DNA from: Raillietiella orientalis
Lineage: Eukaryota
Direction of reading: 5' to 3'
DNA: 64,000 bases
NCBI GenBank assembly: GCA_036172245.1
Contig: JAYWIR010000010.1
Coordinates: 3,224,001 to 3,288,000, forward strand
The number at the start of each line of letters is the position of its first letter. The first letter of the stretch is position 1. The notes beneath the pieces were generated by a model. The model did not search any database. It saw nothing but the letters and a program-made list of their open reading frames with translations, and was not told the DNA's origin. Positions 1 through 64,000 of this stretch are shown one piece after another. A program made the position numbers and the translations under genes.

Positions 1-3000
1 ATTCCTTCTCTGCAACAAGTTCAACGCAGTATCCAGACTCCTTTGCTCAGGATGGGCAAATTGCAATGGTGAAGAGTGGAGAGTCTTAACCACAGAGATG
101 GGAACGTTCCAATTGCAAGAGAAAAGAAGGAACGACGCTTCTTGTGAGAATTTTTCTCAGTTTCCCTAGAGTTTGGTTCCACCAGAGTCTGCAATTCCCT
201 GTATATGTTCTGCAATTCCTCTAGGCAAAGAACAAAAGGAAAGTGCTCACCTCTAAAGGGCAGTAAGAGAACTAAAGTATGTGTCTACTGTTGACTGGCA
301 TAGTGATATTACTCTTTTCCCAATCCTTTCTCAGATTGTCTTTTCGTTATTTCTGTCCATCACTACTTCAAAAGATGCCAGCATCCATAATGTGCTGGAA
401 ACTCTTGCGAAGAATTTTCTTTTTCCAGCTTTCGAGTTTCCTGATGTATGTGTATGGCTACTAGTGGCCTAACGACTGGACATGCTAAAAAATGTATTTC
501 ATCCTCAAAAAGTTCAAATTAGTTTCTTGCTGTGATTTATGACTTGATTGCTTCATCAATATTCATTCTTTAGTCAATAGCAATCCACTGTGCACAAAAG
601 CTTTATCTGTACCACATCGACACTTGTGATCAGAAGCCTTGTTTGCGTTAAACATAGGCAGAGAAACCCCACCAAGTCATTGATATCCATGCTAGCAATC
701 TTTATTTCATCATTAGCCTTTCAGTTCCTCGATGCTCACACCTCAGAGGATTTACCAGCGCGACTGGGATAAAACTAAGCAAAACTGGAATGTGAAATGA
801 TAGTTGGCCAATAGATACCAGGCATATCTTTTCTATAGAGTCCTTGCTTAAGAAGTGATGCAGAATTGAATGGAAAGAATAGAAGATCACATCAAGAAGG
901 ATGCGAAAGCAATAATGGTGAAACATTGCGATCGAAATCCAAATTACAGGCATGATATGCTTAATACTTGACGTGCTTTCCTTCTTCTTTCTTTAATCTC
1001 TTGATTAAAAGTTCTGGAGAACACTGAGAACACGACTGGAACCAATCTCAGCATCCCTAGCAGCACTTCATTGTTTGGAAACAGCTGGATTTATTTTTGT
1101 CCCCAGATCAATGAATATATCCTTAATTCATAGAATTACTCCATCCATTCATTTGTCCCGGGCTAGATTGGGTGCAATTATTCAAAATTAATGTCTAGAA
1201 GATGAGAGCAGCTGCAGCCTGATTTACCGATTCATCTTTGATCAGCTTAATTTGGGCTTCTGGGTCGCAAGTTGTTGCTCGTTCCTACGTTTCAGCTAAA
1301 GTGAAGTCAGAATTTGTGGAGAAGCACTTCATTTCCGGAGGAAACAGGTCCACGATGCCGTGCTCTGTGCATACCAATTCCCGAGCAGAATCGACTCAAT
1401 CTCCTTCCCTACTGTATAGGAAATCCCCCTTGTGAACCCAATTTCAAGCAGCACTTCTGATACATTTCGGACCACTTCAGACGTCTCTCGCAAAAAAAAT
1501 CAATCATCGACGAATCGGTGTTTTTGAAGTTTTCACGATTCGCATCATCCTCCGTAATTGGTGATTCGAAGCTTCACAGCCTTTTTTCATCATGCGTTAT
1601 TCAACGCGGCTTTTCTAATTTTCCCAACCGGCTCTTAAAGAATGCCTTCCACAGAAATGCTTCAATTGGGCTTGTCCTGGTCCTTTGCCCACTGGTTTCT
1701 TCTCTCCTTAATGAGCCTACTTTGTTCTTGCTTTGAATTCCACCAGGGTTGATAGTATCACTTTCACTTGAGATGTGGGGAATTATGACGTAGTACCTTC
1801 AACTTTCCCTGCATGCGAGTGCATTCCTCTCCCACTGAGTTGAATCCTAGGTTACCCATCATGCTCTGGCTCTGGTAAATATCAGTCATCAATATTCATG
1901 CATTCTTCATACAAAACCTTACCTTGAGCAAAAGATCGTCATCTCGCGTCTTCAAATCAGAAATCCTGAGGCAATCGCTTAGAATATAATTTAGACAATC
2001 TGAAGCCACCGGAAGTCCGCTTCAACGCCAAAGGCGAGAAGGAGGCTTCAAGTCCTCGTTGGTCCTCAAGATGCAAACTCAGACCACCGAATCAATGGAT
2101 CTTTCCAGCAGAACGAAGAAAAAGGTGGTTCCGAAGGCATCAAGCCATCTAATTGAATACTCATAATTGACTACTCGCCTCACTGATTTCCCAGTGTCGG
2201 CTTGAAAGGACAGTATTCAGACTCAACAAAAAAAAGTCATAATTATCGGTATAAGGTTCATTTCTGTTCACGTGAAGCAATCGGAAGGCTTGAGACGTAA
2301 GAATCAAACCAATCAAAACAAGGATGATGAAACGGTGCTGACTTATATCCCACTTCAATGGAGAACGATAGCGGAATCACTTTGATGAAAAGGAGGTTGC
2401 CCCAGGCTATCGAGCAAAAACACTGTCATCGAGTTGTCACTTCTAAGAGGTAGCGCATGATTCGTAGCTGCAACAGATTCCATCATTTGCCAGGTGTTAA
2501 TCAAGTAGCTCATAATGTTCCAATGACAAATTTAGTCATTTCAAGGAGGCATTGAGCGAACTGGAAACATCCTCTCTTGAACAAATAAATTTGCAGAGTG
2601 CTTTGTAGAATGCACCAAGCAGGTGCACGTCAACAGCACGTACTGATTCCCTACGTGAGATGGAGCGAGAAGAGGCTTTCTGCATGTCATCCAACCATAA
2701 TTTTTTTATGCACTCTAAAATATGCAAAATGGCACGCGCTTTATATGCGTCTATCATCTTCTGACTTGAGCACAGTTTTACCGACTTTCATTATCTTCCA
2801 TTTTTTATCAAGATCGGAACTCATAGCTACTTTATTTGCGTATTCCGTTTCCATGGTCGTCTACGGTTACGTTCCATTCCGGTATGGGATGTCACATAGG
2901 CTGGAAGCCCGCCGCCGTGGGACACGTTGATAACTAGACCAATCGTCCAGCTACCCATTATCACCTCTTGTACCTTTGCTTTTACCGAGAAGGACATACA

Positions 3001-6000
3001 GCCATAGCACTTGAATCCAGGAATACGCTATAGTCCGTTTCATTTCAAAAAGCTCATGTTACAGTGGCCTCAACGAATTCTTGCTCTACGGTGAAGAGGC
3101 ATACCAGCTGTTTAGGACGGCGTGCGAGTTCGTCTTGCAAGCCTAGAAGCGAAATAGTCAACGAACATCCTGATCAGAGGACAAAGGGGAAAGATTTACA
3201 CGGATCTGTGAGAGGCAGAGAACTGCGGAAACACGCGAATGTCTCTTTTTTTCCCTTTGGAGCCATGTTTCCTTAGCTCCGCCTCTGAGCGAATCCGTTC
3301 AAGAGAACTGGTTTGCAACCCATAAATCATAGGTCCAAATTAGCATTCATTGAGAGACCTCTGACGACTGACTGGTTTGTGGAATGTCCGCCTCACATCT
3401 CAACACGTCTAGATGAGCCAGGATGTTGCGACATACCATGGCTGCAAGACTATAGTAAATCTCACTATGGATGAGTTGTCTGGCAGTTTCATCTCCTCAA
3501 GTATGCCAGTTGCCTAGATTTATTCTCGTCGTGTCATGTAGTCACCTCGGGGTGCCTCAGTGCTCTCTTGGTTTTTTATGTGCTCCTTTATTTTTTTTTT
3601 TTAAGCACAATTCCCCTCTTTCGTGCTCATTGGGTTTCTGTATAGATTTATTGTGTTAAATAAACAGCCAGGGTATGAAGCACTCTCACTGATTGTGAAT
3701 GCAGGTAGAAGCACTAAAAGATCTCTTTAGATTGAAGCATCTCAGTTACATTAGTTGTATTATAGATTACATCCACATTATTGTAAATTCTTTTCCCAGT
3801 TCCCACCAAAGGCACACAGGGAGAGAAGAGAACGAGCAGAACATGCAATTACCCATCATTCCAAGGTATTCTGATGGATATGGAAATGGAATTCAGAATT
3901 TGAGCTTCTACAACGGTGCCTTCCGTTCCAGAGTATCCCATAGCCGGTCGGTTCCAAAGATGCTCCCGGAAGCGATGCTTTTCGTCTGCACTGCTAGTCC
4001 ATTTTGGCATCTTCCCGTTCTACACGAACCATCTTCATTGGATGGTGCAACGACTCATTCTGATCAAACAGATGCTAACATGTGCAGATTTTTCTGATAC
4101 CTTTTGTCAAAAGCAAAAACAAAAGGAGCACAAGATGTGTGCATCGATGAAACAAACGGGTTTTTCCTTCCATCTGTAATTGACTGAAACCATTTACTCC
4201 GGGGTAAGATGGGCAGCGCGTCTCACGCCTGCCACATTCTCGGCGGCGTGAGACGCGAGCAAAGCCTCCTGTTTTTGAATTCGTGGTTGGCAATGCCGGA
4301 TTCGAAATACCTGTCCTTGCCCCGAAGTGTCGTGACACGATCGTCCCAAACTTCCTCACTCTTTGACCCTCTCTTCGTTTTGCTTCGGTTTGGCTTGTGC
4401 TGTGATGTTGAGTCCATTTCAGAACAGGAAAGTATCCACTTTTGAAGGCATATCTTCTGAGCTAGGAGTTGTGAAAGAGGAAAATCACAAAAGCGACAGC
4501 AGTTGTCTGCGATGGAAAACGGTGGTAGGTAAGGAACCAGCAAGTCTTCTCCTCGAAAGTGCAACTCCCTTTTACTTGCCTTTGAAAAGTTTTTATTCTG
4601 AAGAATATTTCAGCTTTTGCAATTGCACTCGGTTCAGAAAACTTCTGTTCCATTAAAGTTGAGAGCCAAAACGAACCTTTGCGAACTCCATGAACTGTTC
4701 CAGGTCTCGAAGCCAATCTTTGGACATGAAAATGAAGAGATGATCATTGTCCTTCAAGGACAGTAGTATCGTTCACATCAACATAAATTGTATGGCAGGA
4801 GAAAGCAAGCGGCGGAAGATGCCGAGAAGATCTTGCACTGTTTCAGATGATCTTGGAGTTTTTATATCCTGTTTGCTCTGATCTTCAGAAAAAATCATTT
4901 TTCGTAGGTCCATCGGTACAACTCTTGGAAACGCAATGCTTACAAAGAAATACCTACATTTCCAAGAGATGAAATATGACAAGTGGATGGAACAAAGAGA
5001 AGTTTTTTGAAAAAGGAATGAGGATTCATAAGTTTTTCAGTGCGATGCTCGCTTGCATTTCCATGTGATCTTCCGTCTTCGTGGCTTTTCTGAACCACTA
5101 GAGGGCGGGAGCAGAATCGACAACCTCGTTGGTACGGGATGCAGCTTTCAGATGCACGAGATCATTCATAACAGTGGTGGGAGTCTCTCCGTTCTTGCAC
5201 GTAATTTTTCTCATCTCGTACCGATCAACTGCATCGTTGGTTTGCCTCCTGTGCCAGGAGCCACGTAATACTGAATCCGGAAAAGATAAGGGTCAGCTGT
5301 AGGTTTGCATGAAGTTGAAAGTTTGTTTTGGATGGAAGCACGTCCCGTTCCATTATTCGAACTGTTGCGATGCATAGGCAGAGAAGGTATCCAATGCCGG
5401 CAAGTTTGCGTAGGAAGGAAGGAAAATGTGTCCTCTGGAGAGCATGGGATTGCTCAGTGAAGATATCCTGGCACTAGAATGCGCTACCACATCTCTCACA
5501 GGGGCTGCAGATGCGGGAACGCGGATAATCATATTCTTCGAAAATCTGGAACTCACAAGAACTTTCGGGATTCGTGAGTTGCTATTTCCGACTTCCAAGT
5601 TATAATTGCTATTTTTTTCTGCGACAGAAAAACGAGGCAGTTAAGCAGCAGACCTTCTGTCTTCAAAAACTTGGTGGGACCAGTGAACATTATAGTTGGA
5701 CCATGGTTACTTCAATGAGGATCGCCTTTTCACAGCAGAATGGACCACCAACGTGTTCAGATTGATCTTCAAGAAATCCAAACAGGAAACCAAGTTCGTT
5801 AACCGCAGCAGTCAAACAGCTTATTTTGCAGGCTTTGGCCTTAATACCGTGTGGATTCGGCATCCGTGTGAATGCTTCATTGGTCGAGAATGCATGCCTG
5901 TGTTGCCCACGGAACTTCTAAATCTACGAAATTCAATGCAGGGTTACAGAAAAAGCTGAAGAACCGGTATCTGCCTTTTGGTTCCGCTCGTGTGCCACTG

Positions 6001-6379
6001 TTATGTCTTCACATGATTTGCGCCTCGTCGATCGCAAGGCGCAAATCATAAGCTTTTGTATTTCATCGTCTTTTACGCTATCGATGATCATCAGTAACGG
6101 CAGTCCCGTGCAGAAAAATTATTGGGAGCTGGAGACTGTAACGAGTTCTTCGACGATTCGTACCGATCGCACCTTAGACTTTCTCACCCCGCAGAGCTCA
6201 CGCTCATCCTGCTTTAAGGATTGGCACCCGGCGACTCCGGGACATTTATTTCACAATAATAAAATAAACCCACAATTTGGAAAATACACCGTTGAAATGA
6301 AATTTTCCTATAAAAAGGTCCAGAGGAAGTTGAAGGCGAGAGTCCACCGCTGCTCCCGACCGGTTTCCTGAACGTTCAG

Positions 6380-7000
6380 AGCATAGGGGATAGGGGAAAA
6401 AACAAAAGCAAAAACAAATTGGAGGGTAGTGACAGGGTCTTTGACTTTTCCCTCTCCTTCACGAAACACTAGGAAAAGGCCAAAACAGGAAGGAGTGGGC
6501 AGTAAACAATAATCACCGGTCCTTTCAGAAGTTGCGCAGGATATCGGCGATCTCCTTCTTGACTTCCTTGTTTAGGTGAAACCACCTGGAAGCCGTCCTC
6601 ATACAGACAGCTGAGATGCTGGTGCCCTCCATTCTCCGCGCCCGCGACTCCAGCAAATGGGAAGCTGTAACGACGGCACGGATGCAACATGTCGTCGCTA
6701 TCATGGTGGCTGTATTGGCTCCACTTATCGTGAAGAATCGCCGCTGCAAGTCCGTCGCCGTGTCTCCGGTATGCAGGAGTGCTGAGTTCAGCCTCCTTCA
6801 AAGTTCCTGAAGGGCACTGCAGTCCAACAAGAGATGCGGAAACAATTTGCTCGCCCCACACTTCAAACAGTTCGGGGACACAACGTCCCCGGAGATCCGG
6901 TTCCTTCACTGGTTGCACTAGAAACCCCAATGCAGAAACAGCAGGATGTCCTGCTTACATTTCACCCGGAACACAGCAGTGTGTATACGCAAGGGAGGGA
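6380..7000 (-). mobile_element. Degenerate non-LTR retrotransposon (L1/Tx1-like) ORF2 3' end
   Basis: Frameshifted minus ORFs 6469..6930 and 6525..6749 (…TTCCIRAVVTASHLLESRARRMEG…EVKKEIADILRNF) resemble the C-terminal tails of the fragments at 31541-31981 (CIHAIVTVLHLLDSGSRRIE) and ~9740-9800 (QQKEELASVLQR). Confidence 0.5.
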
Positions 7001-7499
7001 GAACAAGTTCGTCGGAGGCTACTCTGAGCACCTCGTTCCATCGAAGCGGTCCCTTCTCCTCATGACATGAAGCGGAGGAGTCCGCTTTAGGGGAGGAGAT
7101 GGAACTGGTGGCAGGACGGCGTTTTCTTCGCTGGCGCTTTCGAAGGCTCAGATTTGTAGGTTTTGCAATTTCGTCCTTCTCCGCCTTGCTGGAAACCAAG
7201 GGGGAAGTTGCGACGCGGTCATCTGGGCTCCGAGACGAATGCTGTTGCTACACAAACCCTAACAGGGAATGCTGAAGGCTGACAGAGTGAAGTCTTATCT
7301 CTACTGAGCAAGGGAATGACCGATATTGTACTTGGCACCAGTTCTCTGGTAGTCTTTTACACCGACTCGCATCTCAGAAGACTGGAACGGTGGAAAGGTA
7401 AGAGCAGGGAAAAGAGGGAATCACAGTTTAATCTCGTCATGCCCTCTGCAGTCTGCGTGCAGTGCTGGCAGTATCTTTCTTTGCTCCATTTTCTAGATG

Positions 7500-8200
7500 G
7501 AGATCATTCTCTTACTCTCTTCAGCGAAAGGGACACAAAGCATGCGGCTTCCCACTTTTGCTGGCTTGCGTGCTTGCGACTCATGTCTGACAGTCGCCCA
7601 CTCGAATCAATGAGAACTGGACGATCAGAGGTGAGTGGGGAGGTATGCGAAAGAGTTCGTCGAGTATAAGGCGGCTCCTTAGCGGCGCTTCCTCGGAGAG
7701 GTGGGAGGCGCTTCCAGCTGTCTCTGAAAAGTGCCAACGGTACGATGCTATACCGATGGTCTGGCTCGAACCGTGCAAGAAAATCGGTCCCCTGGAGCTC
7801 CAGGCGTTCATTTGCCTAGTGTACAAGACCTGAGAAAGATGACAGCCCACTCCGTGATATGAGTTAGTGCTATGACGGTTTCGATCTCTGCACCTCCAGA
7901 ACACAGGTCCTGAGATGTGTAACCATGCCAGCCGAATGACTGAACCACATGCCTACTGAGAGGCAACAATAAAATCTCTGAGTCCCGGCAGAGAAGTAAA
8001 TGAGAAACGTATGGACACGTAAAATACAGACACACCGTAAGAAGAGTTTCGCCGTCCGGATGGGCTTTCTTCTCGACCAGCGATGCCGGAAGTCTCCTGT
8101 TCCTCTTGCATGATGAGGAACTTACCAAGGTGGCTCCACCTGCATCAGGGGGATGCCTTCTGCATCTCAGGCAGGCTTCAGAAGACGTTTAAAGATAAAA
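7500..8200 (-). mobile_element. Possible degenerate non-LTR ORF2 (post-RT) remnant
   Basis: Weak similarity of RLPASLVEKK…LTVCLYF to the post-RT segment at ~35200 (QVPLAERAFIENTFVFS). Heavily decayed. Confidence 0.25.
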
Positions 8201-10608
8201 CTGTGGTCCCAATCCCTCTCCCTCTCCTAGCTTATTATTTTTTCTTTCAGCTTGATTCCCCCTCCCCTTCACCCTGCTGGCCTTTCTGCGTAGCCAGTCT
8301 GCGCTCCGGAAGAAGGATTCTCCCCTTCTTGTACTCCAGAAGCTTTGCAGGAGAAAATTCTTATTTTGTGTGCTCATCTGCTTACGTGTCTGTGTTTTTC
8401 GGGAGTGCCCCAGGGTGAATTCTTCGTTCTGGTATGCCAGTCCATTTATATGGAATAATAGGATGAAAACACAATAGAAAAGGATCAGCTAATGCGAAAC
8501 GAAAGGACTTGGACCACACTGGGGACAGAACTAGGGAGCGAGTGGAGGGTAAAGAAGAAAGGCCAATAAATGAATAAATGGATAAGCAGGGATGAACTGA
8601 ACCGGCCTTGCAGGGGTGCTTATCATTCCCGTTGAGTGGGGACGTTATCGGTAGTTAGGACTCAGTTCGTCCACACTTGCTTGGAAACTCCCCTGTTTGC
8701 GCTCTTATTTGGGCCTCTTCACCCCACCCATTGCGGACGAGAAATTTGCAGACAGCTCTCTGGGATGTCCGTCTCACTCTTCGTCTATCTTGATAATCAC
8801 GGTTAACTTCATGTAGAGGAGAGTTACCAGCATTAGCAAGTAAACGTCGTCGTGACTGGTTGGCAAGGGTGCCGGCGCTCGATGCTAGGGAAAAACTCGA
8901 AGCCCGGGAAAAGTAGCGTCGGGGGCTGCCACTTGAAGGGGAGCGGAGCTACCAAAGGTAAGTAGGTAGCGACGTTAAGGGAATGGGAAAAAATCTTGCA
9001 GTGCTTCTTGGTCCTGAAGCCTGAGAACTTGGAAACGAAACCGGCAGTGCCCCCTAAGAACGAAGATCAAACGGAGTCGAGCAAACGGCTGAATCACTAG
9101 AGGTGAAAGCCACCGGCAGCTGTCGACTTTGGGAGAAGCGAATCAAAAGCAGCGAGTCATCCCAAGAAACACTGCTTTGCAAGGGAGTCTTGGATCCAGT
9201 GATCGCAGTAGGCGTCAATCAGGCTTGCCAAGCAAAATGGGAACCGGCTAAAGGAAGAACAAGAAGCGAGGAACAGATTGACGCAAAAGAATGCGGAGAT
9301 GGATGATCTCAAACGCGTGGATTTCTTTGCAGGACAATCGCCGCGCCGAACCACCAACCCCTGAATCTCGTAAAGCTATTTGTTTTATTTTCGCTGACGT
9401 TGAAACAGATCCCTGAAATTCTGAAACGCGCTCATACTGGACGTCCTTGTGATGGACTCAATAAGCAAAGAAAGCTTTCTCCCAGTCACAAAGGGGCGTC
9501 TGTGAAAAAAATCCATATGCACAGGTCATCTCTCATGCAAAAAACAGACAGTCATTTCTCCGCAGTGGAATTGCATTCCCAGTACGCTAGTAAGAGTTCT
9601 TGCTCGTGGGCAGATCATCTTGAGAGCTCCTCGCAGGAAAAATAAGGAAGAGAAGAGCAAACAAAAAATAAATAAGAGAACAAAATTGAGAATACTGGTG
9701 ACAAGGAGAGGGATCACAGACATGCTCTCTGGCGCCCTATTCATCCTTTGCAAAACACTGGCAAGTTCCTCCTTCTGTTGAGCGATGCAGCCATCTCGTG
9801 GTCATCCTCAAATTGGAGATCACCAGGCCGTATCTGTCCGTCGTCATCATCGTGGCTTTTCGCCGCCACGACGTCGCGTCAGCAGCACAGAGCCGCGATC
9901 GACGCCGTAGGCAACATTCCGCCGGGGTCGAGGAGGCCTCTCAGCACGCTTCGCGCGTTGTCTCTCGGTGATTCCAGGGACGCCGCCAAACTCTTCCGGA
10001 CGCTCCGGAAGGCAGCACACTCGAAAAGCGGACGCCACAAGGGTTCCTTTTCAGCAAACCTAGCCCCGTCCTAGCGTTTCCCTGGTCCGTTGGTGGAAGC
10101 ATGCGTTGTAAGGCACGGTCCGATGCAGACGTCGCAACGCCGAGTCCTGTTCCTTCCGGGGAGGCACGGAGCTGTCCAAAAACATCGCGGAGATCTCCAT
10201 TTCGTTCAAGGGGCTTTGGAGGAGATGCTTTCGGTGGAGAATTCCTTCGGGGTGGAACAACCCAAAAGTTTCTTGCTTCCTGCTGTTTCGCTGGACACCT
10301 GCCGATTCACCGTTCGGTCACTGTCTTAGTTGTCCCGTAGTGCCACAGCAAGTGCCGTTGTTGGAGCGCACGCGATTTTCCTGAAGGCCTTCCCAAACCT
10401 TTTTGAACGAGCAGAGAGCGTGAGCGATGGAAAGCCGCAGACACCTCTCTTTCTCCGAGTTCGTGCCGTCGGTTTTCGCCCACGTCCGAAATGTTTCCTG
10501 TTTTCAGGAACCCTGTGTTCGTGGGCGAGCGGGAGATCCAGTCTGTATCCGAAAACTTGACTGACACTTAATAAGTTATGAAATAATATAGAAGAAGAAA
10601 TGAAAGAA

Positions 10609-10704
10609 TGGAGAACAGAAAGAACGCCGTACCTTAGAGAAATAATGGATTCTCTTTCGCATTCTTCACCAGCTGAAAAAGTGATATTCATGAAAGGAGC
10701 GCAG
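10609..10704 (+). pseudogene. Fragment of phage terminase large subunit (GpA family), Wolbachia prophage WO-like
   Basis: Stop-free frame WRTERTPYLREIMDSLSHSSPAEKVIFMKGAQ matches the GpA N-terminal signature (TPYL.EIMD…V.FMK.AQ, just before the GxTE P-loop). It closely resembles the WO terminase as I recall it. AT-rich against GC-rich flanks. Confidence 0.8.
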
Positions 10705-10767
10705 TTGTTCCTTTATCTCAGTTAACTTTCGCTCTAGCTCATCATACTTGGCATCAGTGATTTCAGG
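10705..10767 (-). pseudogene. ligA: Fragment of bacterial NAD-dependent DNA ligase N-terminus (domain Ia)
   Basis: Minus frame PEITDAKYDELERKLTEIKEQ matches the LigA domain Ia motif P.ISDAEYD.L…L..LE. It abuts the terminase fragment directly. Confidence 0.7.
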
Positions 10768-10800
10768 TATTAGTAAAGTTAATTCCAGAATTCTCTAACC

Positions 10801-10834
10801 TGGCGCAGGACATATTAAAATACGTCCTGCGCCA
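10801..10834. repeat. Fold-back inverted repeat (16 bp arms, 2 nt loop) at the right end of the bacterial insert; second copy at 34819-34852
   Basis: TGGCGCAGGACATATT-AA-AATACGTCCTGCGCCA, 15/16 complementary. Confidence 0.9.
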
Positions 10835-11849
10835 AGGCGATGCCTGCCGAAGATCAGGGTGGTTTCCGGTGGCTCGAGTTCAAGAAGGAAGGAAGTCCTT
10901 CTGAGGCATTTGCTCGTTCGGCAAAGGTGCGCTCTGGCACGCAGCAATACGTGGTCCAGCGTTTTCCTGACAGTACCGATCTTCTCAACTGCAGCTGGCG
11001 TTCGATGCTCTCCAGCGTCAGCGAGCCAAATCTACATATCTTTCAAGAATTCTCGAAACCTTCTGAGCCCTGAAGGGCACTTGTGAGATCGTCGGTTCAC
11101 ATTCTAATCTCATAGGGGCGAGGCAAGCAAAAAGCAGGGGGAGGAGAAAGGGGGACACAAACGTGTTTTACATGGCGCGTCGTTCTGACAGGAGAAATCT
11201 GCCATCCAGAAACGAGTCGAGCATCGATTCTGACTTTTAGAGACGCTAGGCTGGGCTTTCTCAAGGAAGAAGTCCCTGAAATGGAAGCTCGGATACTCGA
11301 AGTACCCCAAACAGACGTAGTCCAGCTTCCCAAAAGAAGAAGAGCGAAAGCAGCGAGATCCCTCTTCTTGAAGCAGCGAGATGTTCAATCGTACACAAAT
11401 AACCCTTTGCTTAGGATTACATGCAAGTCGTTCTTTTTTTCTTCCTAGAAGTAGGGCCACGACGAATCACGATCGTATCCCGTAAGACGCGTTGGTTTCC
11501 AGCAAAGTCAAGGGACACCGTCCGCGAAGCGTTGGTGGGTTACAAAATGATTCCTACCTAGAGGGATCGGTCGTCTGTCCTCAAAAAAAAAGTTTTTTTC
11601 ATTCTTTTCCTTCCAGGCAGGTGCTGCGACGACTTCAACCATCGACTCCGTCCACCCGGCGAACTGGACTATTTAGCTGCAGGAGTCCGTTTTCGCATGG
11701 GGTAAATCTGCCTACGAAACAGAAGATACGCCCGACAGCCGTTGAGAGAGATCCTGGGTAATACCAGGAATCTGCTTCGGGAGTCGTTCATCCCCGTTGC
11801 CCCAGTGCTGCTCTCCCTACGGGAAGCAAGGGACAGCGACCTTCTCACA

Positions 11850-12530
11850 AAGTGGGAGGTGACGTGTTTAATAAACAATACAAAAAGAATTCAACGAGAG
11901 TGAACAACTCGGGAGCTGGAGGATGCTGCCACCCCGAGTATCCCTCCAAAAAGTCTGCTACGCCAGAGAGAGCTGCTAAGGATTTCTCCGGAGGAGATAC
12001 AGTGGTCCCAGCGTTCTGGAGCAGTGCTACCCTCCCTCTTAAGTGGCAAGAGGCGGTGATCCTTCTGTTGCATTGAGGACCTCCTGTGCAACGACCGCCG
12101 ACACCATTGAACCCGGGGGAGTGTAAGCTCCAACTGCAGCAGATAAGGAGAAAGAGAATCATCCCTCCTGCACCTGCTCATGAATTGTGTTGCCCTCCGC
12201 TCCCTGTGGGAACGCTTTTCCGCGTCCCTGCAAAACCCCGAGGGCAGCCCAAGAGACATTCTGAAGTGCCTCTTCCAGAGCGACGCCCTCACGCTGGTCG
12301 TGTTCTTAGCAGCATTCTGTTGCCTCCGCAGGATCGTGGTTCCATGGAGCAACAACTCAAGAGGAGGCCAAAATGATAGGGATGCCATCTACTTATCCGT
12401 CCTGTTCATGAGTATAGAGTCAAGATGGCCCCATCCAGTGATCCTAAAACAGGAACTTGCCGGCATCCTTACGAGGATGCAGAGGTTGGCTTCCAGCATG
12501 CGGTGATCTCTTCCCGAACCCTTCCAATTT
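11850..12530 (+). mobile_element. L1/Tx1-like ORF2 3' end with zf-RVT motif (family B)
   Basis: Across frameshifts it reads LPLKWQEAVILLLH…CSR*GEKESSLLHLLMNCVALRSLWERFSASLQNP…AAFCCLRRIVV, followed by a T-rich 3' region. Confidence 0.7.
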
Positions 12531-12899
12531 TTTTTTCGTATACATATTCTCTGTTTTATTTTTCTTTTTGATTCTCCCCTTTTCCTCTGCTGAGGAGGCT
12601 AAGCTCGCCGGCCTGCGCTTCAGTCTTCGGAAAGTTCATTTTTTTATATTTGTAACGTGGCAGGACCGAGCGTCCTGCCATTGACTTGTGTGTTCATAAA
12701 CGCCCTGGCACAACCGGGTGTCAAACCAATAGACTCTTCCTCCTCATCGCGTCGCCTTTATTATTTTTGCCCCATCACATCCCTACGAATTGCAAAGTAG
12801 CTTTTCCACAGCCCTCGCGGAGCGGGTGCCCGTGCTCTTTAGCGAAGTGAGCAGAGGGGAGAGGGATCGCGATGTAGAGGTCCTTTTCCGCAGGGCATC

Positions 12900-13450
12900 A
12901 GAAGCCGCTGTCGCGTCTCCCACCGTCCTGCCAGTTGCTGCCTCCCGAAGAACAGCGCACTGACCTCACCCACGCAATTGCTGGCCGCTCCACTCTTTGA
13001 CGACTTCCTCTTTGACCTCCGACCGGGAGAAGCGCCCCCCGTTCCGGGTTCTTACGCTCCCGGAGGGTTGAAGTTTTCGCTCTCTCCTCGGTGCAGATGC
13101 AGAGGACGCGACAGGGTGGCCGGGAAAATCACGACGGCGGGAAAACGCACCCGAGGGGTTTCGCACGCGAACGTCCATGCACAAGAAGGGATTTATGGCC
13201 ATCCTGGAGCTCCGACAAAGGGAGACTCCTTCCTCCGATGATTTGGGAATTTGAGGAGCTCTGCTCCGACATTATGCTCGGGAGAAGCCGTCTGCATAAA
13301 TCAAGCCGATGCCAGTTCAGCAAGTCGTTCTGTCGAGCGCTCCAGCGGACCGACTGCGCTCCATCACAGAAGCCACGGGTAGGGAGGGGCCGGCATTGAT
13401 CGACCTCTAAATGTCCTTTTGGAAAAGAAAGATAAAAGCTGCACAGATTC
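12900..13450 (-). mobile_element. Possible non-LTR ORF1 (RRM-like) remnant
   Basis: IIGGRSLPLSELQDGHKSLLVHG resembles ALEQKSIIIHG at ~21820. GC-rich and frameshifted. Confidence 0.3.
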
Positions 13451-15149
13451 ACCGAATCAGCACGCGATATGCGGCTGAGAGAGAGGAGGGGGGAGGGGAA
13501 GCAACTGCTTCACCCTCCCACTGAGAGGCAGAGGAGTGAAGGGAAGCAGACATCCAGGAGGAATGCTAGCGGCGAAGTCAAGAGGTGCGTAGGGACAGTA
13601 CGGTGCAGAAGGGAGAGCAAACGAAACGGGACGCATCCTTCTCTTCTCTTCAGCGGGTGAGAGGACAATGGGACGCACTTGTCGCCGCCCTGTTCCTTCT
13701 GGTGCCTCTGAGCCGGACGCGAGACAAGAACTGAGGTCTCTCCGTGCGCCACGCCAAGTGGAGCCGTGTCCCCTCGCTGGCGGAAGAAAGCCGAGTTCCG
13801 AAAGCGCTCCTGCGAAGATCTCAGTCCCCTTTCATCCACTCCCTTTTTTTTCTCCTCCTCCCCCGCACGCCTCAATCCATCAGTGGAAGCGAGAACACTC
13901 CTTTCGCCCTAGGCGCGATGCGGTCGCGAGCATGCCGCGGTTCTCAGGTCTGATGGACTGTCAGGGTAGTCTGAATCTTCTCCTACTCCCAGCAGTCGAA
14001 AGACCGAGGGAGCGTATGGATCGTCCCCTCTCGTGCGAGCGCTCCGGACGGGAATCGATCGCGAGGAGAGGAGCCCCAGGCGTTTCGGTTCTTCGCGGCT
14101 ATGGAGCACCCAACCGGTGCGCCTGCAGGCGCTTCTCAATTGATTCCGGAGATCGTAGACTTCTCTCAACGATCCTCGGATTGGGGTCGGAATCCTAGAG
14201 CTGTGCAAAATCGAAAGCGGTCTCGAAAGGCTCTGGCCCGGGGAAAACGAGGATGCGTGAGGAACGGGAGGGGGGGAGGGGTTCAGGGAGCCGCGGACTG
14301 GAGCACGAACCGAAAGGCGTGGCTTGCAGCTTGGGCTCTGGGGGGCCGGAAGCGGTGCACATCTCCCCTGGTGCCGGCAACTTTCCTTCCTGGCGTGTGC
14401 AGGGGCGACGCCCTCCCGTTGGTCGCAGCCGCTGGCGATTTGCACGAGCAGAGACTGCTCGCGGGGAAGAAGCAAGGAGACTTCCGTGGGGAAGGGATTT
14501 CCAGCCACCTGCGGTAGCTGCGTGCAGCGATCTGTAGAAATAAAGGAGACATCGGGTAGCGCGGAGACCCGAAACAATCCTCGCACCGAAGCAGTCACCG
14601 CGAAGTGAGGAACCAGTCGGTATGGGAACCGAGGTGAGGAGAACCGGCCATCCAGAAGGATTTTTTTTTTTCTTCTCTTCGACTCGCCTTCGTTAAAGAA
14701 AGGACGTCTTTCATCACGGAGATGGTATTGTCTATAATGAAATGTGCCTGCGCTCCCTGAACGTGGAATAAGAGCAGATTTTTTTTTTTTTTCCTCCCGA
14801 AACAATGTGCCTCTGGAATTCCACAGGGAGGAGCTTCCTAAGGAGCCCTGTGCGAATCTGGTGGCTACTGACAGTTGAGCTGGAAGAACAGTACCATAAA
14901 AATGCAGCACGACCGTGACCGAAACGATCCGAACTGAAAGTTTAGCAACGGAAGGATGCAATTTTGCTCTTTGAAGCTGCGCATGTACCAGCTAACGGAG
15001 AGCGGCGGGCGCGGTTGTTTGACCGGTCCATAGGAATCTGCGCGGCTCTTTGAACGACAGCAAAAACATCGATGTCGCGACAGCTCCGTGAGGAAGGAAG
15101 GTTTTCACTAGTTCACTCTGGATCGTTTATTTTTAAAAATAAACAACAA

Positions 15150-15570
15150 GAGTCAGAAACTAAGAAATTGCAAACAAAAAAGAAGTTCATGAAGTGGACC
15201 AGCGGGACGCAGATCGGCTTTCAAAAAGTAGGAAAAGAAGGGGAGAGGGACACTAAATAAGTGAAAGAAAGACGGAAGGCTAGGAATAGGGGTCTTTGGT
15301 TGAAGACCATTACTTCTAGAAGCGGCTCTGGACAGTGGCGATCTCCCTGGAGAATTCCGGCAGATGAGGTCACCTTGCAGCTGTCCTCGTGAAGGCGACT
15401 GTCATGCTAGTAACCTCCATTCTCCGCGAACCTGACTCCAGCACATGGAGGACTGTCACTATGGCGCGGATGCAACGGACTGTTTCTGTCACCTGCCGGA
15501 AGTTACCCGTTGCCGAGAGTTTCAGAAGAACAGCGGAAGAACACTAAAGGCGATAAGTGATGAGTTGACT
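15150..15570 (-). mobile_element. Non-LTR 3' end and UTR (family A), part of composite module copy 1
   Basis: Nucleotide homology to 31550-31980 and to 53930-54020 plus 54531-54780 (e.g. ggtctttggttgaagac; atggaggactgtcactat). Confidence 0.65.
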
Positions 15571-16100
15571 ATGTTGGCCTACCCACCAGCCTCCCTCTTC
15601 GCCGCAGTGGTGTCCTCTGCTGTCGGGGTATATGTTACCTGTCTATCGGCGAAGTGGGAGGTTTCCTGCAAGATCTTGGCACGCAGGAAGCCTATCGGTG
15701 GCTGGACTCCGCATCAGCTGGTTGACGCGGCAACAGCAAGAACCATCTCCAAGGGACTGCAACGTTGGAGGAACTCTTCTCCATTAAGCCGAGGAGTTGA
15801 AAGTGTCCCTGGTATTTATGGACAGGAAGATGCTTCTCCTCAAGTGGCAGCAATCGGCGTGCTGATACTGCACAGACTGAGGTCTTCCGTGCAATGCGTG
15901 CCGGCATTACTGGACGAGGGGAAACTTATCGCCGAAGTGTCCCACGTGTGAAGAGAAGGAGACCTTACCCCACCTCATAGTGCAGTGCGTCGCCCTCCGG
16001 GACTTGTGAGAACGCTTTTCCGCGTCCCTTCCACACGCCGTGGACGACCCCAGAGACTCTTTGACCCAGAGACTCTCAGTCGCAGCTCCGTGCTGCGTGC
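15570..16100 (+). mobile_element. L1/Tx1-like zf-RVT fragment (family B), part of composite module copy 1
   Basis: CPTCEEKETLPHLIVQCVALRDL*ERFS (CxxC…H…C motif), homologous to 31990-32520. Confidence 0.75.
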
Positions 16101-17111
16101 GCGGTGTCCTTGCGGCTAATGGAGACACCGAGGGAGGCCGCAGCGACGGGGGGGCTGTGCTGCACTCCACCGCTCCTGCGGATGGCTTCTTCCGCAGGAA
16201 GGCTGGCCCACCTGGGAAGGAAGAGCGAGGAGCTCGCTGGCATCCTTCAATATACGCTGAGGCCTCACCCACCACGAAATGCGATCCCTTCCCATCTCCC
16301 CAATTAATTTTGTCGTCGTTGTTGTTTTGTTAATCTTTATCGTTTGTTATAGTTTGTTTTCTTTTTGTTCTAATTTTGTTTCATTCCTCTTCCCCTTCGT
16401 GTACGTGATGGACTTCACTGGATCTCCCTCTTTTTTCCTAATGTAATAATTGGAATCGGTGAGCCTTTTGGCTCCATCGATTCCTGCAAGAGGAAGAAAC
16501 GCCTCGGCGCACCCGGCTGTGAAATCACAGAGCCTTTCTTGAGCCTGCTTTCTGTGAAGAATCGTCGCAGCAAGTTCCTAGCGGTTTCCTGCGGTTGTCG
16601 CAGAGGCGAAGCGAGTCTCCACCACATGTCCTCCAGGGCACTGCAGTCCAGCAAAAGATGCAGGAGATGCAGAGGTGACTGCATCACCCCGCACGCGGAA
16701 CAGTCCGAGGAGGCATCTCTCCCAGAAACCAGGCGCCTGCGTTGGTTGCACCGGAATCCCCTCTGCAGAAACAACAGAACGTACCTTTGAATCGGAGCCG
16801 GAACACGGAGGTGTCCAAACACAGGGGAGGAACTACGAGTTCTTCGAAGGATATTCCAAAAAGCTCACACCATGGAAGGAGACCACGGAAACGAGGGGTG
16901 GCGGTGTTCACCAATCCGCTTGTCTTGCAGCCGTTGAAGAGTTTTTCGATTCATGCAATGCTGCTGGAGAGCTTCCACCCCACCGGCTGGCTTCTGTGAT
17001 TGCTTGCCCTGAGGGCAGACAGTGCTGCGGCAAGGGGCGTGATTGCCATCCCGGGCCACTGCGTCGAATCCTGCAGGAGATCTCCCAACGGTTTGCGGAA
17101 GAGATTCTGCA
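15970..17111. repeat. ~1.14 kb near-identical duplication, copy 1 (copy 2 at 54780-55921)
   Basis: Constant offset of 38810. ORFs 16040..16333 = 54850..55143; 16415..16822 and 55225..55632 differ by one residue. Confidence 0.97.
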
Positions 17112-17560
17112 ACAATAGCAGTTCTTCTGGGCGCACTTTCAAAGAGATGACCCAAGACTACAGACCTTTCTGTCTCCAGGCATTCCAGTTCATGGGGAGG
17201 CAGGAGATGCACGGATGGGCTAGCAGTAGGGAGGACAGATGCCTCAAAGAATAGCCGAATCCAGTCCTCCGGCGTACGTTGCGCGGTAGAAGCGAAGGAA
17301 GTACTGCTCTCCCAACGCATCGCTGGAGCATGTTGCTTGCCGGAGCCCACCAATGGGAGAACCAAAATTTCCCACAAAATTTCCTAAAATTTCACACAGG
17401 AAGAGAAGTCGGAACTGTACATGCAGCCCGATCTTCTCGATGGTGAGGATGCCCAAGCCAGAGTCCTAGCGCTGCACCAGCAATTCTTTCAGTCGGATCC
17501 GAGACCTTGTAGCTCCCCACAAGGCTTTACATAGGAAGGGAACGCTTGCGTAAGCAACCG
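16410..17560 (-). mobile_element. L1/Tx1-like ORF2 3' end with zf-RVT (family C)
   Basis: SGLGILTIEK (GGLG-type motif, ~17460), then CSACGVMQSPLHLLHLLLDCSALEDMWWRLASPL in ORF 16415..16822. Confidence 0.75.
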
Positions 17561-17899
17561 GCTGCTTTTCAATGCTTCGGTGCACTCGTTTCTTCGCTCA
17601 TTACGGGTGACTCATAACAAACCCCAGACTCTTTGCCGCGACGGTCATCTGCACCAGCTGAGCGAAATAGGTCACAGCACGGGATGGCAAAAGAAGGCTC
17701 AGTTTGTCGTACGACCAGGGTGTTTGAAAGCTCTCAGCAGTCACCCAGTTCACGAGGCTTCATTCAAATTTAGAAGAATCGAGAAAAGCACTCCACCGAG
17801 CGTGACGGCAGCTCAAAAGATGTGCATGTGTGAGAATTCGCTATTCTTCAGTAATGAAGATCGATGAACCTTGCTCACTGTCGTTCAGATATAGACAGA

Positions 17900-18230
17900 A
17901 ACAAATCGAGCCCATCCAAGAAATCATCTCCGCGATATTTTGTTGGCTGGAATTCTAAGAAATCTTGAACGTGCAGTTCAGAAGACGTGCAAAAACAGGA
18001 GGGTTTCTGGAGCTAAACGTCAGCTCGAATTCGAAAGCGTCACGAAGCTTCGGTTGGTCCAAGGACCACGGTGTCCATGGAAACTCACTGAGACTCACTG
18101 ACACTGCCTTGCAGTTCTGGCCTGATTTTCTTTCGGTCGCATCCAAAGAATGGGTACGTTCCTTCCAACACGTGTTCAATTCATTCGATAGGATCTTGAG
18201 GCTGAACACCAATGATGAACTCTAAGAAAC
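17900..18230 (-). pseudogene. Possible leucine-rich-repeat gene remnant
   Basis: SLSEFPW…PKL spacing is reminiscent of arthropod LRR proteins. Very decayed. Confidence 0.2.
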
Positions 18231-21200
18231 TTTGGAAAACATCTAGAGCCAACCAGTCGCTTCATTTCTCGAGAAAGCGCTTTTCTCTTTTCACGAAAAT
18301 CTGAATTTTAATTCTGGATTCAAATATGCAAGAGCTTTAGCAAAGGGCGTCCATTCGATCCAGTGTTTAATGAAGAAAGCAATGAAAGATCTTTCTGACC
18401 TCATCTCTGTAGATTCGTTTACATTAAACTGCTCCTTGCGTTTATTTCCCTGTGCATTTCAAATGATAAATGCATGAAGTTAGAACTTATGGAAGACACT
18501 CTTTTGCTTGAGGAGTTCAATTCAGTATTTTTTTTTATCTTAATAAATAGCAAACAAAGGTAGGCAGTTGAGCGAATATCTTGAAATTTTATGCCGAAGT
18601 AAAATGAGCATGATAAAATGAATACCTACACAGCATAGTTGCAAAACAGTGTCGAAATGAGCTCCGAAAACCGGAAGGTTACCCCGAAAGTCTTTGCTCA
18701 TCGTCTTCAGACTTTTTTCCTGCCTTATCCGAATTCATGGATTGCGACTTTTGTTGCATCTGATGAGGATGGACTGCGCGGTTATTGGATGCACTCAATT
18801 CATCACTTTTTGGTGAAACAGTGGGAAATACACACCAAAGAAGTGTTTCAGACAACAGCACGGGACAACAAGAGGGAGTTACATGGATTTTGAAGAATGC
18901 ACGAGCATTTGAGCACAACCTCTAAAAAAAAAATTTTAAGTCAGGTGCTCCAAAAATTCAAGGAGTCAGGACACTGCATTTGCTATAATTACATCTTGAA
19001 TCACAAAGGATTAGGAATACATTAGTTCTTCGATGCTCGATTTGCAATTTCCTCTCGAGAAACGCAAATCCATATCGGAAAGATTTTTGCATTGAAATTT
19101 GCCAATCCTCAAATCATAATCGCGGAATCATGATTTGGTAACTGATTACCAAACTGACTAACTTAATTAAATCATAAGCTGCCGGGAATGATTATAGAAT
19201 CATTCAGTCAGCATTTCACCCTAGAAGGAACAGATTACGCAACTACTTACATGTGCCACTAAGAACAAAGCTACTACAGGTATGCTACCAACAAAGTTTA
19301 CTGAATGGTACACCATGGAGTCAGAATCAGCTGTTGAACAGAGTATCTGTTAAAAACCGAAACCGGTCCATTAGACCAATTCAGTCATCATTATAATCAA
19401 CCAATTCTTTCTTTGTCTGTTATACCGCTACGGATATTTTTGTTATTTCAAGTTGTTGTTTCAATTTGTTATTCCCTGATTTCTTCTCTTAGTTTAGCTG
19501 CCTCTATTATGAGTAGCTCAAAGAATAAAAAATCAACAGCTCTTCGTTCAAGCAGAGGAATTGCTAGGGCTGTGTTGGAATACTTGAAAAAAACAAGGAA
19601 TTCTGGAAAAGTAGACAACTGTTCTGGCATTATGCCCTAATGACGGAATCAATGATACGAAGACTGACCTTGAAACGAATCACTGCATTTACGCGACTAC
19701 TACTATCATCAATGGATTTTTTTTCCTCATTTAGGAGGCACATTTTCTCGGATTTTGGATTTCATCGATCTAGTTCTTGCAAGACAATATTTTCCTCTCA
19801 CCGATCATCCGAGATGCAGAGTTCAGCTTCAGCTACTGGCAGAAACATTGCAAAAGCATCAGTAACTACAAAGTTTGGCAAGAATTCTTTCATAATGATA
19901 GTGGAAAAAAAAGACAGAGGGCAAATAAAAATGGTGGTCGGCTCCACTTCAAGTTTCAGAAACTTCACATCAATTCAGTTTTTAAGGATTCCTGCAGACA
20001 TAGCCTTTTATGTGTTCCCCGTGAATCCAGAAAACGCCTAGGGAAAAGCAGTTTGGGGCAGGATACCCGTTATTGCGTTGCTTAATCTCCTCATCAGCAC
20101 TTGGTTGTAATAATTTGCTATTCAAACTTCAATGTGTGAAGCAATGTTAATCAAAGCCCCTCGTCAACATTTACTTATTGCCCATTTCTCTTCCATACTC
20201 TTCGGAGCAGGTGCTTTGACACTACCCTGAAGGCGAAATCGCAACACTTCGTGTCCCTGCCGTGCGCACTCTCCGTAAGGTGAAGCAGAACCCTTTAAGT
20301 TTTGATGGCTTGAAACTGCGATTTCATAAGAAAAGTAGCTCTTTCCTTCCAATCTTTTGAGCAGCATGAACAAAAATGCGTTATACATATATTTTTTTCA
20401 TCTGGTGTTCCAAAAAAAAAATAAAAAAAAATTCATTAAAATGCTTCTAAGCTGCTCTGCACCCACGAGCACGTGACATTGGTGAGTACAACGACATCTG
20501 CGTCCTCCAACAGTCTGTTCAGTTGTTTTTTTACCCCTACTTTCTGTATCCAACGTCAAACCGAAGAAAACATCTGAGGTCCTCTGGGCACGTGAACTCT
20601 CGATCTCGAGCCTGCGACCGAACCGTTGTCATGGTCTCGGAGCAGATCGCAGTCGCGGAGCAGATCAATTTAGGGAGATCGGTTCAACGACTGGCCGATC
20701 CGCTTGGGCATCGCAGGGAGCTGGCGATGCCTTGCACTGATGCTTGCCAAGGAGTAAGTTGCACATCTGCCAGCACTCTTTTTCTAGGGACAAGAGAGCT
20801 CAAAAGACCAGCGGCTCCTGACTGAAAATTTTATTGGATTTTTCGAATCCCTAATGATAACTAATGATCATCTTACATGTAGGTGTGCGACCACTCGTAT
20901 GGCCTTGGTGAAACCCCGTGCTCGGCGAAGTTTCCTTGGAAAACTGAGCGAGGAAGACCACGAGAATACACCCTACGAAGGACGCACCACTGTAGTAGCT
21001 GTTAGTATTTCAAGAGCCTCTCTAAGCATTATGATGCATGCATCTTTCTTGAAACACCTCCCGTGAAGTTGGAAGGATGGAAGCAACTCTTTGGTGCAGA
21101 CTGATTCTGGTGACGAGCGATCTTGTCGAGGTTTGCATTCAGAGCGTCCGTCGCAACTCCAGAATGATGATGACCATTGGATCCATTCGTTTTCGCGACA

Positions 21201-21649
21201 CAGACTCGCTAACCTGATAAAGAAAAAAACACGCACACACAGATACACACATACGAAAACGCCTTCATCGATTTCTGCCGGTCTGTGTTCACGCAGCATT
21301 TCATTTATTCAATATCTTATCGTTGCTGCGCTCCAGCCCAAGATAATGCGAGAGCAATCTCATTGTTTTCCCCTGAGGTCCTCCAGCATTCAGTCTGGTG
21401 AACTTCACAGACGTGAAACCCGAAGAAATTGGGGATGTAGGAAGTTCCCTAATGTGGTTCTGGAGGAAGCTTTTCGAGACCTGTCTGGAAAGACAGAAAC
21501 TCATTCCGGAGAAAGCGGGCGTTTGCTCCGAGGCTGGGGTTCTTTTGCTGATGTCGACCATCATCGATGACTACCTAACTTCCTTTTCCTGTCAGGAAAG
21601 CAGGAGGTCGTGGGAGACATTTCAGATTTTCCCTAGCGCAACGAGTAGC

Positions 21650-22170
21650 TCTTGACTCGGTCATGTGGACCACATCGTCGCATCCACCAGGCAGTTGCGG
21701 CGCCGACGTCGAGCTTGACGTGTCGAAGACGAATTGAAGATATTATCTGAGCTATTCCCAACAAACTGAACTCGTTCACTCCTGGAGTCGAGTAGGAACC
21801 ACCCAGACCTAGCGCTCTAGAACAAAAGTCGATTATCATACATGGGGTTGACTGCCCACATCAGAACTCAGAAAAAGTACTGGAAGAAGGATGGCAAGGA
21901 AAGGAAACCAAGATCAGGGGACTGACCCTCCCGCTCTCTGGCGGAGAAGCGTTGGCTTTGTTCAGCTCACCACATGTAGGATCTTCAGGAGTACGACAAG
22001 CAGATGTTCCTCTCACCAATGCGGAAAACATGAAATGGAAAATGATGGCATGCGCCAAGGTCCAATATGGTCGCGGGAAATGTACCGGGAACACTGGCCA
22101 GGACACACTGATGCCGATATGTCTTTGGCAAAATGGCGGTAATGGTGGACAGCTCTCTCCAGCATCTCTT
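21650..22170 (+). mobile_element. Possible non-LTR ORF1 remnant
   Basis: LNSFTPG…ALEQKSIIIHGVD…KVQYGRGKC; short motifs shared with ~13190 (-) and ~36080 (+, LNSYTRG). Confidence 0.35.
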
Positions 22171-25100
22171 ATATGCAGTAGAATCAAGTAAAGTAAAAGC
22201 AGCACGAGTGCGTTCTGGACGCGGTCTTACGACCTCATCCGTGTTCTTCGTTGCTGCTTATGTTTGACGTATCTGTCTCGAGAATAAAAACCGCGAACGT
22301 TCAAAACAGCAAGAGTGCTCCCTAAAAGAAGTCTTGGAAGGGTTGTTGTACACGCACTTTCGTATTTAAGCCTGGAAGCGAATGATGAACACCCAAGACA
22401 CAGTCATGGTCGCTATTCTAGTCATTAGGGTTTTAAAAGTGGGACTAAGGGACACTGTGTTTTCGAGCGCGGACGCCGTTGAACGTTCAGGGATATTCAG
22501 AAAGTCGGAGATTCGTGTTTGGTCAAAGATTGGAATCTGCAAAGAAAGTTCCTGTGGAACAGGGCAGCTCATGACCCACTGTTCCCACAAGGGGTTTATT
22601 CTCCCTTTTCCAGTACAGTGATGTGTGAATTTGCTAGAATGTGAGAGCCCAGACGCTTCCGGTATTGTCGCACGACCACTGCTGAGTCCATGACAACGCA
22701 AAAATAATTTCACAGAGGTCCATGCTTTATCAGAAAGCTTCATTAAGGCAAAAGCCTGTGATTTTCATGGAGGGAGAAAAAGGCCGTCAGTTTTCGATCA
22801 GTGAGAAATAGGGACTCAGGAAAAGAAGAGTAAGCACACCAGGGGAAAAAAGCATGGCAAAAAATCTGTATTTTCGTTATCGGAATGTAATAGCAAGCAC
22901 ACCAAAGGCGTCATCTTATGGACTGCAGAAGTTTGAGAGCACAAAGAACGAATAGATCATTCACTTTCTGATGATGAGTATAATGGCAGCAAAAAAAAAC
23001 CCAATAAAGGGAAATTCAACCTGCCAAAACTCTTGACAGTTTTTCCATCAAATACTTCGATATTAAAAATTATTTGTCACTACACTGCATGCTAGAATAA
23101 TACCAGTATACATTAACGCCATGTTGATACTTAATGAACAGCTGGATCTGCTCTTAAACTCGTAACTCTTGAAAGTTTTCCCAATAAAAATCTTTAGCAA
23201 TAAACAGTTCTTTGGAGTTCTCAAAATCGGATCGTGACGATCTGTTGATCTTGGCCTTGAGAGACATTCAAACAGTGATGAAAATGCAGTTTCATAGCTG
23301 CTGCAATCACCAGAGTTCACTTTTGGCGATTCAGAGGCCTTCCTTTACACAATGCGTCATCTTCCAGCGGGAAATCTCTTTAAGGATGTTATAAGAATGC
23401 AAGTATGAAGTCTCTCGGGCGATCGTATACGAGAACGTTGCAGTGGGGGCACTGGCGGTCCCCACTCGGCTCGTCACTGAAAGCTGCCAATTCCTCCAGA
23501 GTTCTCATAAGTATATGAATTATGAAGCAAGCCGGGAACAGATCTTCATGGCTGAGTTGCTCAAAGCGTAAAGAGGGTTTTCTGCTCGAGGTTAAACCTC
23601 AAAACAGAAAAACTGGAGCAGGGGGACTGGGGAAACATCGTATGAAGCAGTTTGCGTTCTAGATCTGTGTAAACGTTCCGGAAGGCGGGCAGATCCAGAA
23701 GAAGAAATGAAATAAAACGAAACTGGAAGTGGCAAGGAAGTGCTGACGAGCTGGGCGGTTTATTGAAACGGAAGGCTATGTGGGGCTGCTTGCATCTTGC
23801 TCGAGCTACGGAGAAGCTCTGGCAGTGTGCTGCCCTAAGCAGCGAACATGCAGCTGGTACTTCTGTATCCGAACCGATTTATGCATATCCGATACGATAT
23901 TCTTTTTCTTTGCAAATTTAGGTTTGGGAGGTACTACAGTTCAGCTTATCATCTGCCTGACCTACAAGATATGAGCATTTGGATCTCATAAAAGAAACCA
24001 TGCAAATCTTATGAAAACCTAATGAAGGTTTGCTCCGACAGCAATGCGGCCAAGGAGATTCAAACGCAATTTCAAAGATATTTATGGAAGCAAATGCACT
24101 GCAGCTTGGATATTGGTGAAGATTTCTCCGATGGGGATACCTGGAATGGTTCCAGCTAAAGTTCTCAGCATAGACTTGGGGAACATCAATGAAGGGCTTT
24201 TCTGTGCAAATATCAGACTCTTGACCATAAATCTTAGAAGTTGTTCTGTTGATTCTTCCAACCAACAACACAGTGAAAATGAAGAAAGCACAAACATCTG
24301 CAAATATGAGCAGCTGTGACATCTGCTACAAGCTAAGGCACCAGCAAAAGTAGTGGAACCGTGTCTTGTGTTATTCTTTGCATCGAATGATGTACATTCC
24401 TCAGCATTAGGATGAGGATGTCACTGCAGCACAAGTTAAATCACAATATCAGCATTTCCCATATACTCCCATATCAGTTCGTCAACTCTTGTGATAGAAT
24501 GTAAGGAAAGCAATAGAGAGTAATGTCCCTTAAAGAGGCACTAGCACAGTTTTACTCTTCTGAACCATGGATGCAGTCTCAGGTGTGGAAGCATTCCCAA
24601 ACAAAGCTGCTATCTCGGGTTGCATCAGGAAGTTTGTTTTAGTATGGATTCAAAGTCCCAAAGGACCCCCTAAAGCGAACTTCACGCTTGATTAACAGGT
24701 GAGAAACACGACTGGAAAAGATGAGGAAGAAGAGGCGAGCACTTTGAAGTGGCCAGTCGAGGGAGATAAGCAGGTTGCCGAGGAATCATGAGCCTAGAGG
24801 AGGGAAGTTTGCAAGTAAATCACGATTCTGAAGTCATCATCTCACCAGCGAGATGAAGTACTAGTGCCCAGGAAGCCTAGCAGCTCACATCGTGACGATG
24901 GTGGCTAATCTTTCTCGTGACCGGTTCCAGGTATCCCACATTTCAGTAAACGTGTAGTTGCATGCTCGTGCACTTCCTCATCCTGGAAGATGATATTGTT
25001 TGCTTATCTTGGTTCTTCTGAACCTCTCTGCAAGTTGAGTGGGTGAAACTCAAGAAGCTGAGGAACGCTTGCTGTAGAGCAGTTTGTGCGAGTAATGAAG

Positions 25101-25879
25101 GCAGTTCAGACACCGTTCAAACTGTATCCAATAACGCTTGTGCGGAGCAATTGTTCCTCTTAAGCTGTGGCTAATCGGGTCGGATTAAGGCATCTTCCCT
25201 TTCGGTCGTTTCCTCCCTGTTGCAAAAGAGATATGCCATCTTGGAATTTAATCCGGAAGTAACTTTATAGTCGCGCATGCTCCTCTGTTCGATTTGGTAC
25301 AAGAACGCGTTTTATCTTCTTCACTCAGGATCATGTGCCGTTGGCACTCGAGTTTTGTTACTTATTCTATTTGCTTCCAGAAGACAAGCTTTGCTTTTTC
25401 CTTCTCATTCTAAATATTGGCACAGCCACTACGAGGTGGAGCGTATGATTGGTTCCGGTTCTCTTCAAGATAACGATAAGTTGGCCTTCTTAATGCTACG
25501 GATGCCATCAGAAGGAGCGAGGAGCATGTTTCTGATCACTCATGCACCAGGGTCCGCCATGTTGTTGCTTCCTTCAGTCTTCTTTTTGAACTCTGCAATT
25601 TTTATCACTCTTTGGTGATTGGAAAACGACCAATCGAGCACACGAGAAAGCTTACCGTCATCCTTCTTTATCTGGTTTTCATCCACCGCTTCGGAAAAAG
25701 CGCACATCTCCTCTTTCCTGCTGATGCTCAGGCACGAGAATGGTAGTGAGGTGCTCAAATTTCTCCACGATCGAGAAAATGCTCCAGGTTTTGTTTTGTT
25801 TTTTCGGAAAAAAAGAAGCTTGTTCTTTCTGTATGAAACTTCTAAAACAGCTGCACAGTTGTTCTTCCTGGCTGACAAT

Positions 25880-26930
25880 CCAGGAGATGCATTCGCGATC
25901 CTGGCGCGCTTGTGCTGAGCACGGGAAGCACCATTCTCTTCGTACTTTCTGTCCGTATGCGGAAGATCATGAATTCCCTGGGCACTTCATCGTGTTTCGA
26001 GTCCCAGGGATCCTACCACCAATCCCTCTGGAGGAGAAAATGTGAGCGTTCGGCCTTTTTTTTGTTCGCCACGTTTTTTTCATACGGGCAACGGATGCTG
26101 AGTGTGATGACTCATCCCTTGGGACACTGGAATGTGAATTAACAAGAAGATGACCGTGGAGGAATGCGAGCGACTATCGAGTAGCGCGGTCATCCACGCA
26201 AGGCGAGTCCTCGCATACAAACGGAAATTAGAGGGAGGATAACCCACAGGACGCGCGAGCTTTGGCGCGACCAAGGCGCACTCACTGGTCCAGGGTGAAC
26301 CCCCAAACAAACAACGTAAAAATGGTGGGAAACGTCACACCGTCCGAAGCGATGGTAAAGATGAGAGGCAGACTAGGCAACGCCGCCCTCGACCCACAGG
26401 AGATCAGGACGGTCCTGTGGAGATCTTCGATGCCGCCGGGAATTCAGGATTGCATCCTGATGTTCTACCACGGAGGCATCCTGTGCGGCACGAGGCTTGA
26501 ACTGCAACAGCGGACAGTGTCCAGGGTGCGGGTCGATCGAACACGACCTGCACATCTACACTTGTCGAACCCTTGTCCGAGATTGGCGAGTGGTGAGGTG
26601 GGTGGTAGAGATGGACGACAACCCGACGCTGGACTCTTTGAAGTCGAAGACGGCGTTCCTCGCTACAACCCCACCTTGAGGGTAATCGTCGCCTTCTTCC
26701 TGAGGAGTGTCCTCACCAGAAGGACCAAACTGACCCATGGACACGTGTGCAACTCACGAGATATTTTATCAGGACTTCTGAAAAAGGAGACAAACATCCA
26801 AGCGTACGGGAGAGTTCCATCTTGGACCTTCCTGCATTGCCTCGGGATACTGAACTGTGCAGCCTGGACGGTGCAGTGTCGCACCCGCGCGGGCGGCAAT
26901 GGTGATTGGTTGCTTGGTGTAGTGTGAATG
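25880..26930 (+). mobile_element. L1/Tx1-like ORF2 3' end with zf-RVT (distinct family)
   Basis: VLWRSSMPPGIQDCILMFYHGGILCGTRL, then after a frameshift GQCPGCGSIEHDLHIYTCRTLVRDWRVVRW: the canonical zf-RVT layout W…P.K/I…H..L…RL…CxxC…H…C…W. Confidence 0.7.
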
Positions 26931-27229
26931 AATAAATTCACCCCAAAGCTTGTCGGATTGGGGAAAGAAGAGTGTGATGCTCGGCTTTTCGTTCTCGAAC
27001 ACTAGGCCTTCCTCTTTATTTCCTACACACCTCCTTGGGTAGCAGTTTCTACGATCCCGAATTTTCCTCTTTTACATTCTTCCCTCACCCTATTAGACTA
27101 ATCACAAAATTGCAACTGAAAATACAACTGATGGAAACTAGTCCCTTTCCCTCCTGATAAGTTTTGCTTCGTGCTTTTCTTGTCCATAGTCCATTCCGTA
27201 CTACTAGTCTATTAACATATGAGCGAAAT

Positions 27230-27700
27230 TCAACGGAGGTCAATTACATCGCGAGATGAACAGCTGAGGGCAAATTTCCAGCAATCGACGAGACACACAG
27301 AGGGCACCTTCCTTCCTTGCGCGTATAATGGGCAGCTCGAGAATTCAAAAGCAGGTCTGTCTCTCATGGGGTACGTCTGTGGGCGGAGAATATGTGAGGT
27401 GGACACTCTTGTAGGCGTTGCAGAAGTCTTTAAGACCTGATTCATGAGTACCCTTGGTCCACGTTCCTCAGGTCGAGCATCCGCACTGATGCAAAGGCGG
27501 TCGCATCAACTCTGAGGAAACCCATCTGGATGGATTAGCGGCGGGATGGAGCAACGAGTTAGAACCACACACTCCGAGCAAAATTTCTTGTGAGAGGGTT
27601 CGGAAATACATTGGAATTTTCCAATTGCGGAGGGGATTCCTTGTCACTGAATTGGCATCCATCTTCCTGATCAACCTAATCCTCGTCTTCCAGTAATAAC
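27230..27700 (-). mobile_element. Degenerate non-LTR ORF2 3' remnant
   Basis: Minus frames give RRGLG (~27680) and LLLNSRAAHYTRKEGRCPLC (~27350-27290). Confidence 0.4.
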
Positions 27701-30349
27701 TTGTAAAAATGCCATCACGGGGAGTAAGCGATGCTTAGGGGTACGCGCAGATTGAACACCGCTGTGTCTGCTTATGTGGCAGCATGCATTTTTGGGCAAC
27801 GTCCGAAGAGTGATCAAATACAAAAATTGCAGCTAACGATCATTCTTTTGCTGCTCAGCAAACAGACCGTGAACAGACTTGGGATCGTATCCGTTCGTAG
27901 ATAGGTTGCTCCTATGGAAGCACCGCAAATCTACTATACGCAAGATCTTTTTAGTCCTTGAGTTTCCTGTTTTGAGGTTTTGAATTCTTCCATGAGAGGG
28001 AAGGTTCAGTGTGCTACGATATCAGGGTGTTCCAGAATAAGAGACGATTCTGAATTTGCCATTTATCATACATTATCCGATACGAGCTCATTATTCACCT
28101 TCAGTTTACAGCAACGCTCCTGTCTTTCATTTGAACTTTGATCATTAACTTTATACATCTGATTCTTGAATTATTTTTGCCTACATGGAAAGCTCTCGAG
28201 AGAAATTTCCAAGTTTAATTGCCTTCTGTTTCCCTAAACGGGATGGTTCTACTAGTCTTTTCCGCTCTCAATGTATTTCACACGTAATGTATTTCTGATT
28301 TCACAAATTCTGAGAATTTCATTTGGATATGTCATGAGCTCCTTTGCATTGCTGCGCTGTGAAAGTATTTGGAAAATGTAATGGCGAAAAGCGTTTCAAG
28401 ATTCGCTTTATTTTTATCATTTAGATTTTGCTTCCTCCAAGTAGCATCAGAAGATCTCCTCTCGCCTCTGCCATCTTTCATTATTACTAATGGAGACCTA
28501 GGATTTTTTGTTTTTAAAAAAAATTGATCTCGTAGTGCTTGGATTTCGTCCCAACCACCCAGAAAGATTAATGCTTTGGATGATACTTCATGTGAACATA
28601 GTCAATCAAATGCACACAAGCTTATGTCAAGAAAGATATATGCTTAAAATCCCTGCAAAGATACTTTCTAGTGAAGTTCCGTAAGCAGACTCACTCACAA
28701 CACGTGCACATGCACACAAACAGGTGTATGTTTATAACATATGTTATTCTTATACATGCTTAAGAGTGGTATCTTTCTCAAGGAAACTGTGATCCAGAAA
28801 GTCCTTGAATTTTCCAACGTTGTTGTATTTTTGTTGCTGAAGTTTCTTCAACGTCTAAAGGGGGATAACGAATTTCATAAAAGCATTTTTCAATTCAGAC
28901 TTGTATGGTTTCGAATTGAAGGATCAGATTGACTGTCTGCAGCGATTTTGGTTCCTTTCCTCTGAAGAGATAGTGAAGATCGGCATCACGAGCACTGCCT
29001 ATGCCTGCGTCGTTGCACTTCTTGGAGACAATGATCAGAAGCGTATATCTATGATGAAGGAATCAGAATGATAATTACAATGTGGTTTTGACATTCCCAG
29101 GTGACCTCTGCGGAGGTCTAGCATATCGTTGCTGATGTGCAGATGGATATCTCCAGGCATGACGTAGATCTAGTCATTATAGTAAGGTCTTTTGCTTTTA
29201 TTTTTCTGACTTAACTGGCAACACTTTCCAGGAAGGAATTGTCCAGAGGCTGGTACTCTCATATTTCTTTCTTCTTTCAATCCTCAGAATGGAATTATAC
29301 GATTTTCGAATGCAGCAGTAAAACTAATGATTTTCAATTCCTCTATCTCTCAGACACGTCGAGATCAGCGAAACCCAGTCTTTTTCCGGGATAGTTCAGT
29401 CTATTTGTTCACAGGGACAGTGCAAAGAGACCACTTTTTCCAGTCTCCAGAAAAAGTGACCGAGTCACTCTAAGGTTTCTGGTCCTATGTAAGCTGCTGT
29501 ATCTCATGTTGAAGTTTTTCTTTTGCAGAAAAAAATGTCAAATTTTTGATGAAACCGTGGATGCAGATGGCACTTCTTTCAGTGTAGCTTTATTAACGAA
29601 TCGATTGTTTTAAAAACGCGTTTGTTCTTCTTTCTCAGAGAATACATCGGAATTGGATATACCACATATACCACTACACACACATATCTTCCATTCTTCA
29701 CCAGGCTTGTACAACACATCCTCTAAGGTTCTCTTTAAAGACGTGTGCTGAAGCAGAATAACTGTACCCTTCCTCTTTATTGGTTTGAACCGTTATTTTC
29801 CGTTCATCTGTTAATGATCCTGACGCACCTTTCTAACTTCGGCTCTGTAGTCCATGCTTGATGACTTTGGCGCACGAGTCCAAAAGCCTGCCCGCTCATT
29901 TGAACGGCGATCAAATGGAGCACTCAGAGGACGGATGCACTAGCCCGCGGCTGTATTAGTTCAAGCATTTCCTTGTCTACCATATTTTATAGAGTGCTGA
30001 CCTTAATATTCTGAGCTTAGGATACAGATAAGCAATTCAAAGAAGAATCGGCAAACATCCGCATCTGTTTCCTTTGAAGCAGCACTCACCATTTGGCCCC
30101 TTATGAACTGGCTCCATAAATAAATTCCTCATCACGTAATAAAAATGGAAGAGACTGGTTCGCTTCTCCATTTCTGCCCCCAACTGTTTATCAATCCTGT
30201 ATGGTTCAGACTATTTCTGGGTGGATTGCTAAGTCAAAAAAACGCTTCACCTCCAGATAAGAAAAGCCTCTTGATTAAACTATTCAGCTCTTACCGTGTA
30301 GAGCCAATGGATAATCCTACTTTGTAGGTATTTTGAAACCCATCCACTT

Positions 30350-31330
30350 CTGGGAGAAAGAGATCTTGTCCGAATGATTCGCTCTGCGCATCCTACTTGC
30401 AGAGGCCATTTACTAGAATGAAGTGGGCTCCATGCATACCTGTAAGAGGACAACTTTTGACAACCTGGTTCAACAAATCGACCGACCTTGTCGTTACCGA
30501 TATATGTATCCAATGTGCTCGGGACTGGAGCACGTTTCTTCGATGTCCTCAGGCGCTAATGGTTGGCCGACGAAGACGTGCGGAGAGTCCATCTGATAGC
30601 AGAAAATTTCAACATCTCCCTGTTCTCAGGTGCGGGCAACGGACAGAGGAATCTAGTCAGCGAGTTCTGCGCGGCGGAGCACGCGTGCAACGAGCCGGAC
30701 GAAGTATTCGGGATATAAGGTCCCACATATCACGTCTTCCACGGCAACCACCTGAGATCGCAGGTTGATCAAGGAGTCAGGATACGAACGAAGCTGTCTG
30801 ACCACTCCAAGATGGAACTCGAAGTGTGGGAAAGGTCCCCTCCTGAATGAGTTGCGTGTAGGGAACCGGCTAAGCCTCCTGGAAGCAGTGGAACAACGCC
30901 GCGAAATTCCTCGAGTATGAGATTTCGTCGTGAAGCAGATCAAGGGATGAACTCAAGTGCATGGTCCGAGAGTTCTGCAGAGGCTTCGTTGTGGACCTCC
31001 TCCCAGCCTGCTTCCTCGAGGGAGTCTGCAAGGATCGCTCATTCTTGCAAGCTCACCAGCATCAGCGGAAGTCGGACGTTCACCTCCTAGCCGAGCTCAT
31101 GGCTGGGACCAAGCGACAAGCCCGGAGATCATCCAGCCTGCTGGAAGGGCTGATGTCTGGCATCCTGCCAGGTCCAGTAGCATCAGGTTCCAGCACAGGT
31201 AAGCAGCACCGTATTCTCGCACTAGTCTTTCTTGTAAGCGAAGGTACCACCGTAACGCGAATTCTCTCAGCCATCGCTGCACGAAGACGCCCCAGAGATC
31301 GACGAGAAGCCATGGAAAAGCCGTAGAGGG
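30350..31330 (+). mobile_element. Degenerate non-LTR ORF2 3' remnant
   Basis: KWAPCIPVRG (resembles W…C.P…GGLG) and LLNELRVGNRL (pre-zf-RVT-like). Many frameshifts. Confidence 0.35.
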
Positions 31331-31549
31331 CCTTTCAAGACAATCGAGAGAATCTCCGCTGCCGGAAAGACCCAAGAGGTGTAAAGAACCACGGAAGGAC
31401 GGTGTGCCTCCGAAATTTTGCCAGTTTCGCGGCAGAGCTCATGTACTGGGAGGCATCAGCTGATCATTCGGTAATTCAGTTCTTACCCGCTTACGTTGGA
31501 ACAAACAAACAAACTAGAAGTCAGAGGGAGGAAAAAACCCTTAAGAGCG

Positions 31550-31980
31550 AGAAATGCCAAAAAGCAAGTTCTTTCGGGTTAACCACCGGCACGCAGGTCG
31601 GTTTTCAAAAAGTAGGGAATGGAGGGAGAGGAGAATAAATAAATGAAAAAAAGATGGGAGGGTGAGGACAGGGGTCTTTGGTTGAAGACGTTTCTTTCGT
31701 TCTACAAGCAGCTCTGGACGATGGTGATCTCCCTGATGACTTCTTTCTTCACCTTGAAGCTGTCCTCGTGAAGGAGGCTGCCACGTAAAGGCGACTGTCA
31801 TACTGATGACCTCTATTCGCCGCGAACCGGAATCCAGCAAATGGAGGACTGTCACTATAGCATGGATGCAACGGACTGTTTCTGTCACCCGCCGGAAGTT
31901 ACCCGCTGCCGAGAGTTTCAGAAGAACAGCGGAAGAACACTGGAGATGATAACTGATGAACTGACTATGTTGACCTGCCA
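31550..31980 (-). mobile_element. Non-LTR 3' end and UTR (family A), composite module copy 2
   Basis: ORF 31541..31981 (HSQFISYHLQCSS…CIHAIVTVLHLL); clear nucleotide homology to 15150-15570. Confidence 0.65.
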
Positions 31981-31989
31981 CCAGCCTCC

Positions 31990-32520
31990 CCCTTCGCCTC
32001 AGTGGTGTCCTCCGCTGTCGGGGTACATGGCACCTGTCTACAGGCGAAGTGGGAGATTTCCTGCGAGATCTCGGCCCGCAGGAAGCCTAGCGGTGGCTGG
32101 ACATCGCGTGAGCTGGCTGACGGGGCAACAGCAAGAACGGCCTCCAAAGGACTGGAACGTTGGGACGGACTCTTCTCCATTCAGCCCAAAGAGTCAGAAG
32201 TGCTCCCCGTGTTTATAGACAGGAAGCTGCTTTCCTCCAAGTGGCAGCAATCGGCGCTGCTAATATTGCACTGGGGTCTTCCGTGCAATGCGCGCCGTTA
32301 CCACTGGACGAGGGGAAACGTATCGCCGAGTGTGGCACGTGTGGAGAGAAGGAGACCTTACCCCACCTCATAGTGCAGTGCGTCGCCCTCCGGGACTTGT
32401 GGGAACGTTTCTCTACGTCCCCTTCCCGCCACGTGGGCGATCCCAGAGACTCTTTGAGGCCCCTCTTCGTGCGGGACGCCATGACGCCCGCAGCCGCATT
32501 CGCAGCACAGAGCTGCGAAT
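31990..32520 (+). mobile_element. L1/Tx1-like zf-RVT fragment (family B), composite module copy 2
   Basis: SSKWQQSALLILHWGLPCNARRYHW, then after a frameshift ECGTCGEKETLPHLIVQCVALRDLWERFS. Confidence 0.8.
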
Positions 32521-33499
32521 GCGGCTGCGGGCTCTACCCTGGTTGTCTCCATCTCCATCCGGGCTCACCGGGGAGTTTATCAAAATTTAAAAGGATTCAT
32601 ATATTGTGGTAGAGCACGTGGTCCTACTACATTTCGTCTATTCGTGAGCCTGCCGGATCGCCGGTGCACAGACCGGCGGGAGTCATCTCGACCACAGCGG
32701 AGAAGAAGGGGGAAAACGAAAAGAAAAAGAAAACAAAGAGTAAATTAAAATAAATAAAAATCTTTGGGAAGCTCGGGATCACCGTCCACTGGAGGGAGTC
32801 CACATTCTTTCCAGTGGACTCCCTCCTTGATCTGTCCTGTTAGCATCTACGCGGGTTCTCCTGGCTGCTGCTATCCTCAGAAAGCGAACTGCGAACTGGA
32901 CAGCGTCCCTTCCGTTCCATCCCCTGTCGGCTTCGCTCCAGGCCTCCATGATCTCGCGCCCAGAGCGCTGCTGGGGCTGCGGCTGGCTGCAGGGCGTTCC
33001 GCACAAAGAGAATCCATTCCCTGAGGGACTGAGGAACCGAGATCCGGAGGGTCGTTCCGAAACGTTCCTACAAAGACCAGAGGACATCACAGACCGAGCA
33101 GGTGCGGGAGGGATTCCCTTTCCCCGCATCTGAGACACTCCACTCACCCTCTCCACCCTCTGGTTGTCTGCGGAGGAAACCACGAACGGAACTCTTCCTT
33201 ATTGAGATATCCCCAGGAGGGGGTCACTACTAGAATTTCTTCTACGAAGGAAACGGAACCCGCTAGGGAAGCTCTCCTTGTTTCCTCTTCTGAAGAGAGC
33301 CCTGAAGGAACGCTTACCACTTTCTCTGAGGGGCGCTCCCGAAGGGAGCAGCGCTCTTCCTACCCTCTGCAGAGGGAATCCCCTGAAAGTGTATCATCCA
33401 GCTCCATGGAACGCTTTATGAGATGGCTCCCTTTTCACAAACAGAGGGTGACCCAGAAAGGAACCCTCGCTCCATGATGTTCCGGAAGGACCCTGGAAG

Positions 33500-33720
33500 A
33501 TCGACTACCGATTCCGGCCAGTCAGCGAAAGCACGCGAGGTTTTCTGGCTCCCTCCAGTGCCCCACCCGAAGCCTATCGGCCATCCAGAGTCACCTTGTG
33601 GGAGGGAATCTAAGCCCATGACACGCTCGTTTCCCGGTGTCGATTCTTCACGTGGGGATTCTAACCTTTGGGACCACGCGCAAAGATCACAGCTACAAGA
33701 CTGCCAATGTAGGTCAAAAG
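33500..33720 (-). mobile_element. Possible non-LTR ORF1 remnant (region leading into a zinc knuckle)
   Basis: Across frames: RIDTGKR…KVTLDGR…EPENLACFR, resembling the Tx1-type ORF1 pattern TG.R…G.P..CF.C. Confidence 0.3.
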
Positions 33721-34626
33721 TAAGGGAAAAGAGAAATGAAAAAAAAAAAAAAACGTGAAGTGGTCACATCAAGGCATATCACAGGGCTCCCTGGAGTCCT
33801 CCATCTGCTGAGAGATGTGGCATCCTCAAATTGGAGATCACCAGGCCGTATCTGTCCGTCGTCATCATCGTGGCTTTTCGCCGCCACGACGTCGCGTCAG
33901 CAGCACAGAGCCGCGATCGACGCCGTAGGCAACATTCCGCCGGGGTCGAGGAGGCCTCTCAGCACGCTTCGCGCGTTGTCTCTCGGTGATTCCAGGGACG
34001 CCGCCAAACTCTTCCGGACGCTCCGGAAGGCAGCACACTCGAAAAGCGGACGCCACAAGGGTTCCTTTTCAGCAAACCTAGCCCCGTCCTAGCGTTTCCC
34101 TGGTCCGTTGGTGGAAGCATGCGTTGTAAGGCACGGTCCGATGCAGACGTCGCAACGCCGAGTCCTGTTCCTTCCGGGGAGGCACGGAGCTGTCCAAAAA
34201 CATCGCGGAGATCTCCATTTCGTTCAAGGGGCTTTGGAGGAGATGCTTTCGGTGGAGAATTCCTTCGGGGTGGAACAACCCAAAAGTTTCTTGCTTCCTG
34301 CTGTTTCGCTGGACACCTGCCGATTCACCGTTCGGTCACTGTCTTAGTTGTCCCGTAGTGCCACAGCAAGTGCCGTTGTTGGAGCGCACGCGATTTTCCT
34401 GAAGGCCTTCCCAAACCTTTTTGAACGAGCAGAGAGCGTGAGCGATGGAAAGCCGCAGACACCTCTCTTTCTCCGAGTTCGTGCCGTCGGTTTTCGCCCA
34501 CGTCCGAAATGTTTCCTGTTTTCAGGAACCCTGTGTTCGTGGGCGAGCGGGAGATCCAGTCTGTATCCGAAAACTTGACTGACACTTAATAAGTTATGAA
34601 ATAATATAGAAGAAGAAATGAAAGAA

Positions 34627-34722
34627 TGGAGAACAGAAAGAACGCCGTACCTTAGAGAAATAATGGATTCTCTTTCGCATTCTTCACCAGCTGAAAAAGT
34701 GATATTCATGAAAGGAGCGCAG
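34627..34722 (+). pseudogene. Phage terminase large subunit (GpA, WO-like) fragment, copy 2
   Basis: Identical to 10609-10704. Confidence 0.8.
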
Positions 34723-34785
34723 TTGTTCCTTTATCTCAGTTAACTTTCGCTCTAGCTCATCATACTTGGCATCAGTGATTTCAGG
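34723..34785 (-). pseudogene. ligA: Bacterial NAD-dependent DNA ligase N-terminal fragment, copy 2
   Basis: Identical to 10705-10767. Confidence 0.7.
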
Positions 34786-35899
34786 TATTAGTAAAGTTAA
34801 TTCCAGAATTCTCTAACCTGGCGCAGGACATATTAAAATACGTCCTGCGCCAAGGTGATGCCTGCCGAAGATCAGGGTGGTTTCCGGTGGCTCGAGTTCA
34901 AGAAGGAAGGAAGTCCTTCTGAGGCATTTGCTCGTTCGGCAAGGGTGCGCTCTGGCACGCACTAATGTGTGGTCCAGCATTTTCCTGTCAGTGTCGGTCT
35001 TCTCAACTGCAGCTGGCGTTCCATCTTCTCCAGCGTTCAGGAGGCTAAGATCACCGTCCCGATGGGTAGCGCACAAGTCCTTCAAGCGAACCTAAGGTCT
35101 CTGCGTCCTCCAAATGGCATTCCGCAGAAGGTACTCGGTCCGCTTTTTCGCCCGACTGGGAGGGAGGAAAACAAAAGCAGGAGCGGAGGATGAGAAAACG
35201 AACGTGTTTTCTATGAAGGCCCGTTCGGCAAGGGGAACTTGCCATCCAGGAACGTGCTGAGCGTCGGTTGTGCCTTCTGAAGACAGCTGGACCACGTCTT
35301 CTCTGTAGGGAACTTCCCCAACGGTGCGGCTTGCCGGTGCCTTGAAACATGAGGCAGGATCTGCTTGAGCTTAGTGCTCTTCAGCACCCACTTCCAGCTG
35401 ATGCTGAAGGCTCACAGGCAGAGTCCGGACGTCTCGCCGAGCTTGCGCCTGGCATGCCGGGCTGGGAGATTCGGTCATCCGCTGCTGTTGTCCAGCCCGG
35501 TGGCATCACACGAGTTATGTTCGAGTTATCCTATGGTGAGCGAGCACGTGAGTCAAAGGAGCAAGTCTGGCGTGGTCATGGTTAGTTGGTGCTTGCATGG
35601 ACTGGACTTGTGGAGCGGATCCGCTCGGGGATCCCCACGATTGGAAACTTTAAGTACCACGGAGTAGGGATGCTTGTGCTTAGCAGAAGCCTGACCCTGC
35701 TGTTTTCGAAAGGCAGAAGAGGGCAGCTTGGATCACTCCAGGGTAGCAAATTTTCCTTTGCCTGATCAGGTTTAAAACGCGTTCGTAGTTCTCTTGCGTT
35801 CCGATTGTCTTCTTGCTTGTCTCTCTCTCAGAGATGTGAAAAAGAGGACCGAGGACCTCCTACCGAAAGCTTGTGAAGCCCAGGGGAGGAAGGGGGAAA

Positions 35900-36530
35900 A
35901 AGTTCCACGTCCCACTCAAAGACTAACTAGCTATTCATCGGGATGAGAACTTGGCCTCCTGAGGCTGAAGTGGGTGGAATGGTAACTCTGATTAAGAAAA
36001 CTCACCCTGTCGACCAAGTATTGGACACCCTGATGCGTCACTGCACGCCTCCTCAGCAAGCAAGCGTTCAGTTCAGGGACCCTCAACAGTTACACCCGCG
36101 GAGGCTTGACCCAGTGAGGATGTTGGCGCCGGCAGATGGCCGCCTTAGTGAAGGAAAAGGCCTGGATCTCCTACCTGCCCACGCATTGTGGTGCTTGGAT
36201 TCAAGAAAACTGTGGGAGGGAACGAACGAGATGAGCTCGGGTGCCTGCGAACACTCGCTCCTTGTTGCGGACCCAGGTGCTCTTTCGCAGCGCTGTCTTT
36301 CCTATGGGAGAACGACAGTAGCCATAAGGCAAGAGGGAAATAAGCCACCTACGGAATCGTAGGAAAAGGAAAACTACAGGGTGGACGGATACCACGAGTC
36401 TACTTTTCTGCACAGCCAGGGTGCAGACCTTATCCGGAGGACTTTGTCGATGGGCAGATCGTCCAGGAATCCTCCTGGAAGCCCTCGATATCCGGGCGTT
36501 TTGTTGAGGGCGTCAGGAAATTAACTGTCT
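35900..36530 (+). mobile_element. Possible non-LTR ORF1-like remnant
   Basis: LNSYTRG motif shared with the ~21765 fragment; GC-rich. Weak. Confidence 0.25.
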
Positions 36531-36799
36531 CATCTTCTCTCCCACTTGAAAGGAAACCTTAATTTAGCTTTTATTTTTTTTTTAAAAGATACTAGCATTT
36601 AGTGGACTTTCTGGGAGACCTCCTGGTTAGCAGAGACTTCTCCTGGACACTTGATGAAACATCCATATAAAATCGAACATCCATACAAAAAGACTTCATC
36701 CTCAAGTGGAATTCAGAGTCTCACTATGCATATGTGATTTTTTTTTGTATGGACGTTTGATTGCGAATAACATTTTACAATGAACCCAGCAGCGTCACC

Positions 36800-37680
36800 G
36801 GGTGCAAATAGGAGGATAGCAGGAACAAGATGAAACAGCTCTGTTCTGGGATTCGAATGTGAAAAATCTGGAAGTCCAGCCTCAAGACTCGCTGAATGGT
36901 GAAAACTGATGCGTGCTGTGCTGTCCTGTTACTCGTGAATCGGTTCGTGCACGTTTGAACGTGTGTCTTCCAGGATCGATTCGAGACAAGGACCAATCAG
37001 CACGATTCCTGGAGTCTCCTCTTTTTCTGTGGAGATCTCCGTGTCGTATCCCTCACATGTACACAGCTATACTGGTGTTGAATATGTGTGAGGCCCTTCG
37101 GCATGTAAAACCTTCAGTATTGTAGTTTTTTTCCTCCCTTCGTTCTGTTGGGTGATGAGCAGCTTCCGTCTCAGAGCTCCTATGATGCAAGCTTCGCAAC
37201 GGAAACTGTTCACAAGCCTTGAGAGTGTTCTCGGAGCTGCGGGATGGAACCTTTGTCCATGGATTCGTGAGGAGTGCATCAGCGCGTCCTTTACTGGAAC
37301 TTGGCAGCAATCGCATGTGCTCTGGAGAACATCATACCGACTGGAAAGAAAGCCATCATTCTTCGAATCATGCTGAACCCGACACTCGTCCGCACACAAT
37401 TCATCCTCCCAAGAACATTTAACTTGGCATTTTGAGCGACCTCCATGGAATCTGAAGATTCCTCGTCCCTTAGAGTGGATCGAACGAGATTTAACATCCC
37501 GAACGATCGAAAAAGTTGGTTCTCTGATAAAACTTTGGGTTTTGCTCCGGTTTCCGTAGTGGTGCTGAATGCTCCCCACTCTTTAACTGGGGAACGTTTA
37601 TTTCTTCTGGAACCACAGGGTGGTCAAGAAGACAATTTTAGTAACACTGTGGTCAAGCCGCTTCATATTACTGAAAAATA
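36800..37680 (-). mobile_element. Degenerate non-LTR RT / post-RT remnant
   Basis: AKLNVLGRMNCVRTSVGFSMI matches the L1-type post-RT motif LS..GR..L.K…S. Upstream FSTTTETGAK and GIFRF are consistent with the end of RT. Confidence 0.45.
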
Positions 37681-40251
37681 GGGGAATCAGTGGAACAATG
37701 TCCAGAGTGATTCACTTTGTTTCCTGAGCTGAGAATTCTTCTCTTCTCTTGACTTGAAGATGCAAGATACCCGGATCTTGAATACGGACGCATTGTCCAT
37801 TGAAATCCATTTTTGTGCTGATGCTGATTAACTTCTTGCCAGCCTCCTGATCTTGGCTGGTAAAGCAGAGTTATTCGTCGTCTTAGAAATGGCTAGGAAA
37901 CCGATCTACCAGAACTTTGGATTCAAGATGTGGAATGTGCATTATTGGAACTACAAAAATCCTGGCACGCATGCAAGAACCCAATTTTCATGAAGAAATC
38001 ATATCCAGTAGTAACTCACATAGAACATATTCGGGATAAGGATCTCTCTGAAGGAGTTAATTAATGGAAATCGAGCTTTGAGCTTGATGGATTATCTTGC
38101 TTACGTTTAATGCATCACATGAGATTCATTAAACGGAAGCTTACTGATACCTTAGGCAATAAAATTCTACAGGAAAACCGAAAACTGTAGTTTCACATGC
38201 TTTGGCTGTTTCATCAGAATATTGTTTTGTGCCCCAGATAGCTATCTCTTCATTACCCTTTTTTAGCTGATGGTTCCTATTAGAAGAAAATAAAGATAAA
38301 TGAATAAATAAAGGAATGAGATTTTCATATACTCCGTGCATTATGACTACGATTTGATACAAATGTACTCATAAATATCGTGCTTCCTTGCAGCTCGGAG
38401 CGAGTTTCTTCCTGTTCACTGATGAGATTGCACTGGCAAGCCGGGATGCATGTGCGTGCATGTTGTTTCCGGAGCAACGTCCCTGGGCACGGAGGGAAAC
38501 TTTAGTTAAACCACGGGATTTCTCGATTTCTTTCTCCAGCAGTTCTTCCCATCCACGCGCCTTATCTACTTCCATCATCTTCAGCGAAGTTGCTCCAGAT
38601 GTTTTCATCCGATGGGCTGAAAGATAAAAACTGCTCCCGGATTGCAGTCCAGCACTTTTTGACCGATGCAGCGGCAAAAGGTTATTTTTCAAATTTGTTT
38701 TGAAAGTGATGCGCTGATTTTTGTCCGTTATTTTATGCGGCTCGACTTGAAGAGGTTTTTTTTTGTTTTTTTTTTCTCTCTGCTACTTTGAAGGTGTTTC
38801 ACAGGGGTGGAGTTTTCCCTTGCTTTGTGACCACTTGATTTCTTTCCGGAGAAATCAGGAAGAAATTTCTTTCTCGAACTCTTTCTTCGGGAGGAAACCA
38901 AATGGTCGCAGAGTTCAAGATTTACTGTTATCGGCTGCTGGGAGAGAGCGGATTTTCAGGGAAGTTCGCACCGTTCGTTGGTCTGATTCGCTCGACGAAC
39001 ACATCCAAGGTCGTCGACTTGACATCTTCCGATATCATTGATCCAGTCGGACATTTCCGCTCTCCTGGTGCTCCCTTGTTGAAGTTGTAAAATGCTCCCT
39101 GCTGCCGATAAGAAAGTGATTTCTCAAGAAATTGCATTTTTCCCTTCGTGTTTTTCAAAAGGGATTCTTTTATAACCCATGTTCATTTCTTTATTAATGA
39201 CTTTCTAGAAATCTCCATAGGTTCTCCTTCGGAGGATTTTGAGTTGCCACCGCTCTAAAAGATCATCGAAGTTTCCGATTTAGACCTGCGCAGTGTATGG
39301 AGGGAATGGACCATTTTCTCGCAGTAGTAGCTATCAACTCTGAAAGTGCATGCTTTTACAAGTGCCGAAGAATGAAACTTGCTCTCTGAACAGTAGTATA
39401 CCAGCGAATACAACGACTTCTTTTTAATAGATCATCATGTTAATTAACAACACTTATCTATCCACTAGGATACTTATAGAAATAGTTCAATTATACCGTT
39501 GATTGGATTGCTCGTTTTGCTGGAAAATCCACGAGCAAGGAAACGCCTCAACAGCGGGAGATTCTGTTTCGCTTTCAACCAAGAGTTCAACCCTTGACTT
39601 GAATGGAGGAGTTGTTTTTGCCTTCCCAGAGACCCTAGTTGAGGGAGACCCTAGTTGATTTATTTGCAAGGCTCCTTCCGTGAAGATTCGCAAACTATTC
39701 CTTCTAAAACAGTTAACGTTTATTAGATTTTCTTCTGCAAAGCATACCCTCCTAGGTTCCAACTTTCCTTTACACCAGTAAGGAAATTATCGCAAGCAGT
39801 TAGTTAACTAAAGTGCAGTGAACGCTAATCAATCCACAAAACAAGATCATGTTCCATTCGGAGCCGAAATTTGGTGATTATGATAAAGTGCTTTTCGGCT
39901 CAACTTTTTTCGAACATTCATCGAAAACTTCTGCAGCTTGTCTTCATGGTTCATCTTCAGAAATAATGGTTCGATTGAATGGGAACATCCGTTCGCATCT
40001 TTGGGACTCTTCCGAATACAGTGGATGATCTTTCGGTAGAAACCCGCTTCCATGAAGGGTATGGATCTTTAGAAAGCAGGAATCCGCAGTTTCATGAACA
40101 TGTGGTTTTTCAGATGTTTTCTAAATTCAGCATGAGGAGTAATTTGAGCTACGGTTTTTCGAAAAAATAAGTTTCTTTCCAACGTCTCTTCCTGTTGACG
40201 ATAGAACAAAGCATCGCTTCTTAAGTTTTTCGCATCTTCAGATGCGAAAAC

Positions 40252-40381
40252 AAGATAGCCCCTTGCCTAGATGCAGTGCCCTTGCACCTGAAGTTGAATT
40301 TTACGCATCCTTTAGGATGCACAAAATTATAAAGTGATGCTTTAGGTGCAAAGACATTGCATCTAGGCTAAGAGCTATCTT
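40252..40381. mobile_element. ~130 bp imperfect palindrome (MITE-like hairpin)
   Basis: Left arm AAGATAGCCCCTT-GCCTAGATGCAGTGCCCTTGCACCTGAAG versus reverse complement of right arm AAGATAGCTCTTAGCCTAGATGCAATGTCTTTGCACCTAAAG. The core AATTTT..GCATCCT-TT-AGGATGC..AAAATT is also palindromic. Confidence 0.7.
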
Positions 40382-42229
40382 ATTGATGTTGAGTTTTGAA
40401 TGCTTCTATTTTTTCCCCTCTGAACTGCACATGCTTTGCCATTCTACAACACGTTTGTCGTCTCCTAAATTGAACTACCACGTTTTCTTCTATCCCGTTC
40501 TCTTTCAGTTCCAAAAGGCTCACCTTGTGAAGGAATATCTTATTTCCCGAAAAACTAGGAATTCATTTTGTTCTTAAAGTCGGCAACTCTTTTAAATGGA
40601 CCACAAAAGGTAAAAGCACACATCAGCTTGCGCAGCGGGTTCAGATGCACCCTTCTCTTCTGAAACGAATTGCTGCTTGCTTGTTCCCCGTTTCTGACTC
40701 TTCTTAAAGTTCATCTTTATTACATCGCTGCATTCTTTTCTTTTCAAAACCAAATCCGTTCGTCGTCCACAGAAAGACTTCTTTTAGCCTCGAAAAGGCA
40801 AGCTTTGATTTATCATAATTCGTGGTATCATAATTTCAGCTCTCCCTAAGGAGCTCTCCTTAGCAAATTCATGATTCATCTAATACCCCTGACTGCACTT
40901 TGCTAATACACATCTATAGATGCCGAGATTCTTCAAACAGACTTGTAAGAGATACTATGTTGATAGCTCTTCTGCTGTGGTGTCGAAATTTCGGAACTGC
41001 TGGATGGCTGAACATTACAGAGATCTGGAATGGGCACCCTGTATTCTTGTAAAGAGTTTGGCATCTTCTAACTTGCACTTTTGTGCTGATCGTAGCTCTG
41101 TTAGCTCTGTTTTGTTTCTTTGGAGCCAAGCAGACTTATAGATGGACGCCTGTTGTTGAGAAGAATGAATTGTGGATTTCCAAATCACATGGCGGTAGTG
41201 CAAGAGCCTCTCTTCCGACCAAACCGTCAGGTTTTCTGCTCCGACAGGAATCCGAGTCGAGCCATACATCCGCCTTTTGGCTTTCAAAGTCATCTTGGAC
41301 ATTTCGGGATCGCATCCTGCGCATCGATATTGATTCTTCGAATTCCGCTTTCATGAATTTCATAGGACTTATCGACTGTGATTCTTCCTTTCATAAACGA
41401 ACCGTCAATTTTCACCAGCTGACTTGGGGGAATGATCTGCAGACACACTTTCAAATGCATGCTTACCTATGAGAAGAAATGCGATGCTCAGGAAAAGTTC
41501 GTGAAGCTCCGAAGAGAAGACGGCTGCCCGTAAAGCGAAGCTGGTCTACTTTTTGCGACGAAATGTACACCAAGATGGAAGCCGGAGAGAAGAGAAAGAA
41601 ATCTCGAGCTGCAAACGAATCCGACCATCCGATAACGTATTATGAACGCGCATGTATCACTCCAGCGGAAAGAAAATGCCAACAGCGTCTATTTAAAAGA
41701 GATCAACAGAAACTAAGTAAAGGGTGAATCGGAAACAAATCTTGAAGCTCGGCCGTTTTCGTACTCGACGCTTGGAGCCATCCGCTTTTGCTATGCATAT
41801 GCGAAAGCGAGTGGGATAAAGGGCGAATTCGCTTTTCGTGCGACCCCCCAAGCGAGTTCGACGTATATATACGTCTCGCAAAGGCGCCTCCGTGGTGCGT
41901 TTGACGGATATATACGCGGTGCGGCGGAAAACAAATTACTCCTTGCCATCAAAATACGAAATTCTTGTAAAAAGTGAAAACAGTCCCCCTTATCTGTGTG
42001 TTTTACTTATATGCTGATAGGGACTGCAATGTGCAGTGACCTCATTAATTTTTTATCAAAGCATTTTTGAAGCGATGTAAGGTATGCCAACCAAACGAAA
42101 AATTCTTCCTTCTTTTTCTGGGTTTGCTTACACACGAGAAGTTCTGTCGATGAAGCTTCATCTGTTTTCCTCAATTAAGGCTTCGGATGATTCGTTTTGG
42201 CAAAAAGTGATCCCTGTAAGATAGTAAAC

Positions 42230-43015
42230 GTAACTCCAGTTTTTCCTGTGGAGCCCGGTCCACAATCCAATGTGCCTAGAAAATCAAGGAAGAAATGCTC
42301 ACCTCATTTGTATAAATTTTTGGATAAAAAACTAATATCCATAATTGTAATATCCAAACAATATCCATAATATCCAAGCTAATATCCATCCATAATATCA
42401 AACTAATATCCATAAACTAATATCCATAATCCATTAAAAACTAATATCCAAACAGACTAATTAGTACGCAAGGCAATATACTGAAATTCATTCTTCAAGG
42501 AAGAGAAATTGGCATCCCAGAAACACCACAGGAATGAAGTGCTTCATCTCACTATTGACATCGCAAGGGAATGTCAGGGAGCCAAAACTGGAGCTGAATT
42601 TCTCTGAAAGGGAAAGCGTGCCCACTCCTTTCTTTAGCAAAGTGATGTCTCGTCGCAGATTTTTGTTATCCTGCAGATGTATTCATTCTGAAGATGACCA
42701 AAGCAAGACCTCAAGAAGCAGAGTTTCCAAAAATGGAAACTGTTTGGAAAAATATTTTCAGCATGAATGCAAATCCAGAACAAGGCGTTGGCGTTGATGA
42801 ACCCTTGTTGTTATGGAAAGGGCGATCGTCTTGGAAGCAGGATATACCTTCTAGAAGGAGTCGTTTTGGAATGAAATTCTTTGTCTTATGCGAAAGTCAA
42901 CCTGGACAGATTTGGAATTTCGGTGCATGCATTGGCAAAAATACAGAACGTGGTCAAAATTGCCCTCAACATAAGACCGCGACTCGCATCGTTCTTGAAC
43001 TTTCTCGTGACCTAA
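42230..43015 (+). pseudogene. piggyBac (PGBD/DDE_Tnp_1_7-type) transposase pseudogene
   Basis: Motifs in order: KQTN*YARQ; WHPETP/EMKCFISLL…G…P; TPFFSKVMSRRRF…CIH; VDEPLLLWKGRSSWKQDIPSRRSRFGMKFFVLCES..G.IWNF…GK. Frameshifted and truncated before the second catalytic Asp. Confidence 0.9.
42328..42455. repeat. Irregular micro-repeat expansion of (CT)AATATCCA, roughly eight copies
   Basis: AATATCCA units with variable spacers, directly visible inside the piggyBac coding remnant. Confidence 0.9.
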
Positions 43016-45018
43016 CAGCCATAAGATGGCCGATTTCTAAAGAGTTTTTTTTGTTTTTTCTCATGTATGAAGAGGTTTCTCATTTTCCGTGCAATAACGA
43101 AATTTTTATGAATAACGTTTTTCTCATTTTTACCATTGAAATTTACAATGGATGCATCTGTTGTGCGTCTGACGTATATATACGTTTTCCTCAATTTCAT
43201 TTCCGCACCCACGGGTAGACTCTGTGGAAAAAAAACGCACGCTTGAAGGTTAATGGTACTTGCACGCTCCTGCACGTGGCACGCTCTTTCATGCAGCCGA
43301 CCGGGACAGCGCATGCTTTTCTGGCAGCCCATAGCCATCCAGACGGTCTTCTGGATCCCACCTTCGGATCCTTCTGGAATCCATGCGAGCTGTGAGTCAG
43401 TTGCATCGACGCAAACCAGGCTAGAGATTCATCGAATACCATTTCTTGTCTGAGACGAAAGAGCAGAGTTCTCTTCCCCCCTCCTGGAAGAAGGATTCTC
43501 TAGTCTGTGCGCGCTGTTGCCGCAAGCTACTTTGCTGGTGCTGCTCTGCCGGCGATAGCTACAGGTGTCTTTCAAAGGACCCGTGCATTCGGAATCGATG
43601 TGAGATGCGTGGAGTTGTTGAACATACTCCAGTCCCGACGGCCCCTCTAAGGATGCATCTTTCTTTATGCACGCAACGGGCAGTGACAAAACTACGGTTG
43701 CTTCACGTTCCCACTTGTTTCGAAGTGACTGCCGAGGAGTGGGAAGTAGAGGTGCGGCAGAACGACGCCGGCACCTTCTACGTGCTCCTGCGGGCGAGCT
43801 CAAGCAAACGACCTCGGGATCGCAAGAGTAGAGGTGGTTGCCAGCGTGGGCGAAATCAGAACGTAATCCTAACCGGATGGGCTGCCTCATGCCCCAGCGT
43901 GAGATGATAAATTGAAGTGAGTTATAAGAGCGCTGTGAGCCGTTCATCCGTAGATGAGTTGGAGCAGGGTAGGTTCCCTGTGAGGAAGAAGGAGTATTCC
44001 TGTTCGGGGAAGTATTCCTGTCCACCGTTTGCTAGGAAGACATCAACACATGGGGTGCAGTTCCCCAAGCGGGATGGCGATGGGTACACAATGGTCTCTT
44101 TGAGCATGATGTAGATAGTGGAAGAGGAAGGGCAAATGTAGAACAACAATCCAGCTTTGGATCCTTGGGGACAGATCAAAGCCGAGATGAAGAGAAAATT
44201 ATTAAAATCGGATGTGGCGGCGCTCATAAATTTTGGATCATGTTTTGGGCCGAGAGATTCCTCCTCTAGGCAGGCCTCTGCGATATGCAGCTCGAAGATG
44301 CACGCAAAGCGATCTTCATAAATTCCACTCGGTTATCCAATGCATAGCTCGAGGACCTTTGTGCGGGACTTCAGTTTGCTGCTTCGAGCAGAGGCAACGC
44401 TTTTGTGTGAGTGGGTGTCTTTTTGATCACAATGCAATGAATGTAGGGGCAGGAAATTGAATACTTCGCATTAAAGAGGGAAAATGGGTCCTCAGCGGAA
44501 GCAGTGATGTCACAGAAGGGTAGAAAATAGAAGGACGATCCATTGGAAAAGAGCTAAAAAAAAAAAAAAAAAACAGGAGGAGGAGCAGAGTTTTCAGGTG
44601 CGAAAATGCCCAAGTGGAGCACTCGAATGCCATTTAAGCTGCAGATGTGCGATGATCCACTGGAAGCATCCGTGAACATAGGAAGAAGCATCAATCTGAA
44701 GAGCAGCCAAACCGCTTTCCATGCTCATCAGGAAGCGATTACGCGAATGCTATGCGAGTGGTGCAAGCAAAGTGGTGGAAGAAACAGCTACGGATGAGTC
44801 ACCAAAAGCAGAGAATTACGAAATGCTTTTTCTTTATTATTTCACTTTATCAAATAGGAGATAAAAGTTTAGTGGTTTGTCGGCCACTCAGAGCTTACAT
44901 AACGATACTGCATCCATCGGAAAATGGCGGCAATGAAGATGCTCCCATTTCTTGGTGTGAATATTTTTTGTGCGAACTTCGAAGATTCGGGAAATGTTTG
45001 GCAAACATAACCAAATAA

Positions 45019-45075
45019 GAAAATTGAGGTCAATCGGTTATGTTTGGCAAATGTAACCGATCGACCTCAATTTTC
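45019..45075. repeat. 57 bp hairpin with 22 bp arms
   Basis: GAAAATTGAGGTCAATCGGTTA…TAACCGATCGACCTCAATTTTC (21/22 complementary). The core ATGTTTGGCAAA..TAACC is also repeated just upstream (~44995). Confidence 0.85.
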
Positions 45076-46439
45076 GTATCTTGAGGAGTCAGGCACAAAT
45101 GTGCCTTTCAAAGAAATCATCCTCGTGCATACTCTGCACCTGCTTGAATTTTCATGATGGAGGCTGCACCTCTTGCACAGTATCTTCATTTGGAAGAACG
45201 TCATGAGTTCAATGAAATGAAATAGTTACTCTCGATGAAGTTCTGGTAGCAAGAATAGAGAAAAAATAGATGAAGCTTGCACGGCATTCACTCCTTTTCA
45301 TTCGTTAATCCGATACAGCTATAAGGATGAAGACAAAGGTCTTGGAGCGGAAATAATAATTACAATATAAAATTTTGTAATCATGTTTTCGTGGATTTCG
45401 TAGCTGGGCACTTGGGCAAGGGGTTCGATAAAGTGGCCCAACTCCAGCTGGGGAACATCCTTGGCAGCTCTCCTGAAGCTGACGAAGAGAAACCATGTTT
45501 GAATTCCTCCGTGAAGATATTTGCTATCTAAATGGTTAAACCAGCCCGATTTCCCATCACATCTTTGGAAAGGAAGCTGCAATTTCTTGAGGAAAGGTCA
45601 TGAGGCATAAAAATGAAAAAATGGTTCCTTCCCCATACTGACGAATTGAAGTCTTGTTCTTGTATTCCCATCAAAACAGCATGGAAAGCCTTGGTTCATA
45701 TTGTGCAAATAATTACATGGAGTATTTCAGCTATAGAAAATGCTCTTTTTTTTTTTTTTTTTTTTTTACGAAAGCAAGGGGAACGAGGATTCGATGCCTC
45801 AAAGCAAAGCCGAAATTCTCCGAAGCGAAATTGTATTTTCCTTCACTACCTGTGGCCTACCTTTTCTCGCTCACAAAGTGTCTTCCAGCAGCTTTTGTGG
45901 TGAAGAATGTGCCATTTCATCCGTTTCGCTCCCAAAAAGATGTTTAGAAAAATGAAAAATTTACTCTAAAAAGGGGTGCACTTCTTCAACAAAAGCGCTC
46001 CTTTAAAGTTTGCAATGGTGGAAGGTCTCCATATCAGTAATCACTGGAAATATTCTTCTTCAACAGTCTCAACTATCTACACGCTCCACTGATTCAACTC
46101 TTACAGTGATCCGAATTTTCTCGAGTAATTTGTGATCCAGATTGAGATCACAACAGTGATCCTGGATTCCATGAAATACACATGGCAACGCAAAATGCAA
46201 ATTTGTTACTTGGGGATGTGATCCCAGTGGTACTGAGGTAAGTGAAAATCGAATCAAATGAGCCTGCTGATTATTGTATTTAATGACTTTAATTACATCT
46301 CGAAAAATGAAAATCATCTAATGACAGTCTTGCATTTCCTTGATTCTTTTTTTTTTTTTATAATTACTCCCTGATCATCATAGAATAGTCACATCACTTT
46401 TCATTATTTAAACCATACCTTCTTTTGGCACTTTATGCT

Positions 46440-46700
46440 TCAATATGAAAACTGATATCCTGGAATACAAGCGGAATCTAAAACAGCAACTAGATAAATT
46501 ATAGAGAAAGGAAGTCAATCTACGATTTCATCAATTGTGGAGAATCATAATCTTCATGGAGTCGATAAAACAACTCTGTTGGTGCCACTTCCACGCATGC
46601 TGACACAGTGAAGCAGCTGGGATATAAGTTTCATATAAATATAAGCAGCTGGAAAAAAATTCCTGCTCTTTGGGACGAGATAGAAATTTTTTAGTTTATC
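46440..46700 (+). pseudogene. Possible NACHT/STAND NTPase remnant
   Basis: RIII/HGVDKTTLL (decayed Walker A), followed ~100 bp later by FLLF/WDEI across a frameshift (Walker B-like). Confidence 0.25.
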
Positions 46701-48429
46701 TATTTCTGGTAATGAATCCTGTATGACTTTGAGAATCATTAATTTGCAGGACCGGAAAGGATGTTTACGAAGAAATGCAGGCATTCATCAGCGTAGAATT
46801 TGAGTTCATTTCGATGACCATCTTGCATACCAATGCAGGAAAACTAATCATAAAGGTTGGAGCTGCTGGTTATCTTGAAACGGAGCTATCATTGATCATT
46901 TCGAAAATTCAACGGAACATTGGCTCCGAATCTGAATGACTGCAGCTCTCCAAAATGGCGACTCCGAAGCACGAAGCGCGCATCGCAAAATAGGTGACTT
47001 CTTCCAGGAACTTAGAAGATGAGGACAGAGACGCAGCCGCACTTTGCGGAATGAATCAAAAAGGAAGGATGCAATGATCGAAACATCCACTATTCGCTGC
47101 CTCAAGGGACTCCAACTCTGCATTTCGTCTCGATCTCTAGTGAGTTTCGTTGTCTCATGGATAACATTGAGGTGTCAGAACGAAATTCCGAATCGAATTT
47201 TAGACAAATATTTTCCATAGGAATGGAAAGATGATGGCCGAACATAATCATTTTCGTGACAGGACGATGGGAAATCAAGTGGCAAACTCAAGTTCTCGAT
47301 TCAGAAATCCTGCTCCAGATATAGAAAGATGCTGTGCCTGTCTTTGACTTTTCTAAAGACACTTGATGGGAGCCAAGCACGCCGATATGTGTGTCGATGG
47401 TATTCGGCCTTTCTTTCTGGGATGAAACGGACTCTTTCATGGAGCAGCGTCAAATATGCATTTTCTGAGCACGAAGCAACTGATGCACTGATGATGCTAG
47501 TGGTGGGAAGTCCAAGTGGATTCCTATTCGTCTTCTTGGGAAAACTGAACGCAGGAGCTTCGAATTTTATGCACAGATAAACAAATGGAGAGGGAAATTT
47601 CGCACTCCCTCAAAGAGCTCAGAAGTGAGATTTTTTGATGCTCAGAATTTCTCACCTGCATTCTACCGGTACGCTGTGTAGTTTCTTCAAATGACCTGAG
47701 CAGAATGCACTCACGTGACCCCTGGCTGTCGAGTCTATGTTTATTTAAAGCCTTCAAGTAGAGTTGCTTGCGAAGTGTCGAAAGAGGTGAGATGAAAGTG
47801 CTGCATTCTAGGAACAGCTCATTCTCTTGCGAAAAGGTTGCTGCAGGAAAGATCCGTTCCGTAGATGGGCTTCCGTGTTGCTTTCGGGACCATTCTGCCT
47901 TACAACGAGAATTAATCTCACTGGAAAATTATTAAGAACGAAAGCGCAAATTTCAACTGAGGACGAAGTTCAGCGTGAAGATAAGAACGTGGAAAATCGA
48001 CCCTTCTCAGGGTTTAAATCTTTCAGGATCTCAGACAGGAGGACCGAAGGGAGTCCCGTTTCTGGGACCCCTACATGTTTTGAATTTGTGAATTTCATTT
48101 CTGTGCTTGCGTATAGAGATAAGGTCTACTTTCTCCTAAGAGAGGGAGGCAACTAACTCTCGGAAATTCTTTTCCTAACTTGCCTGCGGAACGTGGATCA
48201 GTTCAGTGTATACCAAATTCTTCCTTGCCTACTGTTTATTCTCACCAAACTTTTCGGAAATTTCCAATTCTTGGCATTCCTGGAAAATGAACGTACACGG
48301 ACAAGTTTCTTTTCTGGAAAGCTAATACATGGATGTCTGGGAGAGAATTTTGTGGCATTCACATGATTCCTGAACGAGCACGAGTGGACGTGAAGGGAGA
48401 TCTCTCCACGAACGCACAATCAGCTACCA

Positions 48430-48940
48430 TTATGCCTTCCGACTGGATAAGATGGAGTAATCATTTTTCAAAGGCTCCTGCCGATAGTGACTGATGACGG
48501 CTCCAAGCAGACAACGAAGGTGTCAAAGTTGAGATGCCCTCAACTCTCCACAGTTCTGATCCTGGAAGACATACTCGCTCTCGCAGAAACAGGATCAGGA
48601 GAAAAACCGGTTGCAAGTATCCGAGAGTCCCATACGACCCGCAGCACGTCCACTTCTATGCTCTCTCTCAGTCTTCATCCTGGAATGGTCTGCTCTCAGA
48701 AAATGCCCTTGTCTCGTACCATCTTCAGAGGAATTTCATTTTGCTTGGAAGAATTCAGACGAACACTTTCATCTGGAAAGATGGTTCTTTCTAATCGGAA
48801 ATTATGCATTTTTGTGAGTATAGATGAGTTTTCAAGAAACCAAGACCGCATTCTCATTGGGGACAAAGAAGCGCATTCGCAGATGATTGCTTCGTACAAG
48901 TAATTCACAGCAAGAGAAATCTGTCGCTTTGCTGATGAAA
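48430..48940 (+). pseudogene. Possible ionotropic-receptor-like remnant
   Basis: FKGS…LMTAP…ILEDIL spacing resembles the IR M3-S2 junction (Y.G.L.S.L..P…TLEDL). Very weak. Confidence 0.2.
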
Positions 48941-51900
48941 CTTCAAAGTGCGTCCTCTCCGATGTCGGCACAAAGCTAAGAAAATGATTACTTTTTTAAT
49001 TTTTCAATTTCAATATTACCTATTTTCAATATTTGAAACGAGAACTCGAGGGTCATGCGTTGAAGAGAGGGACTCGTGCTTTCGTTATTAGAAGCTACAA
49101 AAGGGAACGCTTTCAACACAGTTGCCAGAATACAGCTCTTCTGAGTCTCAAAAGTCCATATCTGGAAGAAAACTAGAAATGAAAGCTGAACATGGCAAGC
49201 CTTCGAGTGCGAAACAATTTCATTTCAGAGACCCTTGGTATGGAAGCCATAGGTTTCCATTAGAATTCCTGCTCATGTTGGCTTTTTCTGATTACGTGAA
49301 TGATCACAACAGTGCATTCACAGTGATGCTCTGAATGAAAGAAGGATGTGTAGACGTCTTACACAAGGAAAATAGTCCTAGGTTCTCTGGTGGTTCTAGA
49401 GGTACTGTGCTCACACGCATTTCCTCCTTCAGCTGGAGAGTTCTGCTGAAAAGGAGGATTTCAAGACGAAAGTACTAATTTGTAATTTTGAAAGTGGGAG
49501 GGTCGTGCGTTAAGGGGAATCAACGAGTAGTGAATTCAGCTTCCTTTGCAGAAGTTTCATGGGAAAGCCATGTCTCATCTCAGCCTGCATCCTTTCCAAA
49601 AACTTTTGTCTGTGGATTGTGTGTGTGAAACAACACTCCCACCTGTTTTTCTCTTATCAATAAATAATTCTATCCTGCAGTGTACCTGTTAGATTCACAG
49701 TCAGGATGAGTCCTCTGGCCTGCGAAGAAAGAATTTGCAACAGAGTTAAGCTATGCTGAGAGTCCCTTCTTCTACATCCTCTTCTATCGTTTGGGAGAAT
49801 GGTGAAGGGCGTGAATCCTTAAGAAAGCACCGACTGAGAACCCTCAACTGAAAATTGGATTTCGAATTTTTGTTAACTTTCCCGCCCTTTGCCCCGAACA
49901 TCCCTGAGATTTCAAATGAGGAATCCCTGTTCTAAGGAAAACAAGGTCGTTCCCTCATCCTGCTTGGCATTTGCCTCACGAAGGTGCCAGTGCACGACTG
50001 CCGATTATTATTCTTCCTTACTCCATCTTACCAGTGATGGTTTCGTAGACGCTCATCATTCTCTTCGCTGCATCCCTCATAACAAAGTGGGAGTGAAATG
50101 GGAGCTCTGTAAGGGTTCCGCAACTCAGTTTATCAACATGCTCGCATATCAGTCAATATCAAAACGGTTCCTTTACTGACTTGCCGATGCTTCTTCCAGG
50201 AGAACCTTCTCGAATACGATTGGTTGTAGGTTGCCTGGATTAAGCACGCTACAGGAAACTCCATTCCTGGTCACTCAGCAGTTGCTTTTTAGAGCTTTAC
50301 GCGAGATCTGATGATTGCTGTTTTATCGTCGTTGTATGCATGGATTGCTTCAGTCTGAACATCCTCGACGGTTTTAAAATAATGGCTATGCTAATAGATT
50401 GGTTATTCTTGATAATAAGGCTCCTTTACCGTACACTACCTCGCTTGTCCACGGATATGACTCTGAGCATCATCAGAACCTAAAAGCAGACCTTGAATAG
50501 CCCACTATTTTTCACCACCGATTGCTCCTCTGGTTTGTGCTAAAAGGCATCTCATTTATGGGAAATTGCTCGCGCATTGGTTAGCAGCAGAACAGTTCTT
50601 CACACCATGCATTCATTAACAAGTTGCTGTTGATGAAACAGCTGATAAAATCTTTCGTCGAGCACTCTTTTACATTTATTAATAGTCAATGGTGTTTTCA
50701 TCCTAGAGCAGCTGTATATAGAATCACGTTTTTCGCATCTCCTATTCTGAGATGGGTTTCATAATTATTAATTGACTGCAAATCCTGCAAAATCGGACAT
50801 GCACGCATAGAATATGATTTTGACTGTAAACCTTCAAATACATAAATAAACATTTCAATCGAGCGATGAAGAAATTTCACCAAAATTGAAAATTCCAGGA
50901 AACCATCCATCTATCATAATAAAGGAACAGCAGTCCACGAGAATGCCCACTGCTCGCCTCAGTCTCATTTGTCCATTCAAATGGGAGCGTACTCAGTTCT
51001 TTGATTGCTTATAAGTCTCATTCTGCTTGAAATCCCCCCAAATCAGCTCATTACGGGGAAGATCGCGTTTATAAGACAAATGCAGCTCACCACACTAGGC
51101 ATCAACGCATCTGAGTAAAAGGGGGAAGTTTTCCCCTGAAAAAATGACCCATAATCTTTTTTCAGTGCAATGTGAGGACGAAGGTAAGGGAAGAACAGTG
51201 GACAACAGGACTTTGTTTCTCCGATGAATCTGCGAAATCCCACAGTTGCTTGTAAGTAATGCAGAAGTTGTTCGTCACTGGAAACGTTGATAAACAGATG
51301 CTGTCATGTCTACGGAACTTGATTGATCACGGCTTCAGCTGCATGGACACTTTCCTATTGCCCTGTTTGTCTACTTGCAATTACCTCACTGATACTTTCC
51401 TTCACAGATGGATTGTCAAAGAGCGAATCCGGTAGCTTTCCTGTTCCAGCCTCTTCCCATTTCAAATCCTCCAAATGCTTAACAGTTACCGCTGGAATTT
51501 ATCGAATAGAACGCAGCGCAGACCACAGAGAGATTCGACGGAACTGTCTAGGGATCATTTCTTCTCATTATCTTGGAAGTGTTCAGAGGCACGGAGCCTT
51601 ATCCTTAGATATGCAGAGAAGAATGGAATTGGTATGCCTGATCATACACGGTTCTTTATTGCTCTAACGGATGCATTCAAATGTTAGATAAATATGCCAA
51701 TATCTGAATGATTGAATGCATTATTTTGCAGCTGCAGTCGTAGTAGGGAGAGATTTCGGACTAAGAATATTAGAAAAGGTAGATTTAGGCTAAAAGTCTC
51801 GTAAGGACGCAAAAGTCGATGATCACGGAGATCACTCAGCTCAACTCTCTCCATTGATCCGCTCTTCTTTTCCTTCCAAATTAGATGTGCAACCTTGTGT

Positions 51901-52699
51901 GCTTATGAGCTCCAGTGATGTGCAAAGCTTGCAAATTCAATATATCTTCTTTTCTATCATTGCAGCCCAGCTTCAATCTTGGTCACGTCCTCCTTAATTT
52001 TATAGATCCAATGAAAAAATGGTTATAAATAGGAAGGCCTAGGAAATAGACTTATGGAAGGTTCTGAGAAACGAATATAAGTGAATTGCAAGTTTCCTCC
52101 AACGAGGAAAAATCCTTACAGTCTGGGAACGATTGCATGTTTGATCTGGTTCGCTTGCGAGCTCTATGGCCCCATGAGAACAACGTCCAACTCGAAGATG
52201 CGTTGCAGACGGAAGGCTTCTTATCCCAAGTTGAATCTCATATCATTGCATGGCTTCCTACCGCGCATGATGCGACCTTCTGATGAATACCTGACATCGC
52301 CATTTGCTGAGGACCTAAAAGACAGTGCCATTTAAGGATGGTTTCTTATGGCCTTTCGAGATCTCATGTTGATTCATTTCATTTGTCTGCACATGGAATT
52401 CTTGCAGAAACCGTACTCTGACTGCGCTCTCATGATATTTCGATGCCAACTCTGGAGGCTTAATCCTCACCAAAGCAGAGCAAACCATCCTACCGTAACA
52501 AATTATGTTGGGTTGATCTGTGTTCCTTCCTTCATTCTGATTAGGAATTTGTACAGCTTTTCTTGTTTTGGTGACTTCCACAAAAATCTAAACTGAAAAC
52601 ATCTGAAAGGTGACCCCAGAGAGGCATTGCTTGGTTTCGGATCGTTCGCTTCTCGTTGGAGCTTCTGTCCTCCATTAATCCTCCATTTCTAGAGTAGTC

Positions 52700-52950
52700 T
52701 ACGGCACAGTTTGCTGCAATCCCGTGTACTACGATTTGCATAAGCCGTGATTCTGTGGACAAGGATATACAAGGGATATGAAATATGTTCTCTGATCTGA
52801 TAAATGGTACGCAGCGTAAAAATTCATGGAAAGTGTTCGACATGATCTTTGAAGATGACAGGCAATAAATCTGAAGCCCGACTTAAGCGGAAAGCCATTT
52901 AAATCCATAGATTGAAGGAAACCTACTGAATTGCAAGCAGAAGTCAAGCC
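52700..52950 (-). pseudogene. NACHT (NLR-like) winged-helix motif remnant
   Basis: Removing one T from a minus-strand T-run (A-run ~52818-52822) gives TFHEFYAAYHL, matching the F.H.(S/T)FQEF.AA..L motif. It is preceded by PLKSGF. Confidence 0.4.
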
Positions 52951-54020
52951 ACTACCAAGAGTTTAAGTGGATACAACGTTTGGAGCGAACCTGAGCATCA
53001 TGGAAGTTCCTGAAAGTAACTAAATTTTCATAAAACGGCAAGTATCATCTCGGGCTCAAACGAGGTGATACTTGTTATTTGAGTTACGGCATCTGAGCTA
53101 CTCCTACTGAGATAGAATGAATCCATGAACAGCACTGAATTTACGAGCTCACCTAGTTTTCAGGGTAGCTTGGAATCGCATGTCGCATCAACGGCTACTG
53201 AAAGACATGAAAGACTGGTAGCGCAGATCAAGGGCTTTACCCTGGAACATTGGAATTTGGTGGCCTCTTGACAGCCCGTTCGAAACAACATCTGGTTCTT
53301 CAGGGGGGAAGGAGGGTAGTCATGCAGGCCGGCAATCGTCCGTACGAGTAGGTATTTCAGCAACTCGACTGGAGGAGGCAAGACGGAAGGAAGAGGGCAA
53401 GTGTCGAGGACTGCTCCTTCATTTCTCCACGAAAGGTGTGCTTACATCAGCAAAGGCACTCGTCTTGAAGTACCTGAAATCGATAAGGCGATGGAGGAAC
53501 TAAAGATCCCGGAAAGACAGGCCGAGAATATCAAAGAAAATAAAGAAACAGCGTGCTTAAATCTTTGGTGCTCCTGAGATGCATTGGAAGCAACGAATTG
53601 ATCATACTGAAAGCACTCTCCAGGAAGGAGGAAACAGCTACGCTACCAACATAGTGGAAATTCTCCCCTACATATCCACAGAAACTCATATTGAATATAA
53701 TTGTAAACACAAAATGCTAATAAGAAGATGTTAAGACCAGGGGTCGCGGTTGTGAAACAAACCGGTCAAGAAAAATCAAGCGGATAAAGCCTTTACATAT
53801 AACTGGATGGATGTCTTCGCAATATGAAAATAGCGAAGTGGAAAACGCGGGTTTTTATCCGGTGAGACCGGGACGATTATGTGGAAGAGAAACCTTAAGT
53901 GAGAGGGGAAGAAGAGCATCTCTCGAAACTAAGAGAAATGTCAAAAAAAAAAAAGTTAATTCGGGTTAACCACCGGCACGCAGGTCGGCTTCTAAAAAGT
54001 AGGGAACGGAGTGAAGAGAA

Positions 54021-54310
54021 AATTATCCCTAATTTATTACCTATGAATAATTAGAAATATTAATTTGTCAGCATATCACCTCCAAATAAAATTTCACTAT
54101 ATTTTGTTACATATAGCAATTATCCTATTTAACTCATGAATATTCGAATATTAAATATGAATTTTTAATTAATTTTACTCTGATACAAAAGATAATTAAT
54201 TTTAATACTTTACTATTATTTACTTAAATCCTTTTCAGTACTTTTCACTATCACTATAAAATAAAATTTTTTACTAATAATTTCATACTTAAATTCAACA
54301 AAATTTTAAA
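54021..54310 (-). rRNA. rrnL: Mitochondrial 16S rRNA 5' fragment (non-functional nuclear copy)
   Basis: Reverse complement contains AGTACTGAAAAGGA, TATCTTTTGTATCAG (variant of TACCTTTTGTATCAG), GAGTTAA, ATGTAACAAAA, GGTGATATG and GGGATAA in the expected order. Confidence 0.75.
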
Positions 54311-54361
54311 TAATTATCAATATCGAATTCATCTTTACCTTAAGAAGTAAATTACCCCCTT

Positions 54362-54530
54362 GCCTAGATACAGCTTCCGGTACATCCACTATGTTACGAC
54401 TTATCGAACTTTATATCAGAGCGATGAGCAATTTGTATTCAATGATTATTATATTTAATTTCCCTTTCTCAAATAAATTTACAATTAAATCCTATTTCAA
54501 TATAAAATTACATATATACATCCAAGTTTA
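54362..54530 (-). rRNA. rrnS: Mitochondrial 12S rRNA 3' fragment (non-functional nuclear copy)
   Basis: Reverse complement contains AAGTCGTAACA followed by the terminal GGAA-loop helix (54365-54404). Plus strand also has AGAGCGATGAGCAATTTGTA, a variant of the conserved AGAGCGACGGGCGATGTGTA, and TTAAATCC. Confidence 0.9.
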
Positions 54531-54779
54531 TAAATAAATAAACAAAGCCGGGAGGATAAGGAGAGAGGTATTTGGTTGAAGACGTTGCATTCCTTCTAAA
54601 AGCGGTTCTGAACGGTGGCAATCTTCCTGGCGACTTCTTCTGGCAGGTAAGGACAGCCGCGTGGTGGCTTTTTGAAGACGGCTGCCATGCTGGTGGCTTC
54701 TATTCGCCGTGAACCTGACTCCAGCACGTGGCAGGCCATCACTATGGTGCGGATCCAGCGGACCGTTGCTATCACAGCG

Positions 54780-55921
54780 CCACCTCATAGTGCAGTGCGT
54801 CGCCCTCCGGGACTTGTGAGAACGCTTTTCCGCGTCCCTTCCACACGCCGTGGACGACCCCAGAGACTCTTTGACCCAGAGACTCTCAGTCGCAGCTCCG
54901 TGCTGCGTGCGCGGTGTCCTTGCGGCTAATGGAGACACCGAGGGAGGCCGCAGCGACGGGGGGGCTGTGCTGCACTCCACCGCTCCTGCGGATGGCTTCT
55001 TCCGCAGGAAGGCTGGCCCACCTGGGAAGGAAGAGCGAGGAGCTCGCTGGCATCCTTCAATATACGCTGAGGCCTCACCCACCACGAAATGCGATCCCTT
55101 CCCATCTCCCCAATTAATTTTGTCGTCGTTGTTGTTTTGTTAATCTTTATCGTTTGTTATAGTTTGTTTTCTTTTTGTTCTAATTTTGTTTCATTCCTCT
55201 TCCCCTTCGTGTACGTGATGGACTTCACTGGATCTCCCTCTTTTTTCCTAATGTAATAATTGGAATCGGTGAGCCTTTTGGCTCCATCGATTCCTGCAAG
55301 AGGAAGAAACGCCTCGGCGCACCCGGCTGTGAAATCACAGAGCCTTTCTTGAGCCTGCTTTCTGTGAAGAATCGTCGCAGCAAGTTCCTAGCGGTTTCCT
55401 GCGGTTGTCGCAGAGGCGAAGCGAGTCTCCACCACATGTCCTCCAGGGCACTGCAGTCCAGCAAAAGATGCAGGAGATGCAGAGGTGACTGCATCACCCC
55501 GCACGCAAAACAGTCCGAGGAGGCATCTCTCCCAGAAACCAGGCGCCTGCGTTGGTTGCACCGGAATCCCCTCTGCAGAAACAACAGAACGTACCTTTGA
55601 ATCGGAGCCGGAACACGGAGGTGTCCAAACACAGGGGAGGAACTACGAGTTCTTCGAAGGATATTCCAAAAAGCTCACACCATGGAAGGAGACCACGGAA
55701 ACGAGGGGTGGCGGTGTTCACCAATCCGCTTGTCTTGCAGCCGTTGAAGAGTTTTTCGATTCATGCAATGCTGCCGGAGAGCTTCCACCCCACCGGCTGG
55801 CTTCTGTGATTGCTTGCCCTGAGGGCAGACAGTGCTGCGGCAAGGGGCGTGATTGCCATCCCGGGCCACTGCGTCGAATCCTGCAGGAGATCTCCCAACG
55901 GTTTGCGGAAGAGATTCTGCA
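54780..55921. repeat. ~1.14 kb near-identical duplication, copy 2 of 15970-17111 (family B + and family C - zf-RVT fragments)
   Basis: Direct sequence identity at offset 38810. Confidence 0.97.
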
Positions 55922-58900
55922 GCAGTCGCAGCTACTCTGGGCGCACCTCGAGTGGAAGTGCGGCCGGAAGACACTGGTGGAAGACACAGCTTTCAAACCT
56001 CCGTCCTGTCATCCATTTTGTTCCCTAGCTGTTTTTCTCAATACAGCTGCATGGGATGGTGCTGAATTTTTCCTTTGCCTTCTCCCCCACGAAGCAAATT
56101 AAGGACCATCTCCCCACAAATTGTCTTTTTTTGGAGACAGAAGGGAATTTTTGTATTCGAGTCTGCAAAAGAATGAACAAGATTGAGCGGAAACGAATTG
56201 AACATCAGAGGTCATTGCGACGTTCTCATTCAGACATCACTGAGAGTCGAGTCTCATTGGAGGAGCTAAGATTTACAGAGTCTCTTTACGATCAACAGCA
56301 AAATGGGGGACGCAACGAAACGGTCACGAGGGCGCAGAGGAAGAAAACCCCATTGGAACCATCGATCGCTCGTTCTTCGGGTGCCCGAGGTTGGCTCGCG
56401 TTTCGCATTCCTTTAGCAATACCGACTGCTTCTCGCTTGGGAGGCTCGGCTTTTCTTCCTTCACGGCGGTTTCGGAGCTTAGCGGAAAACGTCCCGTAAG
56501 CGACCGAGAGTATGCTTTGCTCCTCCACGTTCCTTCTGCGCATTCGATATTTGCCTTCTGTGCCTCATCCAGCTGTCTTGGACCAAGACTATCCTCCGCA
56601 CAAACGAAAAGCATTCTGCTCCAGCCAGGGGCAACGGATTGCGCGCGCACTGCTGTTGACATGTGGGTCTTTCGGCCATTTCCATGATTCCAATCATCTT
56701 TTGAAACGCTCAGTATTTTATTTTATTTTTTTTTTATAGCCGCAAGCATTGTGAAACCGAATAACTAACTACAAGAATCATTTCAATTTCGGCATTTCGA
56801 ACCCTTCATTTCATGAAACTGCATGCACTGAGGGATCAGTGAGCGGATCGGAATGAAGAAATGACTATACAAAAAACATCAGGGGTCCATCAGCAAGCGG
56901 AGGATGCAGGCGCGCATGTGAACAGAATCTTTCCTCTTTCGATATAATGCAACTAATTAATATGCATGCGAAGACTCGCAGTAAGTAACAGTCAGGACAG
57001 GTCAAAGAACACCATCATTGAAAATAAATGAATGAAACAAGGAAATGAGCTCTGTAAACATTCATTTCACAGTCTGCAAAGAGCCTTTCGGGACTGTGTG
57101 CAACCTTTAGAAATGTCCAGGAAGAATCGTGGAAACAGTTTTTTAAGCGACTCCAATTACAAAGAAATGAATTTTTCCACATTTACTCTGAAGGGAGGCA
57201 ATCACTTCTTGAGAGTCTCCTTTCTATGCTGGCAGGGGTGAGAAATTTTATCCTCCTGATCAGGCATTTACGAATGACGTCATCTTCACAAAGGTTTCAG
57301 TTCATTCTATACGCAGCCTTTCCATTTCGCTGCTGCTGACTTTCCTGGTCTTGCAAAGAGGATTTCTCTTTTGCTTTGTTCTGAACTTTCTAAACTTTGC
57401 AAACTGGACTCTTACATAATGATGACCGTGATTTACATTGCCTCTACACAATTCGGCTAATAAGCCTATTTATTGCCCCTGAGAATCATTTATTGATTAC
57501 TCTGTTTGGCCTATTCATTGGACCAAGTTTGAGCATCAGTTCGTGTAATGCTGCGAATTATCTATCTGTTTTCGTCACTGAATTAAATTTGGTTGTAGTG
57601 ATTTTTTTCTTGTAGATCAGCTCCATTGCTAGAACGATATGTATCTCGAATCAATTTTTTCAGGTAATTTCATCATGGCGGAGATCCGGAGCATTTCTCA
57701 CGGACCGTTCTTCAATTTCATTTCGCAATGAGGACCTCAATCCAGCATGCTAAAACACCCCATGTCGATGCGATGTGTTATCATTTACGAGGTCCTTTTC
57801 ACTTAGTAGTCATGACTTTCTCAATCGTCTTACGGGCATCTGAACATATGCCTGCTAAGGTCGCGCACTCCAACTCAATTAAGAGTTATTTCAATGCAGA
57901 ACAGGAGGTCTTCATCGGCTTGAAAATTTTTTGTATGCAGAAGTAAATGCCAGACTTGACTTTTCATCCGATGATGCTGCTCATCATGAAGCTTTCGGAT
58001 GGAAAAAGCAAGTATTCATGTTCGTTGAATGAAGAACAACGGTAATTCAAAATCTATGAGAATGCCATCCTTAATCAGAGATGAAAACTGCAAACTCAGA
58101 GGTTTAACTGATTCACTGAAGTAATGGCTAAAGATCACCTCAGAACTTTTCCGTGCATTCATTCATTGCAATATTTATCAATTCATGTACAATTGCTCAC
58201 TGACGCTTATTTCTTTTGATTATTAGCACGCAATATTAGTTATTTAATTATATTGTTCAATCATTTACTCATTGCTACGGCTACCTTTTATTCCATTGCA
58301 ACTATCTGGATTCAGTTTGGTTCCAGGACTCCTTTTCTTGCTTCTATTCCACACACCCACTTTTGCTCGAAGATTCACTAAGAATGATTTGGTTTCCGGT
58401 CTCTGTACCCTTTCCATAACTTCCCGTATCCGGCAAACAGTCACATAGGATTACACTCATATTGCACTGTTTTCTAGTTTTGCCATTCCAGTTCGAATGC
58501 TTTCGAACATTTTTTAAACCGTCAGTTTTTGATGAATACTTCTATTAGATATCGGAATGCCCATTGATCCATTCGTCCCTCATTCATGACGTATGAGCCT
58601 TGTCGCCTAGACAGTCGCATTTTCTATAAAGAGACGGATACATTAAAAAAACGGTTTTTTCCTTTTATTCAGGTTCTTATTCCAAAATGCTTTCTATTTC
58701 TTTTCTTTTTTTTTCCCAAGAACTCTATCAAATGCTGGGGTGTCTCCAACGGATGTTTTTTGCTTGGTATCGAAGGCAGAACCACTTTTGGAACATGAAT
58801 GCTATCACCACAATTGGTATATCCTCAATATAATAAGAAATCAGCCTATTCCATGCTTTCAGGCATATTGCTGCGATGGACTGAACAGCGCAACCTTCGG

Positions 58901-59149
58901 TCCGGGGAGGCATCACTTTTGCAAGAGTTCTGCTTCAGTCTTGGAACCACACTCAGTCGAAATCGGAAAGACTACAGGATCGTTGTGGTTCGTGTATTTT
59001 TACGAGGATGGCCAGAAACAGGATGAATTTGCCGGATGATGGATTCGACAGGTCTCTGTAGAAAAAGACCGCGCTAAAGGAAACGGCACTTGAACTTCAG
59101 CTGCATCTCCCCTTCTCATTAAATATCTGCCCTGCATACAACGATTTCA

Positions 59150-59650
59150 ACCTTCTTCGGTGACAAGCCATCGTCCGCTTTGGAGCTGCACCTCGGCAAA
59201 TGCCAACGTGAAAACGATTCTTCCGCCATCCGGGAGCCGAAAATAAACGCTTCGTGGTTGAGGCATTTGTACACGAAAGTGAGTCCAACAAAAGGCTTGT
59301 CGCCATCCACGTACAAAGAGTTTCAGGCAGAACTACAAAGCTCCATGGAATCGGATTTGTTGCCGGGATCACGCGATTCCGATGGCCGGGAAAGCACCTC
59401 GCTGCTGCGACCAGACATCACAGTGCCTGAAACATCACTTTCACAAACAGTGAGGTCGCTCCATGAAGGAACACTTATTGGAGTAAGAAGCTGACAGAAA
59501 GGCATGATGGCATCCATGGACCAAATTTCAAGGAGGGAACAATCCACACATTCTACTTCCGAATAGTGTGGATTCGTTACTGCCCACGAGGAGACCTCTG
59601 CAGGCTCGCCTGGTAGGTGGTTCGCCTTTCCAATTATTCTAACAGACAAA
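59150..59650 (+). pseudogene. Possible LRR gene remnant
   Basis: WLRHLY…GLSP…EFQAEL…GRESTSLL…ITVPETSL loosely follows LRR spacing. Weak. Confidence 0.2.
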
Positions 59651-60899
59651 GAATTTGCATGAAATAATAGGTTAATCGAGGAACATCTCGTGATCTTGGA
59701 CGAGCAGCTTCGTGATATTCGCGGTCATCATCAGGCAAGGATACTGTTGCGAGGAGATTTTGTATCTCTTCTTCGAACACTAAATTAAGGGCGCGAAGCT
59801 TTTCTCCCTACCGAAGTGCTGCTTCGCATGAAGCTCGCGTCTCCGTGGCACCATCGAAAGTCAGAAAACAAGCTGTATGGGTGAATTCGACCTGAGAGAA
59901 TCAATGAGACGCGGTGCTGCATAGGGACAGCATGACGAAAGTATCATCGATTTTTTATATTCTTATTGCCTCATTTAATCGTCAAGTATCCCTTGACGCA
60001 TTTTGCCAACGAGGCAAGGAGAGACAAACAGTCGTAAAGACTACGCCTACGGCGTGGAGCCTCTTCCTAAAGATTTAATGCATACCTTAGAATAACAGAG
60101 CATTTTCCGTTTCCCTTCGATGCCTTGAATGAAACGCAGTTTCTTCCCGAGTAACATCGCACCAGCAGCTTGGTTCATCTACAGCAAGCTCACAGGGATT
60201 TATCCTGTGCCACACTGCAATCCCGACTGTTGTTCACACAGTCGTTTCCAGAGAAACATCAGTACTTTTCGAGATTCAGAAATTTGATTGGAATATCGAT
60301 CCTGGTTTTTTGAATAGTACTCAGTAGACAAACCTAAAGACTTACGGGGATGATTCTCATCATAGGTTCAGGAAGGAACTACGGGCTTGCGGGACGAAAC
60401 ATGAATGCTCCATCACCAATGTCTTTCGCTCCACCACAAGCTTCAGGACGAGAGAAGGGGAACATCAAGGTCGGATAGGGTATCGGGCAAGGAAAGAGCC
60501 CTAGCCAAACGCTCTTTAGTCTGTTCTTTGAACTGGCTCTGAGCGCTCACTGGAGAGCTCCAGCATGCCTTCCTTCCAGCCGACGTGACACGCCTGCTGC
60601 TACTGACGTTCACTCCAACAAATTGCTGCTTCTCCTGCTGTCCATGAGAACCCCAACAACCGCGCTCGGAACACTCTTCGAGTTCATTCGGCACCGTGCT
60701 GGCGTCCAAGTAACCCAGAAATATGCCAGAAATCGTGACATTTGGTCGATCTCTAAGTGCGGGCTGATCTTCTCCGCTACTTCCTGTAGCAAGGTCCCCT
60801 ACTTAATTGTAGGCACCTATAGAGTCGTTCTACCAAAGGAAGAGTCTGATCTGCCTGTTTGAAGTAGGTGCAGCTTGCCCTAGCTGTCTTCCACATCCG

Positions 60900-62420
60900 C
60901 GTACTTCTCCTAGCCAAGATGGAAGACGGAATATGGATTTCTTGTCCGACTCCCTCTTCTGCTCCCTATTCTTTGCTTTCCTCAGAGACTGTTGGTGGTG
61001 CTGTTAAGTCGCACGCTCGATGCAGAACGCCCTTTGGACTTCGCTAGATCCAAGGTGTGCTTTAAGGATCTAGTCACCTCCCTCAAGAACGCGGACCGAA
61101 ACTTGTTGGTCGCTGAACGGATGAAGAACGCAAGCATAGTTGCGGAGGTTGATCCCCGTGGCAAGGATGTACTCTGATGTCTTCCTTAGAGCATCTGCAG
61201 CCTGGTCAGCCACCAGAACGTGTTTTCCATGCACGAGGTGCCTGCACGTGATGGCTCCAGGGGAAAAAGTGTACCAAGATGCTGCTTTCCTGCCTCTGGA
61301 AGACTGCAGTCTTCATCTTGGACGAGAGAAAAGCCCTCTCTGCCGAGATCCGCTCCACTGCCAGAACAGTGGCGGTGGAGTTTCGAGTGCACACAGAGCT
61401 TCCGTATCAGGAGCTAATGCTTATCCAGGTGAAGAGGAGGAGGCACATCTAGATAGGTCTTATCGAATCCACCTTCGAGAGCATCAGCAAGGACAACTAT
61501 ACGGTGTCCTTGCTGGACTGTTACGTCAGACGGGGTGTTTTATTAAAGAAGGAAGTGAACTGCGGAAGAATTTGCGTCGGCGGTTCTTCCGCAACCTCAG
61601 GCGAGAACAAGAATTGCTGCCTGCTTCTCTCATAGCTTTGCTAATGGGGGAGAACGAGTGAGTAACTTGCCGCCCACTGAACAAAAACTCGAGGCGGCAG
61701 GAATCCCTGGGGTAGTGGAGGCTCATGAAGGTCAACCCCCCCCCCAACAACAACAGTGCCACTCACCACCTGGAGAAAGTCCCTCTGACGAGAGATTGTG
61801 AGCAACATGTGAACCTACTTTCTAGGAGCATCGCAAAATCGTTCACAATGCCACGCGCACAATGTGAAGAGGAGGAAGAGGGGATTCATGCCGGGGTGAA
61901 GAAGGTTGTCAAGCCCATCGCTCAGTGGACCACGTCTCGGCTGGCAAAGGAAACCACACTCAAAGAGCTAGTTCAGAACCCACAAAGATGGACCAATTTT
62001 CTTGGAATTCCTGGAGGAAACTTTGAGATCCTGGGATTCCTGATAGGCACCTCCGTACTTACTCTGTGCTGCCAGTACCGAGGTCTCCCTCTACAAGAAG
62101 AAGGAACGTCAGCACACATCCACAGGGAACATCCCTGGGAAATTCATTACTCATTGCAGAACAGTTAAAAACCCTTCTGCTGGCGCTTCAAGAATGCTCC
62201 AGAGGATGCAGCAGGGCTGAAAGTGTCACACAGACCTTCCACATTCCAGATGGTATTTCCTTGGATCTTCTTGGAAGGTTCATCTTATTTGGCTTATCAA
62301 TTGTGTCTTCGCTGGATCTCCGCTACATGAGAACGAAAGTAACAGGCGAAATAGAAGAGTTGCCATGCAAAGTAGCCATTTACAGCCGCCATTGCTCCAT
62401 CAGGAGGGAAATGAAATGAA
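60900..62420 (+). mobile_element. Degenerate non-LTR ORF2 5' part (APE endonuclease remnant) plus downstream pieces
   Basis: Ordered motifs VVLLSR (GVAIL-like), LHVMAP (NVYAP-like) and HLDRSY (RLDRI.Y-like). Multiple stops. Confidence 0.45.
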
Positions 62421-64000
62421 ATAAACTGAAAGATAGGATTAAAAGGGAGCATCCGGATGATTGTGGCTGCACCACCTGCAAACCGGTGATAACCTCCCAT
62501 TTTCTGACCTCCTACTCCGTATGACTCACGCCTTTGGGGATCGTTCACTATAATGAAACCGGTTCCTTCCACCCTCCACTTATTTCCTTTTTTGTATATT
62601 GAACCCCTCATTCCTTCTGCCGTGCACTCTTCCCTTAGTGATCTTCCAGTGAAGCTGAGCTCTTTCTTTCGGGCCCACACACGCCTTGCCCTTTCCGTGT
62701 TTTTATTTCATTTATCTATTTTAATTATGAACTACCACGTTCTCATGATTTGTATCTTCGGTTCCTTACGACATCCCCATCAACCAGCAACAGTGTCAGC
62801 TTTCGGGTCCACATCATCACAGTTGTTTTAAGAACTTCCCCTCTGGAAGACCTTCCAAAGGCGGTAGAGAACGTTCTAATAGCTCCAGCGGCATCCTGTG
62901 AAGGATTCAGAAGCGTAAATGGGCAAAAATTTGGAATCACGAGTGCCATGTTTTAGAGTGCCATGTTTTTATTTGCCTCGTTGTGAGTTCTTCCAAGCCG
63001 ATGCCTCAGCAGATACAGTGATTACCCGTTGGCATCCTATAAATGACGAGATGCTCCAAAGATATTTGTTATCACGACGTTCTTTTGGACGAATCACCTG
63101 CGAAAACTGACGTAAAAGAACCGATGCCATGGCCATCGTAAATACAAACTCAGTCATGTCCAAATAGAGCTGCATGAATATATTCGCGGCTGCGCATGCA
63201 GGAAGGAACACTTACGTGTTTGTGTGCATGCATGATTTGGATATTTTCCTCATCACGTGGTGCTTTTGATGAGGCGAGGCATCGGTGTCTGCAGTGTGAG
63301 TACAGCTTTAAATGCTATCAGTGCCATTACAAGTATGCACTGAACTGAAAATTCAGTTCACTTTCACATACGCAGCCTTCGAAATTTGCAACCCTCATTT
63401 CTACGAGAAGAGAACCCCATCTGGACTCACTCCTTGGTTATTTTTCTCGCTCGTGTCTTTCGGACTCTCTTCGATGACGAAGAGGTTTCCATCCTACGGG
63501 ACTGGGCACCTCTCAAACCCAAAAGTCCAATTTTCCGTTGCCATAGCAGGACGGGGGTCATTCAAGACTGCACATCTCTGAAAGAGAGTGTAAATTATAC
63601 CTCGCAAGAATAAGGACGTAGAGAGGAGTGCAAAGGATAATTTCTCCAGCGTGAGAAGCAGGGAATCTATGAGAACAGAAAAAATGCAAAAGGAAACTTC
63701 CTCTGAAGGTAATTAGATGAGCCAGTGAGGAGCATAAAACTCCGAAAATTGCTCTGTATCAACACGCGTGCTTCTCAAGTGAGCGTTTCACTAGCACTCA
63801 TGTCCTCTTCATAGGAAAGTGTTGGCGTTTCTCCTAAAATAGGATCGACAAGAACGAAAGAAAGATTAAAAAAGTGCGGCAAGAGATGACATTTCTGCAA
63901 AGATCCATCCCATTGTTCATCTGAGCAATTTCGAGTATTCCAATTTGCGTACATTTTGTACGTGTAAGTCCTAAATACAGAAATAGGCAAGGATTCACAA

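What the first reader, a model, noticed from the sequence alone, without database searches (positions are those of the whole stretch)
10566..10818. Wolbachia/prophage-WO-like DNA mosaic (terminase plus ligA scraps) inserted in a host retroelement and present twice
Seen: an AT-rich ~250 bp patch in GC-rich retroelement DNA. It encodes WRTERTPYLREIMDSLSHSSPAEKVIFMKGAQ (+, 10609-10704) directly fused to PEITDAKYDELERKLTEIKEQ (-, 10705-10767), with two unassigned ~30-40 bp AT-rich pieces on either side. An identical copy lies at ~34584-34836. Established: these motifs typify the GpA phage terminase large subunit and domain Ia of bacterial NAD-dependent ligase; animals normally encode neither. Inference: tiny pieces from unlinked loci of an endosymbiont genome (Wolbachia-like from recalled sequence, not verified) were concatenated and captured at a DNA break, recording a past or cryptic infection. 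Neither peptide appears as such in the supplied ORF track.
Basis: partly seen in the sequence, partly recalled or inferred. Interest (0 to 1): 0.85.

Follow-up and report, generated by a model that had tools for sequence, protein, structure and literature searches.

The report
Patchwork Wolbachia DNA scrap in host repeat
A roughly 260-base patch made of three tiny pieces of Wolbachia and phage WO genes sits inside a GC-rich repeat of a eukaryotic genome and occurs twice; it is a small, unusually well-resolved example of the known transfer of endosymbiont DNA into host chromosomes.

Summary
Window 10607-10704 is a sense fragment of the phage WO terminase large subunit (GpA family), up to 94% DNA identity. 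Window 10703-10768 is an antisense fragment of Wolbachia ligA (domain Ia), 94%. I add a third piece: 10763-10804 is a sense fragment of purQ, 42/42 identical in two Wolbachia genomes. These genes are unlinked in every Wolbachia genome examined. Adjacent pieces share 1-2, 2 and 4 bases, and the right end runs into a 34-nt near-perfect palindrome (10801-10834). The left 41 bp (10566-10606) stay unassigned. Nowhere else in the 64 kb window matches Wolbachia. The best-matching genomes form one group that includes a supergroup F strain. Six of 9 differing codons are synonymous, which suggests an unsampled donor and little decay since transfer. The second copy lies in a 1141-bp block that is 99.8% identical (9803-10943 = 33821-34961), with diverged or unrelated sequence on both sides. 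This indicates a recent gene conversion or segmental copy, not two insertions. The "retroelement" context is not supported: 0 of 250 ORFs match a reverse transcriptase, integrase or gag domain. Verdict: a complex micro-NUWT, most likely filler DNA from end-joining repair. It is a new member of a known kind. Read-level confirmation was not possible.

The parts
9803..10565 (.). Left flank: GC-rich (57%) non-coding host repeat, part of the block shared with copy 2
   Evidence: 100% identical to 33821-34583 over 763 columns. No Pfam domain in any ORF. No Wolbachia match.
10566..10606 (.). Unassigned AT-rich filler, 41 bp, 19.5% GC
   Evidence: Composition. There are only weak, inconsistent matches. 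One is 25/27 to the metK 3' end in 3 of 60 genomes, but it is absent from the metK ends of the best-matching genomes. One is 20/22 inside an unnamed ORF. The 28-mer 10564-10591 matches 0 of 60 Wolbachia genomes at <=3 mismatches. No significant phage match. No template elsewhere in the window beyond a purine-rich 16-mer.
10607..10704 (+). Piece A: phage WO terminase large subunit (GpA) fragment, sense, about residues 39-71 of the 571-aa frame
   Evidence: 88% to phage WO records, E = 3e-26. 94% (91/97) to G045 = named locus L005. Alignment and frame. GpA_ATPase covers residues 34-279 of the WO protein.
10703..10768 (-). Piece B: Wolbachia ligA fragment, coding strand is the window's minus strand, within N-terminal domain Ia
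   Evidence: 94% over 65-66 bp in G015, G038, G030, G037 and G033; 59/62. The source ORF scores 742 bits to NCBIfam LigA. Pfam Nlig-Ia covers residues 14-61, and the fragment lies at about 34-54.
10763..10804 (+). Piece C: Wolbachia purQ-type (FGAM synthase glutamine amidotransferase) fragment, sense
   Evidence: 42/42 identical in G043 and G015; 98% in G040, G042, G037 and G033. The source ORF's best NCBIfam matches are all FGAM synthase/PurQ, below the curated cut-offs. Pfam GATase_5 scores 237 bits.
10801..10834 (.). 34-nt near-perfect palindrome at the right junction. The left arm begins with the last 4 nt of piece C; the right arm is GC-rich like the flank.
   Evidence: 11-bp outer stem plus 3-bp inner stem, -16.5 kcal/mol, z = -5.8, 0 of 200 shuffles fold as well. 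Exact 11-mer inverted repeat 10801-10811 / 10824-10834. Piece C ends at 10804.
10835..10943 (.). Right flank within the near-identical block
   Evidence: Columns 10838-10943 have 104 of 106 identical to copy 2; identity then falls to 80.5% (10944-11025) and 52% (11026-11262).
33821..34961 (.). Copy 2 of the whole block (= 9803-10943 + 24018). Its patch is at 34584-34852, with piece A at 34625-34722, B at 34721-34786 and C at 34781-34822.
   Evidence: Self-BLAST; identical run; same Wolbachia matches.

Best explanation
This is a complex ('mosaic') nuclear Wolbachia transfer of micro size. DNA from a Wolbachia strain carrying prophage WO reached a host germline nucleus. The strain is related to the genome group that contains the supergroup F strain wPaur. 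Three short, unlinked stretches became joined head to tail in mixed orientation: terminase 98 bp, ligA 66 bp and purQ 42 bp, plus 41 bp of unknown origin. They were fixed as filler DNA when a chromosome break in a GC-rich non-coding repeat was repaired. The joining was by microhomology-using end joining. It was either ligation of fragments or, as I think more likely for at least the right end, short bursts of microhomology-primed copying with template switches (the polymerase-theta / synthesis-dependent MMEJ style). The last such step would have been a snap-back on the host's own right flank, producing the palindrome. Later, a roughly 1.1-kb tract carrying the patch was copied into a second site 24 kb away by gene conversion or a small segmental duplication. 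The fragments are 14-32 codons long and have no function as genes. SHOWN: Wolbachia/WO origin, gene identities, unlinked sources, shared bases at junctions, the palindrome, the two-copy structure. INFERRED: a break-repair origin, a single event, the order of events, the polymerase involved.
For: Origin: piece A matches 12 phage WO records. The patch matches 57 of 60 Wolbachia-genus genomes at E <= 0.001. Best identities are A 94%, B 94%, C 100%.

Gene identities.

Unlinked sources: in G033 the three lie at 704 kb, 664 kb and 956 kb. In G015, B and C are 138 kb apart. In G045 and G037 they lie on three different contigs.

Mixed orientation: B and C have the opposite relative orientation in G015, G033, G043 and G044 compared with the window, so a deletion alone cannot make the B/C joint.

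Embedded in non-Wolbachia DNA: no other match in 64 kb, a piggyBac remnant nearby, and no prokaryote genome held for the window.

Junctions: shared bases are 1-2, 2 (5 of 6) and 4. A total of 7-8 has probability 0.006-0.085 under simple chance models.

Palindrome: z = -5.8.

Donor group: the same roughly 10 genomes top both the B and C lists. G045, which holds named locus L005, matches all three pieces and is a supergroup F strain (PMC9903615, passages).

Little decay: 6 of 9 differing codons are synonymous, with no stop or indel (P about 0.01-0.03).

Later copying: 2 differences in 1141 bp, against 80% and then about 52% identity just outside.
Against: No reads, no whole host genome and no empty site could be examined, so the junctions rest on the assembly alone.

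The microhomology statistic is modest. It depends on the assumed match probability and on how the A/B joint is counted.

The left 41 bp have no identified source, and no cis template was found for them. Templated synthesis is therefore not demonstrated for that end.

A and B are collinear and only 40 kb apart in one genome (G033), which leaves room for a deletion origin of that one joint.

The exact identity of the two copies could in principle be an assembly or polishing effect.

The host is only inferred to be an arthropod-like eukaryote (weak).
Confidence: 0.7

Rival explanations
1. The patch is an eroded remnant of a large insert. A long stretch of the Wolbachia chromosome (hundreds of kb) was integrated and later reduced to about 200 bp by large deletions and at least one inversion. 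The microhomologies would be deletion scars.
For: Large Wolbachia inserts with later rearrangement are known (PMC4299567, abstract start in the listing). A and B are collinear, in the same orientation and 40 kb apart in G033. Deletions commonly use 2-4 nt microhomology (established knowledge).
Against: B and C have the opposite relative orientation in four of four best-matching genomes that carry both on one contig (G015, G033, G043, G044), so an inversion is needed as well. No other Wolbachia remnant lies anywhere in the 64 kb. Six of 9 differing codons are synonymous and there are no indels, which argues for little time spent decaying. Prophage position differs among strains, so the collinearity in G033 may be chance; that genome has three terminase copies.
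Confidence: 0.15
2. The patch is an artefact: a chimera made during whole-genome amplification, library construction or assembly of an infected specimen. It would not be present in the host chromosome.
For: No reads could be laid on the locus (none was listed) and no genome is held. The two copies are identical over 1035 bp, as repeat polishing could produce. Amplification chimeras also show microhomology and inversions (recalled, not from a call).
Against: The pieces are 42-98 bp, shorter than any read, and three or four of them are joined within 260 bp. An assembler would need many identical chimeric molecules to build this. The patch is embedded in two places whose outer flanks differ. There is no other Wolbachia sequence in the window. 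The sequence differs by about 5% from every sampled Wolbachia.
Confidence: 0.07
3. The patch was made by reverse-transcriptase template jumping. A host retroelement's reverse transcriptase switched from its own RNA to Wolbachia/WO transcripts, and the chimeric cDNA was integrated and then retrotransposed to give the second copy.
For: Template switches use short microhomologies (established knowledge). The patch exists in two copies.
Against: No reverse transcriptase, RNase H, integrase or gag domain in 0 of 250 ORFs tested. The pieces are sense, antisense, sense relative to their genes, which is not expected from copying mRNAs. There is no poly(A) tail or target-site duplication at the block edges (by eye). 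Identity to the other copy falls in steps outside the block, which fits conversion between old paralogues, not a new retrotransposed copy.
Confidence: 0.04

Closest known systems
Nuclear Wolbachia transfers (NUWTs / nuwts) in arthropods and nematodes
   Same: Wolbachia-derived, non-functional DNA embedded in host chromosomal sequence. Such inserts can outlive the infection and reveal the supergroup of a past or present symbiont (PMC12693587, abstract and section 16 read). They are often duplicated after insertion (PMC3849323 and PMC4299567, titles and abstract starts).
   Different: Published screens that I read use long or strong matches; for example HMM hits below 1e-30 (PMC12693587, section 16). 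This patch would fall below such a threshold piece by piece. It is a concatenation of 42-98 bp scraps from unlinked genes rather than one contiguous tract. In PMC3849323 the words 'mosaic', 'rearrang' and 'microhomolog' occur 0 times.
Complex / mosaic organelle insertions (NUMTs, NUPTs) and capture of mitochondrial DNA fragments at double-strand breaks
   Same: Several non-contiguous fragments of a cytoplasmic genome are joined in mixed orientation and fixed in nuclear DNA, with end joining and microhomology implicated (PMC6215612, title and abstract start seen). The yeast break-capture experiments are recalled, not read here.
   Different: The donor is a bacterial endosymbiont with its prophage, not an organelle. 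The fragments are at the very small end of the range. One end carries a long palindrome.
Polymerase-theta mediated end joining / synthesis-dependent MMEJ with templated insertions and snap-back synthesis
   Same: Short insertions are copied from templates in cis or in trans, primed by 1-4 nt microhomologies, and include inverted copies of the flank (PMC2943611, PMC4912351 and PMC5068794: titles and abstract starts seen). The 34-nt palindrome and the 1-4 nt shared bases fit this pattern.
   Different: Typical templated insertions are shorter and are copied from nearby sequence. Here the templates would be foreign bacterial DNA, and each copied tract is 42-98 bp. No enzyme dependence can be tested from sequence.

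Membership tests
Nuclear Wolbachia transfer (NUWT) | DNA-level similarity that nests within Wolbachia / phage WO diversity | tested here: met
   Pieces A, B and C match at 94%, 94% and 100%. 57 of 60 Wolbachia-genus genomes match at E <= 0.001. 12 of the 40 matching phage records are Wolbachia phage; the other 28 are weak matches (those listed have E near 1).
Nuclear Wolbachia transfer (NUWT) | Physically joined to host, non-Wolbachia chromosomal DNA on both sides | tested here: met
   This holds within the assembly only. The flanks are 57-58% GC. No other Wolbachia match occurs in 64 kb. There is a eukaryotic piggyBac-type transposase remnant at 42465-43215.
Nuclear Wolbachia transfer (NUWT) | Junctions confirmed by independent reads or PCR, so that contamination and chimeras are excluded | not testable with these tools
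   No whole genome is held and no sequencing run could be listed.
Phage terminase large subunit, GpA family (source of piece A) | The source protein carries the GpA_ATPase and GpA_nuclease domains, and the fragment aligns within them | tested here: met
   The WO frame of 571 aa has GpA_ATPase at 34-279 (325 bits) and GpA_nuclease at 290-569 (306 bits). The fragment corresponds to residues about 39-71.
NAD-dependent DNA ligase LigA, domain Ia (source of piece B) | The source ORF passes the LigA equivalog cut-off, and the fragment lies in the N-terminal Ia domain | tested here: met
   NF005932 scores 742 bits against a cut-off of 369. Nlig-Ia covers residues 14-61. The fragment maps to about residues 34-54 of the stop-to-stop frame.
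PurQ (FGAM synthase glutamine amidotransferase subunit; source of piece C) | The source ORF passes a PurQ equivalog cut-off | tested here: inconclusive
   All 7 NCBIfam matches are FGAM synthase models, but they fall below the curated cut-offs (186 against 298; 158 against 177.8). Pfam GATase_5 scores 237 bits against a cut-off of 27. I name it purQ-type on that basis.
   0 of 100 ORFs >= 110 aa (whole window) and 0 of 150 ORFs of 60-109 aa in 5000-18500 and 30000-37500 have such a domain; 6 of the 156 short ORFs were not sent. There is no codon-position bias in the flank ORFs. Very degraded or unmodelled elements cannot be excluded.
Mosaic insertion formed by end joining | Two or more non-contiguous donor fragments joined directly, with short microhomology at the joints | tested here: met
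   Three fragments come from loci 40-290 kb apart or on different contigs. Shared bases are 1-2, 2 and 4, with a chance probability of 0.006-0.085 for the total.
Mosaic insertion formed by end joining | A pre-insertion (empty) site showing that the patch fills a break | not testable with these tools
   The only paralogue in the window also carries the patch. No host genome is held.
Polymerase-theta type templated insertion | An inverted or direct copy of flanking sequence next to the joint (snap-back) | tested here: met
   The 11-nt arm 10801-10811 is the exact reverse complement of 10824-10834. The fold has z = -5.8.
Polymerase-theta type templated insertion | Dependence on the polymerase | not testable with these tools
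   This needs genetics in the host.

The most novel reading that the evidence does not exclude
The patch was not ligated from loose fragments. It was written by a repair polymerase that hopped between several Wolbachia DNA molecules as templates inside a germline nucleus, and finished with a snap-back on the host flank. If so, 'micro-NUWTs' of this kind would lie below the length and score thresholds of current screens. They could be a widespread, overlooked class of scar that records both past infections (here by a WO-carrying relative of supergroup F) and the repair pathway that admits bacterial DNA into animal genomes. The carrying repeat may also be spreading the patch by conversion among its copies.
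Probability: 0.25. Interest if true: 0.6.

Novelty: new member of a known kind. Interest (0 to 1): 0.4.

Why it matters
Transfers of Wolbachia DNA into host chromosomes are common, but how the DNA gets in is poorly documented at base resolution. This locus shows every internal joint of a multi-fragment insert: the shared bases, the mixed orientations, and a palindrome at one end. That makes the repair route a testable question.

The patch is also a marker of contact with a prophage-carrying Wolbachia close to the group that includes a supergroup F strain. This would be informative if the host is uninfected today or carries another supergroup.

On the practical side, it shows that scraps of 40-100 bp escape the thresholds of the usual NUWT screens. 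It also shows they can look like two independent insertions when they are one event copied by conversion.

Tried and rejected
Each item below was tried and led nowhere or was rejected.

1. Own-genome search for copy number and empty sites: no genome is held.
2. Sequencing runs: none was listed and no RNA holder was listed.
3. Earlier findings of this scan: nothing by place or by sequence.
4. An exact word across the A/B joint in metagenome contigs: 0 matches.
5. An exact word of piece A in viral contigs: 0 matches. Of 76 IMG/VR terminase loci, 58 matched piece A, with a best identity of 88.7%. That is no closer than L005 at 93.8%.
6. Assigning the left filler to the metK 3' end. The match is 25/27 in G010, G028 and G008. 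I rejected it because the metK ends of G033, G045 and G037 do not carry the sequence.
7. Assigning 10564-10585 to an unnamed 330-aa ORF. The match is 20/22, E about 0.02; the ORF has no NCBIfam family, and the longer 28-mer matches 0 of 60 genomes. It stays unassigned.
8. The right end 10795-10860 against five genomes: only chance-level hits, E >= 0.45.
9. A cis template for the left filler within the window: only a purine-rich 16-mer at 23697. The k-mer counts are close to the shuffled expectation.
10. Retroelement domains: none.
11. Rfam and tRNA scans of the window: 0 hits each.
12. Host identification: only a weak hint towards arthropods, from piggyBac-like clusters.
13. Literature: four searches and word look-ups in two NUWT papers found no description of a micro-mosaic NUWT with resolved microhomology joints. 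This is a limited search, and supplements were not opened.
Full report
**What is there.** Window 10566-10823 is an AT-rich patch in GC-rich DNA. GC is 0.20 (10566-10606), 0.41 (10607-10704), 0.40 (10705-10767), 0.32 (10768-10804) and 0.32 (10805-10823). The flanks have 0.57 (9803-10565) and 0.58 (10824-11025). A second copy lies 24018 bases downstream.

**Origin of the pieces.** A blastn of 10560-10825 against 50,697 phage records matched 40 records. Twelve are Wolbachia phage WO, all over window 10607-10704, with up to 87.8% identity and E = 3e-26, under the annotated terminase large subunit. The other 28 are weak matches; those listed have E near 1.

- In the WO record the fragment corresponds to residues about 39-71 of a 571-aa frame. 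That frame carries GpA_ATPase (residues 34-279) and GpA_nuclease.
- I obtained Wolbachia genome handles from a terminase search of genome contigs and searched the patch against 60 genomes of the genus. 57 matched at E <= 0.001.
- Three adjoining pieces emerged. Piece A, 10607-10703/4, reaches 94% in G045. Piece B, 10703-10768, reaches 94% in G015, G038, G030, G037 and G033. Piece C, 10763-10804, is 42/42 identical in G043 and G015 and 98% in four more genomes.
- Piece B lies antisense in an ORF that scores 742 bits to NCBIfam LigA, inside its Nlig-Ia domain.
- Piece C lies in sense in an ORF whose NCBIfam matches are all FGAM synthase/PurQ. These fall below the curated cut-offs, but Pfam GATase_5 scores 237 bits.

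Its right-hand 'unassigned' piece is purQ.

**Control.** All 64 kb of the window, in four pieces, were searched against five of the best-matching genomes at E <= 0.001. Only the two copies of the patch matched.

**Unassigned left end.** The 41 bp at 10566-10606 have no convincing source.

- A 25/27 match to the 3' end of metK occurs in 3 of 60 genomes. The metK ends of the genomes that best match B and C do not carry the sequence, so I reject it.
- A 20/22 match (E about 0.02) lies in an unnamed ORF.
- The 28-mer 10564-10591 matches 0 of 60 genomes with up to 3 mismatches.

**Donor.** The same roughly ten genomes top the lists for both B and C: G015, G030, G033, G037, G038, G040, G042, G043, G044 and G045. 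Every other listed B match is at 84% or less.

- G045 holds the named locus L005, a MAG of the Wolbachia of Penenirmus auritus. PMC9903615 places this strain in supergroup F (passages read).
- L005 is the best of 58 matching named terminase loci, at 91/97. None of 76 IMG/VR loci is closer; the best is 88.7%.
- Against the nearest references, 9 codons differ. Six of these are synonymous, and there are no stops or indels. The probability is about 0.01-0.03 if the changes were random.
- I infer that most differences arose among living bacteria. The donor is therefore an unsampled relative, and the patch has decayed little since transfer.

**Joints.** I extended each donor sequence past its breakpoint.

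- A and B share 1-2 bases.
- B and C share 2 bases exactly, or 5 of 6.
- The last 4 bases of C (TGGC) are also the first bases of a 34-nt near-perfect palindrome at 10801-10834. It has an 11-bp outer stem and a 3-bp inner stem, -16.5 kcal/mol, z = -5.8, and 0 of 200 shuffles fold as well. Its right arm is GC-rich like the flank.
- A total of 7-8 shared bases over three joints has probability 0.006-0.085 under simple models. This is suggestive, not proof.

**Source loci and orientation.** The source loci are unlinked. In G033 they lie at 704, 664 and 956 kb. In G015, B and C lie at 521 and 660 kb. In G045 and G037 they are on three contigs. In G015, G033, G043 and G044, B and C have the opposite relative orientation from the window, so deletion alone cannot create that joint. 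A and B are collinear and 40 kb apart in G033, so a deletion origin for that one joint is not excluded.

**The two copies.** The paralogy spans 9767-11262 = 33797-35303. Identity by segment is:

| Window segment | Identity to copy 2 |
|---|---|
| 9767-9802 | 53% |
| 9803-10837 (1035 columns) | 100% |
| 10838-10943 | 98.1% (2 differences) |
| 10944-11025 | 80.5% |
| 11026-11262 | 52% |

Outside 9767-11262 the flanks are unrelated. This step pattern fits one insertion followed by a recent copy of a roughly 1.1-kb tract, by gene conversion into an older, diverged paralogue or by a small segmental duplication. It does not fit two insertions. An assembly or polishing effect cannot be excluded without reads.

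**Context.** I found no support for a retroelement.

- 0 of 100 ORFs >= 110 aa across the window have a retroelement domain.
- 0 of 150 ORFs of 60-109 aa in 5000-18500 and 30000-37500 have one; 6 of the 156 were not sent.
- The only Pfam hits are two pieces of a piggyBac-type transposase at 42465-43215.
- The flank ORFs are rich in R, S and P and show no codon-position bias.
- Rfam and tRNA scans found nothing.
- No prokaryote genome is held for the window. Atlas clusters near the piggyBac remnant are eukaryotic; 3 of the 4 rows shown have Arthropoda as the commonest phylum (weak).

**Mechanism.** The best reading is a complex micro-NUWT: bacterial DNA scraps fixed as filler when a break in a host repeat was repaired by microhomology-using end joining. 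The palindrome points to a snap-back, and so to a synthesis-dependent, polymerase-theta-like route for at least the right end. This is inference by analogy with two literatures. One covers mosaic organelle insertions (PMC6215612, title and abstract start). The other covers templated insertions (PMC2943611, PMC4912351 and PMC5068794, titles and abstract starts).

The rivals and my estimates are:

- erosion of a large insert, 0.15;
- an amplification or assembly chimera, 0.07;
- reverse-transcriptase template jumping, 0.04.

**Novelty and limits.** NUWTs are well known (PMC12693587, abstract and section 16; PMC3849323, PMC4046930 and PMC4299567, listing). The screen I read accepts HMM hits below 1e-30, which scraps this small would not reach. 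In four searches and two word look-ups I found no description of a micro-mosaic NUWT with resolved joints. That search is limited, and supplements were not opened.

I rate it a new member of a known kind, with interest 0.4. What remains open is read-level proof, genome-wide copy number, the empty site, the host's identity and infection status, and the source of the left 41 bp.

Noticed in passing
window 42465-43215 (+), with a tandem repeat at 42348-42426: Remnant of a piggyBac-type transposase (Pfam DDE_Tnp_1_7), split over two overlapping frames (42465-42794 and 42646-43215), so it is frameshifted. Just upstream is a short array of 24-25 bp repeats that could be subterminal repeats of the element.
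   Followed up: partly
window 15970-17136 = 54780-55946; 15198-16064 ~ 31582-32457: Two further repeat pairs in the window. One is 1167 bp at 99.2% identity, 38.8 kb apart; the other is about 880 bp at 83%. The region is a patchwork of GC-rich repeats of different ages, none with a recognisable protein domain.
   Followed up: no
L001 1386-1598 (phage WO record MN180249.1): The deposited terminase CDS starts at locus position 1584, but the open frame runs from 1386 and the upstream part is conserved (it is the part found in the window). A 120-nt antisense 'hypothetical protein' is annotated over it. The deposited start is probably too far downstream.
   Followed up: partly
G015:C1:526273-526737 and 626508-627128; G043:C1:895965-897072 (L098, L099): In two of the five best-matching Wolbachia genomes metK is broken. 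In G015 it is split into two parts about 100 kb apart. In G043 it carries 12 in-frame stops. It is intact (391 aa) in G033, G045 and G037, where it lies about 5 kb from ligA.
   Followed up: no
window 10838-11262 vs 34856-35303: Of 115 substitutions between the two copies to the right of the identical run, 72 are transitions. Several are CA/TG against CG pairs by eye, which hints at CpG decay, and so at cytosine methylation, in this host repeat.
   Followed up: no
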